Below the pieces are notes generated by a model, which searched no databases, had not been told where the DNA came from, and saw nothing but the letters and a program-made list of their open reading frames with translations. This document shows, in pieces, positions 1 through 64,000 of a stretch of 64,000 nucleotides of DNA. Position numbers and translations under genes: made by a program. Numbering within the stretch: position 1 is the first letter of the stretch; the number at the start of each line of letters is the position of its first letter. This DNA comes from an uncultured Gammaproteobacteria bacterium (GTDB lineage Bacteria; Patescibacteriota; Microgenomatia; Levybacterales; UBA12049), in the NCBI GenBank assembly GCA_964521295.1, contig CAZFRF010000001.1, positions 850,066 through 914,065 on the forward strand, in the 5' to 3' direction.

Positions 1-3000
1 TATATCTTTCTTGATCTCTAGATCCACTGGAGACTTGAACTGTTCCATCATAATCTTCAATGGCTCTTCCAACAACCCTACTGCTTTTAGTCGCTTTCAT
101 TGCAACTCCAGGTACACTTGATGAAGTTAAGTAGTCATTAGTACGAATTGGACCATTTTCTAGGGACACTTTTACAACAACTCTTCCCGCGAGTCCAATT
201 GCTTGAGGATAGTGATCTTCAGGAATAGTTGAGTCTCCTAATACATCTCCATTTGGTCCAGTTGGAATTGTTGAAACAACTCCGATTAAGTTTTGATCAT
301 ATGGAGTAGTTGGCTTGACAACTTGATATTTAAATCTGGCATCAGAACTGGCAACTAAGCTAACTAAATCTCCAGGTTCCATGTCTTCCGTTCCTGGATA
401 ATACTCAGCTATATCAGTTGCAGATCCATTACAGTCATTAATATTTGAATCGGCTTGAGCACCGTTTGTGCCATGGCAAAACGCAAATGTGCCGGATACA
501 TTTTGGATATCTAGTTGTATATTTCCTTCAACATCGAGTCCGCCTGCACCAATTCCAACTTCGCCTCCATTATTATTGAGCCATAGTTTTGATGTGGTTC
601 CATTGAGTCTTGCCTGCAGCTCATTGTTATCAAATCCTACATTTTGGCCTCCAGTGTCTCCGATTATAAATGTTCCAGCATTGGATAAAGATACGTCTGG
701 ACCCCAAGTTATAGCCAGCTGAGCTCCAGGATTACTTGTTCCTATGCCTACATAGCCATTATTAGCAATAGTTAAAGCAACGTTACCTATTCCTGCTCGA
801 TATACGGTTGATAGTGAAGCGGCTGATTCACCTGATCCTCCGACTGCAAAAATATATGAATTTCCGTTTACAGTAACTAGTGTAGTTCCAATATAGGCTA
901 CGTTTTGAGGAAGTTGCGATTGTCCTGAGCTCGACCATGTGCCAGGATTACCTGAAGAATCTAAGGCAGTTTTGTATACAGCATTGCTTGATGTAACAGC
1001 GTTGTTATCTCCACTTCCAATAGAATAAATATAAGTTTTATCATTTAAGGTAACTATTTCTGTTCCACCTTCCTGTCTATTCATAGGTAATCCAGTCACT
1101 GAGCTAAATGTTCCTAAGGTACCGTTGGATGGATTAACAGCTGCTTTATACACAGTACTGCGTCCTTGGGAGTCTCCACCGCCCACATAATAAACATATG
1201 TACTACTTCCAATAGTTGCACTAACAGCTCCACCGCCACCTCGATTGGCAAGTAGAGGAGAAGTGGTAGAGAATGTTCCTAAGGTACCATTACTATTAAC
1301 AGTTGCTTTATAAACTGTAGATGTAGGATTGGTGTTTACAGCGGTTGAATTAAATCCTCCCATTGCGTAAATATAGGTTGTTCCTCCAACAGTTGCAGTT
1401 GTGACAGCTGGTTCAAGTCTGGTTGCAAGAATAGGAGAAGTTGTTGCAAAAGTTCCTGGATTACCATCACTGTTGCTAAGCGTTGCGTAATAAGCGGTTG
1501 ACTGAACTGAGCCACTTGATCCACCAATAAGATAAACATATGTACTTGATCCAATAGTTGCGGTTGTTGCGCCTCCTCCCCAGCGTATGCCTGGTAATGC
1601 ATTGGCGGTTGAACTAAATGTTCCTGCGTTACCAAAGGTTGCATCAACTCTGGATTTATAAACGGTAGAGAGGCTTGTTCCACCACTGTTTTGTCCCCCT
1701 AATGAGTAAATATAAGTTGTTCCGTTTACACTAGCGCTTGTGATTGAGCCAAAAGTATCATTTAGGGCTTGGGGTAATTGACTCTGATTTGCTGTTGAAA
1801 AACCATCTCCTATGTCTCCATTTCCTTCAGTTCCACCTGGTGAAACCATGAAATTTAATTTACTACCATTTAGTACATAGTTGCTAAAATTATTTGTTCC
1901 ACCGCTGTATGCTAAATTACCAGAAATAGAAGCTGATCCAGCAACATCAAGTTTTGCTTTTGGAGTTGTTGTTCCTAAGCCGAAATCACTATCTAAGATA
2001 TATGAACTATCTCCGCCCCAGGCAACTAAATGAACTTTTTTAGAACCAGTAATATATAAGTCTAAGGAACCGTTACCATTTGAGTCTGTGTTAAGAGTAA
2101 AGGCTTTGTTAGTTCCTGTCGTTGTGTCATAACCTTCAACTAAGGTTGGAGCCCCAGCGCCTACAGCTTTTATAGAAAGATACCCGGATGGTAGAGGATT
2201 GTTGATACCTACTTTACCTGCATTAGTGATAACGAATCTAGATGTTCCCGATGAGGAGGCTGCGAAGATGTCTTGATTTTCTATCTGATCAAGAATTGTT
2301 AAAGATTTGCCTGTCGTGCCTGCGGATAAGGCTCTTGTAACATAGAGTTCGGAAGTTGGGTTTGTGGTTCCCAGTCCAACTAGGCTATTTCCCGTCAATC
2401 TCAATACTTCTCTGAATGCGCTCTGATTATATCTTGTATTAAAGGTTAATGCAGAATCAATGCTGCCGTTACTAGAATCAGTAAGTAGAGCATTTATTGT
2501 TGCTGCTTCTCTTATTGTACTGCCATCATCTTCTAAATTAAATTCAAGTCTTGCTCCAATTCCATCCGCTGCGGTTCCGGTTGAAGACCTTGTTAGGTTA
2601 AGTACTGTAAGAGCAGTATTTGTCGACGCATCGTTATTAACTATTTCCATGATGCCTCCACCACCTATGCCATTGGGACTAGCGGTTCCCACACCAACTT
2701 CTCCTGCAAAATAATTATATGTTCCCGCATCTGAAGAATAGATAGAGTAAGGTGTATTAGTTTGTGTTCCAGCGGTTAAATCTCCGATATATACTCCATA
2801 AGTATTAGTAATTGTTCCAGAATTTCCAGATAGGGTTAATGATAAACCCCTTACTCCAGCAACCGTACCTGTGTCGCTATTGCCAATAGTGCCTCCAATA
2901 GCTATTAATGAACCAGTTGTGTTTTGAGTTGAAGCACTATGATTTTCAGCTGCAGCATCTAGTGCTAAATATTGTCCTGAACAAGCAACTGATGTGCAAA

Positions 3001-6000
3001 TGTTTTGCAAGAGAACTCGAGAGGTGGATTTACTTGTTGCATCTGTACCTTGGTTGTAAAAATATGTTCTATATATACTTGAGGGTGCTATTCCAACTCC
3101 AAGACTTCCGTTTACAAAGAGTCCATCACTTAAAGGTGTAAAAGTTGTGTTTGTAGCACCATTTGTAATGGTTGCATAGGTTGTTCCATTGTCCTTAAAA
3201 ATTACATCATCTCCAGCAGCGTCTAAAATGATATCTCCTGAAGAATCTAGAGTCATGTCTCCTGTAGAATTTAAGGTAAGAGTGGTAGTTGGTGAAATAG
3301 TTAACGATCCATCAGTTGTAATGTTGTCACCATTAACTGCTAAGTTGCCAACTAGAGTAAGGGCACCGGCTCCACTTAAGGTCATAGCAGTAGTTGTTCC
3401 TCCATACCATTTGAACTGTTGGCCAGTTGTACTTACGGTAGAGAACATTGTTCCAGATTCAATACCTAAAGTGTAGCCAGCAGCAGATCCACTTAGATCG
3501 TTATATAAAACAATTTTTACTCCAGAGCTATAATTTGTGAATGTTGGTGCGGCAACACCTGTGGTGTTAAAGTTAATTCTATCTGAAGTTATCGAAATAT
3601 CTCCACCACTTGGATTAATTGTTAAGTCTCCACCTGAGTTAGTAGTTAAATCTGCATAGTTTGTAGCAGATCCATTACTATCGTTATATGTTAGTCTTAG
3701 GTTAGTTCCACCAGATGAATTAATTTCTAAGGCTCTATCTGGAGCAGTTGTGCCTACGCCAATATTACCGTTTTGTAAAATTGTTAGCATGTTTTGCATG
3801 GTAATTGCTCCATCTGCGGCTCCTGCAGCATTTGATATATTAAAGCTCATGGTTCCAGTTGAGGGGCTAACGTTAATTTCGCCTCCATAATGAGCTGTGC
3901 TGCCTTGGCCAAATTTCCAACCACTGTTGTAATACGCATTAAAACCAACAGTTGGATTGGATGCGACTGTATATAGAGGGAATGATGATCCAAATTTTCC
4001 AAATGTATTTCCAGTTGCTTTTTCTATATCTAGAGCTACTTCTGGAGAAGTTGTGCCAATACCAACTTTTCCCGTAGAGCTTTCGATCATCATGTCTGCT
4101 GTTCCTGCAGCATTTGCTGCAAACCAAAGATTTTGCTGTGATCGAACAAAGACATCATATTGAGAGCTTCCTGTTATATAGGCGCCAGCTGTGCCAATAA
4201 TTCCAAACCAGCCCTTATCTGTTCCGACAGAATTTTTAAGTCCATAAAGAGTGTTAGTAGTAGCAGATGGTTGAGTTAAAGTAAGGTTATTGGTTACATC
4301 AACACTACTTGGAGTATAGATTTGTTGATTATTATATAAATATCTCCAATATCCTCCAGCTGGAATTCCGCTTGTAACTGTTCCTGCACCTGTATAGCCA
4401 TAACCGTCACCTGTATAGGTTATATGCATAGCAGCAGATCCTAAGGCTCCAGACTCACCAAGGGAGATATATGCTCCTTGAGATGTCCAGTTATCACCAG
4501 TGCTTAATGAATCTAAGACTAGTCTAGGTTGGGTTGCATCTGTGTCAGAAAGTACGTTATTTGCTGAGTTATATGTTCCTCCGATAGCATCAATGTTGCC
4601 AGTGACTGCAAGATTTGAAGAGGCGTCTAGTGTCATGCTTGTTGTAGTTCCTCGTCTGTCCCAGCTATATGCATCATAAGTATTAAAGACCATCGTGCTG
4701 CCTTTAACTCCAAGTCCATATGAATTTCCTGCTGTTGCGTCGGAGTATAAGAGAATTTGATATTCAGCAAATGTATCTAGGAATCCAGTAGCGACATTAT
4801 TTCCTAAAGTTAATTTTGCATCAGGAGTTGAATCTCCAATGCCCAATTTATTAGCAGAGTCATCCCAGAAGAAATTAGTATTGTCTTGTGAAAGAACTCC
4901 ACTAGTTCCAGCGAATACCACACTTCCTGGAGTCAAGGAGGTGTCGATTGATCCTAGATAGGTTGTGCCTGCAACTTCTAAATCACCTGTTACATAAAGA
5001 TCATCTCCTGCAAGGTCAACTATTCCTGGTGTTCCAGTTCCTATTTTTACTCCACCACCAGCTGCGTCTATTGTTAAATCACCAGATGAGGTAAGTGTAT
5101 TACCTGAAAGATTTAATGTTCCTGCTATGTCGTTTGATGTGCCATCAACATCTAGGTTACTTGATACATTTAGTGCCCCTGTTAAGGTTAACAATGCGCT
5201 AGTTCCAGCTAAGGTTGGTCCTGCGCTTCCTAATTTTATACTTCCTCTTGTTGTGTCAGACGAAGAATAAATACCCAAAGTATTGGCAACGTCAACGTCA
5301 GTTAAGAATGTGTCATCTCCAATCTTAAGCATTGATGTGCCTGCAGCTTTTCCATTGTCTGAAATATCTAGTCCAGTATCTGAGTAAATCCATCCTTCAG
5401 CTCCAATGGAATCAGTTACGAATAAATCATCTCCTGTTAAGCTAAATCCTGCTTGAGAAATAGTTTCTGATAAAGAGCCTACTAATAAGTCTCCATTTAC
5501 TGCTATATCTGCATCTATTAAAGATGCTCTGAGGGAAACTTGATCTATATATAGAGTACAAGCATTAGTTGGATTGTGATTATATATTTGAACAGCAGCA
5601 TGATAAGCATTTGCAGCTGATGTTACCTGTCCACTGTAATTATCCCAAGAGGTCGTAACTGCTCCAGAGTTTGAGTATATATCATTATAGCTTAGATAGT
5701 TTCCCCATTGGTCATACCAGATGACTCTTAAATAGAATCCATCTCCGCATGCTGTATCTACTTTTGCCCAAGTTGAGGCTGTATAGCCTGTGGAAGGGGA
5801 TACGGGTATCTTATATGAGGATATATTTTGTGACTGAGTATCTGAGCCAGTATTGGTTAAGTATAATCCCCATGCACCATCGTGATTTGCACTTTGATTA
5901 GCAATTCTTCCTCTTGTACCAGTTCCAGCTGAGTTCCAATTATCTGCTATACCTAATCCTCCAGCAAAGGTTTCGAAGCTTGGATTTGCGAGCATGTTTG

Positions 6001-9000
6001 TGTTATTGTATGGGGCAGGTATTGCTGAGTGAGATGCAACTGCAAAATCGTTTGCGGCATAAGTTAAGCCAGTAACATTTAAATTACCATCTACATCTAG
6101 ATTACTACCTATCTGGACAGATCCAGGCGTATAAATATTTTGAGTGTTATATGTATATCTCCAATATCCTCCAGCTGGAATACCAGATGTTACAGTTCCT
6201 GCGCCTGTATAGCCATAACCGTTACCAGTATAGGTAATATGCATAGACGCAGATCCTAGTGCTCCACCTTCTCCAATAGAGATATATGCCCCTTGAGCGG
6301 TCCAGTCATCTCCAGTGCCGACTGAGTCTAAAACGAGGTAGGGTTGACTTGCGTTAGCGGTATTACTTATATTGCCAATATTTGTAATATTTCCTGTTGT
6401 GTCTATAGCCCAATCAGATGTAGTTATTGCTCCTGTTTCTCCACCATCACCAAGAGTAAAGATTCCATTTGCATCCAGGGTTCCATTAGCGGTTAGAGTT
6501 CCAGTTGATGTTAATCCTCCTGCGCCAACAGAAACTAGGCCTCCTTCTGCATTAAGGAATAGTGTACTTGCTGTAGTTCCTGCAGTTCTAGCCATAATTT
6601 CATTACCATCCATTGTGATGTTGTCACCAGCAGTGTCGCCAAGAATTAATGCGCCTGAAAGGGCAGTTGCTAATGAAGAATCTCCAGTATTATTTAATAC
6701 AACTTGTCCACCACTTGGATCAATAGTTAAATCTCCACCTGAGTTGGTAGTTAAATCTGCATAGTTTGTAGCAGATCCATTACTATCATTATATGTTAGT
6801 CTTAAATTTGTTCCACCAGATGAATTAATCTCTAAGGCTCTATCTGGAGCAGTTGTTCCAATACCAACATTACCACCTATAGGATTAAGAGATAGCGCTC
6901 TTTGAGTTGAGCCATTTTCAACAGATTGAATCCAGGAGTACATTGTAGATGTATTGTCTACTCCCATTGCCAATCTCATTGCTGTTGTACTTCCTGTAAT
7001 TAGGGAACTACCTAATTCTCCTGCTGGAGTAGTTGATCCACCAGCAACGTGTAATTTAGTTAATGGTCCTGTTGTGCTAATGCCTACATTTCCAGCGAAA
7101 TAGTTTTGATCAGTAGAGCTATTGTAAATAGAGTATGTGCCTGTTGGAATTGAGGTAGAGCCAATTACTAAGTTCGATTGATTTGTTCCCGTAGCTTCTC
7201 CAATTAAGATACCTGCATTATTAGTTCCGGTAGTTAAGCCTCCAACTTGAATACCCATTTGATTCGTTAGGGTTCCAGTTACAGTACCATTATTTATTCC
7301 ATAATTAATACCATTGGTAACAGTGTGTCCTGTTGCTGAATCGATTCTACTCCAAAGTCCATATGCATTTGTGGTAGTCCCTCCGTTACCAGCTCCTGTT
7401 ACTAATGATAGTAGGCCAATTAAATTTGCTTGCGTTCCAGTTGTATGAGTAGCTCCTGTGTTAAGTCTTAAATTTTGTTTTAAGCCTGTATCTGCAGCTG
7501 AGTAATTAATAGTAGAGTATATACCAAATTGCTCAGTTGCTGTGGCTGAGCCCCAAGTCTTAGCAACAGAAAGTCTAGTTGTAGATCCAGGAGCAGCAGT
7601 ACCAATTCCTAAAGAATCATTCGTGTCATCATAGAATAGGCTGGCATTATCCTGTGAAAGAACTCCGCTTGTTCCAGCAAAAACAACGCTTCCTGGTGTA
7701 AGTGCAGTATCAATTCCACCGTCTGTATATAAAACTCCATCGACTTCTAAGTCTCCTTCAACAAACAAGTCATCGTCTCCAGTAGCAGTTCCAGGAGTTG
7801 CAGTATCTCCAACTCTAACATATGAAGTCCCATTAAGTGTAAATGCGGCACCAGTAGTCATTGAAGTTAGAGATGAGGCAGTAATGCCGGTTGTGCCAGA
7901 GAAAGTAAGGCCTGTATTTGTTAAAGTTGTGGTTGCACCAAGAGTAAGTCTACTAGTTCCTGCTGAGTCTAAGATATCATTGCCGTTTACTCTAAAATCG
8001 TCTGCAATCGTAAGTGCTCCTGCATTAGTCAAGCTCATGTAGCTAGTAAGCGCACCGAGGCTTGTTCCAAATCCGAATCTAGCAACTGTTCCTGTAGTAT
8101 CAGTCCATATGCCAAAGTTTCCAGTACCATCTGCTAATCCAATTCCGCCTCCATATGATCCTGAAGCTGTTAATGCAAATGTATCGATGCCATTACTTGG
8201 GTTTGTAGCAGAGGTAATACCAGTAATTTGACCAACTTGTGTTGTACCACCAACACTTAGATAGTTTCCACTTCCTATCACTACATTAGAGCCACTTGGA
8301 TTAATGGTTAAATCTCCGCCTGAATTAGTAGTTAAATCTGCATAGTTAGTTGCAGAACCATTGTTATCATTGTATGTAAGTCTTAGATTATTTCCAGTTG
8401 CTGAATTAATTTCTAAAGCTCTATCAGGTGCTGTTGTGCCGATACCGACATTACCATTGCCCTTTACTGTTAGAAGGTGGGTGAGAGCGGTTCCAGGAGC
8501 ACTTGATATTGGCGTTCCTAAGACTCCAAATACTCCTTGGTTTACATCGTCAGCGCCCAAATATATTGCTCCGGCAGAGGTAATACCTCCGTTATTTGAT
8601 CTCAAATAAACTTCATTAGCTGCTCCTACTGCATTTTGAACATTTACTCCTATTACCTTAGCAGCATATCCAACACCTGTATTTACATCTCTACTGTTTA
8701 GGATATATAAATCAGATTCAGTTACTGATCCACCTTGCAGATTTGTTATGAAATCACCGGTGCCACCAGCACCAGAGGTTCCAGTAACTTGAAATTTTGC
8801 AGTGGGATTAGTAGTTCCAATTCCGACTCTTCCATTCCCTGCAATTGTCATAGCGTTTGTAAGTCCTGCGTCTCCGCCGGGAGATGTTTGAAAATCGAGT
8901 CTAGAACCGTTAAGAATATCTATTGTTTGATTAGAGGCAGACTGAAAGACTAAGCTTCCTGATATTGAAGCGTCACCTGTTGTTGCATTAAAGTTAATAT

Positions 9001-12000
9001 TTGAATTTGTATCAGGAGTTGAGTTTGTAGCATTATTTGCTGGATTGCTTGATCCAAAAATACTGAGCCATGTGCCAGTTTTTACAGCTAAAGTGGAATT
9101 AGCTATACCTAAAGCGAATGAATTTGACCAAAGTCCTACCTTCCAGCCTAAGTTTGTTCCTACTGTAAGTGGAGAACCGGTAATTGTGGTATTTCCATTT
9201 GCAGCAATATATCCATTATTGTTAATTAATCCGCCTGTCCCGTTATTTGGTAAGAGAGTAATATTTCCAGTAGTACTTCCTCCAATAGTTAAGGTATTTT
9301 GATCATAGGATTGAATAGATCTACTGGCTCCTTCTAGAACTAAGTTTCCAGAAACTGAAGCAGAGCCATCTAGTCCTAATAAATTGTTTTGATCCATTCT
9401 GATTCCAAAATTTCCATTACTTGACCAAGCTGACGCATAAGTTTGAGATGTAGGAATTTCCTCTAACATGAATCCATCAAAAAGAGCAGTTGTACTTGCA
9501 CAGTTTGCATCTACCCTAATAATTACTGCAGTTGATCCTGAATTAGAGGTAAAGGTGTTGCTAAGTCTAGTCCATGACGAGGTATCTGCTGTTCCTCCTG
9601 CTGATCTATGAGTCCCATCGCTTTCTCTTACATACATTTCTACGCTACAAGTCGTACCCGCAGAAAGCTTAGAATACACAGAAAAAGCATATTTTGTACT
9701 TGGTTTAATTGGTATGTTGTAGCTAGTTGAGGATGTTCCATTTAGGTAAGCATATCCGTCTGTAGCTGATCCATTGGTACTAACTGCTACGCTTCTTGTT
9801 CCGTCATATGCATCTGCGGTACTAATGGTAACTGAAGTTACATTTACATTTCTAGCTGAAGGAATATTTGTTCCATCTACACCTGTTTCCCAAGATGCAT
9901 ATTGATAAGGAAGAATATTTTTACCGGCAATTATTCCAGATGCACCAAGTCCACCAGATATATTTACAAATCCTGAACCATTACTTGGAGATAAATTAAT
10001 ATTTCCAGTAGTGCTTCCACCAATGGTTAAGGTATTGTTTCTAACAGATTGCAATGATCCATTTCCAGATAGATAGATACCTTTTGTTGCATCTGATCCT
10101 GCAGTTGCTGAAACAGATGCTATTGGTGTTAGTGTTCCTGCTATATTTAATACTGCAAACTGTGCAGAACTTGTTGAATTACCTCCAACTAGTAAATCCA
10201 TGGTGTTATTAATTGGAGTTAAAGCTTTACCATCAGTAGAGGTTGTCCACCAGTTAGTGCCTAATGCGCAATTTACCCAGGATGCAGTTGCTCCGCCAGC
10301 TATACATTGAGATCCTGTTCCATAATTTAATCCATTAGATCCAAGAGAAATTCCACCAGCTCTAGTTATGGTAAAGACTGGAGTGCCTGATGCTGAAGCG
10401 GTGAAAATATCCTGATTTTCAATCTGATCAAAAATAGAGAGAGCTTTACCTGTTGCTCCAGAGGCAAGTGGCCTGCTTACATATAGTTGAGATGTTGGTA
10501 CTGTATTACCAACTCCAAGTCCAACTAAACCAGTATTGGTGATAGTAAGTCTAGTATTTGATCCCTGATAGATTCTAAAATCATCTTGATAAGCATCTAA
10601 GTTATAGGCATTAACTGTGGTATCGTAATCGGCTGCGGTGTATAGAATAACTTCTCCTCCTTCAGAGCTTCCTGTTCCATTACCATAAGCGTGAAATAAT
10701 CCTCCAGTAGTATCATTGACACCAGCATATATATTGCCATTTTGTGAGGTAAAGGCTCCTGATGTTATTAAATCTCCGCCACTAGGATTAATTGATAAAT
10801 CTCCACCTGAATTTGTAACTAAATCTGCATAGTTAGTTGCAGAACCATTGTTATCATTGTATGTTAATCTTAAATTAACTCCAGTTGCTGAGTTAATTTC
10901 TAAGGCTCTATCTGGGCCAGTTGTGCCTATGCCAACATTGCCTGCGCTAGGGAAATACATAGCAGTTGAGCCATTAACATTGATACTTAACGGATCATTA
11001 GCACTAGTTATGAATGCAGAATTGTTTCCTTGTCCAAAATCAAAATTTCCAGTAGTGTTTTCTGTTCTTACATAATTATTTGAAGTATCTCCTCCATGTA
11101 ACCAAAGACCTTGATTGTTCCCTGAAGCAAGATATTGCTGCATTGCTCCTCCTTGAACATTTAATTTTGAAGTTCCAGGATTAGTTGTGCCTATGCCAAC
11201 ATTGCCATTCCCTGCAATTGTCATAGCGTTTGTTAGTCCCGCATCACCGCCAGGAGAGACTTGAAAATCAAGCCTAGAACCGTTAAGTATATCTATTGAT
11301 TTATTTGATCCATTAAATACAAGACTACCTGATGTAGAAGCGTCACCATTAATGTCAAGTTTGGCAGTAGGTGTGGTGGTATTTATTCCTAAATTTCCAC
11401 TTGTATCAAATCTCGCAATTTCTGAATTGTTAAGGAAGAAGCTGACAGGATTATTTGTAATGGTTCCAATAACTAATTTCGCATTGTTATTATCCCAATA
11501 AAATCTTCCAGTATTTGTGCCTGTAGAATTTGCTACCAAGAATCCTGATCCACCAGAGCTTGTATTGACTACTCTCGCATATATAGGATTTGTACTTGAT
11601 CCAGAGATATCAAGTGGTTCTGTTGGGCTTGATGTTCCAATTCCAACATTACCGTTTCCATTCCTAGGCATTAAAGCTATATTCCCAGTAGTACTTCCTC
11701 CAATGGTTAAGGTATTGTTTCTAACAGATTGCAATGATCCATTTCCAGATAGATAGATACCTTTTGTTGCATCTGATCCTGCAGTTGCTGAAACAGATGC
11801 TATTGGTGTTAGTGTTCCTGCTATATTTAATACTGCAAACTGTGCAGAACTTGTTGAATTACCTCCAACTAGTAAATCCATGGTGTTATTAATTGGAGTT
11901 AAAGCTTTACCATCAGTAGAGGTTGTCCACCAGTTAGTGCCAAGAGCACCAGCCGCGCAAGTAGATAAAATGTTTGAACCATCATAACAGAGTGGATTGG

Positions 12001-15000
12001 AGGCTCCTGAGTTTAATGTTCCAATTGCTAATTTATCATCTGTTTTAAGAGTATCAGCTGCTGATCTGTATAAATTAGTATCTCTAGAAGCACCAAAAGC
12101 AATTCCATTGGCAGCATCAGTATTATCAGCACCAGATGATAACCAAAGAACTTGAGTATCAGCGCCTGCTATTGTTATTCCGTAATCATTAGTATCTCCT
12201 CCTGTTTGATCTTGAATATATAGACCATGATTGTTGACGATGGTGCCTGTCGAAGTAGGGTTTTGAATATGGATACCATATGCGTTAGTAATTGTAGCCG
12301 TGGCATTAGATGCTGATATAAGAGATGTTATTCCATAACAGTTTGTTATTGTTGTCCCTGCGCTAGCAGCTTGGCATTGTGACCATATGCCATATGTATT
12401 TGTAAATGTTTCAGATAGGCCACTAGACTGTAATCCTCTTGCCCAAATTCCATAAGTAGTATCTGCATCTTGTGAATCAAAATATCCTCCGTATCCAGTA
12501 ACGATTCCATTTGAAGCGTAATCTCCATTTTCATAGGATTGAGCATATATTCCTCGGCTTGTCGTTATGGTTGCGCCGTCAGTTGTGGCATAGGAAATGA
12601 ATCTACCACCGTCATTGTTAGTTACAGTACCACCCGCATTACTGTTTTGGGCAATACCATATATGCCCATATTACTTGTTACTGTTCCTGCGGCATTCAA
12701 ATTTGCAATTCCATATGTGCCGGCCGAAGTAGTTGCTGTATTACCAAAGGAAGAGAGAGTGGAGGAGCTTATTAAGGAATATCCTTGAGTTCCATAAGAA
12801 GTGTCAATTGTGTAGCCATTGTTTAATTGCGATACGTTATATCCTGCGATTGCAGTATGTGAGAACATATCGTCACTTGCAGTGGTAGTTACATAATTAT
12901 ATAGTCCATAATCTGTTCTATTTGCGTTAATAGTTCCAGTTATGGTTCGTTGAACTGTGCCTGTATATGTTTTTGCGTTAATATCTGAATTTGAATCATT
13001 TATGTCAAAAAGTCTATCTGTTCTCGCAATAGTTCCATTGCCAAGTGCTAGGGTTGGGGCAAGAGCGTTTCCGTTTGAATCTACTTGGAAAAGGTCTCCA
13101 TTTCCAACTACAAATAGCTTAGAAGGAGTGGAATCTCCAATTCCTACGTTTCCACCGTTTGGTTGAAGTAAGAGATATGATGTTGTTTTAGTAGCGTGTG
13201 ATGTTCCTTCAAGAGTAAGATTTCCATTAGCAGCAGTGTCTCCATAAACTGTTCCTGCACCATTTCTAGGCATTAACCAAATATTTCCAGTAGTATTTCC
13301 ACCGAGAGTTAAATTGTTATTAGTTGTAGTCTGAATGCTTCTTGCTCCGCCTGATAGGGTAAGGTTTCCTGCAATTGATGCAGTCGAGCCAACCGTAAGG
13401 GTATCATCGATAGTTACATCGTTGTAGAATCTAGAATCTCCATTGTCATCAATTGCGAATGATGTCCCGCCTCTAATTTGGAAAACTATTCCGTTGGTTC
13501 CAGCTGAAGGAGCAGTATTGGATGAATCCGTAGTGGCATTAATTATTAAGCTTTTAGCATTGTTAGTTGCTGAATAGCTTGTTAAAAAGTTGCCTCCAGC
13601 AGTACCGCCAATTCCAACATTTTGAGTTGTGCTTCTGCCGATATTGGCAACATCAGTAATGTCTCTAAAGGCTGATAATAAGGAAATTGGGGTGGTTGTG
13701 CCAATTCCAACATAGCCTGAGTTGTTAAGAGGGGAGAGGATTATATTCCCAGTAGTATTTCCGCCTATGGTGAGTTGTTGGTTGGCAGTAGATTGAATTT
13801 GAGCAGTGCCATTTCTGAAAGTAAATTGTCCGCCGACAGACGCTGCGCCGTCTACATCCAATATTGCAGTGGGAGAAGTGGTTCCAATTCCCAATCTACC
13901 ATTTGGTGTAATTCTCATTTGCTCTGATCCACCAAGCTTCCAGGTTAGGGTAGGTGCAGATGCGCCTGTGATTTCTTGCTCAATTATATTAGTAGCCTCT
14001 GTAAAGTTGTATTGAAAAATTGGCAGATTTGATCCACCTGCTCTTTGTAATCTAAATAATGTACCATCTCCAGTACTATTTACTTGGAGTCTAGCAAGAG
14101 GGTTAGTAGTTCCAATTCCTACATTGCCACCTGCACCATTTTTTGGCATTACAATTAAATTTCCGGCAACAGTTGCAGTTGCTGGTCCTGTTCCATTTAA
14201 GCCTAGAACTGCGAATTTTGCAGTTGCTGTAGCTGTTCCACCTAAAAGAAAGTCCATTGTTGAGTTAATTGGAGTTAAAGCTTTTCCATCAGAGGAGGTG
14301 GTCCACCAATCTGTTGGAAGTCCGCTCGCACAAGAACCCCAGGTGGGAGTTGTAGCTCCAGAAACTAAACAAAGTCCAGAGCTACCAGTTACTGCGCTTA
14401 AAGCTCCTGTTGCTGAATCAGCATATAAGACTCTATTGTTTCCGGTGAAGGAGGTAGTTAGCGTTCCTATTAAGGTTGCGGATCCTAACTGAAGCGTACC
14501 TGCTGAAGCATAAATATCATGATTTCCAGATCCACTAAACCTAAGATCTGCTCCGGTTCCACTTAATACTATGCCTGTTGCTCCACCTACTGAAATATCA
14601 CCTGAATTTGTTTGGTTTCCACCGTTATCTACGGTAAATACTGGCGCTCCAGAAACGGAAGCGCTAATTACTGGACCTGTAGAATTTTGATTTACTGTGA
14701 ATGCCGATTGTCCAGATGAGGTAGCGAGAATTGCAAACTGATCATTAACTTCAACTGCTCCTGCTGCTGTAAAAGCTCCTGCTGCTGATCTAATATTGGT
14801 AGAAAGAGTATTGTTTTGTAAAGGTTTTTGGACATCAATTTTACCAGTGCCATTTGGACTAATGACTACATTTGAATTACTAGAGTCATTAGTTGTTAAA
14901 AGTAATGGTTGACCTGAAAGCTTAAATTGTCCGCCGCTTGCTGAGAAAGCAGGTGAGGCTGATCCACCAATTGTTAGGTTTCCGGATGAGTCTAGGGCTA

Positions 15001-16582
15001 AGACAACATTTGATGTGCCTGCGGCTGTAGCAGTGATTGGAAGAAGTCCTTGTAATGTTTCAGAATTCGCTGCATAGCCGACAGTTGCAATTTGTTGCCT
15101 AGGAGTAAGCTCTCCTGTTGATTCAACGGTTACACCTAGGAACAAAGCTGCATTTTCTGCAAATAGAGTAGAGGGGATTGCACATTGTCCAGTTGCAATT
15201 GCGATTGGATTAGCGCAGGTTGGTCCACTACCAAGTAAGGTATTAAAAATACCATCTTGGTCTGGTGTTACTTTGTCTACTTCTTGCCAAAGTAAAATAC
15301 CTGCACCTGTTCCTGGAGTTTGTTGAGTGTAGATCGCAAATCTAAGATTGGTTAAAGAAGTAATAGGATTATCATTGTTATCTGTAAGTCTTCCTTGGAA
15401 GGAAAGGATTCTATTTGGTGAGGTTGGTAGGTTAGGAGCAGCTGTGATTTTAGATTGGTTTCCAAAGAAGGAATTATAAAAACCTAAAGATATGGCAACA
15501 ATAACGATAATAAATACTGCAAAGTGGAAATAGTGGGTAATTGCATATGAATGATATCTTTTGTACCAATTTGGTCTAGTAAATCTAGCGTGAAAAATAA
15601 TTCTTTGTAGAGGAGAAAGAGAACTAACGGCTATGGTTGAAGGTGCAAAAACCTTTTTAGAAATATTTCTTATACCCAATAAGTCTTTGTGGGTAATGTT
15701 TTTAATTTGAAATGTTTGGGGATTCTTGTGAAAAATTGGTTTTCCTTTGAGTGTCCAGGCTAAATCTTGTCCTTTTTTAGCAAAAGAAGCTAAAGGAAGT
15801 ATTAATGCAGCATCTAAAGCTAAGATTAATCCTTGGGATAGTTTCTGAGCAAGTCTTAAAGGAGGGAATCTGGAATATGTTTTAGTTTTAATTTCTGGTT
15901 GTGAAAATTCAGGAGTCTCAGGTATAAATAATTTTTGTTTTGCCTCATTTATATTTGTGAAATCTAATACTTTTTCAGTTAAGATGCCAGCTTCATCTGC
16001 CCAAGTTAGATATTTTCTCAAAGAAGATAGTTTTCTATTAACAGAGGCTGGCGAAAAGCCTTTGGAGCTACTTAATGCTGTCTTGTATTCTTCGATAAAT
16101 TCCTTGCTTATTCTGCCTGGTAATATTGAGTCTTCGAGTCCAGTGGCTTCCTTTGCCCAATTAATGAATTGTTTAACATCAATGATATAGTTTTTTATAG
16201 TAAGATGCGCTGCGTTAGTATCGAATAAGCTGCTTTTGAAATCCTTTAGCTTCCAATAGTCTTTTTCTTCTGGTTTATTTAAGGCTAAAGCTTCGAAAGG
16301 ATCAAAGGTTATTTGATTTTCGATCTTAAGGAATTTGAAGAATTTTCTAAGGGATGATAAGTGTCTTTGCATTGATGAAGCAGAGAAGACTGAGGAGTTG
16401 TCTTTTTTGTACTCTTCGAGTGTTTGGAAATTAACTTGGCCAGGAGTAAAGCTTGAGTTGTATTTCTGAGAAAACCAGTTAACGAAATGATTAATATCCG
16501 ATAAGTAGTTTTTTACAGTAACCTTTGAAGGCTGAACTTCTTGTGAAAATAAATAATTTTTAAAGCTTGTTAATAAATCCAT
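1..16582 (-). CDS. Giant cell-surface repeat protein of at least 5,527 codons; its 3' end lies beyond window position 1. Domain order: N-terminal 2x integrase-SAM-like (core-binding-like) repeats, one TM helix, then tail-fibre-like 'GNVGIGTTxP(D/T)xALEINS...NSGGDLTINPSG' repeat units, two CBM4_9-like jelly-roll modules, and Kelch-like blades.
   Basis: Manual reverse-complement translation from ATG (complement of 16580-16582; an in-frame stop lies just upstream at 16604-16606) stays open in one frame (codon first bases at positions congruent to 1 mod 3) all the way to position 1. The frame was spot-checked at 12002-12058 and at 1-10. The gene is absent from the ORF track because no stop lies inside the window. 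All listed ORFs in 1-16582 are short, antisense or out of frame. N-terminus: MDLLTSFKNYLFSQEV...RHLSSLRKFFKFL plus a second copy ...NRKLSSLRKYLTWA, then a hydrophobic helix HYFHFAVFIIVIVAISLGFY. Confidence 0.8.
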   Translation of the reverse strand, partial: MDLLTSFKNYLFSQEVQPSKVTVKNYLSDINHFVNWFSQKYNSSFTPGQVNFQTLEEYKKDNSSVFSASSMQRHLSSLRKFFKFLKIENQITFDPFEALALNKPEEKDYWKLKDFKSSLFDTNAAHLTIKNYIIDVKQFINWAKEATGLEDSILPGRISKEFIEEYKTALSSSKGFSPASVNRKLSSLRKYLTWADEAGILTEKVLDFTNINEAKQKLFIPETPEFSQPEIKTKTYSRFPPLRLAQKLSQGLILALDAALILPLASFAKKGQDLAWTLKGKPIFHKNPQTFQIKNITHKDLLGIRNISKKVFAPSTIAVSSLSPLQRIIFHARFTRPNWYKRYHSYAITHYFHFAVFIIVIVAISLGFYNSFFGNQSKITAAPNLPTSPNRILSFQGRLTDNNDNPITSLTNLRFAIYTQQTPGTGAGILLWQEVDKVTPDQDGIFNTLLGSGPTCANPIAIATGQCAIPSTLFAENAALFLGVTVESTGELTPRQQIATVGYAANSETLQGLLPITATAAGTSNVVLALDSSGNLTIGGSASPAFSASGGQFKLSGQPLLLTTNDSSNSNVVISPNGTGKIDVQKPLQNNTLSTNIRSAAGAFTAAGAVEVNDQFAILATSSGQSAFTVNQNSTGPVISASVSGAPVFTVDNGGNQTNSGDISVGGATGIVLSGTGADLRFSGSGNHDIYASAGTLQLGSATLIGTLTTSFTGNNRVLYADSATGALSAVTGSSGLCLVSGATTPTWGSCASGLPTDWWTTSSDGKALTPINSTMDFLLGGTATATAKFAVLGLNGTGPATATVAGNLIVMPKNGAGGNVGIGTTNPLARLQVNSTGDGTLFRLQRAGGSNLPIFQYNFTEATNIIEQEITGASAPTLTWKLGGSEQMRITPNGRLGIGTTSPTAILDVDGAASVGGQFTFRNGTAQIQSTANQQLTIGGNTTGNIILSPLNNSGYVGIGTTTPISLLSAFRDITDVANIGRSTTQNVGIGGTAGGNFLTSYSATNNAKSLIINATTDSSNTAPSAGTNGIVFQIRGGTSFAIDDNGDSRFYNDVTIDDTLTVGSTASIAGNLTLSGGARSIQTTTNNNLTLGGNTTGNIWLMPRNGAGTVYGDTAANGNLTLEGTSHATKTTSYLLLQPNGGNVGIGDSTPSKLFVVGNGDLFQVDSNGNALAPTLALGNGTIARTDRLFDINDSNSDINAKTYTGTVQRTITGTINANRTDYGLYNYVTTTASDDMFSHTAIAGYNVSQLNNGYTIDTSYGTQGYSLISSSTLSSFGNTATTSAGTYGIANLNAAGTVTSNMGIYGIAQNSNAGGTVTNNDGGRFISYATTDGATITTSRGIYAQSYENGDYASNGIVTGYGGYFDSQDADTTYGIWARGLQSSGLSETFTNTYGIWSQCQAASAGTTITNCYGITSLISASNATATITNAYGIHIQNPTSTGTIVNNHGLYIQDQTGGDTNDYGITIAGADTQVLWLSSGADNTDAANGIAFGASRDTNLYRSAADTLKTDDKLAIGTLNSGASNPLCYDGSNILSTCAAGALGTNWWTTSTDGKALTPINNTMDLLVGGNSTSSAQFAVLNIAGTLTPIASVSATAGSDATKGIYLSGNGSLQSVRNNTLTIGGSTTGNIALMPRNGNGNVGIGTSSPTEPLDISGSSTNPIYARVVNTSSGGSGFLVANSTGTNTGRFYWDNNNAKLVIGTITNNPVSFFLNNSEIARFDTSGNLGINTTTPTAKLDINGDASTSGSLVFNGSNKSIDILNGSRLDFQVSPGGDAGLTNAMTIAGNGNVGIGTTNPGTSKLNVQGGAMQQYLASGNNQGLWLHGGDTSNNYVRTENTTGNFDFGQGNNSAFITSANDPLSINVNGSTAMYFPSAGNVGIGTTGPDRALEINSATGVNLRLTYNDNNGSATNYADLVTNSGGDLSINPSGGDLITSGAFTSQNGNIYAGVNDTTGGLFHAYGNGTGSSEGGEVILYTAADYDTTVNAYNLDAYQDDFRIYQGSNTRLTITNTGLVGLGVGNTVPTSQLYVSRPLASGATGKALSIFDQIENQDIFTASASGTPVFTITRAGGISLGSNGLNYGTGSQCIAGGATASWVNCALGTNWWTTSTDGKALTPINNTMDLLVGGNSTSSAQFAVLNIAGTLTPIASVSATAGSDATKGIYLSGNGSLQSVRNNTLTIGGSTTGNINLSPSNGSGFVNISGGLGASGIIAGKNILPYQYASWETGVDGTNIPSARNVNVTSVTISTADAYDGTRSVAVSTNGSATDGYAYLNGTSSTSYNIPIKPSTKYAFSVYSKLSAGTTCSVEMYVRESDGTHRSAGGTADTSSWTRLSNTFTSNSGSTAVIIRVDANCASTTALFDGFMLEEIPTSQTYASAWSSNGNFGIRMDQNNLLGLDGSASVSGNLVLEGASRSIQSYDQNTLTIGGSTTGNITLLPNNGTGGLINNNGYIAANGNTTITGSPLTVGTNLGWKVGLWSNSFALGIANSTLAVKTGTWLSIFGSSNPANNATNSTPDTNSNINFNATTGDASISGSLVFQSASNQTIDILNGSRLDFQTSPGGDAGLTNAMTIAGNGRVGIGTTNPTAKFQVTGTSGAGGTGDFITNLQGGSVTESDLYILNSRDVNTGVGYAAKVIGVNVQNAVGAANEVYLRSNNGGITSAGAIYLGADDVNQGVFGVLGTPISSAPGTALTHLLTVKGNGNVGIGTTAPDRALEINSATGNNLRLTYNDNNGSATNYADLTTNSGGDLTINPSGSNVVIGSGNYLSVGGTTQVGQITGITSATNPSNGIDTFALTASGSYGGGIGLADGTGNFGIWTDTTGTVARFGFGTSLGALTSYMSLTNAGALTIADDFRVNGNDILDSAGTSRLTLGATTTLTNTGLTFSGTTGITASSLTSMTTGAAFTLNGTSYVRVGDTATPGTATGDDDLFVEGDLEVDGVLYTDGGIDTALTPGSVVFAGTSGVLSQDNASLFYDDTNDSLGIGTAAPGSTTRLSVAKTWGSATATEQFGIYSTINYSAADTGLKQNLRLNTGATHTTGTQANLIGLLSLVTGAGNGGTTTNAYGLWSRIDSATGHTVTNGINYGINNGTVTGTLTNQMGIQVGGLTTGTNNAGILIGEATGTNQSNLVIGSTSIPTGTYSIYNSSTDQNYFAGNVGISTTGPLTKLHVAGGSTTPAGELGSSLITGSTTAMRLAMGVDNTSTMYSWIQSVENGSTQRALSLNPIGGNVGIGTTAPDRALEINSSGGTNLRLTYNDSNGSATNYADLTTNSGGDLTIDPSGGQVVLNNTGDSSLATALSGALILGDTAGDNITMDGNEIMARTAGTTASTLFLNAEGGLVSVGAGGLTSTGTLTANGTLDANGIFTLGDGGETGAITTSDWAIDTTGNITNIGNISNTANASQPYLVLDSVGTGDDWTAQGAYISIGEGGALGSASMHITYTGNGYGYTGAGTVTSGIPAGGYWRYTYNTQNIYTPGSVQIGSNLDVDGNLNVTGLTYAANDFAVASHSAIPAPYNNTNMLANPSFETFAGGLGIADNWNSAGTGTRGRIANQSANHDGAWGLYLTNTGSDTQSQNISSYKIPVSPSTGYTASTWAKVDTACGDGFYLRVIWYDQWGNYLSYNDIYSNSGAVTTSWDNYSGQVTSAANAYHAAVQIYNHNPTNACTLYIDQVSLRASLIDADIAVNGDLLVGSLSETISQAGFSLTGDDLFVTDSIGAEGWIYSDTGLDISDNGKAAGTSMLKIGDDTFLTDVDVANTLGIYSSSDTTRGSIKLGSAGPTLAGTSALLTLTGALNVSSNLDVDGTSNDIAGTLNLSGNTLTSSGDLTIDAAGGGVKIGTGTPGIVDLAGDDLYVTGDLEVAGTTYLGSIDTSLTPGSVVFAGTSGVLSQDNTNFFWDDSANKLGIGDSTPDAKLTLGNNVATGFLDTFAEYQILLYSDATAGNSYGLGVKGSTMVFNTYDAYSWDRRGTTTSMTLDASSNLAVTGNIDAIGGTYNSANNVLSDTDATQPRLVLDSLSTGDNWTSQGAYISLGESGALGSAAMHITYTGDGYGYTGAGTVTSGIPAGGYWRYLYNNQQIYTPSSVDVTNNLTLTQPSATTNTLYGLKNSVGTDKGWFGIIGTAGAYITGSSQYDVFVRSQQNLWFAANAAGTADMMIESSTGKVGIGTTSPEVALDIEKATGNTFGKFGSSFPLYTVASNPTVGFNAYYNSGWKFGQGSTAHYGGEINVSPSTGTMSFNISNAAGAADGAITMQNMLTILQNGNIGVGTTAPDRALEINSSGGTNLRLTYNDSNGSATNYADLTTNSGGDLTINPSGGDISITSDRINFNTTGVAAPTFTNYSSGVKIVLYNDLSGSAAGYTLGIESGTMFSTVSTTGQQFKWYGGTTTAMTLSGAGALTLVGNLAVNGDNITTDGSLTISPTTTLTLNSTGDMTLDSSGDIILDAAGDDVIFKDNGTTYATITNGATNTTFTPLSDGLFVNGSLGVGIAPSSIYRTYFYNQGTDATSKSTSRVLLQNICTSVACSGQYLALDAAAENHSASTQNTTGSLIAIGGTIGNSDTGTVAGVRGLSLTLSGNSGTITNTYGVYIGDLTAGTQTNTPYSIYSSDAGTYNYFAGEVGVGTASPNGIGGGGIMEIVNNDASTNTALTVLNLTRSSTGTAADGIGARLEFNLEDDGSTIREAATINALLTDSSNGSIDSALTFNTRYNQSAFREVLRLTGNSLVGLGTTNPTSELYVTRALSAGTTGKSLTILDQIENQDIFAASSSGTSRFVITNAGKVGINNPLPSGYLSIKAVGAGAPTLVEGYDTTTGTNKAFTLNTDSNGNGSLDLYITGSKKVHLVAWGGDSSYILDSDFGLGTTTPKAKLDVAGSASISGNLAYSGGTNNFSNYVLNGSKLNFMVSPGGTEGNGDIGDGFSTANQSQLPQALNDTFGSITSASVNGTTYIYSLGGQNSGGTSLSTVYKSRVDATFGNAGTFSSTANALPGIRWGGGATTATIGSSTYVYLIGGSSGSVQSTAYYATLSNSDGNPGTFATTSPILATRLEPAVTTATVGGTTYIYAMGGFNSTAVNTNPTSTVYKATVNSNGTLGTFSTTSPLLANRGGGGAVSATIGSSTYVYYVGGGDSQGRSTVYKAAVNPSNGTLGTFSSVTGLPMNRQEGGTEIVTLNDKTYIYSIGSGDNNAVTSSNAVYKTALDSSGNPGTWSSSGQSQLPQNVAYIGTTLVTVNGNSYIFAVGGSGESAASLSTVYRAGIGNVALTIANNGYVGIGTSNPGAQLAITWGPDVSLSNAGTFIIGDTGGQNVGFDNNELQARLNGTTSKLWLNNNGGEVGIGAGGLDVEGNIQLDIQNVSGTFAFCHGTNGAQADSNINDCNGSATDIAEYYPGTEDMEPGDLVSLVASSDARFKYQVVKPTTPYDQNLIGVVSTIPTGPNGDVLGDSTIPEDHYPQAIGLAGRVVVKVSLENGPIRTNDYLTSSSVPGVAMKATKSSRVVGRAIEDYDGTVQVSSGSRDQERY
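3603..3750. repeat. Copy of a ~140-bp near-identical coding repeat (the module encoding ...NSGGDLTINPSGG...LRLTYNDNNGSATNYADL...)
   Basis: Visual alignment with 6711-6858 gives roughly 95% identity. It is more distantly similar to 8297-8435 and 10785-10920. Confidence 0.6.
6711..6858. repeat. Copy of the same ~140-bp coding repeat
   Basis: Contains 'atctccacctgagttggtagttaaatctgcatagtttgtagcagatccattactatc' as in 3603-3750. Confidence 0.6.
8297..8435. repeat. Copy of the same ~140-bp coding repeat, sub-family B
   Basis: Contains 'aaatctccgcctgaattagtagttaaatctgcatagttagttgcagaaccattgttatcattgtatgt', nearly identical to 10785-10920. Confidence 0.6.
10021..10261. repeat. Intragenic 240-bp perfect direct repeat, copy 1 (inside the giant gene)
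   Basis: Read directly: 'caatggttaaggtattgtttctaacagattgcaatg...catcagtagaggttgtccaccagttagtgcc' is identical at 10021-10261 and 11701-11941. The offset is 1680 bp, which is 560 codons, so the copies are in frame. Confidence 0.9.
10785..10920. repeat. Copy of the same ~140-bp coding repeat, sub-family B
   Basis: See 8297-8435. Confidence 0.6.
11701..11941. repeat. Intragenic 240-bp perfect direct repeat, copy 2
   Basis: Identical to 10021-10261. The 20 bp flanking upstream already diverge at a few positions. Confidence 0.9.
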
Positions 16583-17114
16583 TTTAATTGTGACTCTTAA
16601 TATTTAAAAAAGAGTAGGCAGGCACGAGATTATACAGATTATACGCATTATACTCTTGTGAAAAAGAAAATTTACTCATACTATTAGAATAGAAAAAAAT
16701 GAATTTTCAAGTCAATGACCTAGAGTAAAGATCCATAAGATATTTTGATATAGTTTAATATATTCTAGAAAAAATGAATTTCACGGGAAAAATGGTGCAT
16801 TTGTTGAGCATTTAGTTGAAGTAGGGGGTTATAGGTCAAATTTTATATATTTCAAAATATAACAAAGTATAACATTGATTTTGTAATTCTAAATTGTTGT
16901 CCTAATGCTTTCCTAAATATTGATTAAGAAATTAATTAAATATTATGCCTGAAAGGTATTATTTTAGCAGACATTGTCTTTTACTGATAAGATAAATTTA
17001 TAATAGTTTTAGATTGTTAAATCAATAAAAATAACTTTATATTGCAGGTTATATTTATTAATTAGCTTCGAGCTTGTATTTAATATTATTTTCTATGTAC
17101 AATAAGTGTAAGTA

Positions 17115-18014
17115 ATGAAGACTCTGCCCAGAATTGTACTTATTTTTTCTTTTCTTCTTTTGTTCTTAGCAAAGGGAAGCTCAGTTTTTGCTCAACAAGC
17201 AGTTCCTTTGGTTGCCCCAAGGCCAGGAGCATCCTCAACAACAGTATCGGGGACAATAGGAAATTATTACATTACTCTTAAGGGTTATATTGCTCCTTTT
17301 GCTTCCATAGTTTTATACGGATCTGATGGTGCTTTTCTAAAAGCAGTTGTTACAGACTCAAAAGGATATTTTACAGTCACAGATTTATTAGTTAAGAAAG
17401 GTTTTTCTAAGGTTTGTTTTGATGCAATTGACTTTAAAAGACTAGGTGAATCATATTCTTGTCTTACTTTTTCGCCTATTGAGGGACCACGAACAATTGA
17501 TGGTATTTTTCTACCACCAACCCTTGGTTTATCTAGATCAGAGATAGCAGCTGGTTCCTCAGCTATTGCTTGGGGTTATTCTATGCCATATGCAATTGTA
17601 ACTGTGCACGTTGGTAATGTTGTCTATTCAACTACTGCAGATTCTAATGGATATTATCAAATTGAGCTTAAAAACGTAAAAGCTGGAGTATATTCTTTAT
17701 ACTCAACTGCGGAATTAAATGCAAAACCTTCGCTAGATCCTCAAAAAAGAGTACAGCTAAAAGCTTTGTCATGGTGGGAGCAGTTTATTGCTTGGATAAT
17801 GCAGCTTCTTAAAAAGATTTGGGTATTCTTAACTTCATTTACCATAACACCGTTTTGGATTGCTATACCAGTCTTTATCCTCATTATTATACTAATTTTA
17901 AAGATCTGGCCTGAGAAATTTACCATTCTTTATCACAATAGATTAGTAATCTTTTTTACCAAACTCTTTAGAAGACATAAGCCTCTTCATCACGAATACT
18001 TCATGGGTTATTAA
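17115..18014 (+). CDS. Secreted, C-terminally membrane-anchored protein with two carboxypeptidase-regulatory-like / Ig-like beta-sandwich segments
   Basis: N-terminal signal peptide MKTLPRIVLIFSFLLLFLAKGSSVFA. C-terminal TM IPVFILIIILILKIW. Motifs 'TVHVGNVVYSTTADSNGYYQIELKNVKAGVYSLYST' and 'IVLYGSDGAFLKAVVTDSKGYFTV' fit CarboxypepD_reg-like patterns. Confidence 0.55.
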   Translation: MKTLPRIVLIFSFLLLFLAKGSSVFAQQAVPLVAPRPGASSTTVSGTIGNYYITLKGYIAPFASIVLYGSDGAFLKAVVTDSKGYFTVTDLLVKKGFSKVCFDAIDFKRLGESYSCLTFSPIEGPRTIDGIFLPPTLGLSRSEIAAGSSAIAWGYSMPYAIVTVHVGNVVYSTTADSNGYYQIELKNVKAGVYSLYSTAELNAKPSLDPQKRVQLKALSWWEQFIAWIMQLLKKIWVFLTSFTITPFWIAIPVFILIIILILKIWPEKFTILYHNRLVIFFTKLFRRHKPLHHEYFMGY

Positions 18015-18029
18015 TTTAAACTTACTGTT

Positions 18030-19478
18030 TTAGAAATTTGCAGTTGCTACGTAGGTAAAGGTTGTCGAGTAGATTCCAGCTGGTGCAGTAGGTGAGATTG
18101 TTGCTCCATACTCAACGCTAGTTATGCTTACCGCTGAAGGTACGCTAGTTGACGCTAGTAGGCCATGAAAACCACTTATGCCTAAATTCCAAGGATTAGC
18201 ATATTTGTTGCTTGCGCCTCCTCCAGAACCCCAGCCTGTTGGTATTGTTGGACTAGTTGTGCTTCCGGAGCCTATACAAGGATGAATGCCAAAAGCATTA
18301 GTACCAGGAGTTATCGCTGCTGGAGCAGGATTTGTGCCATTAGTTGAGTCGTTTCCAGCTAGCCCTAGTCCGTTATTACCAGTATTGGCATCGGGCAAGA
18401 AGATTCCACTGCCTGGGTTAATAAAATGGCCTGAGGAAGTGGCTGTTAGGGTATATCCATATGAGGCGTTGGTATCAATTTGAATGTTTTGAGCGGAAAC
18501 ATTTCTTTTTCCGCTAGTAAGGCTTCCTAAATTAACAAATGTGGCTGTTGAATCAAGTCCAGGTCCAGGATTAGTAGTATCACCACAGATACTAGCACCG
18601 TTTGCTATTCCCGAAATGGTCATTGTCATATATGGTTCAATAGTGCCTTGAATTTGTACAGATTCAATAATTCCAGCAATTGCAGTTGTCGTATCTTGAT
18701 CTACCCCAGAATTATCTTGAGTTTTAACCACAATTTTCCATTGATCTGCAGTACCTGAAATATTGCTACTCTTAATCGGGTTAATAAGCATAGGTTTAAA
18801 AGAAGTACAGACTCCGCTAGAATTTGTTAAGCAGCCAACCTCAACCGTAACTGTAGCTCCGGCGCTAATACCAGAACCGTTTAAGGTGCAATCCATTGTT
18901 GAGCCGCTAATATTCCAGCTTGAGCAGGTAGCGTTATCGGTTTGGATTTCTGAGGAAGAGATGTTATTAAAGGAAAAGCCTGTTGCAGAGGGTGAAGCAG
19001 AGTTGCTGCCTGAGCCTGGAAAAGTTAAAACAATATGGCCTCCGCCTACAACTGAAGCTGATGTTGTAAATTTGATAGTGTGAGTCGCAGTAATTGGGGT
19101 AATTAAAGTTTCACCAGCTGTATGTGCTGTTGTGGTGCTGCCAGTAAAAAAGACAATTCTTTGATTAGAAGATGGGGTATTGGCGGCTGACATCGAAGCA
19201 ACATTTAGTCTATCTGTAGGATTGCCTAGGTTATTTAAGAATCTGGCAGAATCTGATGATATCCATAATGCCGAATTATACCCACTAATTGGTAAGTCAG
19301 TAACAATTACTTGGCCAACCCCGGAAGATATTCCTGTGGCTACTGGAGCCGCTGCAGAGGGCCTAGAAGTAGATAATTGAACGGAAACGTTAGTAAGTGC
19401 AGCATTGGTTTTAGGAGCAAAAAATAAGCCTAAGGAAAGGAGAAGAATAATAACAGACAGTATTTTTTTTATACTCAT
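18030..19478 (-). CDS. Secreted Ser/Thr/Gly/Asn-rich surface protein with a C-terminal WxL-like (YxL/YxA variant) domain; paralog of 20613..22055
   Basis: Signal peptide MSIKKILSVIILLLSLGLFFAPKTNA. Shares long blocks with the 480-aa paralog (LSTSRPSAAAP...NVASMSAANTPS...). 'IQIDTNASYGYTLTATSSG' and the C-terminus '...PAGIYSTTFTYVATANF' resemble the two WxL-domain motifs, with Tyr or Phe in place of Trp. Confidence 0.55.
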   Translation of the reverse strand: MSIKKILSVIILLLSLGLFFAPKTNAALTNVSVQLSTSRPSAAAPVATGISSGVGQVIVTDLPISGYNSALWISSDSARFLNNLGNPTDRLNVASMSAANTPSSNQRIVFFTGSTTTAHTAGETLITPITATHTIKFTTSASVVGGGHIVLTFPGSGSNSASPSATGFSFNNISSSEIQTDNATCSSWNISGSTMDCTLNGSGISAGATVTVEVGCLTNSSGVCTSFKPMLINPIKSSNISGTADQWKIVVKTQDNSGVDQDTTTAIAGIIESVQIQGTIEPYMTMTISGIANGASICGDTTNPGPGLDSTATFVNLGSLTSGKRNVSAQNIQIDTNASYGYTLTATSSGHFINPGSGIFLPDANTGNNGLGLAGNDSTNGTNPAPAAITPGTNAFGIHPCIGSGSTTSPTIPTGWGSGGGASNKYANPWNLGISGFHGLLASTSVPSAVSITSVEYGATISPTAPAGIYSTTFTYVATANF

Positions 19479-19569
19479 GTAAATAAAATAAGTGCTACTA
19501 TTACTATCTGATTTTTAAAATCAATTGTCAAGGTTTTTTGGGCTTAATTTAGATTCAAAACTGAAGATT

Positions 19570-20559
19570 TTAAGCAGTTGTTGTATTTCCGCCCTCATCA
19601 TGACTTACCTGAGGCTGATTTACTTGATGATCAGGGTTTTTGCGCTGATTTTTTCTCTTTTTGTAATATTTTGCCCCTAGGATTACCGCTATTACGATAA
19701 GAATAATTATTATCGTAAGTCTCCAAGGGAAAACCCAGAATGTTAAAGAAGAAACGAGTGGGAGATTGCCATTTTGTCCATATGAGGCAGTTAGTTGAGC
19801 TTTATATGGTCCAAACATTAACATGCTACCAAATCTATTTGTAAAATCCCTGGTGGCTTCTGGGAAAATGTTGTGAGTTGGTAGATTTTGTGACTCATTA
19901 AAGAAAAGACCCGTTACTTTAACAGTTCCTTTTGGTGCGATATGCAGATCTCCTAAGTTTCTAATTTGCGTTAAGACGTCAACTGGTCCATATTCATGTA
20001 AAAAGTTAGTAAAGAATTTAAATACTGAAGCTGATTCTTTAACTGGTCCATTGATTGTGACATAAAAAAGGGAACCTATTTGAGTATTTACCACACCACC
20101 GGTTGCATTATCTACGCCTTCAACTCTTGGTTTGGTAACAATTGCTGCGTAGTGTCCACCTGGTTTAGCATAGGATGGGATTTGAACATAATAGTTTACA
20201 ACCTGAGTTTGACCTGGTTTTAGAGTAAATTGAGAAGGTGAGACTCCAATCCAGGCTGCAGCAGAATATTTATTACTTAAGGAGTTGGGAGGAAGTATTT
20301 GAGGTGTGCCTTGGGTATCTGAAACGATATAGTCTTGAACGCTGATATCAAAAGTTAATGGGGCATTGCTTTGGTTTACCACCTTAGTTGTGCCTTGTTT
20401 GTATCCTCCTGGATCAAGTTTTACGTCAATTGTAGGATTAACAACCGTAAATGTTCTTTGTAGCTCTTGAGCAGTAGCAACGCTAATTACGCTAAACACA
20501 AAAACTAACGTTGTAGCTATCAATAATCTTTTCTTTAATTGTAAATTGGGCAGTTTCAT
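19570..20559 (-). CDS. Signal-peptide protein with a C-terminal TM anchor and a basic tail (DUF916/CscA-like topology); paralog of 22135..23145
   Basis: N-terminal signal MKLPNLQLKKRLLIATTLVFVFSVISVATAQE. C-terminal 'LTIIIILIVIAVILGAKYYKKRKNQRK'. The 'TFTVVNPTIDVKLDPGG...VVNQSNAPLTFDISVQDY' block resembles DUF916-type surface proteins of WxL loci. Confidence 0.5.
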   Translation of the reverse strand: MKLPNLQLKKRLLIATTLVFVFSVISVATAQELQRTFTVVNPTIDVKLDPGGYKQGTTKVVNQSNAPLTFDISVQDYIVSDTQGTPQILPPNSLSNKYSAAAWIGVSPSQFTLKPGQTQVVNYYVQIPSYAKPGGHYAAIVTKPRVEGVDNATGGVVNTQIGSLFYVTINGPVKESASVFKFFTNFLHEYGPVDVLTQIRNLGDLHIAPKGTVKVTGLFFNESQNLPTHNIFPEATRDFTNRFGSMLMFGPYKAQLTASYGQNGNLPLVSSLTFWVFPWRLTIIIILIVIAVILGAKYYKKRKNQRKNPDHQVNQPQVSHDEGGNTTTA

Positions 20560-20612
20560 ATTTTTTAACTAATTTACATTATGAGCATTTTATTTTAAGG
20601 TTGTCAATTGCC

Positions 20613-22055
20613 TTAAAATCTTGCTGTTGCTACATATGTAAAGACTGTCGTATAAATACCTGCTGGCGTAGTTGCTGAGACTGCTGCTGCATATTCAATT
20701 GTGGTTATGCTGGCTGCAGAAGGAGCGCTTGTGCTTGATAAGAGAGCGTAATATCCATTGGTTTGATTATTCCAAGGATTAGCATAGTTATTGCTTCCTC
20801 CGCCTCCAGAGCCCCAGCCAGTTGGTATGGTTGGCGCAGGAGAACCGCTAGTTGCACAAGGGTGTATACCAAAGTCTGAAACACCTGCTGTAATTGCGGC
20901 TGGTGAAGGAGTAGTACCGTTAGTTGCGTTATTAGCAGTTAAACCATTGCCTCCGTTTGCGTCAGCCAGATAAAAACCAGTTGATGGGTTAACAAATCTA
21001 CCAGCTGAGGTTGCTGTTAGGGTATATCCAAAAGAACCATTGGTATCAATTTGAATTGTTTGAGCTGATCTGTTAATTTGTCCGCTGGAAAGTGAACCTA
21101 GGTTAACAAAGGTTGCTGTTGAATCAAGACCTGCGCCAGGATTAGTTGTGTCTCCGCAGGCACTTGCTCCATTAGTTACTCCAGCAATGGTCATGGTCAT
21201 ATATGGCTCAACTGTTCCTTGGACCTGTACAGATTCTATTATTCCCGCTACAACGGTTGCGCTGTCTAAATCAACTGAGCTAGCGTCTTGAGTTTTGATG
21301 CCAATTTTCCATTGATCAGCGCTTCCTACTGCCTGGGTTGTTTTCACCGGATTAATAAGTCTAGGGTTAAAGACTGTGCAAACTCCAGATGATTGAGTCG
21401 TACAACCAACTAAAAGCGTAACAGTAGTGTTGGCTGCTACTCCTGAAGCATTTAAATTACAGGTAATAGAGTTTGCGCCGATTGTGTATGAAGAGCAGGT
21501 TGCATTATTAGCTTGAATTTGTCCTGAGGCAAGGTTGTTAAATGAAAAGCCAGTTGCTGAGGGAGATGCAATGTTGCTTCCAGCCCCAGGGAAGGTAATT
21601 ACAATTTTTCCGCTTCCAGGTATTGCAGTAACAGTTGTAAATTTAATAGTATGTGTTGCTGTGATTGGAGTAATTACAGTTTCTCCGGAAAAATGTTGGG
21701 CTGCAGTGTTAGCAGTAAAAAAGAGAGTTCTTTGGTTTGCAGATGGGGTATTAGCGGCTGACATAGAGGCAACGTTAATAGATTCACTTGGTGTGCCATT
21801 GTTTCTTAAGAAAGTTGCACTATCTGATGCAAGCCAGAGAGCTGAATTATATGCGCTTCCTGCTAGATCAATAACCGTTACTTGTCCTACGCCTGAAGCA
21901 AAACCTGCTGTTAATGGTGCTGCAGCAGAGGGTCTGGAGGTGCTTAGCTGATCAGAGGCATTCGAGAGGGAAGCTGCTTGAGTTTTAGATGTAAATACCA
22001 ATCCCGATAACAGGATTAATAATACTATAATATTTAGCCTCAATAAGTATTTCAT
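20613..22055 (-). CDS. Secreted surface protein with a WxL-like C-terminal domain; paralog of 18030..19478
   Basis: Signal peptide MKYLLRLNIIVLLILLSGLVFTSKTQA. 'IQIDTNGSFGYTLTATSAG'. C-terminus '...PAGIYTTVFTYVATARF'. Co-linear with the 482-aa paralog. Confidence 0.55.
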   Translation of the reverse strand: MKYLLRLNIIVLLILLSGLVFTSKTQAASLSNASDQLSTSRPSAAAPLTAGFASGVGQVTVIDLAGSAYNSALWLASDSATFLRNNGTPSESINVASMSAANTPSANQRTLFFTANTAAQHFSGETVITPITATHTIKFTTVTAIPGSGKIVITFPGAGSNIASPSATGFSFNNLASGQIQANNATCSSYTIGANSITCNLNASGVAANTTVTLLVGCTTQSSGVCTVFNPRLINPVKTTQAVGSADQWKIGIKTQDASSVDLDSATVVAGIIESVQVQGTVEPYMTMTIAGVTNGASACGDTTNPGAGLDSTATFVNLGSLSSGQINRSAQTIQIDTNGSFGYTLTATSAGRFVNPSTGFYLADANGGNGLTANNATNGTTPSPAAITAGVSDFGIHPCATSGSPAPTIPTGWGSGGGGSNNYANPWNNQTNGYYALLSSTSAPSAASITTIEYAAAVSATTPAGIYTTVFTYVATARF

Positions 22056-22134
22056 TTAAATAAATGCTACTATTAATATGTATGGTTTTTGCGTATAAGT
22101 CAAGTGGTAATCTGAGGGATAAGTATACCTTGGT

Positions 22135-23145
22135 TTAGTTAGTATATTTTTTAACTCTTAAGAGTATAAAGACGAGTATAATTATTAATAAAACTATACC
22201 TATTAAGTAGTTGATGGGGAAGGCAAAGAAGGTTATAGTTTTGGAAAGTGTTTGTGATTTATCATCAAGATTAATAGTAAGTGTGGCTGTGTATGGTCCA
22301 AGTAAAAATTTTTCAGGCCAGATAGCTACGGGAATATTTTCTTCCTCTAGTAATGCATTAGCTGCTGCGTATTCCTTTGAATCTGGGTTTTGTTGTTTTA
22401 AATCAGGAATAAGTCTTTCTGAGTTAGAAAGGATATTAACTGGTAGTAAGTCAATTCTGCCAATTGTTTGATTAAACATGTTTTTAATAACTATCTTTCC
22501 TTGTGGAGTAATAAAATGGTCACTTTTATTAACTACGTTAACGGTAAAGGGTACTGGGCCACTATCTTTAAAAAATGCAGTCTCAAATTCCTTAATGTAT
22601 CCATTTGTTGCGCCTTTTGGTCCGACAGTAAGTAAGACATTCATTGCAATTGCTGCTGTAGCTAAAGAAGAATTAGCTAGGTTGGTGTTGTTATTTTTTG
22701 ATACAAAAAGAATACTAAAGTAATAGTCTCCTTTTTCTTCGTTCGCCGGAACCTGAAGGACAAGTTGTAGCTTTTTGCCTTGCTTAGGAGCTAGGGTAAT
22801 ACTTTTCACAGCTTCGCCCTCATCTAGGATTTTAATTCTATTCGCAAATAGAGGGTCTGGAAAAGCGGAAAAAGTATCTTGAATTTGTAGTTGACCGTCT
22901 TTACTTTGAGCCGGAGCAAAGGGCTTAATAACTATATTTAAATCTACACTCGAATCAGTATTGTTTTCCAAGAAGATATCGCCTTTAGGCTCAGCAGGAG
23001 GTGTGGAGTCGATCTGCATAATTGGAGGATATATGCCTAAAGACACTTCTTGGGCCATGATGTTTTTTACAAGACCAATATTTGAAGCTAAAATTAGCAG
23101 TATTAATATCCAAGTGCTAAGTATAATTATTTTTTTTAGTATCAT
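22135..23145 (-). CDS. Signal-peptide protein with a C-terminal TM anchor (DUF916/CscA-like topology); paralog of 19570..20559
   Basis: N-terminal hydrophobic signal. C-terminal 'LIGIVLLIIILVFILLRVKKYTN'. Same size class and layout as the 329-aa protein. Confidence 0.5.
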   Translation of the reverse strand: MILKKIIILSTWILILLILASNIGLVKNIMAQEVSLGIYPPIMQIDSTPPAEPKGDIFLENNTDSSVDLNIVIKPFAPAQSKDGQLQIQDTFSAFPDPLFANRIKILDEGEAVKSITLAPKQGKKLQLVLQVPANEEKGDYYFSILFVSKNNNTNLANSSLATAAIAMNVLLTVGPKGATNGYIKEFETAFFKDSGPVPFTVNVVNKSDHFITPQGKIVIKNMFNQTIGRIDLLPVNILSNSERLIPDLKQQNPDSKEYAAANALLEEENIPVAIWPEKFLLGPYTATLTINLDDKSQTLSKTITFFAFPINYLIGIVLLIIILVFILLRVKKYTN

Positions 23146-23150
23146 ATTTT

Positions 23151-23900
23151 TTAAAATGTCGGAAACGCGATATAGTTTACTACATTTGTATATAGTCCGG
23201 CGGGTTGGGTTCCTGGAATATTTACCTTATATGTTATCTGAGTTTGTCTATTTTTGCCAACATTTGGACTACTCATAACCAGAACTGCAGAAGGAGAAGC
23301 AGCGAATTGCTTATAAAAAGTTGCGGTTGAGAAGCCAGAGGCACAATCAGTTCCGCTTAAGTTGTCGCATCTATAGCCAAACCCGTATGCAAGTGAGCTT
23401 GTCCAGGCAGCGGCTGTGGTTGTTGTGCAGCTGCCTGCATCGCAGGTAGTTGGTTGGATTTCTGCTCCAGTTGCGTTCACTCTTAGGTTGCGGTTGTTGT
23501 TTACATAGACTCCATAGCCATGACCTGATTCAAAAGATACGGTTAGAGTATTGGTTCTGGTTGTAGGGCTAGTGGGAACGATTACGCCAAAGTTAATAAA
23601 GGTGCTAGAGATAGTAAAAGTAAAGGGAGTAAGGGGGTGAATATATTGAAAACCTGCTTTTACTTTATAATTAGTGCCTGTGAAAAGAAATTGACCGGAT
23701 TCACCGCTAGTTATTGATAATTTATAATTACTTCCGGTTGGTTTACCCGCGAAAGAGTTAAGATTACCCATCTGGATTATATAAGAAGAATTAGACATTG
23801 TTTGAGCAAGGGATTTTGATACAGAAAGTACTAGAAATGTAATAGACAGATATATTATTAGGGTTGCAAATAGGAAGTTTTGCAGCGAATTATTTTTCAT
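23151..23900 (-). CDS. Small secreted protein consisting essentially of one WxL-like domain; it corresponds to the C-terminal half of the ~480-aa paralogs
   Basis: Signal peptide. 'FTFTISSTFINFG...LTVSFESGHGYGVYV' aligns with 'YMTMTISGIANGAS...IQIDTNASYGYTLTA' of the larger proteins. C-terminus '...QPAGLYTNVVNYIAFPTF'. Confidence 0.5.
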   Translation of the reverse strand: MKNNSLQNFLFATLIIYLSITFLVLSVSKSLAQTMSNSSYIIQMGNLNSFAGKPTGSNYKLSITSGESGQFLFTGTNYKVKAGFQYIHPLTPFTFTISSTFINFGVIVPTSPTTRTNTLTVSFESGHGYGVYVNNNRNLRVNATGAEIQPTTCDAGSCTTTTAAAWTSSLAYGFGYRCDNLSGTDCASGFSTATFYKQFAASPSAVLVMSSPNVGKNRQTQITYKVNIPGTQPAGLYTNVVNYIAFPTF

Positions 23901-23902
23901 AT

Positions 23903-24538
23903 TTAACTTTTAATTTCAGAGCGAAGATCATCTGCTTCTTCAAGTATCTCATTTAGCTTTTCCATATCTTTATCCTTAAGATTTCCATGTTCGTTATCTA
24001 AGATTTCTTCTACATCTTCTGCGATTGTGTCTGCAGCTTCCTTTTCACGTTCTTTTAACTGTAACATTTCTTCGTTTTGAAGGTCATTTTTTTGATATTC
24101 CTTGCCAAAAAAGTAGGCAAGGGGAGAAAGTAGGGCAACTGAGCCTAGTTTTAGGGAATTCATGGCTAAATCTGACTTTAAAATATCTGGCACAAAGATC
24201 AGTAGAGTGCCAATTATGAATACAAATACTAATGTTGGTTCAAAAACAAAGGCTATACCGAAGGCTAGAAAGTAGAGAATGAAAAAAAGTGGACTATTTA
24301 ACCCACCAGTTGTAAAGATTAGGAGAAAAATAAGGCTATTTAACAAAAATATTCCCATTGGACTTTCTCCACCCATGGTTAAAAAGCCTCTTCCTTTTTT
24401 TCTGGCTGAAATAATCAGGTACAAAGCTATAAAAAGTCCAAGCATTTGAACTGTGAAATCTTTAAGTGGACTATTTTGCCAAATAAAGATAACTGCAAAA
24501 GAGGCAATCAGAGTTAAAAATTGGGTCAGGCTCTTCAT
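23903..24538 (-). CDS. Polytopic membrane protein with a C-terminal acidic coiled-coil tail; first gene of the surface-protein operon
   Basis: About four hydrophobic helices, then 'LQNEEMLQLKEREKEAADTIAEDVEEILDNEHGNLKDKDMEKLNEILEEADDLRSEIKS'. Separated by 2 bp from the next gene. Confidence 0.5.
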   Translation of the reverse strand: MKSLTQFLTLIASFAVIFIWQNSPLKDFTVQMLGLFIALYLIISARKKGRGFLTMGGESPMGIFLLNSLIFLLIFTTGGLNSPLFFILYFLAFGIAFVFEPTLVFVFIIGTLLIFVPDILKSDLAMNSLKLGSVALLSPLAYFFGKEYQKNDLQNEEMLQLKEREKEAADTIAEDVEEILDNEHGNLKDKDMEKLNEILEEADDLRSEIKS

Positions 24539-24592
24539 AACTATATGGTAAGTAATTTAAATTAAAACTGCAAGTATGCTATACTTTAGGCT

Positions 24593-26851
24593 ATGAAATT
24601 AGGTAAATATTTTCCTGATAAAATCGAGTCTAAGTGGCAAAAAGAGTGGCAAAAAGCTGGTATTTTTAAGTTTAAAGAAGATGCCAAATCAAAGGGCAAA
24701 TATTACAATCTAGTTGAGTTACCATATCCCTCAGGCGATCTTCATTTGGGACATTGGTTTGCATTTGTTCCTGCAGATGCGCACGCAAGATATAAAAAGA
24801 TGTCAGGTTTTAATGTTTTATTTCCTAATGGTTTTGATGCATTTGGTCTTCCAGCCGAAAACGCAGCTATAAAACGAAATATTCATCCTCAGGATTGGAC
24901 GATGAAAAATATTGAGACCATGCGTGATCAATTTGCGACAATGGGAACTATGATTGATTGGACACATACCGCAATTACTTGTCTTCCTGAGTATTATCGT
25001 TGGAATCAATGGATGTTTCTAAAAATGTTTGAAAAAGGTATTGCCTATAAAGGAAAAGCACTATCAAACTGGTGCCCAACAGATCAAACAGTACTTGCTA
25101 ATGAGCATATTGAAAATGGAAAGTGCTGGAGATGTGGTACAGAGGTTATCCAAAAAGAAGTAGAGCAGTGGTTTTTAGCAATTACTAAATACGCCGATTC
25201 TTTAATCTGGCCAGAAAATCCTAAAGAGGATTGGCCAAAAATGGTTAGAGATGGACAAAACAATTGGATAGGAAGATCAGAGGGGATGCTCATTGATTTT
25301 GGTGGTATTGAAGTTTTCACAACCAGACCCGATACGATTGATGGTGCAACATTTTTAGTCGTAGCTCCTGAACATTCCTTTGCAAGTTCAATTGATTTGC
25401 CTGAAGTTAAGGAATATATAGAAGTGGCTAAGAAGAAAACTGAGATGGAAAGAAAGGAAGAAAAGGTGAAGTCAGGGGTGTTTACTGGACGCTCTGTGAA
25501 AAATCCCTACACAGGTAAAGATATTCCGGTTTGGATCTCAGATTATGTTTTAGCAGGTTATGGTACAGGAGCAATTATGGCAGTTCCATTCGCTGATGAG
25601 AGAGATAAGGAGTTTGCTACTAAGTTTAATCTTCCAATTATTCCTACAGATTATAAATCAAAGCCAGAAGGTAAGAAAATGGTTAATTATCATCTAAGAG
25701 ATTGGTCAGTTTCAAGGCAAAGATATTGGGGAACTCCTGTGCCAATTATTCATTGTGAAAAATGTGGTTTAGTTCCAGTGCCTTTAGAGGACTTGCCAGT
25801 AGAGCTACCATATAATGTAGATTATGCGCCTAAGGGTAAGCCACCTTTGGCAACAGATGAAAAATGGTTAGCGGTTAAATGTCCAAATTGCCAAGGCGAG
25901 GCGAAAAGAGAAGCAGAAACTTTAGATACTTTTTTTGATAGCGCCTGGTATTACTATAGATATGTAACTCCAAAGTTTGACAAAGCTCCTTTTGATTCTG
26001 ATTTGGTAAATAAAATTATGCCAGTCGATGTATATTTTGGGGGATCCGAGCATACATTGGGTCATACTTTATATGCAAGATTTTTCACAAAATTTTTTAA
26101 AGATCTAGGTCTTGTTGATTTTTCAGAGTTTGCTAAAAAAAGAGCACAACATGGGGTGATCCTAGGACCTGATGGTAACAGGATGAGTAAGAGTAAAGGA
26201 AATGTCGTTAATCCTGATGACGTTGTTTCTGAGTTTGGAGCAGACACGGTCAGGCTTTATCTCTGTTTTATGATGCCATATGAGGCAACTGCTCCTTGGA
26301 ATAAAGAAGCGATTTCGGGAATTTATAGATTTATTAAAAGAGTTTGGGAGTTAGCAGAGGTTGTGGAAGAAGGGGAATTAACTAGAGAAGATAAATTTCA
26401 AATGAATAAAGCCATAAAAAAAGTAGGCGATGATCTAGAGATGTTACAGTTTAATACAGCAGTATCTAGTTTAATGATCTGGTTGAATTACTTAGCCGCC
26501 AAAGACAAGGTCTATAAGGAGGAATATCTTAATTTATTAAAGCTACTCTCTCCATTTGCACCTCATGTAGCAGAGGAGATTTGGCATTTAATTAATCCAT
26601 CTGCTAGCTTTATTCATTTAGAGAATTGGCCGTCATATCAATCTGAATACTTAATTGCAGATTCAGTGAAAATTGTAGTTCAGATCAACGGAAAGGTTAG
26701 GGACTTAGTTGAAGTAGAGAGTTCTAAATTAAAGGATCAGGGATATGTAGAAAATTTAGCTAAAGAGGCTAATAATGTGAAAACATATTTAAATAGCCCT
26801 GTGAAAAAAGTGATTTACGTTGAAGGTAAAATAATAAATTTTGTTGTGTAA
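24593..26851 (+). CDS. leuS: Leucyl-tRNA synthetase (short form, 752 aa)
   Basis: Class I HIGH motif 'PYPSGDLHLGHWFAF'. KMSKS motif 'RMSKSKGN'. LeuS-typical N-terminus '...IESKWQKEW'. Confidence 0.95.
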   Translation: MKLGKYFPDKIESKWQKEWQKAGIFKFKEDAKSKGKYYNLVELPYPSGDLHLGHWFAFVPADAHARYKKMSGFNVLFPNGFDAFGLPAENAAIKRNIHPQDWTMKNIETMRDQFATMGTMIDWTHTAITCLPEYYRWNQWMFLKMFEKGIAYKGKALSNWCPTDQTVLANEHIENGKCWRCGTEVIQKEVEQWFLAITKYADSLIWPENPKEDWPKMVRDGQNNWIGRSEGMLIDFGGIEVFTTRPDTIDGATFLVVAPEHSFASSIDLPEVKEYIEVAKKKTEMERKEEKVKSGVFTGRSVKNPYTGKDIPVWISDYVLAGYGTGAIMAVPFADERDKEFATKFNLPIIPTDYKSKPEGKKMVNYHLRDWSVSRQRYWGTPVPIIHCEKCGLVPVPLEDLPVELPYNVDYAPKGKPPLATDEKWLAVKCPNCQGEAKREAETLDTFFDSAWYYYRYVTPKFDKAPFDSDLVNKIMPVDVYFGGSEHTLGHTLYARFFTKFFKDLGLVDFSEFAKKRAQHGVILGPDGNRMSKSKGNVVNPDDVVSEFGADTVRLYLCFMMPYEATAPWNKEAISGIYRFIKRVWELAEVVEEGELTREDKFQMNKAIKKVGDDLEMLQFNTAVSSLMIWLNYLAAKDKVYKEEYLNLLKLLSPFAPHVAEEIWHLINPSASFIHLENWPSYQSEYLIADSVKIVVQINGKVRDLVEVESSKLKDQGYVENLAKEANNVKTYLNSPVKKVIYVEGKIINFVV

Positions 26852-27465
26852 TGGATAATTTCTCTGGTTTTGTCCTCGAGCTTTGCAAAAAGCACTGGCT
26901 TCCTTTGTCCCTCGGAGTATTAGGTTTGATATTCTTAATATATGGTTTGATAGGGTTATTTAATGCAAGTTCTCGATCTGATCAGATTAAGTTTGAGACT
27001 AATTCAGTAAATGATTCAAGTTTATCTGAAAAGTTAGTTTATGTGGACATAGAAGGCGAGGTCGTAAAGCCAGGTGTATATAAGTTAAAGCAAGACTCAA
27101 TTGTTCAAGATGTTTTTGTTGCTTCTGGTGGATTAACAGCTAGTGCAGATAGGGAGTGGGTAGCAAAAAATGTTAACTTAGCGCTTAAGGTTTCTGACGG
27201 ACAGAAAATATATATACCTAAAGTTGGTGAAGATGGTAAGACTATGTCGACTAGTGTCTTGTCTGGTTCGACAGCTAATTCTGGTCTTATAAATATTAAC
27301 ACTGCTTCGGAAAAAGAATTAGATAGTTTACCCGGAATAGGTCTGGTAACTGCAGCAAAGATTATTAATTTGAGACCATATGCCGCCATAGAGGATTTAG
27401 AAATAAATAAAATAGTTAGTTCTAAAGTGTATTTACAGATAAAAGATAAAATTGCCGTTTGGTAA
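26851..27465 (+). CDS. comEA: ComEA-like DNA receptor (TM anchor, SLBB domain, helix-hairpin-helix)
   Basis: C-terminal HhH 'NINTASEKELDSLPGIGLVTAAKIINLRP'. SLBB-like 'VYVDIEGEVVKPGVYKL...VSDGQKIYIP'. Its start overlaps the leuS stop (taATG). Confidence 0.85.
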   Translation: MDNFSGFVLELCKKHWLPLSLGVLGLIFLIYGLIGLFNASSRSDQIKFETNSVNDSSLSEKLVYVDIEGEVVKPGVYKLKQDSIVQDVFVASGGLTASADREWVAKNVNLALKVSDGQKIYIPKVGEDGKTMSTSVLSGSTANSGLININTASEKELDSLPGIGLVTAAKIINLRPYAAIEDLEINKIVSSKVYLQIKDKIAVW

Positions 27466-28680
27466 ATGAAAAAGATAATTTTGTTTATTGGTGTTTTGTC
27501 TTTTATTCTGTGTTTAAGACTTATTATTTTTTATTCAAGTCTGAAGACATATCAAAATGCTGAGTATGTTAATTTTGAGACGCAAATAAGTTCACCAGTT
27601 AGGGAATATTCCGCATACCAAACTGTCTATGTAAGTCTTGATCCGGTTACGAAGGTGTTGATTAAAACGACTCTTGATAAAGATCTTAGTTATGGAAATA
27701 TGCTAAAAATCTCTGGCAATTTAGAAACTCGACTGCTAGACAATAATACCACTATTTTCACGCTAAATTATCCCAAAATTGAAGCTAATTTCCGTGAAAA
27801 TTATCTAAAATCCGCTAGAATCTATTTTATAAGACAACGAATAATTGATGTCTTTAATGCTAATTTGGATAAGAATTCAGCAGATTTAATGCTAGGAATA
27901 GTGTTTGGGATTAAGCAAGATTTAGATAAAGAGTTTGCCAAACAAATTCAAGCAGTTGGCTTAACGCATGTTATTGCTGCGTCGGGAATGAATGTAACAT
28001 TAGTGAGTGGTTTTTTATTTTATATTTTGTCTTATTTTCTCAAAAGACAGCGGGCAATTTTCGTGTCGGTTTTAGGTATATTGTTTTATGTATGCCTAGC
28101 TGGTTTTGAGCCGTCAATAGTTAGGGCAGCGATAATGGGAATTCTGGTTTTTAGTAGTCAAATTTTGGGAAGACAACAACTGAGTTTAATAACTCTTTTG
28201 TTAACTGGTTTTGTAATGTTGTTTATTTGGCCTGGGTTTTTGGTTAATATTGGCTTTCAGCTATCTTTCTTGTCGACTTTAGGAATAATGTATTTACCAG
28301 ATTTATTTAAAAGAATTAAAAATGGCTTTACAGAGGATTTGATAGTTACGCTCTCAGCGCAAATAGCCACATTGCCAATAATTTTATTTAATTTTGGGAA
28401 TTATTCGCTTTTTTCTTTAGCTTCAAATGTATTAGTCTTGTGGGTTGTGCCAATTTTGATGATTCTCGGGTTTATTGCGAGTATCTTTAGTTTTATTTTC
28501 CCTCCTATTGCAAGCTTAATTTTGTATCTTTCTTTACCTCTTTTATTGTATTTTCAAAAAATAGTGAGTATTTTTAGCTCTTTCGGAACAATTAATGGTT
28601 TAAATACTTTTCCTTGGCAGATAGTTGTAGCATATTATTTATTCTTAGCTTCGTTTCTGATATATAAATATAACAAATGA
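27466..28680 (+). CDS. comEC: ComEC/Rec2 membrane portion (DUF4131 OB-fold plus competence domain)
   Basis: Competence-domain motif 'GLTHVIAASGMNVTLVSGFLFYIL'. Multiple TM helices. No MBL domain in this ORF. Confidence 0.8.
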   Translation: MKKIILFIGVLSFILCLRLIIFYSSLKTYQNAEYVNFETQISSPVREYSAYQTVYVSLDPVTKVLIKTTLDKDLSYGNMLKISGNLETRLLDNNTTIFTLNYPKIEANFRENYLKSARIYFIRQRIIDVFNANLDKNSADLMLGIVFGIKQDLDKEFAKQIQAVGLTHVIAASGMNVTLVSGFLFYILSYFLKRQRAIFVSVLGILFYVCLAGFEPSIVRAAIMGILVFSSQILGRQQLSLITLLLTGFVMLFIWPGFLVNIGFQLSFLSTLGIMYLPDLFKRIKNGFTEDLIVTLSAQIATLPIILFNFGNYSLFSLASNVLVLWVVPILMILGFIASIFSFIFPPIASLILYLSLPLLLYFQKIVSIFSSFGTINGLNTFPWQIVVAYYLFLASFLIYKYNK

Positions 28681-29537
28681 AAAAAAATGTATTTACCCTT
28701 GGAGCCTTAATTATATTTTTTTTAGGCTTTTTCTCGGTTAATCTATATAAATTTAGCGATAATAATTTGCACGTTGTTATGTGTGATGTGGGGCAGGGAG
28801 ATGCAATCTTTATTCGTACGCCTTCTAAGTCAAATATTCTAATTGATGGAGGGCCAGATGATTCAGTTTTAGATTGTTTAAATAATAATTTGCCATTTTG
28901 GGATAAGAAAATTGATTTAATAATCTTGACACATCCGCATGCAGATCATCTTAACGGACTTAAGTATGTATTAGAAAGATATACTGTTTTACATTTTGTT
29001 ACAGAGAAAATTGAGAGTAAAAGTCAGGGATTTAAGAGTTTAGAGCCTAAATTAGCAGCAAAAAACTTAACTGCTAAGTATATTTATGCAGGAGATAAAA
29101 TAATTTTCACTAATAATCTAGTTTTCACAACCATGTGGCCTGATAAAGAATGGGTAGCAAGCCAGGAAGCAAGGTTAAATCCCAAGTTGGATTTTAATAA
29201 TACATCTCTAGTTGAGTTACTTACTTATGGCAATTTTAAGGCTTTATTTACTGGTGATGCAGGAGTTAAGATTGAGGATGGTATTGTTCAAAAAGTGGGC
29301 AAAATTAATCTGTTAAAAGTTCCGCACCATGGGTCTAGAACTGGAATGAGCGATTATTTCTTAAGCAGTGTTAGACCGGATTTGGCCTTAATTTCAGCTG
29401 GAAAAGGAAATAGTTATGGTCATCCTGCCAAATTTAGCCTTGATTTATTAAATAAACATAATATTAAGACACTTAGAACTGATATTGATGGAGAGATTGA
29501 AGTAGTGACCGATGGAAAAGATTATTGGCTAAATTAG
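28677..29537 (+). CDS. comEC: ComEC C-terminal metallo-beta-lactamase domain encoded as a separate ORF
   Basis: 'VVMCDVGQGDAIFIRTP...ILIDGGPD', 'ILTHPHADHLNGL', 'LKVPHHGSRTG'. Its ATG overlaps the upstream TGA (ATGA). Confidence 0.8.
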   Translation: MKKNVFTLGALIIFFLGFFSVNLYKFSDNNLHVVMCDVGQGDAIFIRTPSKSNILIDGGPDDSVLDCLNNNLPFWDKKIDLIILTHPHADHLNGLKYVLERYTVLHFVTEKIESKSQGFKSLEPKLAAKNLTAKYIYAGDKIIFTNNLVFTTMWPDKEWVASQEARLNPKLDFNNTSLVELLTYGNFKALFTGDAGVKIEDGIVQKVGKINLLKVPHHGSRTGMSDYFLSSVRPDLALISAGKGNSYGHPAKFSLDLLNKHNIKTLRTDIDGEIEVVTDGKDYWLN

Positions 29538-29878
29538 CGAGCTTTAGATTTAGCGGGTACTTTAGGATGTCTAAATTTAAACCTATCAGGATATCTTAAG
29601 CCTTGAATGATGCCTCCAATAGCAATTCCTTTAAGAATGGTTACATATTGAAGTCCTTCATAATTTAAGACAATTATGGCTGTAAGTAGGGTTAATACAA
29701 ACCAATGATGAATCCAATAGATTTTGCCTCTAGAGTGGATTTTAATATTAGGTAAGAGCTCAAGTCTCCAGATTCTAACCTGAGGAATCTTGTGCTTTTT
29801 CTTTTCAGGATGAGTGAAATAGAGAAAAAGAACGTATCCTACCCAAATTGAAAATAAAAATGTAAATAAACCCGTCAT
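29534..29878 (-). CDS. Small two-TM membrane protein, hypothetical
   Basis: ORF with two hydrophobic helices and basic loops. Overlaps the comEC-C stop by 4 bp. No recognisable family. Confidence 0.35.
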   Translation of the reverse strand: MTGLFTFLFSIWVGYVLFLYFTHPEKKKHKIPQVRIWRLELLPNIKIHSRGKIYWIHHWFVLTLLTAIIVLNYEGLQYVTILKGIAIGGIIQGLRYPDRFKFRHPKVPAKSKAR

Positions 29879-30000
29879 ATAGATTACTATATTTCAGTCT
29901 TATAGTACTTGATATATCATATCTTAAATAATAATACTTTGCAAGTGCAAGGGAATTGTTCATTTGAATGTGCTAAAATGAAAAAAAGCGCTAAAAACGT

Positions 30001-31599
30001 ATGGAAAAATTATACTCAATTTTACAACAATTAGCTTCAGAAATGGGTCAAAAAGACCTTGAATTTAAAGTAGAAATCCCTAAGGAAAAATCACATGGTG
30101 ATTTAAGCACAAATTTAGCCTTGGTAATGGCAAAAAAGCTAGGTAAAAACCCTATGGAAGTAGCAGAAGAAATTGCTGAAAAGCTCATGCCAGATGAGAG
30201 TTTTATCTCAGATATTCAGGTTGCCACGCCTGGTTTTGTTAATTTCTATTTTTCTCATAAATATCTAGAGGATAATTTGCGAAAAATACTTAATTTAGCT
30301 TCAGAATATGGATCTTTAAAGGTGGGATTAGGCAAAAAAGCTAGCGTTGAATATGTGTCAGCAAATCCTACAGGGCCTTTGCACATCGGAAATGCTCGCG
30401 GAGGCCCAATTGGCGATGTTTTGGCAAATGTTCTAGCTAAGGCTGGTTACAGTGTCACAAGAGAGTATCTGCATAACAATGTTGGAGGTCAGATTGCTAA
30501 GCTTGGTGAATCGATCTATTTTGTTTTAAATCCAGCTCAAGTAACGCCTGAGATTCAAGTTCAATATCAGGGTGAGTATATTAAAGAACTAGCAAGTCTG
30601 GTTGAGGCTAAGATTGATAAAACTTTAGCAAAAGAGGAGTTTGTCCAAAAAGCCGGAGAAATAGCTGTTGAGCATATGTTAGCTGAGATTTTAGAGGATT
30701 GTAAGAAAATGGGAATTCAGTTTGACAAAGTTACCAATGAATCTGATTTAAGACTAGAGGTTCCACAAGCGCTTGATAAATTAAAGCCAAATCTTAAAGA
30801 GAATGAAGGAGCACTGTGGTTTGCTCCTAATGATGAATTCTTGAAAGATCGAGAAACTGTAGTTAGAAAATCTAATGGAGAATATACATATTTTTCTGCA
30901 GATATTGCCTATCATAACCAAAAAATGATGCATTACGATCTAGTTTTAAATATTTGGGGAAGTAATCATAGTGGTCACGTTCCTAGAATCCAAGCAGTGG
31001 TTAAAGCCTTAGGTTTTGATCCTGAAAAGCTTAAATTTATTCTTTACCAATGGGTTAGATTAAAAAGAGGAGAAGAAGTGGTGAAGATGAGTAAGCGTGC
31101 AGGAAATTTTGTAACTGCTAGAGAAGTATTAGATGAAGTTGGTAAAGATGCATTTAGATTTTTCCTGCTGATGCCTAGAAGTCAAACGCATATGGATTTT
31201 GATCTAGAATTAGCTAAGAAAAAAGCCAGTGATAATCCTGTGTATTATGTGCAGTACGCTTATACAAGAATTAGTAGCATATTTGCCAAAATTGAAGCTC
31301 CAGATTTAGCCGATGCTGATTTATCTTTACTTGCAAGTGATGAGGAAGTAGCTTTAATTAGACTTATTCTAGAATTTCCAACTCTGATTGAGCGCATTTT
31401 AGATACTTTCGAAGTTAATTCTTTAACTACCTATGCAATTGAAATAGCTAATTCCTTCCACAGATTCTATGAAAAGCATAGAGTTGTTTCAAATGATAGA
31501 GACATAACTAAAGCAAGGCTTGCATTGGCCAAGGCTACGCAGATAACTCTTAAAAACACCTTTGATTTATTGGGTGTAACAGCTTTAGAAAAGATGTAG
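30001..31599 (+). CDS. argS: Arginyl-tRNA synthetase
   Basis: 'SANPTGPLHIGNARGGPIGDVL' HIGH region. Overall ArgS layout. 532 aa. Confidence 0.95.
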   Translation: MEKLYSILQQLASEMGQKDLEFKVEIPKEKSHGDLSTNLALVMAKKLGKNPMEVAEEIAEKLMPDESFISDIQVATPGFVNFYFSHKYLEDNLRKILNLASEYGSLKVGLGKKASVEYVSANPTGPLHIGNARGGPIGDVLANVLAKAGYSVTREYLHNNVGGQIAKLGESIYFVLNPAQVTPEIQVQYQGEYIKELASLVEAKIDKTLAKEEFVQKAGEIAVEHMLAEILEDCKKMGIQFDKVTNESDLRLEVPQALDKLKPNLKENEGALWFAPNDEFLKDRETVVRKSNGEYTYFSADIAYHNQKMMHYDLVLNIWGSNHSGHVPRIQAVVKALGFDPEKLKFILYQWVRLKRGEEVVKMSKRAGNFVTAREVLDEVGKDAFRFFLLMPRSQTHMDFDLELAKKKASDNPVYYVQYAYTRISSIFAKIEAPDLADADLSLLASDEEVALIRLILEFPTLIERILDTFEVNSLTTYAIEIANSFHRFYEKHRVVSNDRDITKARLALAKATQITLKNTFDLLGVTALEKM

Positions 31600-31601
31600 T
31601 C

Positions 31602-31632
31602 TTGACAACCTCTTCTTCTTTCTGCAGAATAT
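31602..31632 (+). promoter_or_regulatory. Duplicated promoter/5'-UTR block (TTGACA-containing) upstream of both GH26-like paralogs; second copy at 34108-34138
   Basis: 'cttgacaacc...tttctgcagaatatctttaagtggcaaagatcttaag' occurs near-identically before both GTG starts. Confidence 0.5.
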
Positions 31633-31638
31633 CTTTAA

Positions 31639-34086
31639 GTGGCAAAGATCTTAAGTTTTGACAGTGGTCAGTTTGTTAAGTACCCCTTATTTAATAGGTT
31701 TAAAGATTGGTGGGATATTCAAGATAAGTTTATTAAGCTAACTCTAGTTACCATTGTTCTTCTGGCTATTTCTACTCCTGTTATCGTTACCACCTATCTT
31801 ACTCTTAGACAGGAGGCAAGTAATGCTAATAAGAAAATCTTTTTAGGAATTAATAATGGCAAAGCTGATGTTGGCAAGGATTTAGGCTGGATTCAGGCTG
31901 ATTTAGAAAGTATAAAAAATAGTACTGGTGCTTATCCTGCTGTATATGTATTGTGGGCTAACTTTGAAAGTAATCCACCAAAAATTGAAGTCTTAAACTA
32001 TTTAGATTCTAAGGGTATTACTCCAATGCTAGCTTTGATGCCGCGAGGTCGTGATGGGACTGAAAATAGAAGAGATGGCAGGTTTATTTTAAGCGAATCA
32101 AGCACAAGTGACGTCGTTGACTTAGGCAAGATAAAATTTGATAGCCTAGATCCTGCGACAATAACTAAGATCTATGTAAGTAAAGAGTCTTCTATAGTAT
32201 CAGAAGATCCCTCAGTAAATCTTGAGCCTAGTTGGGTAGTTGGTGAAAAAATTGAAGTTTTTGGTACAAATCCTAAGGGTAAAGTTGATTATGATAGTGG
32301 TAATAACTTTCAATTTGAAATTACTGGAAAAACTGATACTCCTACTAATTGGATTTTGTCAGTAAAGCCATTAAAAACAACTCCTTTCAAGGATCAGTTC
32401 AAGTTTAATGAGCCTGTATTTATTACGCCTTCTACTTATTTTATTAAAAACTATGGTAACGCTAAGATTGCAAATGGATCGATGGATGGTAAATTTAGAG
32501 AAATCGCTCAAGTTGCAGCTCAATTTAATAAAACAATAGTTTTAAGATATGCACAGGAGATGAATGCAGATTATTATACTTGGACAGATGAGCATAAGAG
32601 CGCAAAAGATGAAAAATACGAAAGATATAAGTTTCACGATTTCGGTAATAAAAAAGGTGATTTTATAGATTCATGGCGCCATATATATGATTTAATTAAG
32701 CCAATAGCTCCAAATATGTTATTCTTCTGGAATCCTCACAATACTGCAACTGCGAAGTATGTTGATTATTTTCCTAAAGATAAATATGTTGATTTTGTAG
32801 GAATTGATGTTTATAGTGGATCAAAAAGACAGGATTATAAATCGTTGGAAGAGGCTTCAAGAAATGCGTTACAAGAATTAAGATCAATTTCAGACAAGCC
32901 TATTATTATTGGAGAAACAGGAATAAACTCAACTCATTCAAGCGGAGTAAGTGGCAATTTTGCTAATTATAGAAAGAATTGGTTAAGAGATGGTTATTAT
33001 TTCTTGGCTAACGAGCCAAAAGTAAAGGGAGTTTTATATTTCAATGTTAATATGGGTGATACGATTTATGGTGGTCAGAAGGAAAATAATTGGCTTTTAA
33101 GTGACCCCACTGACCCTGGTTTTCCAGAGATTGCGTCTACTTATAGAACGTTGCTTTTGGATCCAAGGTTTCAAGGTAAGTTAAGATCTGGTGGAGGAGA
33201 CGATTCCGAACCACCAACTGTTACCATAACTCCTTTTCCTACTTCCGATGCTGATCCAAAAGGATATCACGATTATTCTTCATGTGTAATCTCAAGTGGT
33301 TGGTCCTGTGATCTTGATGGTTATCAGCAGGCTTTGAATATGGAATTTTATGCAGATAATCCTAAAGGTTCAGGAGGAATTTTACTCGGCAATGCTAATG
33401 CAAATTTAGTCAGAGAGCAAGCGGTAGGTGGACAGTGTGGGGGGAACAGCTCTCATGGCTTTAATTTTGCAACTCCAGCAACTCTTAGCGATGGTAGGCC
33501 TCACAAGATCTACGCATATGCAACTAATATTGGTGACGGTAAAACTATTTTATTAAAAGGTAGTCCAAAAACTATTACCTGTGGAGCCGGTGGAACATCT
33601 ATTTATACCAGCAATGTCTTGCCACTTAATGATTCATATACAGCTTCTAATCAACCATCTCAAAATTATGGAAGAGGCATCTATCTAAAAGCAGATGCGT
33701 CTCCTTTAAGCGTTACTTATCTTAAATTTGATACTAGTGGGTATAAGGATAAAACCATAAAATCAGTATTTTTAGAATTAACTGTTTCGAAATTAGAAGA
33801 TGCAGATTCTGCATTAGCCAAGGGATTGGATGCTAGAGCAATATCTAACTCTTGGACTGATATAAAGATTACGCATAACAATCATCCAATTTATGGAAAT
33901 ATTATTCAAACACACAAGGGAACTGTGAGAAATGGCGACAAAGTGAAGTTGGACATAACAGATTATATTAAGTCTAATTTAGGAGTGGTTTCATTAGCCT
34001 TAGTAAATAGAGGCTCAGACGGAGTAATCTTTAATTCTATGGAATCTACAGGAGCTAAGCCCAAGTTAATTATTACCTACCAATAA
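31639..34086 (+). CDS. Membrane-anchored glycoside hydrolase-like protein: N-terminal TM, GH26-like (clan GH-A) domain, Cys-containing middle domain, C-terminal DNRLRE-like/CBM-like domain; paralog 1
   Basis: GTG start. TM 'LTLVTIVLLAISTPVIVTTYL'. 'LRYAQEMNADYYTWTD' and 'IIIGETGINS' resemble GH26 acid/base and nucleophile regions. C-terminus 'DSYTASNQPSQNYGRGIYLKADASPLSVTYLKFDTSG...VFLELTV'. Confidence 0.55.
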   Translation: MAKILSFDSGQFVKYPLFNRFKDWWDIQDKFIKLTLVTIVLLAISTPVIVTTYLTLRQEASNANKKIFLGINNGKADVGKDLGWIQADLESIKNSTGAYPAVYVLWANFESNPPKIEVLNYLDSKGITPMLALMPRGRDGTENRRDGRFILSESSTSDVVDLGKIKFDSLDPATITKIYVSKESSIVSEDPSVNLEPSWVVGEKIEVFGTNPKGKVDYDSGNNFQFEITGKTDTPTNWILSVKPLKTTPFKDQFKFNEPVFITPSTYFIKNYGNAKIANGSMDGKFREIAQVAAQFNKTIVLRYAQEMNADYYTWTDEHKSAKDEKYERYKFHDFGNKKGDFIDSWRHIYDLIKPIAPNMLFFWNPHNTATAKYVDYFPKDKYVDFVGIDVYSGSKRQDYKSLEEASRNALQELRSISDKPIIIGETGINSTHSSGVSGNFANYRKNWLRDGYYFLANEPKVKGVLYFNVNMGDTIYGGQKENNWLLSDPTDPGFPEIASTYRTLLLDPRFQGKLRSGGGDDSEPPTVTITPFPTSDADPKGYHDYSSCVISSGWSCDLDGYQQALNMEFYADNPKGSGGILLGNANANLVREQAVGGQCGGNSSHGFNFATPATLSDGRPHKIYAYATNIGDGKTILLKGSPKTITCGAGGTSIYTSNVLPLNDSYTASNQPSQNYGRGIYLKADASPLSVTYLKFDTSGYKDKTIKSVFLELTVSKLEDADSALAKGLDARAISNSWTDIKITHNNHPIYGNIIQTHKGTVRNGDKVKLDITDYIKSNLGVVSLALVNRGSDGVIFNSMESTGAKPKLIITYQ

Positions 34087-34144
34087 ATCTAATGCTTACC
34101 TAAAGTCTTGACAACCTATTTTTCTTTCTGCAGAATATCTTTAA

Positions 34145-36658
34145 GTGGCAAAGATCTTAAGTTTTGACAGTGGTCAGTTTGTTAAGTACCCCTTATTTAA
34201 TAGGTTTAAAGATTGGTGGGATATTCAAGATAAGTTTATTAAGCTAACTCTAGTTACCATTGTTCTTCTGGCTATTTCTACTCCTGTTATTGTTACTTCC
34301 TATCTTACTCTTAGACAGGAGGCAAGTGATGGGAATAGAAAGGTATTTATTGGTATGGCTGATGCAATCTCGCAAGGCCCAATTGGCGGTGGTCATCAAA
34401 ACGATTTGACTTATGTTACCGCTGATGTTGAAAATATTAAAAATCTAACAGGGGTGTATCCAGCAGTATATTCTATTTTTATAAATGTAGATACGCCTGT
34501 TGTAAATTTAGAACTCTTACGATATTTAGATTCAAAGGGTATTGCTCCAGTAATTAACTTGTTGCCTGTTGGATCTCCCATGGAAAGAAGAGATGGAAGA
34601 TTTAAACTTTCTTCTGATACTACAGATCCAGTATCAAATTTAGTAGCGCAGGAAGTTAGGTTTAATAGCTTAGTTCCATCAGCGATTACAAAAATATGGG
34701 TTAGTAAAACATATTTCGATACTCCGGATAAGAGAGTTTCCGGCGGATTGAAGGAACTAGTAAAAACTTGGGAACCTGGATCAACTTTTTCCATGATTGG
34801 CTCTAAAGAAAATGAAAATGCAGATTATGAAAATTCTAATAAATTTGAATTTGTTGTTGTAAATAAAGTAGAGAAGGCTAATTTTTGGGAAATTGAGGTA
34901 AGTGTTAAAAGACAAGGAAGTTTTGATGGTGTGTTTAGTGCTGCAAAGCCAGTCTTTCTCACTATGGCAGATACCTATGGCAAGGAGTGGGGGAATCAAA
35001 GAATATCAGAAGGTAGTTTAGATGATAAATTTAAGCAGTTTGGGGAAGTTGCTAAGCAATTTGGTAAGCCAATTTTGCTTCGTTATGCATTTGAAATGAA
35101 TGGGGATTGGTTTCCCTGGTCAGCAGGGGCAAGAGATCACAGAGTGCCTCCATATAAAACACTTAGGTATTTTGACATGAATAATACAGAGGCTAATTAT
35201 AAATCAGCTTGGAGGCATGTTTACAAAGTTATCAAAGGAGATCCTAATCAAGTAAATGCTCAAAATGTATATTTCTTCTGGTGCGCTACGGACAAATCTT
35301 CATCTGAAGGATATTTGAGGCAATATTTTCCGGGCGATGATTTTGTCGATTTTGTTGGTTTCGATGTTTATAGTGGAATTGGTGGTAGTAATCACGCATC
35401 AGTTCAGACATTGATTGATGCACCCATGAGACGTTTAATGAATATTTCTTCAAAAAATTTAGTAATTGGTGAAATGGGAATAAATTCTGATAATAAGCAA
35501 ATTCCTGCCGATCAGTTCCCAGACTATAGAAGAAGGTGGTTATTAGAAGGATATTCCTATCTTTACGAAGCTTTTCCAAGAATGAGGGGAATAATTTATT
35601 TTAATCTCGATGTTCGTGATGTTGAGCGAAACAATAACTGGTTGATCTCTAATGGTTTTTCTCATAAGCCTAGTCCAGATGCGATTCCCGAAGTGCTTAC
35701 ACAATATAAAACCTTACTTGCAGATCCTAGGTTTCAAGGCAAGCTTACCCCCGGTCAGGCTAATGGGGGACCAGATACTCCAACCGTGACAATTGCACCA
35801 AATCCAAGCTCCGGCTTAAGCCCAGTTGGATTTCATGATGTATCTACCTGCGTTGTGTCTGGTGGTTGGGCGTGTGATAAGGATAACTACTCTCAGGCCC
35901 TGAATATTGAATTTTATGCAGATAATCCCAAAGGTTCAGGTGGGGTATATTTGGGCAATACTAATGCTAATTTGGTTAGAGAGCAGGCGGTAGGTGCACA
36001 GTGTGGAGGCAATCGTTCTCATGGTTTTAATTTTGCAACTCCAGCAACTCTTAGCGATGGTAAGCCTCACAAGATCTACGCATATGCAACCAATATTGGA
36101 GAAGGAAAAACAAGAATTCTCAATAATAGCCCAAAGACAATTACTTGTGGTAACGTAGGTCAGCTTGGTACATATACCGCAAATCTTTTACCCCTTGAAG
36201 ATTCATATACAGCTTCTGGTCATCCGACGCAAAATTATGGCAGAAGCATCTATCTAAAAGCTGATGCATCTCCTTTAAACGTGACTTATCTTAAATTTGA
36301 CACAACTACATATAAAACTAAGAAAATTAAAAAAGCTATAATCGAATTAACGGTTTCTACTCTTGAAGATGCTAAATCTGCATTAGGAAAAGGATTAGAT
36401 GCTAGAGTAGTATCAAGTTCTTGGAAGGATATAACCATTACTCACAATAGCCATCCTTTATATGGTAACGTTATACAAACTCATACTGGGGCTGTGGTAA
36501 CCGGAAATAAAGTTACACTTGATATAACAGATTATATTAAATCTAATTTAGGCGTAGTTTCGTTGGCTTTAGTAAACAAAGGCTCAGATGGAGTGGTCTT
36601 TAATTCTATTGAAGCTACGGCAAATAAGCCAAAGTTAATTATTACCTACGAAAATTAA
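34145..36658 (+). CDS. Paralog 2 of the membrane-anchored GH26-like/DNRLRE-like protein
   Basis: The first ~51 aa are identical to paralog 1. 'LRYAFEMNGDWFPWSAG', 'LVIGEMGINSD'. Conserved 'FYADNPKGSGG...REQAVG.QCGGN.SHGFNFATPATLSDG.PHKIYAYATNIG'. Confidence 0.55.
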   Translation: MAKILSFDSGQFVKYPLFNRFKDWWDIQDKFIKLTLVTIVLLAISTPVIVTSYLTLRQEASDGNRKVFIGMADAISQGPIGGGHQNDLTYVTADVENIKNLTGVYPAVYSIFINVDTPVVNLELLRYLDSKGIAPVINLLPVGSPMERRDGRFKLSSDTTDPVSNLVAQEVRFNSLVPSAITKIWVSKTYFDTPDKRVSGGLKELVKTWEPGSTFSMIGSKENENADYENSNKFEFVVVNKVEKANFWEIEVSVKRQGSFDGVFSAAKPVFLTMADTYGKEWGNQRISEGSLDDKFKQFGEVAKQFGKPILLRYAFEMNGDWFPWSAGARDHRVPPYKTLRYFDMNNTEANYKSAWRHVYKVIKGDPNQVNAQNVYFFWCATDKSSSEGYLRQYFPGDDFVDFVGFDVYSGIGGSNHASVQTLIDAPMRRLMNISSKNLVIGEMGINSDNKQIPADQFPDYRRRWLLEGYSYLYEAFPRMRGIIYFNLDVRDVERNNNWLISNGFSHKPSPDAIPEVLTQYKTLLADPRFQGKLTPGQANGGPDTPTVTIAPNPSSGLSPVGFHDVSTCVVSGGWACDKDNYSQALNIEFYADNPKGSGGVYLGNTNANLVREQAVGAQCGGNRSHGFNFATPATLSDGKPHKIYAYATNIGEGKTRILNNSPKTITCGNVGQLGTYTANLLPLEDSYTASGHPTQNYGRSIYLKADASPLNVTYLKFDTTTYKTKKIKKAIIELTVSTLEDAKSALGKGLDARVVSSSWKDITITHNSHPLYGNVIQTHTGAVVTGNKVTLDITDYIKSNLGVVSLALVNKGSDGVVFNSIEATANKPKLIITYEN

Positions 36659-36696
36659 TGTTTTCATTGGTATAAAAACTTGCTATAATCTCCCTT

Positions 36697-37971
36697 ATGC
36701 AATATAAGAGAAAAGTCCTCAAGAATGGTTTGCGTATAATTACAGTTCCAATGCCTGGATTTGAATCAGCTACAGTTATGGTCATGGTAGGTGCTGGCTC
36801 TAGATACGAAACGCCTCAAAACAATGGAATATCCCATTTTCTAGAACATATGGCTTTTAAGGGCACTACAAAGCGTCCAACAGCCCAAGATATAGCGAGT
36901 TTAATTGATGGAATTGGTGGAGAATTTAATGCTTTTACGAGCAAAGAAATAACTGGATATTTTGTTAAAGCTTCAAAAAACCATGTTGAGCTTTGTTTAG
37001 ATATTCTTTCAGACATGCTACAAAACTCTAAATTAGATAAGCTAGAGCTTGAAAAAGAAAAAGGTGTTATCTTAGAAGAAATTAACCTTTATGAAGATAC
37101 GCCTGCAAGAAAAATAGGCGATGTTTACGAAGCACTTTTATATGGTGACACTCCAATGGGTTGGGATATTGCAGGAAGGAAAGAAGTAATCAGGGCAATT
37201 ACCAGAGAAGATTTCGTTAAATACATGGGAAGCCTTTATAGCGCAAATAACATCACAGTTGTTGTTGCTGGTGGAATTAATTCTGAGGAAACTGAGGCTA
37301 ATATAGAAAAATATTTTGGAGAAATGAAATCTTTTGATACAGTTAAGTATAATAAATTAACTGAAAACCAGGTCAAACCAGATCTTTCTATAAAAAAGAA
37401 AACTACAGAACAGGTTCATATTGGAGTCGGATTTAGAACTGTTTCTATTCAAAGTGAAGATAGACACGCATTATCAGTTTTAGCAGCAATTTTAGGTGGA
37501 GGAATGAGTTCAAGGCTATTTAGTGAGGTTAGAGAGAAAAGAGGCTTGGCATATTATGTTAGAACTAGTTCAGATCATTATGCAGATGCTGGTCATATAG
37601 TTTCAACAGCAGGCCTTGATCCTAAAAGAATCGAAGAGGGAATAGAGGTAATTGTGGCTGAGTATTCTAAATTTGCCAAGGGCAAGGCTAATGTAACCGA
37701 AAAAGAGCTAGCAAAAGCTAAAGAATATCTAAAGGGCCATATGGTTTTAGAGCTTGAAGATAGTCGATTTGTGGCCGCATTATATGCTCAAGCTGAGCTT
37801 TTAGAGCCATCAATTGAGACCCCAGAAGAGCTTTTGAGGATTATAGATAAAATTACGGTTAAGGATGTAGAAGAGGTTGCTAAAAAATATTTCAAACAAG
37901 AAACTCTTAATTTAGCCATAATTGGCAATTTTGAAGATGGACAAAGATTTGAAAAATTGTTAAAATTGTAA
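36697..37971 (+). CDS. M16 family zinc peptidase (insulinase/pitrilysin-like)
   Basis: Inverted zinc motif 'HFLEHMAFKGT'. 424 aa. Extended -10 'tTGcTATAAT' at 36680-36690. Confidence 0.85.
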   Translation: MQYKRKVLKNGLRIITVPMPGFESATVMVMVGAGSRYETPQNNGISHFLEHMAFKGTTKRPTAQDIASLIDGIGGEFNAFTSKEITGYFVKASKNHVELCLDILSDMLQNSKLDKLELEKEKGVILEEINLYEDTPARKIGDVYEALLYGDTPMGWDIAGRKEVIRAITREDFVKYMGSLYSANNITVVVAGGINSEETEANIEKYFGEMKSFDTVKYNKLTENQVKPDLSIKKKTTEQVHIGVGFRTVSIQSEDRHALSVLAAILGGGMSSRLFSEVREKRGLAYYVRTSSDHYADAGHIVSTAGLDPKRIEEGIEVIVAEYSKFAKGKANVTEKELAKAKEYLKGHMVLELEDSRFVAALYAQAELLEPSIETPEELLRIIDKITVKDVEEVAKKYFKQETLNLAIIGNFEDGQRFEKLLKL

Positions 37972-37975
37972 AAAT

Positions 37976-38437
37976 ATGGAAAAAACAGTAGTTTTAGTAA
38001 AACCAGATGGAGTTCAAAGAGGACTTATTGGCGAAATAATCCACAGATTTGAAAGAAAAGGCCTTAAATTAGTAGGTTTAAAGATGATTTCATTAACAGA
38101 TGCTATTTTAGATGAATGGTACGTTCATCATAAAGATAAGCCATTTTTTCCAGGCCTTAAGAGTTTTATGATGGAATATCCAGTTGTTGCCATGGCCTTA
38201 GAAGGAACTGAAGCAGCTTCAGTAGTAAGAAAAATGATTGGAATTACTAAATCTAGAGAAGCTGAGCCAGGAACAATTAGAGGAGATTTTGGAATGAGCC
38301 AACAATATAATTTAATTCATGCTTCAGAAAGTAAAGAAGCAGCTGATAGAGAGATTAAATTAATGTTTACAGAAGATGAATTATTTGAGTGGGATAGAAC
38401 AGATGTAGTCCACGTTTTGCTTCCTGAAGAAAGATAA
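37976..38437 (+). CDS. ndk: Nucleoside diphosphate kinase
   Basis: 'TVVLVKPDGVQRGLIGEIIHRFERKGLKLVGLKM' and 'NLIHASES' (active-site His region). Confidence 0.9.
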   Translation: MEKTVVLVKPDGVQRGLIGEIIHRFERKGLKLVGLKMISLTDAILDEWYVHHKDKPFFPGLKSFMMEYPVVAMALEGTEAASVVRKMIGITKSREAEPGTIRGDFGMSQQYNLIHASESKEAADREIKLMFTEDELFEWDRTDVVHVLLPEER

Positions 38438-38446
38438 TTATTCTTT

Positions 38447-39670
38447 TTATTGTTCTGCTTTAGCTTTTTCAATTTCGTCGAGAATATAAAGTCCTACTTC
38501 TGCAATTGGATGTCTTTGGCTCATGTTTTCAAGAAGTTCTGCTAACTGGGATAGGTTAGAACTACTTTTTTTAGCTATGGCTTCAATAGTTGCTTTCATG
38601 ACCGTTCTGCTTTCATTTCCCATTTGGTCGAAAACGTCTAATGCAGCTTCTGGTCCAGGTTGATCTCCCCAAGGTTCATCTAATAGCTCAGCCAGTCTAG
38701 CTCCTAAAAATTTTTGAGTTCTTTCTGAACGAGCAATTGAAGCTTGAACAAGTGAATCACCAAATACAGCTTGGTATGTCATTTCAGGTTTAATTTCTTG
38801 GAGTTTTTCAAAATCATATCTTACTTGAAATCTTAAGCTGTTTGGATCTTCCGGATGAGTATGAAGCGTACCTAGTAAGTAGGGTAGGACTAATTGATCA
38901 ATTAATTTGGGATCAACAGCTAGATTACCATCTAGGTTTGTTTCAGCTGCTACCTTTTTTATAAATTCTAGATACGCAGTTAACCCCTCAGTTGTAAATC
39001 TGCCCATATCTGTCTCATGTTTAACGTGTGAATAGGTTGTTAAGCCTCTATTTCTTTCATAAAGAGGAATATATTCTGCTGCTAAGGCTGGATCAAGCTC
39101 TTGGCCATGATCTAATAATATATCTTCAACTCTATCAGGTGCAGTAGCTGAGCCTAGCTCTTCCCAAAAAGCACCATTTGCAAGTGCTTTTGGAGCTTCA
39201 GGTGTTAAAAACTCTGGAAAGATTGAGCCTGGTTTTTCGACCATATGTCTAAGTAATAGGCTGTGGCCTCTTGCGTATCCTGGAGCTGTTCTTACTTGTT
39301 CATCTGTAGGATTTATTGCTACGTCAACTATTCCTGCTGTAAGAGTATGAAGTTGTTCCGTTGTGAAGGCTTGTCTTGTCCAAGCTCTAGCCTCTTGTCT
39401 TTTGAGATCATATTCTTCTTTGGGTACACGTGACCATCTTTCAGGATGATCTAAATCCCCTTTAGCTGGTCCATCAAGAATAGACATTGGTCCCCAAGCT
39501 TTTCCTTTCTTAAGGTCTCCAAATAATACGCCAAACTTGTCTTCCGTATGACTTCTTGGTTGTCCTAATTCAGGATGAGCGGCAAGTACGGCTCCTCTTA
39601 CTGCTAAGGCTTTTTCAGCTGCAGTCGGAGATTCAATAGTTCTTCTAACTAATTCAATTCTTGTTGGCAT
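38447..39670 (-). CDS. Hypothetical 407-aa protein, Ala/Arg/Glu/Leu/Pro/His-rich and compositionally unlike its neighbours
   Basis: Long intact ORF with no family recognised. Its amino-acid usage (low Lys/Ile/Asn) contrasts with the flanking genes. Confidence 0.5.
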   Translation of the reverse strand: MPTRIELVRRTIESPTAAEKALAVRGAVLAAHPELGQPRSHTEDKFGVLFGDLKKGKAWGPMSILDGPAKGDLDHPERWSRVPKEEYDLKRQEARAWTRQAFTTEQLHTLTAGIVDVAINPTDEQVRTAPGYARGHSLLLRHMVEKPGSIFPEFLTPEAPKALANGAFWEELGSATAPDRVEDILLDHGQELDPALAAEYIPLYERNRGLTTYSHVKHETDMGRFTTEGLTAYLEFIKKVAAETNLDGNLAVDPKLIDQLVLPYLLGTLHTHPEDPNSLRFQVRYDFEKLQEIKPEMTYQAVFGDSLVQASIARSERTQKFLGARLAELLDEPWGDQPGPEAALDVFDQMGNESRTVMKATIEAIAKKSSSNLSQLAELLENMSQRHPIAEVGLYILDEIEKAKAEQ

Positions 39671-39703
39671 TTTAAAAGAGGCAGGTATTTTGGGATTGTA
39701 ATA

Positions 39704-40162
39704 TTATTCCTTATCCGAGTCAATAGTTTCTTTTTTAGATTTTCGGGCTTGATAGATATCTAAGAATGCTAGTATAAAAATAGTTAATGATGTTCCGCAG
39801 GAGAGTAGGCAATACTGACAAAAACTTTTAATAATAAAGGCTTGCAGCCCAAGAAGATATAGGGAAACAATAACTCCGGTTACCGCGAAGAGATAAAAGA
39901 TTTGTAAAAATATTTTTCTAAAGCTAGTTAGTAAAACTAAGGATAAAATGATAACTGTAAGATAGAAAAAGCTACCGAATAAAGCTAAAGGAACTCCAAA
40001 AATGACAGAATATTCGCTGGTTAATACTTTTTCACAGCCTGTTGTTGTGCAAGGAGGGATTACATTTTTAAAATGCTGAATTGTAAGGTATGTAGAATCA
40101 AGAAAGCCAATAATTGCAGAGAGCAGTGCTAAGAAGATTAATTTACTATTTTGTAGTTTCAT
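39704..40162 (-). CDS. Vitamin K epoxide reductase (VKOR) family membrane protein
   Basis: Loop cysteines 'IPPCTTTGCEKVLTSEYSVIFGVPLALFG'. TM CxxC 'FCQYCLLSCG'. Confidence 0.8.
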   Translation of the reverse strand: MKLQNSKLIFLALLSAIIGFLDSTYLTIQHFKNVIPPCTTTGCEKVLTSEYSVIFGVPLALFGSFFYLTVIILSLVLLTSFRKIFLQIFYLFAVTGVIVSLYLLGLQAFIIKSFCQYCLLSCGTSLTIFILAFLDIYQARKSKKETIDSDKE

Positions 40163-40901
40163 TGTCTATTGCTTGTTTAATTTGATCTTTAAATTCTTCA
40201 TAAGTATTTACGCTTGCCATTTTTTTGCCGTTAATAAAAAAACTTGGAGTTGATTGAAGACCGATGCTATTCGCATCTGTTACTGAGTCATCAACAAACT
40301 TTTTAGCTTCACTAGATTCCATATCTTTTAGGAATCTATTTGTATCTAAGCCTATTTTTTGAGCATAGCTTACAAACACACTTTTTGCATCGGTTCCTTC
40401 TGCCCAGTCTGTCTGATTTTCATAAAGCAAGTCATACATTTCCCAGAATTTATTTTGTTTATATGCAGCATAGCCTGCTTGAGCGCTAATTTGAGCATTC
40501 CTATGAATATTTACTAGAGGAAAGTATCGGTAGACGAAATATATTTTGTCACCCATCTCATTCATAAGAGGTCTTATGACATTTTCATGATAGGATTTAC
40601 AGGCTGGGCATTGAAAATCTCCGTATTCAGTCAAAACAACTTTAGCTTTTGGATTTCCTTTTGTGAAAATATCTTTTTTAGAAGGCTCTGGAACTGTAAT
40701 TGAACTAGTTTGGCTTCCAGATGGGGTATTGACTAGCCAAGCAAGGCCAATAATTCCCAAAACTATTACGATTCCAACAGTTGCCCAAAGGCCAATTTTT
40801 TTATATTGCTCAGTCTTTTTAGCTTTTTCTGCTTCTTGTTGCCACTCTAATTTTCGAAGTTCTCTTTTTTCGGCTTTAGTCAATTTTTGAGGATTATCCA
40901 T
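40146..40901 (-). CDS. DsbA-like thioredoxin-fold thiol:disulfide oxidoreductase with an N-terminal TM anchor
   Basis: 'GDFQCPACKSYHENV' CPxC active site. Overlaps the VKOR gene by 17 bp, so the two form an operon. Confidence 0.8.
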   Translation of the reverse strand: MDNPQKLTKAEKRELRKLEWQQEAEKAKKTEQYKKIGLWATVGIVIVLGIIGLAWLVNTPSGSQTSSITVPEPSKKDIFTKGNPKAKVVLTEYGDFQCPACKSYHENVIRPLMNEMGDKIYFVYRYFPLVNIHRNAQISAQAGYAAYKQNKFWEMYDLLYENQTDWAEGTDAKSVFVSYAQKIGLDTNRFLKDMESSEAKKFVDDSVTDANSIGLQSTPSFFINGKKMASVNTYEEFKDQIKQAIDNETTK

Positions 40902-40952
40902 GAGATTTATGATCGCATTTTAACAGTTAATTTTCAAGAGGTAAAACCCAGC

Positions 40953-41366
40953 TTAGCCTTGTCTAAGTTGGTAAGCTTGACGATGAGCTTTTATTACTGT
41001 ATTTGAAGCGTTTAGTCTCTCGGTTAAGCCAAAATACATGTGGCCAGCTTTTAGCGTTAAAGTTTCAATTAGTTGGCTTGGTGTCCATAAATTTAGAGGA
41101 GGTAAGACAACTGTTGCGTGATTAGTAAATTCTAGAACAACTGAGTGTTGTAAGTCTAGAGTTTGAGGTCTATATTCTTCTTCAGTTGCAAAGTGAGCAA
41201 ATGGTCGAGGCCTAAGTTGAAGCATACTTTCATCTGCGAAAACTAAAGCATCAGGTATTTGTGATGCACCAATTTTACCAGCAAAATGCCTAACTACATG
41301 CTGATCTGCGCTTCCCGCAATCTCCCTAAAGGGAATAATTAATGGTGTTTCGATTGTGTTTTTCAT
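40953..41366 (-). CDS. Hypothetical protein (137 aa)
   Basis: ORF only. No motif recognised. Confidence 0.35.
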   Translation of the reverse strand: MKNTIETPLIIPFREIAGSADQHVVRHFAGKIGASQIPDALVFADESMLQLRPRPFAHFATEEEYRPQTLDLQHSVVLEFTNHATVVLPPLNLWTPSQLIETLTLKAGHMYFGLTERLNASNTVIKAHRQAYQLRQG

Positions 41367-41441
41367 ATTTTGGGAATTATAGCTTCAAAAAACTATTATG
41401 TAAAGAGTAGAAAAGCTTAATGTATGGTAAAATATTAACAT

Positions 41442-41513
41442 GCCCTCGTAGCTCAACGGATAGAGCAGACCCGTCCTAAGGGTAAGATAGAGGTTCAATT
41501 CCCTTCGAGGGCA
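41442..41513 (+). tRNA. tRNA-Arg (anticodon CCT)
   Basis: Cloverleaf: acceptor GCCCTCG/CGAGGGC, D stem GCTC/GAGC, anticodon loop gTCCTAa with U33, T loop TTCAATT. One G.A at 27-43 and one A.C in the T stem. No encoded CCA. Confidence 0.7.
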
Positions 41514-41515
41514 CA

Positions 41516-42265
41516 GTGAAAAAAACGGAAATTATTAAATTTCTCATCTTGCGTACCATCGGAAATTTTCTGGTACTTTTTGCTATTTTTGGAATTATTT
41601 CTACTTTTGGTCCAGCAGTATATTTTGAGGTTAATTATCAGATAGTTAAAGCAAGGGGAGTAAGATACATAGTTGAAGCTAAAGAGCCTACTAAACCATC
41701 TTTTGCAGATTTATATAATCAAAATTCTACTTCTACGGTAGTTAAGACTCAAGCTCCCAAGACAAAAGGAGTAGAGAGCTTTTCAGATGTATTATTAGGC
41801 GCTAAGGAACAGATTCTAACACCTAAAGATACTGATTTTAGTATTGTTATTCCTAAAATTGGAGCAAGCGCTAAGGTTTTTCCTAATATAGACCCGTCAA
41901 ATGAGGATGAATTTTTACCAATTTTAATGCAAGGCGTTGCGCATGCAAAGGGTACAGTTTTCCCTGGACATATTGGTAATACCTATTTATTTGCTCATTC
42001 TACTGATAATTTTTGGGATGTTGGAAGGTATAATGCCATTTTTTATCTCCTTAAAGATTTAAAACCAGGCGATGAAGTAATTATGTTTTTTCAAGGAAAA
42101 AGACATGATTACATAATTAATGATTCAAAGGTAGTCGATGCTTCAAATGTTGAGAGCATTGTGAATGCCCAAAGTACTGGAGTAGAGCAGCTGATTTTAC
42201 AAACATGTTGGCCTCCGGGAACTACTTGGCAAAGATTACTGGTTTTTGCAACTCCTAAGAAGTGA
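41516..42265 (+). CDS. Sortase family transpeptidase
   Basis: N-terminal TM. Catalytic His in 'YLFAHSTDNF', Cys in 'LILQTCWPPGT', Arg in 'QRLLVFATP'. The annotated GTG start lies 3 nt after the tRNA, so the true start is probably internal. TGA stop. Confidence 0.75.
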   Translation: MKKTEIIKFLILRTIGNFLVLFAIFGIISTFGPAVYFEVNYQIVKARGVRYIVEAKEPTKPSFADLYNQNSTSTVVKTQAPKTKGVESFSDVLLGAKEQILTPKDTDFSIVIPKIGASAKVFPNIDPSNEDEFLPILMQGVAHAKGTVFPGHIGNTYLFAHSTDNFWDVGRYNAIFYLLKDLKPGDEVIMFFQGKRHDYIINDSKVVDASNVESIVNAQSTGVEQLILQTCWPPGTTWQRLLVFATPKK

Positions 42266-42680
42266 GATCTACTTGAAAAGGTACAAAATTTGTTGGATCG
42301 TGTGGATTTTCATTAGCTGCCCATAGATCAGATGGTTCTCTAAAAAGAAAAGTATGGGCGACTCTAGCTGGAAGTTCTATTAATGTATCTGGTCCTAGGT
42401 TTTCAAATCTTTTTTGTTCTTTTGTTTCAGGATCAGAAAGAATAAGTTGATCAATTGCGCCTCTACCTAAAAAGAATAGTTCCGTGTCTAAGTGGTAATG
42501 TTGTCCTAAAACAAATCCCTCAGCAGATCCATTAATTCTGATGAGTCTTAAATTGCCAAATTTAGGTGCTATTTGGTCATAAAATTCAACAATTTGTCTT
42601 CTTGCATCAGTATGTACAGGTTGAATGACTTCAACTCTTGCTAAGTGGAGCGCTGATTGTCTGTTTTCTGGTCTTGTCAT
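42255..42680 (-). CDS. Cupin-fold protein (possible FdtA/WxcM-like sugar ketoisomerase)
   Basis: 'LGQHYHLDTELFFLGRGAID' is a cupin-like His/Glu motif. 141 aa. Confidence 0.35.
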   Translation of the reverse strand: MTRPENRQSALHLARVEVIQPVHTDARRQIVEFYDQIAPKFGNLRLIRINGSAEGFVLGQHYHLDTELFFLGRGAIDQLILSDPETKEQKRFENLGPDTLIELPARVAHTFLFREPSDLWAANENPHDPTNFVPFQVDLTS

Positions 42681-42716
42681 CGCTAAATTATATCCTATAA
42701 GATTTAAGCTGTCAAC

Positions 42717-43916
42717 TTATTTAAGGCTAATTGTATACAGATTAGGAGAGATTAAGGGGTTACCCAAATTAGTTAAGATTACGATTCTAGTAGCATCTGG
42801 CCATGGGAAGACAAAGTTTCCTTCAAATGGGCCCGCATAAATTGTAGTTTGGTTGGCTTTGTCATATTCCATAATGTCAATTTTGCCATCATGAACATAA
42901 ATTAAATGTTTAGAGTCAGGAGAGAACATTATTTCTCTTTGGTTTTCGATATTAGCAGTTAAGCCGTCTAAGATTTTATAATTTCTATCTTCTTTAATGT
43001 CATATACATAAACTCCATCCTTTTCTATATCTCTAACTTCAGGAGTAGAATCAGTGCCAATTAGGGCTGGGATGATAACCTGGGGAAGAGTAGCAGATTT
43101 AGAGGCGACATATAAAATCTTGGTTTCATCATCTGACCATTCTAGAATGTTAAAGTTTTCTAGTACTATCTTTCTCAAAGGTTTTTTTAAGCTATCCATT
43201 TGAGCTTTTTGTTTCTCGTCTTTAAGTTTAGTCCAGGCTGAATTAACGGTTGCTAAAGTCTCTGTAACGTCTTGAGGAGTAGTATTTAGGGTGGAAGAGT
43301 TAAGTAGATATTCTGTTCGAAAACTGTTATTTATAGAGGCAATGATTTGCTTGCTATCTGGTGACCATTTAAGAGCGCTTTGTGAGAAGGTATTAATAGT
43401 GTCAGTTGCTATCTGACTAGATGAGCTTTGTAAAGTTAAAATTGGTCTCAAAGTCATATCTAAAACATAAATTCCGTTTTTTACCGCTGATTGAGAGGCA
43501 ACTAAATAAGCAATTTTTGTTCCTGTAGGATCGATTACGGGGTTTTGAACACCTATATTAGTTATGCTTTCAAGTTTTGGTGCGTTAGGAATGAGTAGTG
43601 CGTCTGCTTTAGAAACTACTTCTTTTTTAATGACAATGTGTTTTTGCCATGGTAAATACCCTTCTTTAAAAATTTTTACATCATATTCTCCTGGGTTTAA
43701 ATTAATAGTATTGTCAGTTGCAGTAGTTAAGTGGCCATTTACAAAGACTTGTGCTCCATCAGGGGAGCTAGTGGCAACCAATAGCCCTGTTCCCGCTATT
43801 CCTGCTGAGCCTTGGGTTAAATTTAGTCTGTAGCCTTTGCCGTAAAAAATGATTCCTGCAGTTGCTAATATTATTGCAAGTAGAATTCCGAATGAAATAC
43901 CTATTTGTTTTTTCAT
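42717..43916 (-). CDS. Membrane-anchored PEGA-domain protein with a TolB-like beta-propeller
   Basis: N-terminal TM. PEGA 'VFVNGHLTTATDNTINLNPGEYDVKIFKEGYLPWQKHIVI'. Repeated 'SPDSK...IYV' propeller-like segments. Confidence 0.6.
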   Translation of the reverse strand: MKKQIGISFGILLAIILATAGIIFYGKGYRLNLTQGSAGIAGTGLLVATSSPDGAQVFVNGHLTTATDNTINLNPGEYDVKIFKEGYLPWQKHIVIKKEVVSKADALLIPNAPKLESITNIGVQNPVIDPTGTKIAYLVASQSAVKNGIYVLDMTLRPILTLQSSSSQIATDTINTFSQSALKWSPDSKQIIASINNSFRTEYLLNSSTLNTTPQDVTETLATVNSAWTKLKDEKQKAQMDSLKKPLRKIVLENFNILEWSDDETKILYVASKSATLPQVIIPALIGTDSTPEVRDIEKDGVYVYDIKEDRNYKILDGLTANIENQREIMFSPDSKHLIYVHDGKIDIMEYDKANQTTIYAGPFEGNFVFPWPDATRIVILTNLGNPLISPNLYTISLK

Positions 43917-44031
43917 TAATTAAGTATATCGCGTGATACTACCACTTGCAAGTAAAGATGACAATGTTATAATCGAATTACTGAGGCTAAACCTCAGTTT
44001 TGATATATAAATAGTATATTTTGATACACTT

Positions 44032-45051
44032 ATGGCGCTTTCAAAAAGAATTGGTATTGATCTCGGAACCGCAAATACTCTTGTTTACCTAGTGGGAGAA
44101 GGTATTGTTTTAAATGAACCTACCGTTGTTGCTGTAACAGCTGAAGAAAACAGGGTTGTAGCTGTTGGCAAAGAAGCTAAAGAAATGCTTGGTAGAACCC
44201 CTGGAAATATTGTTGCTCAAAGACCTTTGCGTGATGGAGTAATTGCAGATTATACGATTACCGAAGCTATGCTGACATATTTTATCGATAAAGCAGCAGG
44301 TAAGTCGCGTTTTTTCAAGCCAGAAGTTATGGTTTGTATTCCCTCAGGAGTTACTCAAGTAGAGAGAAGAGCGGTATTAGATGCAACTATGGCTGCAGGA
44401 GCAAAAGTAGCCTATTTAATAGAAGAGCCGTTGGCAGCAGCAATTGGGGCAAAAGTGCCAATTGCTCAGCCTGCGGGACACATGGTTGTTGATATTGGCG
44501 GAGGATCAACTGAGGCTGCAGTTATCTCTTTGGGAGGAGTTGTAGTTCATAATAGTGTTAGAGTTGGGGGAAACAAGATCGATGAGGCAATAGCAACTTA
44601 TGTCAAAAAGAAGTTTAATTTACTTATTGGTGAGCGTACAGCAGAAGAAATCAAGATCGAAATGGGCAATGCGTTATTAGATGAGAAAAAGGTTTCTGAG
44701 CAAAAGCACATGGAAATAAGAGGAAGGGATGCTATTAATGGCTTGCCACGTACAATTTCTCTTCACGAAGGCCAAGTAAATGAAGCTATTACGCCAACCT
44801 TAATGGATATAATCTCAGCTGTAAAAGGAGTTATGGAACAGACTCCACCAGAGCTAGCTAGTGACATTATAGATAAAGGTGTTGTTATGAGTGGGGGAAC
44901 TTCGCTTCTAACAAATTTTGATAAGTTAATGACTAAGGTAACTGGAGTTCCTTGTCATGTTGCTGAGGATTCTCTTTTATGTGTAGTTAGGGGCACAGGT
45001 GTAGCATTAGAGAATATAGAGCTATATAAAAGAAGTATAGCGAGAAAATAA
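44032..45051 (+). CDS. mreB: Rod shape-determining actin homolog MreB
   Basis: 'RIGIDLGTANTLVY', 'VVDIGGGSTEAAVISLGG'. 339 aa. Confidence 0.9.
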   Translation: MALSKRIGIDLGTANTLVYLVGEGIVLNEPTVVAVTAEENRVVAVGKEAKEMLGRTPGNIVAQRPLRDGVIADYTITEAMLTYFIDKAAGKSRFFKPEVMVCIPSGVTQVERRAVLDATMAAGAKVAYLIEEPLAAAIGAKVPIAQPAGHMVVDIGGGSTEAAVISLGGVVVHNSVRVGGNKIDEAIATYVKKKFNLLIGERTAEEIKIEMGNALLDEKKVSEQKHMEIRGRDAINGLPRTISLHEGQVNEAITPTLMDIISAVKGVMEQTPPELASDIIDKGVVMSGGTSLLTNFDKLMTKVTGVPCHVAEDSLLCVVRGTGVALENIELYKRSIARK

Positions 45052-45272
45052 GCCTATATTTTTAGAAATTAATTTTTTTTCGTAAAAATTTATTTAAAAT
45101 GTAACAAAATTTTCACAGAATATTTTATATAGTATTTTAAAGTAAATATTTGTTATTTTAACCATTATATTTAAGTATTAAGCACGTTTTAAAGAGGAAA
45201 AAATGAATAACTAATTTGAACAAAAGAGTTAAAATAGCTAAAAATAAAGTTATAAAAATTATCTTATATTAA

Positions 45273-45986
45273 ATGAATAATTTTAAAAAAATAAATCTGC
45301 TTGGAATTAGTTTTACAAACGCCACAGAATTAGAAGTCTTAGAGTTTATTAATACAAGCCTAAGAGATAATGCCAAAAAGTATTACATTGTTACCCCAAA
45401 TCCTGAGATTTTGGTAATTGCAGACAAAAATCCGGACTACAAAAGAGTGCTAAATGAAGCAGAATTAGCCTTGGCAGACGGGGTAGGGGTCATAATTGCT
45501 ACAAGACTTATGGGTAATAGGCTTAAACAGCGCATTGCAGGGGTAGATCTGCTCGAAAGTATATGTAGGTACTTTGCCGATAAGCCCGTCACGACAAGCT
45601 ATTTAGGGGCTGGGCCTGGAGTAGCAGAGATTACAGCTGAGCGCTTACAAAAAAAATATACAGGACTTAAAGTTGCATGGACTACCGAGGAGTATTTCGA
45701 TGAATTGTCAACAAAAAAGACAGATATTTTGTTTGTAGCGCTGGGTTCTCCAAAACAAGAATTATGGATAAACAAAAATCTCAACAAACTGAACGCTAAA
45801 ATTGTAATTGGAGTGGGAGGGGCTTTTGATTTTATTTCGGGAAAAGTGCCAAGGGCTCCAAGGTTTTTAAGAAACATAGGTCTTGAGTGGCTTTTTAGAT
45901 TAATTATTCAACCATGGAGAATTACTAGACAATTATCATTAGTTAAATTTATTTTTTTGGTAATTAAACAAAGATTTAAAATTTAA
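45273..45986 (+). CDS. WecG/TagA/CpsF family (GT26) N-acetylmannosaminyl-transferase-like glycosyltransferase
   Basis: 'YIVTPNPEILVIADKNPDY...ADGVGVIIATRLMG...VALGSPKQELWI'. Confidence 0.75.
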   Translation: MNNFKKINLLGISFTNATELEVLEFINTSLRDNAKKYYIVTPNPEILVIADKNPDYKRVLNEAELALADGVGVIIATRLMGNRLKQRIAGVDLLESICRYFADKPVTTSYLGAGPGVAEITAERLQKKYTGLKVAWTTEEYFDELSTKKTDILFVALGSPKQELWINKNLNKLNAKIVIGVGGAFDFISGKVPRAPRFLRNIGLEWLFRLIIQPWRITRQLSLVKFIFLVIKQRFKI

Positions 45987-46880
45987 CCAAGATTCTTATG
46001 GTACTAAGTGAATAAATTTACTTAGATAAGTAAGATCCCCTAGATAAATAATTAGCAATCTCTTCTTTTTAATTATTAAAGAATAACTCTGTGAGTTTAT
46101 AAAAGGTAGTGTCAGCTGAATTAATACTTATTATTTTTATTAATAATAGGAAAGTAACAATAAGAGAATTGATAGTCATATAGTTTTTAATAACATTGTA
46201 TAAAATATAAATAGAGTGTAAATTTAACAATTTCTATAAGACAATTTTAAATTTATTATAAGACGATCATGTAATACAAAGAGAAATATATAATAATAAA
46301 ATTAAACAAATAATAGTTTTCGAGAAATTAAAAGGATTAAAATGGGAGGAAATTAATAAAAAATATATTTTGTAATATATGTATATATATTGATATAAAT
46401 AGAGGGTAAAAAGTGATTTTTGGGATTTGGATAGGGGATTTTAGAGATACATAATTTGAACAAAAGGTAATTAAGATTGATGAAAAAAATACGAATCTGG
46501 ATAAATGAAGCTAAAAATAATGATTACCGACTATTTACCGAACATAAAATTGATTAATTTAGCTTCAAATTGTGACTATTTCACAAGTTAGTACATGTCC
46601 TCGTAATTTTAGTACAATTATAGGTTAGATATTTAATCTTAACAGTACAAATAACTGAACAGATTGATTTGTCAATCTAAATAGTCATTTTTGATTAATA
46701 GCATTACGACGTATCGGATGCTAATTTAGCCTATTTTATAACCTATAAAAATGAATTCACGCGCATTTAAGTCATATTTTGGCTAAATTTGAAGCTAAAA
46801 CATGAATTCTATTTATTTTCGAATTAATATTGCTTTTAATTCTAATTGCATATTGTGGCTAAATAGACAATAATTTAATT

Positions 46881-47744
46881 ATGGACTTTAAATTCTTGCA
46901 AGATGATATATCTGGAAAATGGATTGTGTCTGCTCCCAGAAGAGCGAGGCGTCCTAGTGCGACTGGTGGAACAGAAATGTTTTGTCCATTTTGTTACGGT
47001 AGCGAAAAAGAAAACGATGAGTTATATAGGATACCCCAAGAAAATAATTGGAAAGTTAGAGTGATAAAGAATGCCTTTCCTTTTGCATCAGTCCATGAGG
47101 TTATAGTTCATTCTCCGGATCATCATAAAACATTTGATGAGCTCCCATTATCGCAATCTCAGCTTATTTTGGAAACATTTAAAAAACGATACAACGAACA
47201 TGCACAGAAAGGTAGTGTCTATATTTTTAACAATCATGGTGAGGCAGCAGGGGAAAGCCTTCCTCATCCGCACAGTCAACTGGTTGTAATAGGTGATAAT
47301 GTTAAATTGGATTTGCCGCATTATGAGATTGAAGCCAATGAGAAGATAAAAGAAACCGGGTTATTTACGATTTTTGCTCCATATCAGTCTCAATGGCCAG
47401 ATGAAGTTTGGGTGTATCCAAAAAAAAGGAATTCAACGTTTGGAGAGATTAATGAGGAAGAAATTAAAGATTTATCAAAGGTAATATATAGACTTATTCA
47501 GATCATGGATTTAAGACACGGTCATGAGTTTCCTTATAACTTTTATATTTATCCATATAGAGATTGGTATTTTAGACTTGTTCCCAGGATAAAGATAATT
47601 GGTGGTTTTGAAGTTGGTACCAATGTGTTTGTTAATACTCAAGATCCTAAGGAGACAATAGAATTCATAATTGAGCATTTTGATAATCCTGATTTTGAAA
47701 AAATAAAAACACTACATAAGGCTAAATATCATCGATTCTCTTAA
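46881..47744 (+). CDS. GalT-like (HIT superfamily) nucleotidyltransferase / hexose-1-phosphate uridylyltransferase family
   Basis: Zinc knuckle 'CPFCYGSE'. 'LPHPHSQLVVIG' is the HxHxQ active-site motif. Confidence 0.65.
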   Translation: MDFKFLQDDISGKWIVSAPRRARRPSATGGTEMFCPFCYGSEKENDELYRIPQENNWKVRVIKNAFPFASVHEVIVHSPDHHKTFDELPLSQSQLILETFKKRYNEHAQKGSVYIFNNHGEAAGESLPHPHSQLVVIGDNVKLDLPHYEIEANEKIKETGLFTIFAPYQSQWPDEVWVYPKKRNSTFGEINEEEIKDLSKVIYRLIQIMDLRHGHEFPYNFYIYPYRDWYFRLVPRIKIIGGFEVGTNVFVNTQDPKETIEFIIEHFDNPDFEKIKTLHKAKYHRFS

Positions 47745-47763
47745 GAATAATTAAATAGGGGAA

Positions 47764-47970
47764 TTAAACTTCTCTGGCTTGAATACCAAGTAGCCACAAT
47801 ACAGCTTCTTTTTTGTATCTTCTGTCTCCTCGGGAATTAATTCTAATTGGCGCTAGTTTACCTCTTTTGCCCCATCTCTTAATTGTTAGGGGAGATACTC
47901 TCAATATTTGAGCAACTTCTCTTACTGTTAGTAAATCTGGGAGGTTATTAATTGAAACTTGATCTGCCAT
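47764..47970 (-). CDS. Excisionase-family / MerR-like helix-turn-helix DNA-binding protein (68 aa)
   Basis: 'LTVREVAQILRVSPLTIKRWGKRGKLAPIRI' is the HTH_17/Xis-type signature. Confidence 0.6.
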   Translation of the reverse strand: MADQVSINNLPDLLTVREVAQILRVSPLTIKRWGKRGKLAPIRINSRGDRRYKKEAVLWLLGIQAREV

Positions 47971-48067
47971 ATGTTTAGTAAATCATTAATAATCAATATG
48001 ATTATTATATACTCTAAAGGTAACAAAATGTAACAAACTTGTCAATAGGTAAAAGACTTTTTGGCAA

Positions 48068-48097
48068 CAAAAAACCGCTCAATTGAGCGGTTGTTTG
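48068..48097 (-). terminator. Rho-independent terminator downstream of rplL (symmetric, potentially bidirectional)
   Basis: Perfect palindrome CCGCTCAATTGAGCGG (48075-48090) flanked by an A-run and TTGTTTG. Confidence 0.75.
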
Positions 48098-48115
48098 CGA
48101 ATTTCGCAACAAAGC

Positions 48116-48529
48116 TTATTTCAATTCAACAGTAGCACCAGCTGCTGTTAATTTTTCTTTAGCTTCATCTGCGGTTTTCTTATTAACTGCTGTTAATACT
48201 TCTTTTGGAGCTGAGTCAACTAAAGCTTTAGCTTCGGTTAGACCTAGGGTTGGAACTAATTCTCTTACAGCTTTAATAACTGCAATTTTAGTAGCACCAC
48301 CATTAGTAATAACAACGTTAAATACTGTTTGCTCAGAGGCAGCGTCTCCGCCCTCAGCAGCAGGAGCACTAGCAGCAGGAGCAGCTGCTACCATAGCGGC
48401 AGCGGATACTCCAAATTTTTCTTCTAATGCTTTTACAAATTCCGATAGTTCGAGAACTGACATCTCCTCAACTGCTTTAAGCAATTCTTCGTTAGTTAAT
48501 TTTGCCATATCAATTCTCACCTCCTTCAT
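48116..48529 (-). CDS. rplL: Ribosomal protein L7/L12. The true start is probably the second Met at 48508.
   Basis: '[34 protein letters not shown]...ATVELK'. Confidence 0.9.
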
Positions 48530-49193
48530 TTTTTACTTCTTCATTAGTTTCATTTAGGGCTTGAGTTTCTTCTTTTTTCTCTTCTGTTGTTGTTTCTGGT
48601 TGAGTTGCTTCTACTGCTGGAGTTTCTGTAGCTGCGCTTGCTGCCATTGCTGGTTTTGCTTTCGCAACTGCATTAAGAGTCATAACTAATTTTTGTAAAT
48701 TCCAGTTTAATGCTCTGTGTAATCCAGAAATTGGAGATTTGAGTCCAACTGCAATTTGAGTTAATAATGTTTCTCTTGATGGTAAAGTGGAAAGTTTAAT
48801 AACTTGTTCGCCTGTAATAAAGTTTTTTTCCATTATTCCGAATTTTACGCTTGGTAAATTAAGTTCTTTAATTGTTTTTGCCAATGCTTTTAATGGACTA
48901 ACGATGTCACCATATAAAAATAAAGTGCCTGTAGGGCCTTGTAGTGACAAGTTTTCAGATAGAGTCATTTTATTTTCAGCTAAAGCGATAGTTAAAAGAG
49001 AGTTTTTAGCTACTACGAATTCGGCCTCAAAGGGCTTAATAGCTTTTTTAAGTTCTTCAATTTGTTTGTGGGTAAGGCCTCCGTAGTTTGTAAAAACTAC
49101 TGCATTAGCCTTAGCAAACATATCTGTTAAAACCTGTACGGTTTCAATTTTCTTTTGCTTATTAGCTGTGATTTTTGGTTCTTTGGTATCCAT
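48510..49193 (-). CDS. rplJ: Ribosomal protein L10 with a ~50-aa acidic Thr/Glu-rich C-terminal extension
   Basis: '[23 protein letters not shown]...VVAKNSLL'. Tail '...[40 protein letters not shown]'. Confidence 0.85.
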
Positions 49194-49217
49194 AAAAAAA
49201 CTCGCCCTAAGCGAGTA
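49194..49217 (-). terminator. Hairpin plus U-tract immediately 5' of the rplJ start codon (terminator of the upstream gene and/or leader attenuator)
   Basis: On the minus strand, ACTCGCttaggGCGAGT is followed by TTTTTTT, which abuts the ATG. Confidence 0.5.
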
Positions 49218-49326
49218 AAAGAGCAGATATAGATTGCTCGTTCATTCCTCGACAGGACTTATCTTTGCGCCTGTTGTCTTAGGTAATATGTAGTTTAACA
49301 AATATTTGGTCTTAAGTCAATGCTAA

Positions 49327-49950
49327 TTACTCTCTAATTTTGATCTGCTGCATGGGTCGAGAGTAGGAAATTCCCTGTGAGTGTGCCGCTTGTCTAACTG
49401 CTGCAACCTTAGGATCAATTGAAAAAGTGGGAATTTCAAGGATATCCATTATCGATTTTCCTCTTTGTGTGTTGTGAACAATATGAAATCTTGTAGGTGT
49501 CCATAATACATCTAATTCCTCGGCTGTGGGAGCTTCTGGCTTTTTCCAATTAGGTAGTTGAAAAGTATGTTCTCTACATAATTTTATAATAGAAGGTTGG
49601 TCTGGTCCAAGATCTTCAGGAGGAATGGCTCTGTAATGTAAATCTTCATTAAAAAATACTCCCAATTCTTGCATTGCCATATCTTCTTTTGGATGATGGT
49701 TAGATCTTTCACATATGTCGAGGCCATTATCCACTAATGTCGTAACCGTTAATTGAGCTCTAATTCTTCCTCCCTCAGTCAATATTAAGTCTCCCATGTC
49801 AGCATACCCTTGAGCAATTGCTTCTCGAGCATGGTTTAAAGCGACAACTGCGGAGTTGAATCGTTCAATTGCAGCGTGTGTTTGTCTTGCTTTTGTATCA
49901 ACAAGACTACTGAGCTCTAGATATGGATCTTCTTTTGTTCTTTTGGTCAT
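49327..49950 (-). CDS. Hypothetical 207-aa protein, Ala/Arg/His/Gln-rich
   Basis: ORF only. Composition unlike the flanking ribosomal genes. Confidence 0.4.
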   Translation of the reverse strand: MTKRTKEDPYLELSSLVDTKARQTHAAIERFNSAVVALNHAREAIAQGYADMGDLILTEGGRIRAQLTVTTLVDNGLDICERSNHHPKEDMAMQELGVFFNEDLHYRAIPPEDLGPDQPSIIKLCREHTFQLPNWKKPEAPTAEELDVLWTPTRFHIVHNTQRGKSIMDILEIPTFSIDPKVAAVRQAAHSQGISYSRPMQQIKIRE

Positions 49951-50012
49951 GCGAGGATTTTAGGTATTGGCTTGGGTTTTGTCAATAATTAAGCTATAAT
50001 TAGTGAGATTTT

Positions 50013-50840
50013 ATGTCAAGAACACGTGTTTTACATTTTAACCTCAAAATAAAAGGCCAAAAGGATAAACTGACCTTATTTAGCTTGCCAAAGAGTAATA
50101 AATACCAAACAATTTCTGGTTTAAAATACTCTAAAAAAAACTTTTCAAAAATCATAGAGAAGCAATTTGGTAATGAATTGGTTATTTTAGAAGGTGGTAT
50201 TGAAGCCAATCTTGAATTCAAGGCTGTGTTAAAAAGTATTGACATGCCTATTAAACAAGAACTTAAGAGTAAATTAATCTTCAATGACAAATTTATTAAT
50301 TCTAAAGATATAAAGATAAGAGAGATTGCTAAAAAACTTAAGGGTAAAACATTACAAGACACAATTGCTAATACATATCAATATGTGGTTGATTATCTGG
50401 ATTATGGATATCCATATCAAGGTCTTTATACATATGCTCAATCGCTACGAGACAGGGTAACTGATTGTGGGGGATTTTCAACTTTACTTATGTCTCTATT
50501 GTCTGCTAATAAAATTAATTCAAGACTTGTTGTTGGATTTATATTAAAAGATAACAGAGCAACAAAATTACTCATTAATTTTCCCATAATGCCATTAACT
50601 TTTGATAACTTATATATGCATGTATGGGTAGAAGCTGAGTCTTCTAAAAATTTGTGGCTAACTTTAGATCCGTCACTCGAAAAAAGGAGACAAAAAGGAT
50701 TAACTAAAAGAAAAGGTGGATATGAAAAGCTTCCAGCTGATAGATTAATTACATCTTTTGGACACAATTTGCAAGTGAAAATAAATAATAAAAAAATTAA
50801 TTTTCCAATTGTACAAAATCCTGTGAGTATAAAAATATGA
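50013..50840 (+). CDS. Transglutaminase-like superfamily protein (Cys-His-Asp core)
   Basis: 'VTDCGGFSTLLMSLLSANKINSRLVVGF' holds the Cys. His lies in 'YMHVWVEA'. Asp lies in 'TLDPS'. Confidence 0.6.
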   Translation: MSRTRVLHFNLKIKGQKDKLTLFSLPKSNKYQTISGLKYSKKNFSKIIEKQFGNELVILEGGIEANLEFKAVLKSIDMPIKQELKSKLIFNDKFINSKDIKIREIAKKLKGKTLQDTIANTYQYVVDYLDYGYPYQGLYTYAQSLRDRVTDCGGFSTLLMSLLSANKINSRLVVGFILKDNRATKLLINFPIMPLTFDNLYMHVWVEAESSKNLWLTLDPSLEKRRQKGLTKRKGGYEKLPADRLITSFGHNLQVKINNKKINFPIVQNPVSIKI

Positions 50841-52021
50841 TTTCAACCGACTTTGCATCAAATGAAATGCTAAAAGACGCACTATTGTCTTTTAGCTTGA
50901 TGTTCACACCTTGGGACTGGAATAGTAAAGACCTGTCAAAAGATTTAGAAGCAGAAATAAGTAAGCTTTTGAGGCTAAAAAAAGAAAATATTTTTTTCTT
51001 TTTAACTGGAAGAAGTGCGTTGCTTAATGTTTTTAAAGCATTAGGGCTAAAGGAAAATGAGGGAGTATTGGTGCAAACATTTACTTGCGAGGCTGTAGTT
51101 TTGCCAATTTTACATTTAAAATTAATCCCACAGTACGTAGATATAGAAAAAGATACCTTTTCTATGGATTTAAATAGCTTAAAAAAAAGAATTACTAAAA
51201 ATAGTAGGGTTTTGGTATTGCAAAGTACATTCGGTTTAAGGCCAAAATATAAAGACGCGATACTAAGAATAGCAAAACAACATAAATTAATTGTCGTAGA
51301 GGATTTAGCACATGGTTTTAGTAAGGAAAACCTAGTAGAAAATACTATAAAGATTGTTTCATTTGGTAGGTCTAAATCTTTCTCATCAGTTTGGGGAGGA
51401 GCAATGATCTGTAAAGATAAAAATATTGTAAATGCAATCCAAATATTAAATAATGAGTTAAAAGATCCCTCATATATTTTCATACTACAAGCTTTGTTTT
51501 ATAAACAGTTTTCTGTGTTAATTAAATCGACATACGACATTTTATTGGGAAAATTTTTGCACAAGTTGATTGGACAAAAAATTCTCAGTAAAGAAATAAC
51601 AAATATTGAAAAAAAAATGCGTTTTGATGAGGCATTGAATAAAAAGTATCCCGCAGTTTTTGCGAAGCTTTTATGGCTACAGTTGAAAGACCAAGATGCT
51701 ATTAGGATGCAAAGAGAAAAGATAACAATTCTATATTCTAAATATTTTAAAAATGATTACAAAGGATCTTTGATTAGATATCCAGTTTTGGTTAAAAATC
51801 CTACTAAGCTTTTATCAATTTTAGCTTCAAAAAATATATTTTTGGGTAACTGGTATAATGATGTGATTGCGCCAAAAAATTTGAACTTATTAAAGCTTTT
51901 ATATAAAAAGGGTGCATGTCCCAATGCGGAAGATATAACTAGACATATTATTAATTTGCCAACTTTAATTTCAGAAAATAAAGCTAAATATATTCTTAAA
52001 TTAATTCATGATAACAGTTAA
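50837..52021 (+). CDS. DegT/DnrJ/EryC1/StrS family PLP-dependent (sugar) aminotransferase
   Basis: 'LIVVEDLAHGF' and 'VSFGRSKSFSSVWGGAMI' (Lys region). 4-bp overlap with the upstream gene. Confidence 0.6.
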   Translation: MISTDFASNEMLKDALLSFSLMFTPWDWNSKDLSKDLEAEISKLLRLKKENIFFFLTGRSALLNVFKALGLKENEGVLVQTFTCEAVVLPILHLKLIPQYVDIEKDTFSMDLNSLKKRITKNSRVLVLQSTFGLRPKYKDAILRIAKQHKLIVVEDLAHGFSKENLVENTIKIVSFGRSKSFSSVWGGAMICKDKNIVNAIQILNNELKDPSYIFILQALFYKQFSVLIKSTYDILLGKFLHKLIGQKILSKEITNIEKKMRFDEALNKKYPAVFAKLLWLQLKDQDAIRMQREKITILYSKYFKNDYKGSLIRYPVLVKNPTKLLSILASKNIFLGNWYNDVIAPKNLNLLKLLYKKGACPNAEDITRHIINLPTLISENKAKYILKLIHDNS

Positions 52022-53021
52022 AGAAATACAGAACCAAAAAACTTGGGATAACTTTTACAATCAATATGGCGAAGAAACATTCTTGCAGTCTTGGGAATGG
52101 GGATTTTTGCAAGAAAGTATAGGAAATATTCCTTTACGATTAGGTGTTTATGATGATAAAAGTTTAAAGGCAATTGTGCAGGTGTTAAAAGTCAAAGCTC
52201 AGAGGGGAAACTTTTTATTTGTTCCACATGGTCCCTTAACAAAGACTAGCTCGATATATTTAAAACAAATTTTAAAATATTTACATTTAATTGCTAAAAA
52301 AGAAGGATATTTGCACCTAAGAGTGGCTCCAATTTTAGAAAAAACATCTCAAAATAAGTCAATATTTTCTAAAGCTGGTTTTAAAAAGGCAGCAACTCAC
52401 ATGCATGCCGAAAACGTATGGATTTTAGACCTTGCTAAGTCAGAGGAAGAGCTCTTGCAGAGTATGCGCAAGACAACCCGGTATTTAATTAGAAAGGCTA
52501 TTAAGGAAGAAGTGGTAATTGAAAAAATTTCAGATATTTCAGCTTTAAATAAATTTTGGAAAGTGTATGAAAAAACAGTTGAAAGAGAAAATTTTACGCC
52601 ATTTTCCAAAGAATTTATAAAAAAAGAATTTGAAGCTTTTAATAGTACTGGAAATGCGATTTTTCTCTTAGGTAGAGAGAAGGATTCCAATAAGATATTA
52701 GCTGCAGCTTTAATTATATTTAATAAAAAAACAGGGTTTTACCATCAGGGAGCATCTTTGCATAGCAAGGTCCCAGTAGCATATCTTTTGCAGTGGGAAG
52801 CTATTCTTGAGGCTAAAAAAAGAGGCTGTTTATATTATAATTTTTGGGGAATTGCACCAGATGAAAATCCTAAGCATCCTTGGTATGGGTTAACTTTATT
52901 TAAAAAAGGATTTAATGGATTCCAGAAAGATTATTTAGATACTCAAGATTATATATTTTCCCCTTTATATTATGCGACATACATTTATGAAAGATTAGTT
53001 AAGTGGAAAAGGAATTTGTAG
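52008..53021 (+). CDS. FemAB-family (tRNA-dependent aminoacyl/peptidyl-transferase-like) protein
   Basis: 'WDNFYNQYGEETFLQSWEWGFLQE', 'FVPHGPL', 'YHQGASLH...AYLLQWEAILEAKKRGCLYYNFWGI' follow the FemAB pattern. 14-bp overlap with the upstream gene. Confidence 0.55.
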   Translation: MITVKEIQNQKTWDNFYNQYGEETFLQSWEWGFLQESIGNIPLRLGVYDDKSLKAIVQVLKVKAQRGNFLFVPHGPLTKTSSIYLKQILKYLHLIAKKEGYLHLRVAPILEKTSQNKSIFSKAGFKKAATHMHAENVWILDLAKSEEELLQSMRKTTRYLIRKAIKEEVVIEKISDISALNKFWKVYEKTVERENFTPFSKEFIKKEFEAFNSTGNAIFLLGREKDSNKILAAALIIFNKKTGFYHQGASLHSKVPVAYLLQWEAILEAKKRGCLYYNFWGIAPDENPKHPWYGLTLFKKGFNGFQKDYLDTQDYIFSPLYYATYIYERLVKWKRNL

Positions 53022-53075
53022 TTGACAACTCTACGATAGATATAATATTATTTCATGAAAGCTTCCCAAATTTAG

Positions 53076-54101
53076 ATGAGATCTAATCAAGAAACCGCAG
53101 CTGTTATTGGATCAGGCGTAATTGGCCTAACCACAGCTCTTGAAGCCCAAAGAGCAGGTTTTAGGCGGGTAAAAATATATACAGAAAAACCTCCATTATC
53201 CACAACTTCAGTTAAAGCGGGTGCAGTTTTTGAGCCTTATGAGCCTGGTAGGCTGGATGTTGCTACGATAAATAGATTTGTAACTGTAGGAATGCAAAGA
53301 TATGAGGAGATAGTCGATGATCATCCAGAAAGCGAAACTGGAATAAGGATGCATGATTTATATATTGCATCACACGCTCCAATGGATACTGAAAGATACT
53401 CTTTTTTAGATGTATTACCCTCTAGGCCATCATATTTACACGCAGTCAGTGATAGAGTGCCTGGTGATTATTCACATGCAATTAAAGTTGAAGTACCAAT
53501 GATTGATCCAAATTTCGCATTACCGTGGCTAGTTGGAAAATTTGTTAATCAGGGTGGAGATATAGCATCTTTTCAAAAAATAGAAAATATCGACCAGTTT
53601 TTAAGAGACGTCCCGGAAAGAGTAGTTTTTAACTGTTCAGGGTTGGGCGCACGCGAGTTAATTGGAGATACTGAGCTTACTCCTGTAAGAGGTCAAATTG
53701 CAGTAGCAAGGTATTCAAGGCCTGGATATGATTATTCAGTTTTAGGAGACGATGCATTTTATGCATTTCCTAGGCAAGCGCAGGTCGTTTTAGGTGGCTC
53801 GATCGAAAGGGGTCAAGAGGAAGAATCAACAACGGAAAGAATAAATGAAATAATTGAACATGCAAGGCTAATTATTCCTGATTTGAAAAATTCAGATATA
53901 GTCCTAACATATGCTGGGTTAAGGCCATTTAGAGCATCTGGCCCCAGAATTGAGATAGACGATAGGGTAATCGGTAAAACCCATGTAGTTAATACTGGAT
54001 TTGGTGGTTCAGGATGGACATTTTGCTTTGGAGCCGCAGAAAAAGCAGTTGGATTAGTAAGGCCACATGATTATGCGATGCCAGTACCTCAGGCTGCATA
54101 A
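53076..54101 (+). CDS. FAD-dependent oxidoreductase of the D-amino-acid oxidase / glycine oxidase family
   Basis: Rossmann 'AVIGSGVIGLTTALEAQRAGFRRVKIY'. DAO-like length and layout. Confidence 0.65.
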   Translation: MRSNQETAAVIGSGVIGLTTALEAQRAGFRRVKIYTEKPPLSTTSVKAGAVFEPYEPGRLDVATINRFVTVGMQRYEEIVDDHPESETGIRMHDLYIASHAPMDTERYSFLDVLPSRPSYLHAVSDRVPGDYSHAIKVEVPMIDPNFALPWLVGKFVNQGGDIASFQKIENIDQFLRDVPERVVFNCSGLGARELIGDTELTPVRGQIAVARYSRPGYDYSVLGDDAFYAFPRQAQVVLGGSIERGQEEESTTERINEIIEHARLIIPDLKNSDIVLTYAGLRPFRASGPRIEIDDRVIGKTHVVNTGFGGSGWTFCFGAAEKAVGLVRPHDYAMPVPQAA

Positions 54102-54152
54102 AATATATCCTATAATATTTACTTTATATTCTCATTTTGGTATAATTAATTC

Positions 54153-55688
54153 ATGGAAAGACCAAGATTTATCAATCCAGAAGTAGCTAGAGATATTACA
54201 CCTAGATTGACTGGTATAGAGCCCGATAATGGAACCTTAAGAAGGGCAATTCAGATTAAAAATGCTGTTGTTGCAACCAGTGAATCTTTGGGGATGCAAC
54301 CCTTTTCTGTAGTAAAAGAAATAAGGCTCGCTAATGCTTCTGCTCCAGATCAAGCACGGGCAATAGAAAAAGAAAGAGTTGAAAAATTTGCTTATGTAGG
54401 AGACATCCATGGTTTTACTCCTCAAAAACAAGCAGAAATAGAAGAACCATTGCTTACAGGTAATTTCGATCAAATATTTTTTACTGGAGATATTGGTGGT
54501 TCTGATCTATTAGCAAAATTACAGAAATTATTCTACCAAGGTGGCAATACTGGAAATGTAAGTTTAATGTGGAATAGATATAAGCAATTAGCTCAACAAG
54601 CTCAGCAAAATGGAGATCAAATTAGCGATGAAGTTATGCTTACAGAATTAAGAGAAGGATATTTAAATATAGCTTCTTTTGAAAAAACATTGATAGATCA
54701 ATCTTTGTCTGAGGAAAAAGCGAGAGAACAAGTTGTTGAAATGTCAGATGTAGAGATAGTTGCAGATATAAAAAGAATTGTTTCTCATGTACATTTTGGT
54801 CACTACGTAGCTGATTTACCAGAGGAAGCAATTGACAGATTAGCTCAGGATGTTAGGGGAAATTATGAAAGATTTGCTGATTTTGTGGGTGCGATAAAAG
54901 ATCAAACAGGCGCAGATGTTTTTGTTGCAGAAGGAAATTGGGATGCAAGACTTCCTTTTGATTTTAGAAGAGGTACTGAAAAACCAGAGCCGCTTCCAAT
55001 TAAGGAAAGAAGATTTTATGGCGCTGATATTTTAAGAGCAAAAGGCGTCAGTTTCATAACTGAACCAACAATTGTTGCATCGGATACAGCTTTACATTTA
55101 GTATTGCCTTTTGACTCATTAGCTAAGCCAGCAGATCCAGATTTAGTTAAAACATTGTTTTTAGATGCTGCAAGTAAAGCAGGAAGAAGAGAGGTTTTGA
55201 CAGTTGGTCATGCAGTTTTATCTTGGGATGCTCATGGAAATACAACTCCTACTAAAGAAGGAGAAACAACAACAGCTAATTTTCGAGATTGGATTCAAAT
55301 CTTTAGGCCATCACAGGCAATTACTGGACACGAACATTTTCCATTAAAAGATAGAGATGGAAATAATGCTCCAAATATTAAATATGGAATTAAGATAGAT
55401 AGTTCGGGAGAGGCTGATGTTGCTCCATATTTATCACCTGATGTCTTAAACTCAATTGATGATATTAGGGTTGAATTAGCTAGGGAAAGAGAAGCTACAT
55501 CATTTGAGATTGCAGTGCCTACGATTGTAAGTCCTGTTCCAATGTCAGATCAATTAACAGGCTCAAGAATCGCTCATACTGAGCTACTTAGAGATTTGGG
55601 ACCACAACAAAATAGGAATGAAATTAGAGGAAGAGGTGGAAAAGCATCTCCAGTAAGAGTTGATTTACCTGTTAACAATATTTCTTAA
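54153..55688 (+). CDS. Calcineurin-like metallophosphoesterase domain protein (511 aa)
   Basis: 'YVGDIHG', 'FTGDIGG', 'AEGNWD', 'TGHEH' phosphoesterase motifs. Confidence 0.6.
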   Translation: MERPRFINPEVARDITPRLTGIEPDNGTLRRAIQIKNAVVATSESLGMQPFSVVKEIRLANASAPDQARAIEKERVEKFAYVGDIHGFTPQKQAEIEEPLLTGNFDQIFFTGDIGGSDLLAKLQKLFYQGGNTGNVSLMWNRYKQLAQQAQQNGDQISDEVMLTELREGYLNIASFEKTLIDQSLSEEKAREQVVEMSDVEIVADIKRIVSHVHFGHYVADLPEEAIDRLAQDVRGNYERFADFVGAIKDQTGADVFVAEGNWDARLPFDFRRGTEKPEPLPIKERRFYGADILRAKGVSFITEPTIVASDTALHLVLPFDSLAKPADPDLVKTLFLDAASKAGRREVLTVGHAVLSWDAHGNTTPTKEGETTTANFRDWIQIFRPSQAITGHEHFPLKDRDGNNAPNIKYGIKIDSSGEADVAPYLSPDVLNSIDDIRVELAREREATSFEIAVPTIVSPVPMSDQLTGSRIAHTELLRDLGPQQNRNEIRGRGGKASPVRVDLPVNNIS

Positions 55689-56498
55689 TTACCTATAATT
55701 TCCTCTATATTTTTCAGGTAAAAGTTTAGCCAGTCGTTGCATCATAATTTCCGTTGGAGTAATTCCAGGATTTTGTTCTGCAACTCGCTCTAAGTCTGCA
55801 AAAGAAAAAGGTGTTCCAGGAACAACTAAAACATCGTCAATAAAGGGTCTTATGCGACCTGATTCAGGTAAGACAATTGCAACAGGCATTGCTAAGCCGA
55901 TTTCTCCTGAATTTTTCAAGGGACCATGAATTTCAAGTGGTGGTTCTTGTAAAATACCATCACTGTGTCTGGTGCCTTCTATTGCAGCAAATAGTACGTT
56001 ACCTGGGGTTTGCATAACCTCTCTGGTTTGTTTTAAGGCTTCCACATTGAAAGATCTTGCAGAGAGACCATGAGTTGATTCAGTGGGCTTAGGATATGAA
56101 GCCATATCATTTGGTTGAATAACTAGGATTTTAGTTAATCCAGTATATCCTTCAACTAAATTGGTAGCCGTTCGAGTTATTGAGCCACTTTCTGGTCTTT
56201 GAGGATCATAATGTTTTAGACCCGCTATTCCATAGACGTTTTCTAGATCAGTTAAATATCTATTAGCAAATCTTGCTGAAATTACTGGATCGAATGCGCT
56301 AACATGGTTCATATAGACATATAAAGATCTTGGGTTATCTTGAAAAACTCCTTCGCCATGAAGAGCATCTTTTGCAATATGAGTAGAGAATGCACGTTTT
56401 TCATCTACGTGAAATTTAACAGCTCTTGTGGCAAGCCATAAAGCTCTTCCTAGAGTTTGCTCAGCAGTAGTTTTTCTTAACTGTCTAAGTCTTTCCAT
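55689..56498 (-). CDS. PlsC/LPLAT-family acyltransferase
   Basis: 'NHVSAFDP' (HX4D) and 'AIEGTRHSDG' (EGTR block). Confidence 0.65.
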   Translation of the reverse strand: MERLRQLRKTTAEQTLGRALWLATRAVKFHVDEKRAFSTHIAKDALHGEGVFQDNPRSLYVYMNHVSAFDPVISARFANRYLTDLENVYGIAGLKHYDPQRPESGSITRTATNLVEGYTGLTKILVIQPNDMASYPKPTESTHGLSARSFNVEALKQTREVMQTPGNVLFAAIEGTRHSDGILQEPPLEIHGPLKNSGEIGLAMPVAIVLPESGRIRPFIDDVLVVPGTPFSFADLERVAEQNPGITPTEIMMQRLAKLLPEKYRGNYR

Positions 56499-56538
56499 AG
56501 ATTTGGATAATAGTTTATAAGAGGAAGTTAGTCAAGAA

Positions 56539-57333
56539 TTAGACTCTAACTTTAACACCAGGAGACATTGTGGATTTTAAGGTGATATTTAAGATATTAG
56601 CTTTTTTAACTGCATCAAGCATTACCGTGATGTTTTCAGCTAATTTTTCTGATCCAAATGACATTTTGCCAACTGAAAGATGAAGAAGTGGATTTTTAGA
56701 TTCTGTTTTAAAATTAAATTGTCCACCCGCATATTTCTTAGCAGCTTCTTCAGGTTTTTCGGTAATAGTTCCGTTTTTGGGATTTGGCATTAAGCCTTTT
56801 GGTCCTAAAACTCTAGCAACCTTTGCAAGTTTAGGCATCATTTGCGGAACAGCAAGTAAAATATCAAAATTAACTACACCTTTTTCAATTTCAGCAAGTA
56901 ATTTGTCATCTGCAATAGCTACTCTGGTTTGTTTTCCAGTTCCGTGGGGAAGAGTTATGCTACCTGAAATACCAGGAGTAGTTGTGTTAATGTGCAATTC
57001 AACTGTTTCATCAAATTTACCTCTTTGTAAATCTTTTAAGAGTTCTAAAGCTTCTTTAACTGTGTATGTTTTTGTTAAATCTACTTTTGCTGCGAGGGAG
57101 TTATATTTCTGTGAATGAATTGCTTTTGTATCTTTTTTAGAAACAGTTTCTTTTTTTTCAGTTTTTACTTCTTCTACTTTTTCTTCAGCTGGTGCAGTTT
57201 CTTCTACAATTGCTTCTACTTGAGCTTTTGCTTTTTCTTCAGCAATCTTAGCTTCTTTTTTCTTTTGAAGCTCTAATTGTTGTTTTTTTTCTAATTCTTC
57301 GTCTCCTAAAGTTTTTACTCTAATTTTTCCCAT
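56539..57333 (-). CDS. rplA: Ribosomal protein L1 with a ~60-aa Lys/Glu-rich N-terminal extension
   Basis: Core '...KYNSLAAKVDLTKTYTVKEALELLKD...GKQTRVAIA...GPKGLMPNPK'. The extension is unusual. Confidence 0.85.
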   Translation of the reverse strand: MGKIRVKTLGDEELEKKQQLELQKKKEAKIAEEKAKAQVEAIVEETAPAEEKVEEVKTEKKETVSKKDTKAIHSQKYNSLAAKVDLTKTYTVKEALELLKDLQRGKFDETVELHINTTTPGISGSITLPHGTGKQTRVAIADDKLLAEIEKGVVNFDILLAVPQMMPKLAKVARVLGPKGLMPNPKNGTITEKPEEAAKKYAGGQFNFKTESKNPLLHLSVGKMSFGSEKLAENITVMLDAVKKANILNITLKSTMSPGVKVRV

Positions 57334-57334
57334 A

Positions 57335-57757
57335 TTATTGTACTTTTACGCCCATTGAGCGAGCTACTCCTTCCACAATTTTTACTGCTGGTTCTAATTC
57401 ATCTGTATTTAAATCTTCCATTTTGTTTTTCGCAATTTCTTCAGCTTGAGCCCTAGATAGGGTGCCAGCAACTTCAGTTCCAGGTTTACCAGCGCCTTTT
57501 TCTTTACCTAACGCTTTTTTAATCATTTCAGCAATAGGAGATTTTTTAACGATGAAAGAAAAAGTTCTATCTTCATAAACTGTAATAACAGCAGGAACGA
57601 TTGTGCCTTTTTGATCAGCTGTTTTATCATTAAATGCCTTAACGAACTCCATAATAGGGAGTCCATGGGGTCCCAATGCTGTTCCAACAGGTGGCGCAGG
57701 AGTTGCTGCTCCAGCTGGAATATTAATTTTAATTAATGTTTTAATTTTCTTTGCCAT
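57335..57757 (-). CDS. rplK: Ribosomal protein L11
   Basis: 'IPAGAATPAPPVGTALGPHGLPIMEFVKAFN'. Confidence 0.95.
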   Translation of the reverse strand: MAKKIKTLIKINIPAGAATPAPPVGTALGPHGLPIMEFVKAFNDKTADQKGTIVPAVITVYEDRTFSFIVKKSPIAEMIKKALGKEKGAGKPGTEVAGTLSRAQAEEIAKNKMEDLNTDELEPAVKIVEGVARSMGVKVQ

Positions 57758-57856
57758 ATTTTTCTTTGGGACTATGTAGAGAAGTTACTCTTGCGAGGTT
57801 CTTATCTACTGGTTCAAGCGACTTATGTCTCCCAGATTAACAATAAGTTGTCTGTA

Positions 57857-58624
57857 TTATATCTTACTTACTTGTAAAAAGTCTAGTTCAACTGGTGTTT
57901 CTCTTCCGAAAATAGAAACTAAGACCTTTAATTTACCTTTTGCTTCATCAATCGTATCGATTGTTCCTAAGAAATCAGAGAATGGTCCATCAACAATTTT
58001 TACAGCTTCACCAGTTGTAAATGAAGTTGTATATAATGGTTGTTCTGATTGCATAAACTTTTGAATTGCTTCAACTTCTTTTTCAGAAATAGGAGTTGGC
58101 TTGTTGCCAGCGCCGATAAAAGCAGTTACTCCTTGAGTTGTTCTGACTAAAAGCCAGGATTCATCATCAAGAATCATTTTTACTAATACGTATCCTGGGA
58201 AGATCTTTTCTTTAACATTTTCTTTTTTGCCTTGTGCAACTTTTACTGTATCTCTAGTTGGAACAATGATGTCAAAAATTCTAGTTTCAAATCCCATTGA
58301 TTCAACTCTTTGATGAAGTGATTTTGCAACTTTATTTTCATGTCCTGAATAAGTGTGGACGATATACCATTTTGCATCATCAGCAGGTGAATGTGGCTTG
58401 TCTTCTACGGGAGTTGGTGCTTGCTCCTCTTGTGTAGCTTCTTCAGCTTGATCATGTAAAGCTTCAGCTGAAGCTTCTTCTTGGGCTTCTCCTTCTGTCT
58501 TTATTTCCTCTGAAGTAGGTGTTACTTCCAGCTCAGTATTTGCTTCTTCCACGACATCAGTTGCTGGCTCTGCAGCTACTTGTTCTTCTTGTACATCTTG
58601 TAAATTTTTTGTATCGTCTATCAT
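57857..58624 (-). CDS. nusG: Transcription antiterminator NusG with a ~90-aa acidic N-terminal extension
   Basis: NGN 'KWYIVHTYSGHENKV'. KOW 'GEAVKIVDGPFSDFLGTIDTID'. Confidence 0.9.
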   Translation of the reverse strand: MIDDTKNLQDVQEEQVAAEPATDVVEEANTELEVTPTSEEIKTEGEAQEEASAEALHDQAEEATQEEQAPTPVEDKPHSPADDAKWYIVHTYSGHENKVAKSLHQRVESMGFETRIFDIIVPTRDTVKVAQGKKENVKEKIFPGYVLVKMILDDESWLLVRTTQGVTAFIGAGNKPTPISEKEVEAIQKFMQSEQPLYTTSFTTGEAVKIVDGPFSDFLGTIDTIDEAKGKLKVLVSIFGRETPVELDFLQVSKI

Positions 58625-58813
58625 TTATCTTGTTATTATTAATTGAACTACTTTTGTAAGTAAGAGATCGATTCCTCCTAGGAAAAGACCGATTCCTACG
58701 CTTACTATGATTACAACACTTGTTAGTCTAATTACTTCTTCCCTTGATGGCCAGACAACTTTTTTTAATTCATCTCTTACTTCTTTAAAAAAATTCACTG
58801 GTGTTGTAGCCAT
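58625..58813 (-). CDS. secE: Preprotein translocase subunit SecE
   Basis: 'FKEVRDELKKVVWPSREEVIRLTSVVIIVSVGIGLFLGGIDLLL'. Confidence 0.85.
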   Translation of the reverse strand: MATTPVNFFKEVRDELKKVVWPSREEVIRLTSVVIIVSVGIGLFLGGIDLLLTKVVQLIITR

Positions 58814-58966
58814 AAATTAAAATCCCAACATAATATTATTTTGGGATTTGTCAACATTTTAGCAAAACTTGGAGCGTATGTAAAGAAGAAGTAGATTAGA
58901 TTGCTAAATTAGCTAAAATACTAGATTGACATAAATTAGTTTTCACTTTACAATCATATAATAACT

Positions 58967-59857
58967 ATGGCAAAGATTAGAAAAGCAGTTATCCCCGCAG
59001 CTGGTTTTGGAACCAGATTTTTACCTCAAACTAAAGCAATGCCCAAGGAAATGCTTCCAATTGTTGATAAGCCTGTTATTCAGTATGTTGTTGAAGAGTT
59101 AGTAGGAGCAGGAATTACAGATATAATTTTAGTAACGGGATATCATAAGAGAACAATTGAAGATCATTTTGATGCCGCAAATTTAGATTTACTTGAAAAC
59201 TTAAGAATGGGTGGAGAAAAGAAAAAACCACTTCTTGAACAAGTTGAGGAAATTTCTTCCCTTGCAAACTTTATCTATGTAAGGCAAAAAGGACCATATG
59301 GAAATGGAACTCCTCTTATGAACGTAAGACATTTAATTGGCAATGAGCCTTTTATTTATGCTTTCTCTGATGACTTTATCGTTGCTGAGCCTTCAAGATT
59401 TAAGCAAATGATTGAATTATATGAGAAATATAATTGTTCTGTTTTGGGAAGCGTAAAAGCAACCAAAGATGAAGATTATGATAGATATGGTTTTGCTGGC
59501 GGAGAGGAAATAGAGCCTGGAGTAATTGATACAAAAGTTATTATTGAGAAGCCTGGTAAGAACGCAGCGCCATCTGATCTGGCTAATGTTTCAGGGTTTT
59601 TGTTTACTCCAGATATTTTTGAATACCTTGAAAAAATAATGGAAGATTTAAGAGAGGGTGAAGAATTCTATTATAATGATGCCCTAAAGAGAATGTTGTC
59701 TGATGGTAAAAGAATTTTAGCAGCTGAAATTAAAGGCGGAAGATATTATGATACAGGCAATAAGCTTGAATACATGAAAACTGTTGTAGAGCTAGGACTT
59801 AAAAACGAAGATATTAAAGACGAATTCAAAAAATTCCTCGAGAGTTTAAATATCTAA
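58967..59857 (+). CDS. galU: UTP--glucose-1-phosphate uridylyltransferase
   Basis: 'KAVIPAAGFGTRFLPQTKAMPKEMLPIVDKPVIQYVVEE'. Confidence 0.9.
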   Translation: MAKIRKAVIPAAGFGTRFLPQTKAMPKEMLPIVDKPVIQYVVEELVGAGITDIILVTGYHKRTIEDHFDAANLDLLENLRMGGEKKKPLLEQVEEISSLANFIYVRQKGPYGNGTPLMNVRHLIGNEPFIYAFSDDFIVAEPSRFKQMIELYEKYNCSVLGSVKATKDEDYDRYGFAGGEEIEPGVIDTKVIIEKPGKNAAPSDLANVSGFLFTPDIFEYLEKIMEDLREGEEFYYNDALKRMLSDGKRILAAEIKGGRYYDTGNKLEYMKTVVELGLKNEDIKDEFKKFLESLNI

Positions 59858-59890
59858 TTACTTTTGTCATAATAGTTAAGGGATAGTATT

Positions 59891-60511
59891 TTGAAAAGAA
59901 ATTTTCCAATTATCGGTTTTACGTTATTAATTTCATTTGTAATCTTTTCTTTTATAGTTCACAAAGATTTATTTACGCAGTTGGATTTCGATACTACAGT
60001 TAAGCTTCAGGATAATATTTCTAGAAATTTTGATTTTCCTTTTTCACTGCTTAGTTTAATAGGTAGTTTTGAAATTTCGGGTTTAATTTTAATTTTCTTT
60101 CTTGTCTTATTTAAAAAAATTAAGGCAGTTTTTGCTTTAGGATTATTTGTTTTTTTACACATACCAGAGCTTTTTGGCAAAATGTATGTTGATCATCCAG
60201 GTCCTCCTTTTATGTTTTTTAGATATGATATTGATTTTCTTTTTCCATCTTCGTATGTTCAACCGGGATCTTCATATCCATCAGGTCATTCTGCAAGAGC
60301 TGTTTTTATTTCCATAGTGGTCGCATTCTTAGTGTCTAGATTAAAACTAAAAAAAGAATATAAATATGTTTTATATGCACTTGTTTTACTGTTTAACATT
60401 GCTATGTTGACGAGTAGGGTTTATCTTGGAGAGCACTGGACTTCTGATGTTGTTGGAGGTTCATTATTAGGGGCTGCATTTAGTTTCTTTTCTTTATTTT
60501 TTCTTTTATAG
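59891..60511 (+). CDS. PAP2-family (type 2 phosphatidic acid / undecaprenyl-PP phosphatase-like) membrane phosphatase
   Basis: 'SYPSGHSARA' and 'SRVYLGEHWTSDVVGG' PAP2 motifs. TTG start. Confidence 0.75.
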   Translation: MKRNFPIIGFTLLISFVIFSFIVHKDLFTQLDFDTTVKLQDNISRNFDFPFSLLSLIGSFEISGLILIFFLVLFKKIKAVFALGLFVFLHIPELFGKMYVDHPGPPFMFFRYDIDFLFPSSYVQPGSSYPSGHSARAVFISIVVAFLVSRLKLKKEYKYVLYALVLLFNIAMLTSRVYLGEHWTSDVVGGSLLGAAFSFFSLFFLL

Positions 60512-60549
60512 CTTCAGTTTTTAAAAGACAAAATAAGTAATTTGTCAAG

Positions 60550-60577
60550 TTGACAGGCAACGTGTTTTTGTTATACT
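60550..60577 (+). promoter_or_regulatory. Strong sigma70-type promoter (TTGACA, 16-bp spacer, TATACT)
   Basis: Read directly: ttgacaGGCAACGTGTTTTTGTtatact. Confidence 0.6.
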
Positions 60578-60584
60578 TAATTAG

Positions 60585-60752
60585 TTCTTTGGTATACAGA
60601 GTTAGTTGGTAAGATTTTCTCTACATTTCACTGGGTTTGAGGTATCTTACTTTGTAAGAGACAGAGCGAGTAGTATTAGCCTGCGGGTTAATATTCAGCT
60701 TTCCTAATTTACAGACTTAGGGAAACATCAACTAATTCGGTACCAAAGACGA
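60585..60752 (+). ncRNA. Candidate structured RNA of ~170 nt (6S-like, or a tRNA-operon leader) closed by a long-range interrupted helix
   Basis: 5' TCTTTGGTA/tacagag/TTAGTTG (60586-60610) pairs with 3' CAACTAA/ttcgg/TACCAAAGA (60727-60749). It sits directly downstream of the strong promoter. No ORF. Confidence 0.35.
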
Positions 60753-60836
60753 ATTTATTCATTTTAAGGCAGATCTTTCTTCTTTCCTTCGTTTTTGATA
60801 AAATAATTTGATCCTAAGATTAATTTTTTAGGTTTT

Positions 60837-60911
60837 GCCGTCTTAGCTCAGTGGTAGAGCAGCTGTTTTGTAAACAGCAGGTCGTCAGTTCAAGTCTGAC
60901 AGACGGCTCCA
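60837..60911 (+). tRNA. tRNA-Thr (anticodon TGT), CCA encoded
   Basis: Acceptor GCCGTCT/AGACGGC, D GCTC/GAGC, anticodon stem GCTGT/ACAGC with loop tTTGTAa, T stem GTCAG/CTGAC, loop TTCAAGT. Confidence 0.9.
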
Positions 60912-60996
60912 GCTGAGGTGGCGGAGTAGTCAATCGCTCGTGACTGTAGATCACGCGACCGGAAGGTCTACGGGAGTGCAAATCTCTCCCTCAGCA
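60912..60996 (+). tRNA. tRNA-Tyr (anticodon GTA), type II with a long variable arm
   Basis: Acceptor GCTGAGG/CCTCAGC. Anticodon stem CGTGA/TCACG with loop cTGTAga. Variable hairpin GACC-GGAA-GGTC. T loop TGCAAAT has the unusual G55. Confidence 0.8.
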
Positions 60997-61005
60997 CAGT
61001 TTTGT

Positions 61006-61077
61006 GCCGGCTTGGCTCAGTGGTAGAGCAAGTCATTGGTAATGACTAGATCGTGGGTCCGATTCCCACAGCCGGCT
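61006..61077 (+). tRNA. tRNA-Thr (anticodon GGT)
   Basis: Acceptor GCCGGCT/AGCCGGC. Anticodon stem AGTCA/TGACT with loop tTGGTaa. T stem GTGGG/CCCAC with loop TCCGATT (C55). Confidence 0.85.
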
Positions 61078-61119
61078 CAAGGTTGAATTAAGCTCAAGTT
61101 TTTTATATAATACATTCCT

Positions 61120-61296
61120 ATGGCAAAAAAAGGCGAACACAGAGTAACAGTTGGATTAGTATGTACTGTTTGTAAAAACAGGAATTATGTCACGTCAAGA
61201 AATAAATTAAATACAGTTGAAAAACTGCTTTTAAAGAAATTCTGCAGACACTGCAGAAAGATTACGGATCACAAAGAAAACGAAAAGTTGAAATAA
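61120..61296 (+). CDS. rpmG: Ribosomal protein L33 (58 aa; below the ORF-track size cutoff)
   Basis: Manual translation MAKKGEHRVTVGLVCTVCKNRNYVTSRNKLNTVEKLLLKKFCRHCRKITDHKENEKLK has the two CxxC pairs typical of L33. Confidence 0.85.
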   Translation: MAKKGEHRVTVGLVCTVCKNRNYVTSRNKLNTVEKLLLKKFCRHCRKITDHKENEKLK

Positions 61297-61312
61297 CTTC
61301 CTCTTTGCAAGT

Positions 61313-61340
61313 TGATAGCACATATTCCTTAAGGTATAAT
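61313..61340 (+). promoter_or_regulatory. Promoter TTGATA, 17-bp spacer, TATAAT, driving tRNA-Trp
   Basis: ttgataGCACATATTCCTTAAGGtataat, ending 12 bp before the tRNA 5' end. Confidence 0.55.
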
Positions 61341-61351
61341 TTACGTGACGA

Positions 61352-61422
61352 AGGGATGTGGTGAAATGGTATCACAGCAGTCTCCAAAACTGCTTTTCAC
61401 AGTTCGAATCTGTGCGTCCCTG
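61352..61422 (+). tRNA. tRNA-Trp (anticodon CCA)
   Basis: Acceptor AGGGATG/CGTCCCT. D GTGA/TCAC. Anticodon stem GCAGT/ACTGC with loop cTCCAaa. T stem CACAG/CTGTG with loop TTCGAAT. Confidence 0.85.
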
Positions 61423-61461
61423 CAGCATTGAAAATATTTTAAGGAGTAGTATAATCCACCA

Positions 61462-62448
61462 ATGATATCCGAACGAGAGCAAAAAGGTTCGAGATTAAGG
61501 TCATTGTTTAAAAATAATGCAAAGCCTTGGTTGCGTTCCGCAGCTTTAGTTATTGGAATGAGCTCGTTTTTCCCCAACCCAACTGGTGCTCCAGCTGTAC
61601 ACCCTCAAGATTTTTGTGTATTTGATTATGGCCCAGCAGAAGTCTCTTCTGTTTTAGCTGATAACATGTTAAGTACGGGAAATATTGAAGAAGGAATGAA
61701 GCCGATTGAAGGAGGAGTTGTATATACTGCAGCAGATGATGCAGTTAATGAAATACAGTATCAAGATTATTTTTTAAGAGCCAATATGGATTGTGTAATT
61801 TTATCGTGGTATCCAGATCAGAGAGCAAAATATTTTGAATATTATGTAGATTTCTTAAGCGCGCATCCGAATAATAAGCTGAAATATACATTTGAGTACG
61901 AATTATTAGGCGGAGAAGAGCCAAGTATGGATGAAAATAGAGCTTATCTTCAAGAATTAAGTCAACATTTTTCTGATCCAAACTTCTATAGAGATCAAAA
62001 TGGTATTCCAACATATTTTGTGTTTGCAAAAGCTGCTGAGGGATTAATCGATAATCCAGCGTATGTCGAAGAAGCGGCTCAACTAGCTAGTGAAATTAAC
62101 GCTAGGGCAATAATTGAAGATTATCCTTTAAATTTTTTAAACCCTTTTTATAATGATCCCAATATTGGTTGGATTGGTTATGATAGCGAGCCTTGGGATG
62201 TAAGACCTTCTGGAATATACACAACTAAAGATACTACGAGGCTTTTGAATGCGTATGACAAATGGGAAGCAGATCGAGATTTAAAGCAATTGCCGTATGA
62301 TGAGAATAGACTTATCCAAACTATTAATAGAGCAAAATATTTAGGAAGACCAATTGTGGCAATTGTTTCTTCAACTGAAATGGTTGAGGGAACTAATTGG
62401 AATTCAAGTATTGTAGATGTATATGCGCAGCATTTGCCAGCAAATTAA
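61462..62448 (+). CDS. Hypothetical 328-aa protein
   Basis: Intact ORF. No family recognised. Confidence 0.45.
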   Translation: MISEREQKGSRLRSLFKNNAKPWLRSAALVIGMSSFFPNPTGAPAVHPQDFCVFDYGPAEVSSVLADNMLSTGNIEEGMKPIEGGVVYTAADDAVNEIQYQDYFLRANMDCVILSWYPDQRAKYFEYYVDFLSAHPNNKLKYTFEYELLGGEEPSMDENRAYLQELSQHFSDPNFYRDQNGIPTYFVFAKAAEGLIDNPAYVEEAAQLASEINARAIIEDYPLNFLNPFYNDPNIGWIGYDSEPWDVRPSGIYTTKDTTRLLNAYDKWEADRDLKQLPYDENRLIQTINRAKYLGRPIVAIVSSTEMVEGTNWNSSIVDVYAQHLPAN

Positions 62449-62449
62449 A

Positions 62450-62674
62450 TTATTTTATTCTATTTGCCCTAACTTTTTTTGCAAGTAGGTCTGCAGTTTT
62501 TAAAAAGTCTTCTTTATTTACATGCAGTCTATATCTTGCTCTAACTCCGAAATTTTGAATGGGAACATTATTAAAAGTATCTTCAGTAATGACAGAATAT
62601 ATTCCAGATTCTTTAAGAATTTTTTGTCCAAACTCTGCTTGTTCTTTATTATTAAATATTCTTATGCAAAGCAT
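62450..62674 (-). CDS. Small hypothetical protein (74 aa; possibly DUF2007-like)
   Basis: ORF ending 3 bp from the M50 protease gene. Weak resemblance only. Confidence 0.3.
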   Translation of the reverse strand: MLCIRIFNNKEQAEFGQKILKESGIYSVITEDTFNNVPIQNFGVRARYRLHVNKEDFLKTADLLAKKVRANRIK

Positions 62675-62677
62675 GTT

Positions 62678-63325
62678 TTAGAGGCCAAGGAGTTTTAGAG
62701 TGAATAAAATTAAATTTCCCATAATGTCAGAAAGAGAAAAACCGGCAATGGGAAACATGAGAAGGAAAAAGATAATAAAAATTCCAAATTGACCGATTGC
62801 TAAATATTGGTTCGCTTCTTTTTCTGGCAAAATTAAGGCAAACACTTTAGAGCCGTCTAAAGGTGGAATTGGTAATAAGTTAAAAATAAAAAGAGCAATA
62901 TTAATCTGTACTGCTCTTAAGATGAGTTCTAATATTAAAACCCCGTTTTGGCCTAGACTTTGTAGGATTAGGTTTGCAGAGAATTTTAGAATTAAAGCAC
63001 CAATTATTGCAATTAATAGGTTAGTTGCTGGTCCAGCTAGAGAGACTAAGGCTGAGTCTTTCCTGCCGTCTCTTAGGTTAAATGGATCAACTATTACAGG
63101 TTTTGCTCCACCAATGATAACGGGTGAATGACCAATAAAAAGAAGTAATGGTAAGAGGATGGTCATTATTGGGTCTATGTGAGGTTTAGGGTTTAGGGTT
63201 AATCTGCCCATGAGTCTTGCCGTAGGGTCACCTAGGCGTTCTGCAACGAGTCCATGAGCAATCTCGTGTAAGATTACACTGTAGATTAAAATAATAAGCG
63301 AGGCAGCGATAAAAAGTAATTCCAT
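62678..63325 (-). CDS. M50 (site-2 protease / SpoIVFB-like) zinc metalloprotease
   Basis: 'VILHEIAHGLVAERLG' HExxH inside a TM helix. Multiple TM segments. Confidence 0.8.
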   Translation of the reverse strand: MELLFIAASLIILIYSVILHEIAHGLVAERLGDPTARLMGRLTLNPKPHIDPIMTILLPLLLFIGHSPVIIGGAKPVIVDPFNLRDGRKDSALVSLAGPATNLLIAIIGALILKFSANLILQSLGQNGVLILELILRAVQINIALFIFNLLPIPPLDGSKVFALILPEKEANQYLAIGQFGIFIIFFLLMFPIAGFSLSDIMGNLILFTLKLLGL

Positions 63326-63374
63326 GTATTTAGTATTATAAAATTTTGAGCTTAATTAAGCAAATAACTCAGTC

Positions 63375-63403
63375 GTTGAAATATGAGCGTATTTTAGATA
63401 TAA
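63375..63403 (+). promoter_or_regulatory. Promoter TTGAAA, 17-bp spacer, TATAAT, upstream of rpmB
   Basis: ttgaaaTATGAGCGTATTTTAGAtataat, followed by GGTGA and the ATG. Confidence 0.55.
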
Positions 63404-63410
63404 TTGGTGA

Positions 63411-63653
63411 ATGGCAAAAGGTAATAAGTGCGACAATTGCGGAAAAGGCATTATGTATGGACATAATGTTTCTCACGCAAAAAATAGAACAAGAAAAATT
63501 TTTAAACCAAACTTGCATACAGCAAGAGTGGTTGTAAATGGTGTTTCTAAAACATTAAGACTTTGTACAAAATGTCAAAGAATTTTTAAAGGAAGAGTTA
63601 CTAGAAAATCCAAAGTAGAACCAGTTGTTGCTCAGCCAGTTGTAGCCGCTTAA
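63411..63653 (+). CDS. rpmB: Ribosomal protein L28 with a short C-terminal extension
   Basis: 'MAKGNKCDNCGKGIMYGHNVSHAKNRTRKIFKPNLHTARVVVNG...RLCTKCQR'. Confidence 0.85.
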   Translation: MAKGNKCDNCGKGIMYGHNVSHAKNRTRKIFKPNLHTARVVVNGVSKTLRLCTKCQRIFKGRVTRKSKVEPVVAQPVVAA

Positions 63654-64000
63654 GCTTTTAAGTTTTTTTCTTCAAACCTTGCTCTTATAATTAATACAGG
63701 CAATATTACTAAGGTATAAAAGGAAAGTCCTAGAAAAGAGTTGTTTGCGATGCTTGCACCAATTAAGGTAAATGAAATACCAAGATACATTGGGTGGTTA
63801 AAATATTTATATAATCCTGTTTTTACCCTTTTATTTTTTTGTGGTAGTACTCCAAATGATTTTCCTAAATTAACGTAGGATATTATCCAGACAATTACTC
63901 CGATAATGGCAATAATTATTCCAACAATATTAAGTAGAGAATAATTTAGATTTTCTCTAAAAAAAGCTAAATAAATATTTAATAAATATAGAGAAGGAAT
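63650..64000 (-). CDS. C-terminal part of an ICMT/PEMT-family membrane methyltransferase; the 5' end lies beyond the window
   Basis: Manual minus-strand translation: '...LGKSFGVLPQKNKRVKTGLYKYFNHPMYLGISFTLIGASIANNSFLGLSFYTLVILPVLIIRARFEEKNLKA*'. The RHPxY-like 'NHPMYLG' and C-terminal 'RFEEKNL' match the ICMT/PEMT signature. Its stop overlaps the rpmB stop. Confidence 0.55.
   Translation of the reverse strand: MPSLYLLNIYLAFFRENLNYSLLNIVGIIIAIIGVIVWIISYVNLGKSFGVLPQKNKRVKTGLYKYFNHPMYLGISFTLIGASIANNSFLGLSFYTLVILPVLIIRARFEEKNLKA

Follow-up and report, generated by a model that had tools for sequence, protein, structure and literature searches.

A DegT-like PLP enzyme coupled to a FemX-like transferase in Patescibacteria: a probable module for tailoring cell-wall precursors

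In a stretch of 64,000 nucleotides (the window) from a Patescibacteria (CPR) bacterium near Roizmanbacteria, three overlapping genes encode a transglutaminase-like (TG) protein, a DegT-like PLP enzyme and a Fem-like transferase, which together probably tailor cell-wall precursors. We give about an even chance (roughly 0.5) to the reading that this module is the peptidoglycan side-chain (Fem) system as CPR have it, with all three genes in a single translationally coupled operon. The locus is a real and typical member of a widespread and apparently uncharacterised Fem-system variant, and a literature search found no description of DegT and Fem coupling in CPR. An earlier note on this DNA had proposed the synthesis and aminoacylation of an amino sugar or cell-wall precursor. 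That interpretation is partly supported: a cell-envelope precursor handled by Fem, PLP and Cys-His-Asp enzymes stands, whereas the making of an amino sugar followed by its aminoacylation is not supported by the gene context.

The three genes lie on the + strand exactly where they had been placed before, and their lengths agree with those of their homologues. They and the features around them are as follows.

50013-50840, + strand: transglutaminase-like Cys-His-Asp protein, 275 aa, cytoplasmic (Pfam Transglut_core)
50837-52021, + strand: divergent DegT/DnrJ/EryC1/StrS-family PLP enzyme, 394 aa (Pfam DegT_DnrJ_EryC1)
52008-53021, + strand: FemABX-family, FemX-like predicted aminoacyl-tRNA-dependent transferase, 337 aa, without coiled-coil insert (Pfam FemAB)
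49951-50012: divergent intergenic region, 62 bp, between hyp207 (- strand) and the operon
53022-53051, + strand: promoter-like site, TTGACA-18-TATTAT, scoring 11/12 in the scan, directly 3´ of the Fem stop codon
41516-42265: sortase
45273-45986: WecG/TagA
46881-47744: GalT-like gene
58967-59857: GalU-like NTP_transferase

The first overlap is an ATGA of 4 bp (50837-50840) shared by the TG and DegT-like genes, and the second is 14 bp long (52008-52021) and links the DegT-like to the Fem-like gene, as the earlier note had it. In the divergent intergenic region, TATAAT can be read on the + strand at 49995-50000; the promoter scan of this region scored no + strand site and one strong site on the - strand (TTGACA-17-TAAAAT, 11/12, from 49985 to 49957). 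The promoter-like site behind the Fem-like gene marks the 3´ boundary of the module, and the DAO-family gene behind it forms a unit of its own, specific to this lineage. This oxidoreductase (53076-54101) was considered as the missing oxidase partner and was rejected as a core part of the module, since it is absent from the nearest relative (L002) and from every other locus and has its own strong promoter-like site. A 511-aa gene is likewise missing from L002. Antisense ORFs inside the operon, such as one of 228 aa at 50797-51483, were treated as by-products of the Lys/Asn/Ile-rich composition of the coding strand. The GC content of 29% at 50-52 kb, compared with a window mean of 36%, raised the possibility of recent horizontal transfer, which was rejected because third-position GC in this block (0.21-0.25) is within the range of its neighbours (0.16-0.30) and because the block is also found, at comparable divergence, in L002. 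The GalU, GalT-like, TagA-like and sortase genes are present in the window as previously listed, and were discarded as pathway partners because they are conserved neighbours of the module in no related locus.

All three proteins exceed the gathering cut-offs of the Pfam families to which their types had been assigned. The TG protein matches Transglut_core (PF01841; 47.2 bits, cut-off 23, E 3e-12), and its residues C152, H203 and D219 do not vary among 40 homologues, in agreement with the Cys-His-Asp enzyme suggested before. With this family match and the triad in the core fold, the protein belongs to the transglutaminase-like superfamily. An N-terminal beta-sandwich precedes the transglutaminase core, and the AF2 model has a pLDDT of 94. 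A sequence search against the PDB returned zero matches; Foldseek with the model retrieved 3ISR, an uncharacterised putative cysteine protease, as the best match, together with the cores of TgpA and TG2/3.

The DegT-like protein matches DegT_DnrJ_EryC1 (PF01041; 90.8 bits, cut-off 19.8, E 1.4e-25) over profile positions 27-200 of 360 only, that is, in the N-terminal half. Its family numbers 1354 representatives at E <= 1e-30, and canonical DegT enzymes can be aligned to the family profile only at positions 56-208 and 272-394. A family-specific insert of approximately 60 aa with invariant charged residues is found at about residues 210-270. D156 and K180, the latter in SFGRSK, are invariant across the family, and the AF2 model (pLDDT 91) shows the fold of type I PLP enzymes, in which K180 is the Schiff-base Lys and D156 faces the pyridine nitrogen. 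By Foldseek, its structural relatives include ArnB and perosamine synthase (identity 15-19%, TM ~0.71, probability 1.0).

The Fem-like protein matches FemAB (PF02388; 116.8 bits, cut-off 24, E 1.4e-33). Comparison of its family profile with known structures places the family nearest to bona fide peptidoglycan Fem enzymes, with S. aureus FemX as the closest (6SNR; 6.6e-28, full length), then FemA (1LRZ; 3.3e-13) and Weissella FemX (8e-8); natural-product tRNA-dependent peptide synthases are matched much more weakly than S. aureus FemX (2.4e-6). Profile positions 7-327 can be aligned to 6SNR, 1LRZ and 4II9, which predicts a double-GNAT architecture. In the alignment, F298-K299 corresponds to F304-K305 of Weissella FemX (FemX_Wv), including the catalytic Lys, and this pair is at least 90% conserved among 82 members and invariant among 23. 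The score against the NCBIfam FemX equivalog (NF047883, UDP-MurNAc-pentapeptide-lysine N6-alanyltransferase) is 38.1 bits and the cut-off 500, so its match to Weissella FemX falls below the level of an orthologue; the FemAB assignment thus holds for the Pfam family and not for this equivalog. R211 of FemX_Wv, which we take to be the residue binding UDP-MurNAc-pentapeptide, is not conserved.

The genomic context in relatives was examined in other CPR species, at 65 informative loci with at least 4 kb of upstream sequence each; in species representatives, 583 Fem loci were confirmed. In 60/65 of the informative loci the Fem-like gene has a DegT-like gene upstream of it, and of 42 directly adjacent pairs 20 overlap. 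The typical order is (LysRS-SerRS)-[ABH-MurF-like or TG]-DegT-Fem-FtsQ, where ABH is an alpha/beta-hydrolase, so that in CPR relatives the pair occupies the usual position of ddl, between murF and ftsQ. In 18 loci the TG-like gene immediately precedes the DegT-like gene, and in 12 the two overlap. Because the same three-gene order, overlapping or near-adjacent, recurs in many CPR species, the arrangement is not due to chance. The slot ahead of the DegT-like gene holds TG in 16 loci and the ABH and MurF-like pair in 43, and TG and ABH occur together in none of the 65 (Fisher p = 1e-10); the two kinds of loci are interleaved on the Fem tree. Some loci carry extra Fem paralogues, as in multi-step bridge synthesis. 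In the window, the module is placed between rplA and rplJ and adjoins neither murF nor ftsQ. Fem-like genes without a nearby DegT-like partner are found in three Nealsonbacteria loci and in the cultivated CPR bacterium Southlakia, showing that Fem does not always need this partner; Fem-family genes were scored as essential in Southlakia (PMC10633639 supplementary table).

Gene fusions join the same partners. Among the best 150 of the 1354 DegT-like representatives, five are DegT::FemAB fusions, and two more DegT::Fem fusions were seen among the loci (L027 and L057). A third candidate (L024) was dismissed as an artefact, its ORF crossing a run of N. One Transglut_core::DegT fusion (P0421) and one Mur_ligase::DegT, that is MurF::DegT, fusion (P0461, seen in two assemblies) complete the set.

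The products that the earlier note had left side by side were a peptidoglycan cross-bridge, a teichoic-acid-like modification and an aminoacylated glycoconjugate. Peptidoglycan is favoured over the other two because relatives have the pair flanked by a MurF-like ligase and FtsQ, because fusions join the DegT-like domain to MurF and to Fem, and because the nearest kin of the Fem-like protein is the lipid II FemX of S. aureus. In the proposed mechanism, the FemX-like enzyme would move an amino acid from aminoacyl-tRNA onto a free amine of the precursor that MurF makes for peptidoglycan; this donor and acceptor are suggested by the MurF and FtsQ neighbours and by the MurF::DegT fusion next to Fem. 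The acceptor may be UDP-MurNAc-pentapeptide or lipid II, the simplest site being the side-chain amine of the third stem-peptide residue, and the resulting branch could serve cross-linking and sortase anchoring. The DegT-like enzyme would be a dedicated partner performing amine/carbonyl chemistry on the same precursor pathway. Our best guess is that it epimerises or transaminates the free alpha-amino group of the residue delivered by tRNA, and it would make no free amino sugar. The thiol enzyme TG may provide an acyl-transfer or hydrolytic step, such as trimming, proofreading or amide exchange, a step that the alpha/beta-hydrolase would carry out in most other CPR lineages. Membrane or signal segments are predicted in none of the three proteins, which fits with cytoplasmic precursor chemistry. 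We counted the sortase in the window in favour of a peptidoglycan side chain. Counted against are the conservative gene order of CPR, in which genes as unrelated as YbaB can sit in the cluster, the loss of the FemX_Wv arginine and the missed FemX cut-off, the sugar- and cyclitol-specific precedents for DegT enzymes, the placement of the present module away from murF and ftsQ, and the CPR that have Fem without a DegT-like partner.

An alternative is a sugar route, in which an NDP-keto-sugar or keto-cyclitol would be aminated by the DegT-like enzyme and the sugar amine then aminoacylated from aminoacyl-tRNA by the Fem-like enzyme, giving an aminoacylated wall or surface glycan. The protein is of the DegT family by sequence and fold and keeps the Schiff-base Lys, all of its PDB relatives are sugar or cyclitol aminotransferases, and there are precedents in Orf11, a Fem-like enzyme that glycylates an amino sugar, and in DhpH, where a PLP enzyme makes the amine that a Fem-like enzyme acylates (PMC12945691). 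A 240-aa protein (c12) encoded between the DegT-like and Fem-like genes in 18 Paceibacterota loci would also fit, its only match being a sub-threshold one to the sugar dehydratase TIM-barrel UxuA (E 0.0011). However, a 4,6-dehydratase, SDR or Gfo/Idh/MocA oxidoreductase is absent from the conserved neighbours at the 65 loci, no keto-sugar-forming dehydratase or oxidoreductase lies beside the module in the window, and the canonical CPR DegT of Southlakia does adjoin its dehydrogenase (SEML1_0887/0888). Because a keto-sugar-forming enzyme is not conserved nearby, we favour tailoring of a peptidoglycan precursor over a free amino-sugar pathway. NCBIfam sugar-aminotransferase equivalogs score at most 55 bits against cut-offs of at least 375 (the best being the LegC family, 54.9 bits compared with 420), divergence and the insert are found in the substrate-side half of the protein, and the partners by fusion and linkage are MurF and FtsQ, not glycosyltransferases. 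Taken together, we regard the sugar route as unlikely. That the three genes are neighbours merely through conserved CPR synteny and share no function draws on the presence of YbaB and aminoacyl-tRNA synthetases, which are unrelated, in the same gene order; it is hard to reconcile with a DegT-like domain in three kinds of fusion, with start/stop overlaps in dozens of species and with a trio that was kept together on moving into the ribosomal-protein cluster in this lineage, and we find it most improbable. A small-molecule peptide pathway of the DhpH/PacB type, natural-product-like and unrelated to the wall, agrees with the PLP-domain::Fem-domain architecture of DhpH (PMC12945691) and with the weak PDB matches to tRNA-dependent peptide synthases, but hundreds of CPR species with minimal genomes carry the module, amid housekeeping genes and with other biosynthetic genes absent, which makes such a pathway barely conceivable.

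Two further readings concern D-amino acids. The DegT-like enzyme might replace alanine racemase or D-amino-acid transaminase and feed D-Ala or D-Glu to the Mur ligases, with the Fem-like protein an ordinary FemX linked to it only through the shared pathway. The MurF::DegT fusion parallels the bifunctional MurF/alanine racemase (NF008897), verified probes of E. coli Alr and DdlB had no tBLASTn match in 1.14 Mb of CPR neighbourhoods, and the gene table of Southlakia names no racemase and no Ddl. However, the tBLASTn negatives span only the neighbourhoods of 80 CPR loci plus the window and say little about whole genomes, and Southlakia is also without the DegT-like gene, so that this cannot be a general CPR solution. 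Frequent DegT::Fem fusions and the link to TG would be left unexplained, and we know of no DegT-family racemase or amino-acid transaminase. Such a supply role is thus quite doubtful. One more speculative possibility, prompted by the position of the pair where ddl usually lies, is that it carries out tRNA-dependent, PLP-assisted formation of wall peptide bonds containing D-residues. In one version, the PLP enzyme would epimerise the aminoacyl moiety or the N-terminal residue and Fem would form the bond, replacing alanine racemase and D-Ala-D-Ala ligase; in the other, the pair would build a D-amino-acid cross-bridge starting from L-aminoacyl-tRNA. The negative Alr and DdlB probing, the essential Fem genes of Southlakia, where Alr and Ddl are unnamed, and the MurF::DegT fusion are compatible with it, and we consider either version a long shot. 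For alanine racemase or ddl in CPR, the literature search brought up no relevant paper.

Patescibacteria account for much of bacterial diversity and have minimal genomes, and because most of them cannot be grown, very little is known of their cell-wall chemistry. The module is kept in many CPR lineages, and a PLP enzyme tied by operon overlap and by fusion to a Fem transferase and to MurF suggests that a step in the making of their peptidoglycan precursors has yet to be described. Solving the module would define the structure of the CPR wall, which is the substrate of sortases and a target of host or phage enzymes, would widen the known chemistry of the DegT and Fem families, and would explain why a thiol TG-like enzyme and a serine alpha/beta-hydrolase can take each other's place in the pathway. 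As the proteins are small and soluble, the question is directly approachable in vitro.

Each component of the module resembles, and departs from, a known system. The Fem-like protein shares the double-GNAT FemABX fold, in a full-length alignment, with S. aureus FemX/FmhB (lipid II:glycine glycyltransferase, 6SNR) and Weissella viridescens FemX (1NE9/4II9). Like the latter, it is about 335 aa long and lacks the coiled-coil insert, and in relatives it has a cell-wall gene context. Unlike in these systems, its gene is tightly coupled, and sometimes fused, to that of a DegT-like PLP enzyme, a feature of no characterised Fem system to our knowledge. The DegT-like protein has the fold-type I PLP fold of the DegT/DnrJ/EryC1/StrS sugar aminotransferases (ArnB, PseC, perosamine synthase, QdtB and Gln:scyllo-inosose aminotransferases), and its Schiff-base Lys and PLP-binding Asp stand in the motifs usual for these enzymes. 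It differs from them in its SFGRSK motif, in the GRS that replaces the usual G-T/S phosphate loop, and in having MurF, Fem and TG as partners in place of a keto-sugar-forming neighbour; every characterised DegT-family enzyme that we know of works on keto-sugars or cyclitols, none on peptides. The TG protein shares the Cys-His-Asp transglutaminase core with bacterial transglutaminase-like cysteine proteases (3ISR, TgpA and the pseudomurein endoisopeptidase PeiP) and, with 3ISR, the N-terminal beta domain. The similarity is ~12% identity and TM 0.58 at best, and, in contrast to these proteases, the TG protein is cytoplasmic and is encoded in, or sometimes fused into, a Fem/PLP module. Like the bifunctional MurF/alanine racemase, P0461 joins a MurF-type Mur ligase to a PLP enzyme, of fold-type I and DegT-like in P0461 and a fold-type III racemase in NF008897. 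DhpH (dehydrophos), Orf11 (BD-12) and VlmA are Fem-like tRNA-dependent enzymes with an equivalent catalytic Lys, and DhpH has the same N-to-C order of PLP and Fem-like domains as the DegT::Fem relatives (PMC12945691). In the window these domains are encoded by separate overlapping genes. The three enzymes belong to secondary-metabolite clusters of Streptomyces, whereas the CPR module is housekeeping-like and CPR-wide, with ribosomal proteins as neighbours in the window and, in other loci, MurF, FtsQ and aminoacyl-tRNA synthetases, and its Fem part is nearer to the peptidoglycan Fem enzymes.

Three overlapping genes, encoding a transglutaminase-like (TG-like) protein, a DegT-like PLP enzyme and a Fem-like transferase, sit in the midst of the usually contiguous nusG-rplK-rplA/rplJ-rplL cluster, in the opposite orientation to it. 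Each of the three proteins has its homologues almost exclusively in Candidatus Roizmanbacteria, Microgenomates and other Patescibacteria (CPR), which identifies the source of the window as a CPR bacterium.

Features of the module and its surroundings in the window (L002, nearest related locus)
48116-49301, minus strand, L10 leader and genes for L10 and L12
49327-49950, minus strand, hyp207 gene, absent in L002
50013-50840, plus strand, TG-like ORF, 275 aa
50837-52021, plus strand, DegT-like ORF, 394 aa
52008-53021, plus strand, Fem-like ORF, 337 aa
53076-54101, DAO-family oxidoreductase gene, absent in L002
54153-55688, metallophosphoesterase-like gene, 511 aa, absent in L002
56539-58624, minus strand, genes for NusG, L11 and L1

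The overlapping operon described in the earlier note is correct in every particular: the TG-like and DegT-like ORFs have ATGA in common (4 bp), and the DegT-like and Fem-like ORFs overlap by 14 bp. Its domain calls hold as well, with Pfam scores above the curated cut-offs for Transglut_core (47.2 bits), DegT_DnrJ_EryC1 (90.8 bits, covering only profile positions 27-200 of 360) and FemAB (116.8 bits; Acetyltransf_6 is also matched), and the GalU, GalT-like, TagA-like GT26 and sortase genes that it placed in the same window are all present. A match of the third protein to Fem/FemX profiles was borne out at the level of Pfam FemAB, but the NCBIfam FemX equivalog was missed (38 bits against a cut-off of 500). 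The NCBIfam scan gave no equivalog-level match for any of the three proteins, the best sugar-aminotransferase model reaching 55 bits against 420 with the DegT-like protein, and none of them has membrane-like segments. A near-perfect hairpin (50869-50896; 11-pair stem, 6-nt loop) lies some 30 nt into the DegT-like ORF; a terminator scan flagged it on both strands, and it lacks a good T-run.

All three enzymes appear intact. C152, H203 and D219 of the TG-like family are invariant in 40 homologues, as are E155-D156, H159 and S175-x-G177-R178-x-K180 of the DegT-like family (40 homologues), in which K180 is the Schiff-base lysine. F298-K299 of the Fem-like protein, conserved among 82 family members, aligns to the catalytic F304-K305 of Weissella FemX, where a catalytic role has been described for K305 (PMC12945691). 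The DegT-like family profile aligns to canonical DegT enzymes at positions 56-208 and 272-394 only, which leaves a family-specific insert of ~60 residues with invariant K223, E253, E258 and K259.

Across 48116-58624 the ribosomal-protein cluster is split by the module together with hyp207, the DAO-family gene, the 511-aa gene and a 269-aa gene. L002 (Fem 87% and L10 90% identical) has the same insertion without hyp207, the DAO-family gene and the 511-aa gene, and a strong promoter-like site immediately follows the Fem stop codon, ahead of the DAO gene; we therefore place all three genes outside the module. The Rfam L10 leader match (49186-49301) sits right at its threshold (44.3 against 44). 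The low GC of the module block (29-32%) reflects amino-acid composition rather than foreign codon usage, since third-position GC is ordinary. The locus is a typical, unexceptional member of its family, displaced into a ribosomal-protein cluster.

Elsewhere in the window, the minus strand carries a single stop-free frame (2-16603) that is at least 5534 codons long and continues beyond the window start: a giant gene of over 16.6 kb for a genome of about 0.94 Mb. It is followed by a minus-strand run of ORFs (17115-23900; 482, 329, 480 and 336 aa) with no Pfam match at E <= 1e-5. Two adjacent large proteins (31639-36658; 815 and 837 aa) both have a C-terminal CBM96 carbohydrate-binding module, and one of them also has a GH26-like region. 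Downstream of a PAP2 phosphatase gene is a compact tRNA cluster (60837-61423; Thr-Tyr-Thr, then Trp).

Scanning GTDB at one genome per species yielded at least 583 confirmed Fem-like loci. The best 80 were analysed with 8-kb flanks by clustering neighbouring ORFs and scanning cluster representatives with Pfam and NCBIfam. Sixty-five of these 80 have 4 kb or more of upstream sequence, and in 60 of the 65 a DegT-like gene lies within 6 kb upstream of Fem on the same strand; the two genes are directly adjacent in 42 loci and overlap in 20 of these 42. The recurrent order is LysRS, SerRS, either an alpha/beta-hydrolase (ABH) plus a MurF-like ligase or the TG-like protein, then DegT-like, Fem-like and FtsQ. 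The ligase has MurF (TIGR01143) as its best model, although its 195-216 bits fall short of the 288.6 cut-off. In 44 of 56 such ligases (L003 5381-6664, L026 4053-5765 and 42 other loci) at least three hydrophobic TM-like N-terminal segments stand in for domain 1 of ordinary MurF; membrane anchoring would be unusual for a MurF. Five have no TM-like segment, including those of the transglutaminase-type loci L004, L021 and L023 (411-413 aa). In Paceibacterota, YbaB/EbfC and a conserved 240-aa protein are inserted between DegT-like and Fem-like (L026 7017-7999 and 17 other loci), the latter having UxuA as its sole, sub-threshold match (E 0.0011). Many TPA MAG records (L002, L004, L007, L009 and others) are titled 'uncultured Gammaproteobacteria bacterium', 'Candidatus Methylomirabilis' or 'Weeksellaceae'; with typical CPR gene content and CPR-like proteins, they look like mislabels or mis-binned contigs.

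The TG-like gene occurs in 16 of the 65 loci and ABH in 43, and the two never occur together (Fisher p = 1e-10, a statistic that ignores phylogeny). The swap occurred repeatedly, as both types are interleaved within both major clades of a neighbour-joining tree of Fem proteins. The three-gene form of the window is a minority but recurrent version, found in Microgenomates-like, Uhrbacteria-like and Sungbacteria-like genomes. A profile search of 1.84 billion representatives gave 1354 DegT-like family members at E <= 1e-30. The best 150 of these include five DegT::FemAB fusions (742-769 aa), one Transglut_core::DegT fusion (P0421) and one Mur_ligase_M/C::DegT fusion (P0461). Two sequencing runs gave independent assemblies of this last fusion, which lies in a hydrolase-[MurF::DegT]-Fem context. 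Two more DegT::Fem fusions occur among the GTDB loci (L027, L057); a third candidate, L024, was a masked-base artefact. Synteny alone would not yield such fusions, and they are strong evidence for the DegT-like enzyme acting together with Fem, MurF and the TG-like enzyme.

We give about even odds (0.5) to the module being a Fem system for peptidoglycan precursors. Most simply, Fem would be a FemX-type enzyme placing the first side-chain residue on the precursor, because its closest relatives are bona fide peptidoglycan Fem enzymes, because most CPR have it embedded between murF and ftsQ, because some loci carry extra paralogues, and because a supplementary table for the cultivated CPR bacterium Southlakia epibionticum scores Fem-family genes as essential in Tn-seq (PMC10633639). 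The paralogues in question (L049 2425-3408; L068 2300-3307) are divergent, 29-30% identical, and belong to the same cluster, where they lie upstream of the MurF-like gene. Gram-positive sortases use the peptidoglycan side-chain branch as acceptor, and the sortase in the window might likewise take a Fem-made branch. The TG-like thiol enzyme could be an interchangeable hydrolase or acyl-transferase. For the DegT-like partner, the textbook reading, taken up in the earlier note, is that it makes an amino sugar which Fem then aminoacylates. The conserved neighbourhood, however, is without a keto-sugar-forming enzyme, whereas a canonical CPR DegT adjoins its dehydrogenase (Southlakia SEML1_0887/0888); the protein diverges in its substrate-side half, it misses every equivalog model, and its fusion partners are MurF and Fem. 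From these four observations we prefer a PLP reaction within the peptide precursor pathway itself. The enzyme may act on the residue delivered by tRNA, at its free alpha-amine, or it may supply a D-amino acid, for which bifunctional MurF/alanine-racemase enzymes (NF008897) are a precedent; any single reaction is improbable taken by itself.

A more radical proposal is that peptide bonds with D-residues would be made by a tRNA-dependent route assisted by PLP. The position directly upstream of ftsQ, which in many bacteria belongs to ddl, is occupied in the CPR loci by DegT-like and Fem-like, and E. coli DdlB and Alr probes, both verified against PDB, had no tBLASTn match in the neighbourhoods covered (the window and 84 loci, 1.14 Mb). 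By product name, the gene table of Southlakia, a Saccharibacterium, (supplementary files 1 and 2) lists MurE, MurF, MraY, PBPs and two essential Fem-family genes, with no racemase or D-alanine--D-alanine ligase among the products listed (PMC10633639). This makes the route conceivable, but the negative evidence covers neighbourhoods and product names only and Southlakia also lacks this DegT-like gene, and we consider it a long shot.

The individual families are already known, and database labels exist for the genes by family. Our literature search found no paper on how a divergent DegT-like PLP enzyme is coupled to Fem and MurF across the CPR, on its fusions with Fem, MurF or TG, or on the TG-like/hydrolase alternation. 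The module is widespread, we infer its function, and the biochemical question that it poses is well defined and can be tested. Among known systems, S. aureus FemX gives the strongest match to the Fem family profile (6.6e-28; full length minus the coiled-coil), ahead of FemA (3.3e-13) and Weissella FemX (8e-8); natural-product tRNA-dependent peptide synthases reach only 2.4e-6. The confident AlphaFold model of the DegT-like protein (pLDDT 91) has ArnB, perosamine synthase, WbpE and QdtB as its best solved relatives, at 15-19% identity and a TM of about 0.71. That of the TG-like protein (pLDDT 94), an N-terminal beta-sandwich with a transglutaminase core, best matches 3ISR, an uncharacterised putative cysteine protease, with the pseudomurein endoisopeptidase PeiP ranking lower.
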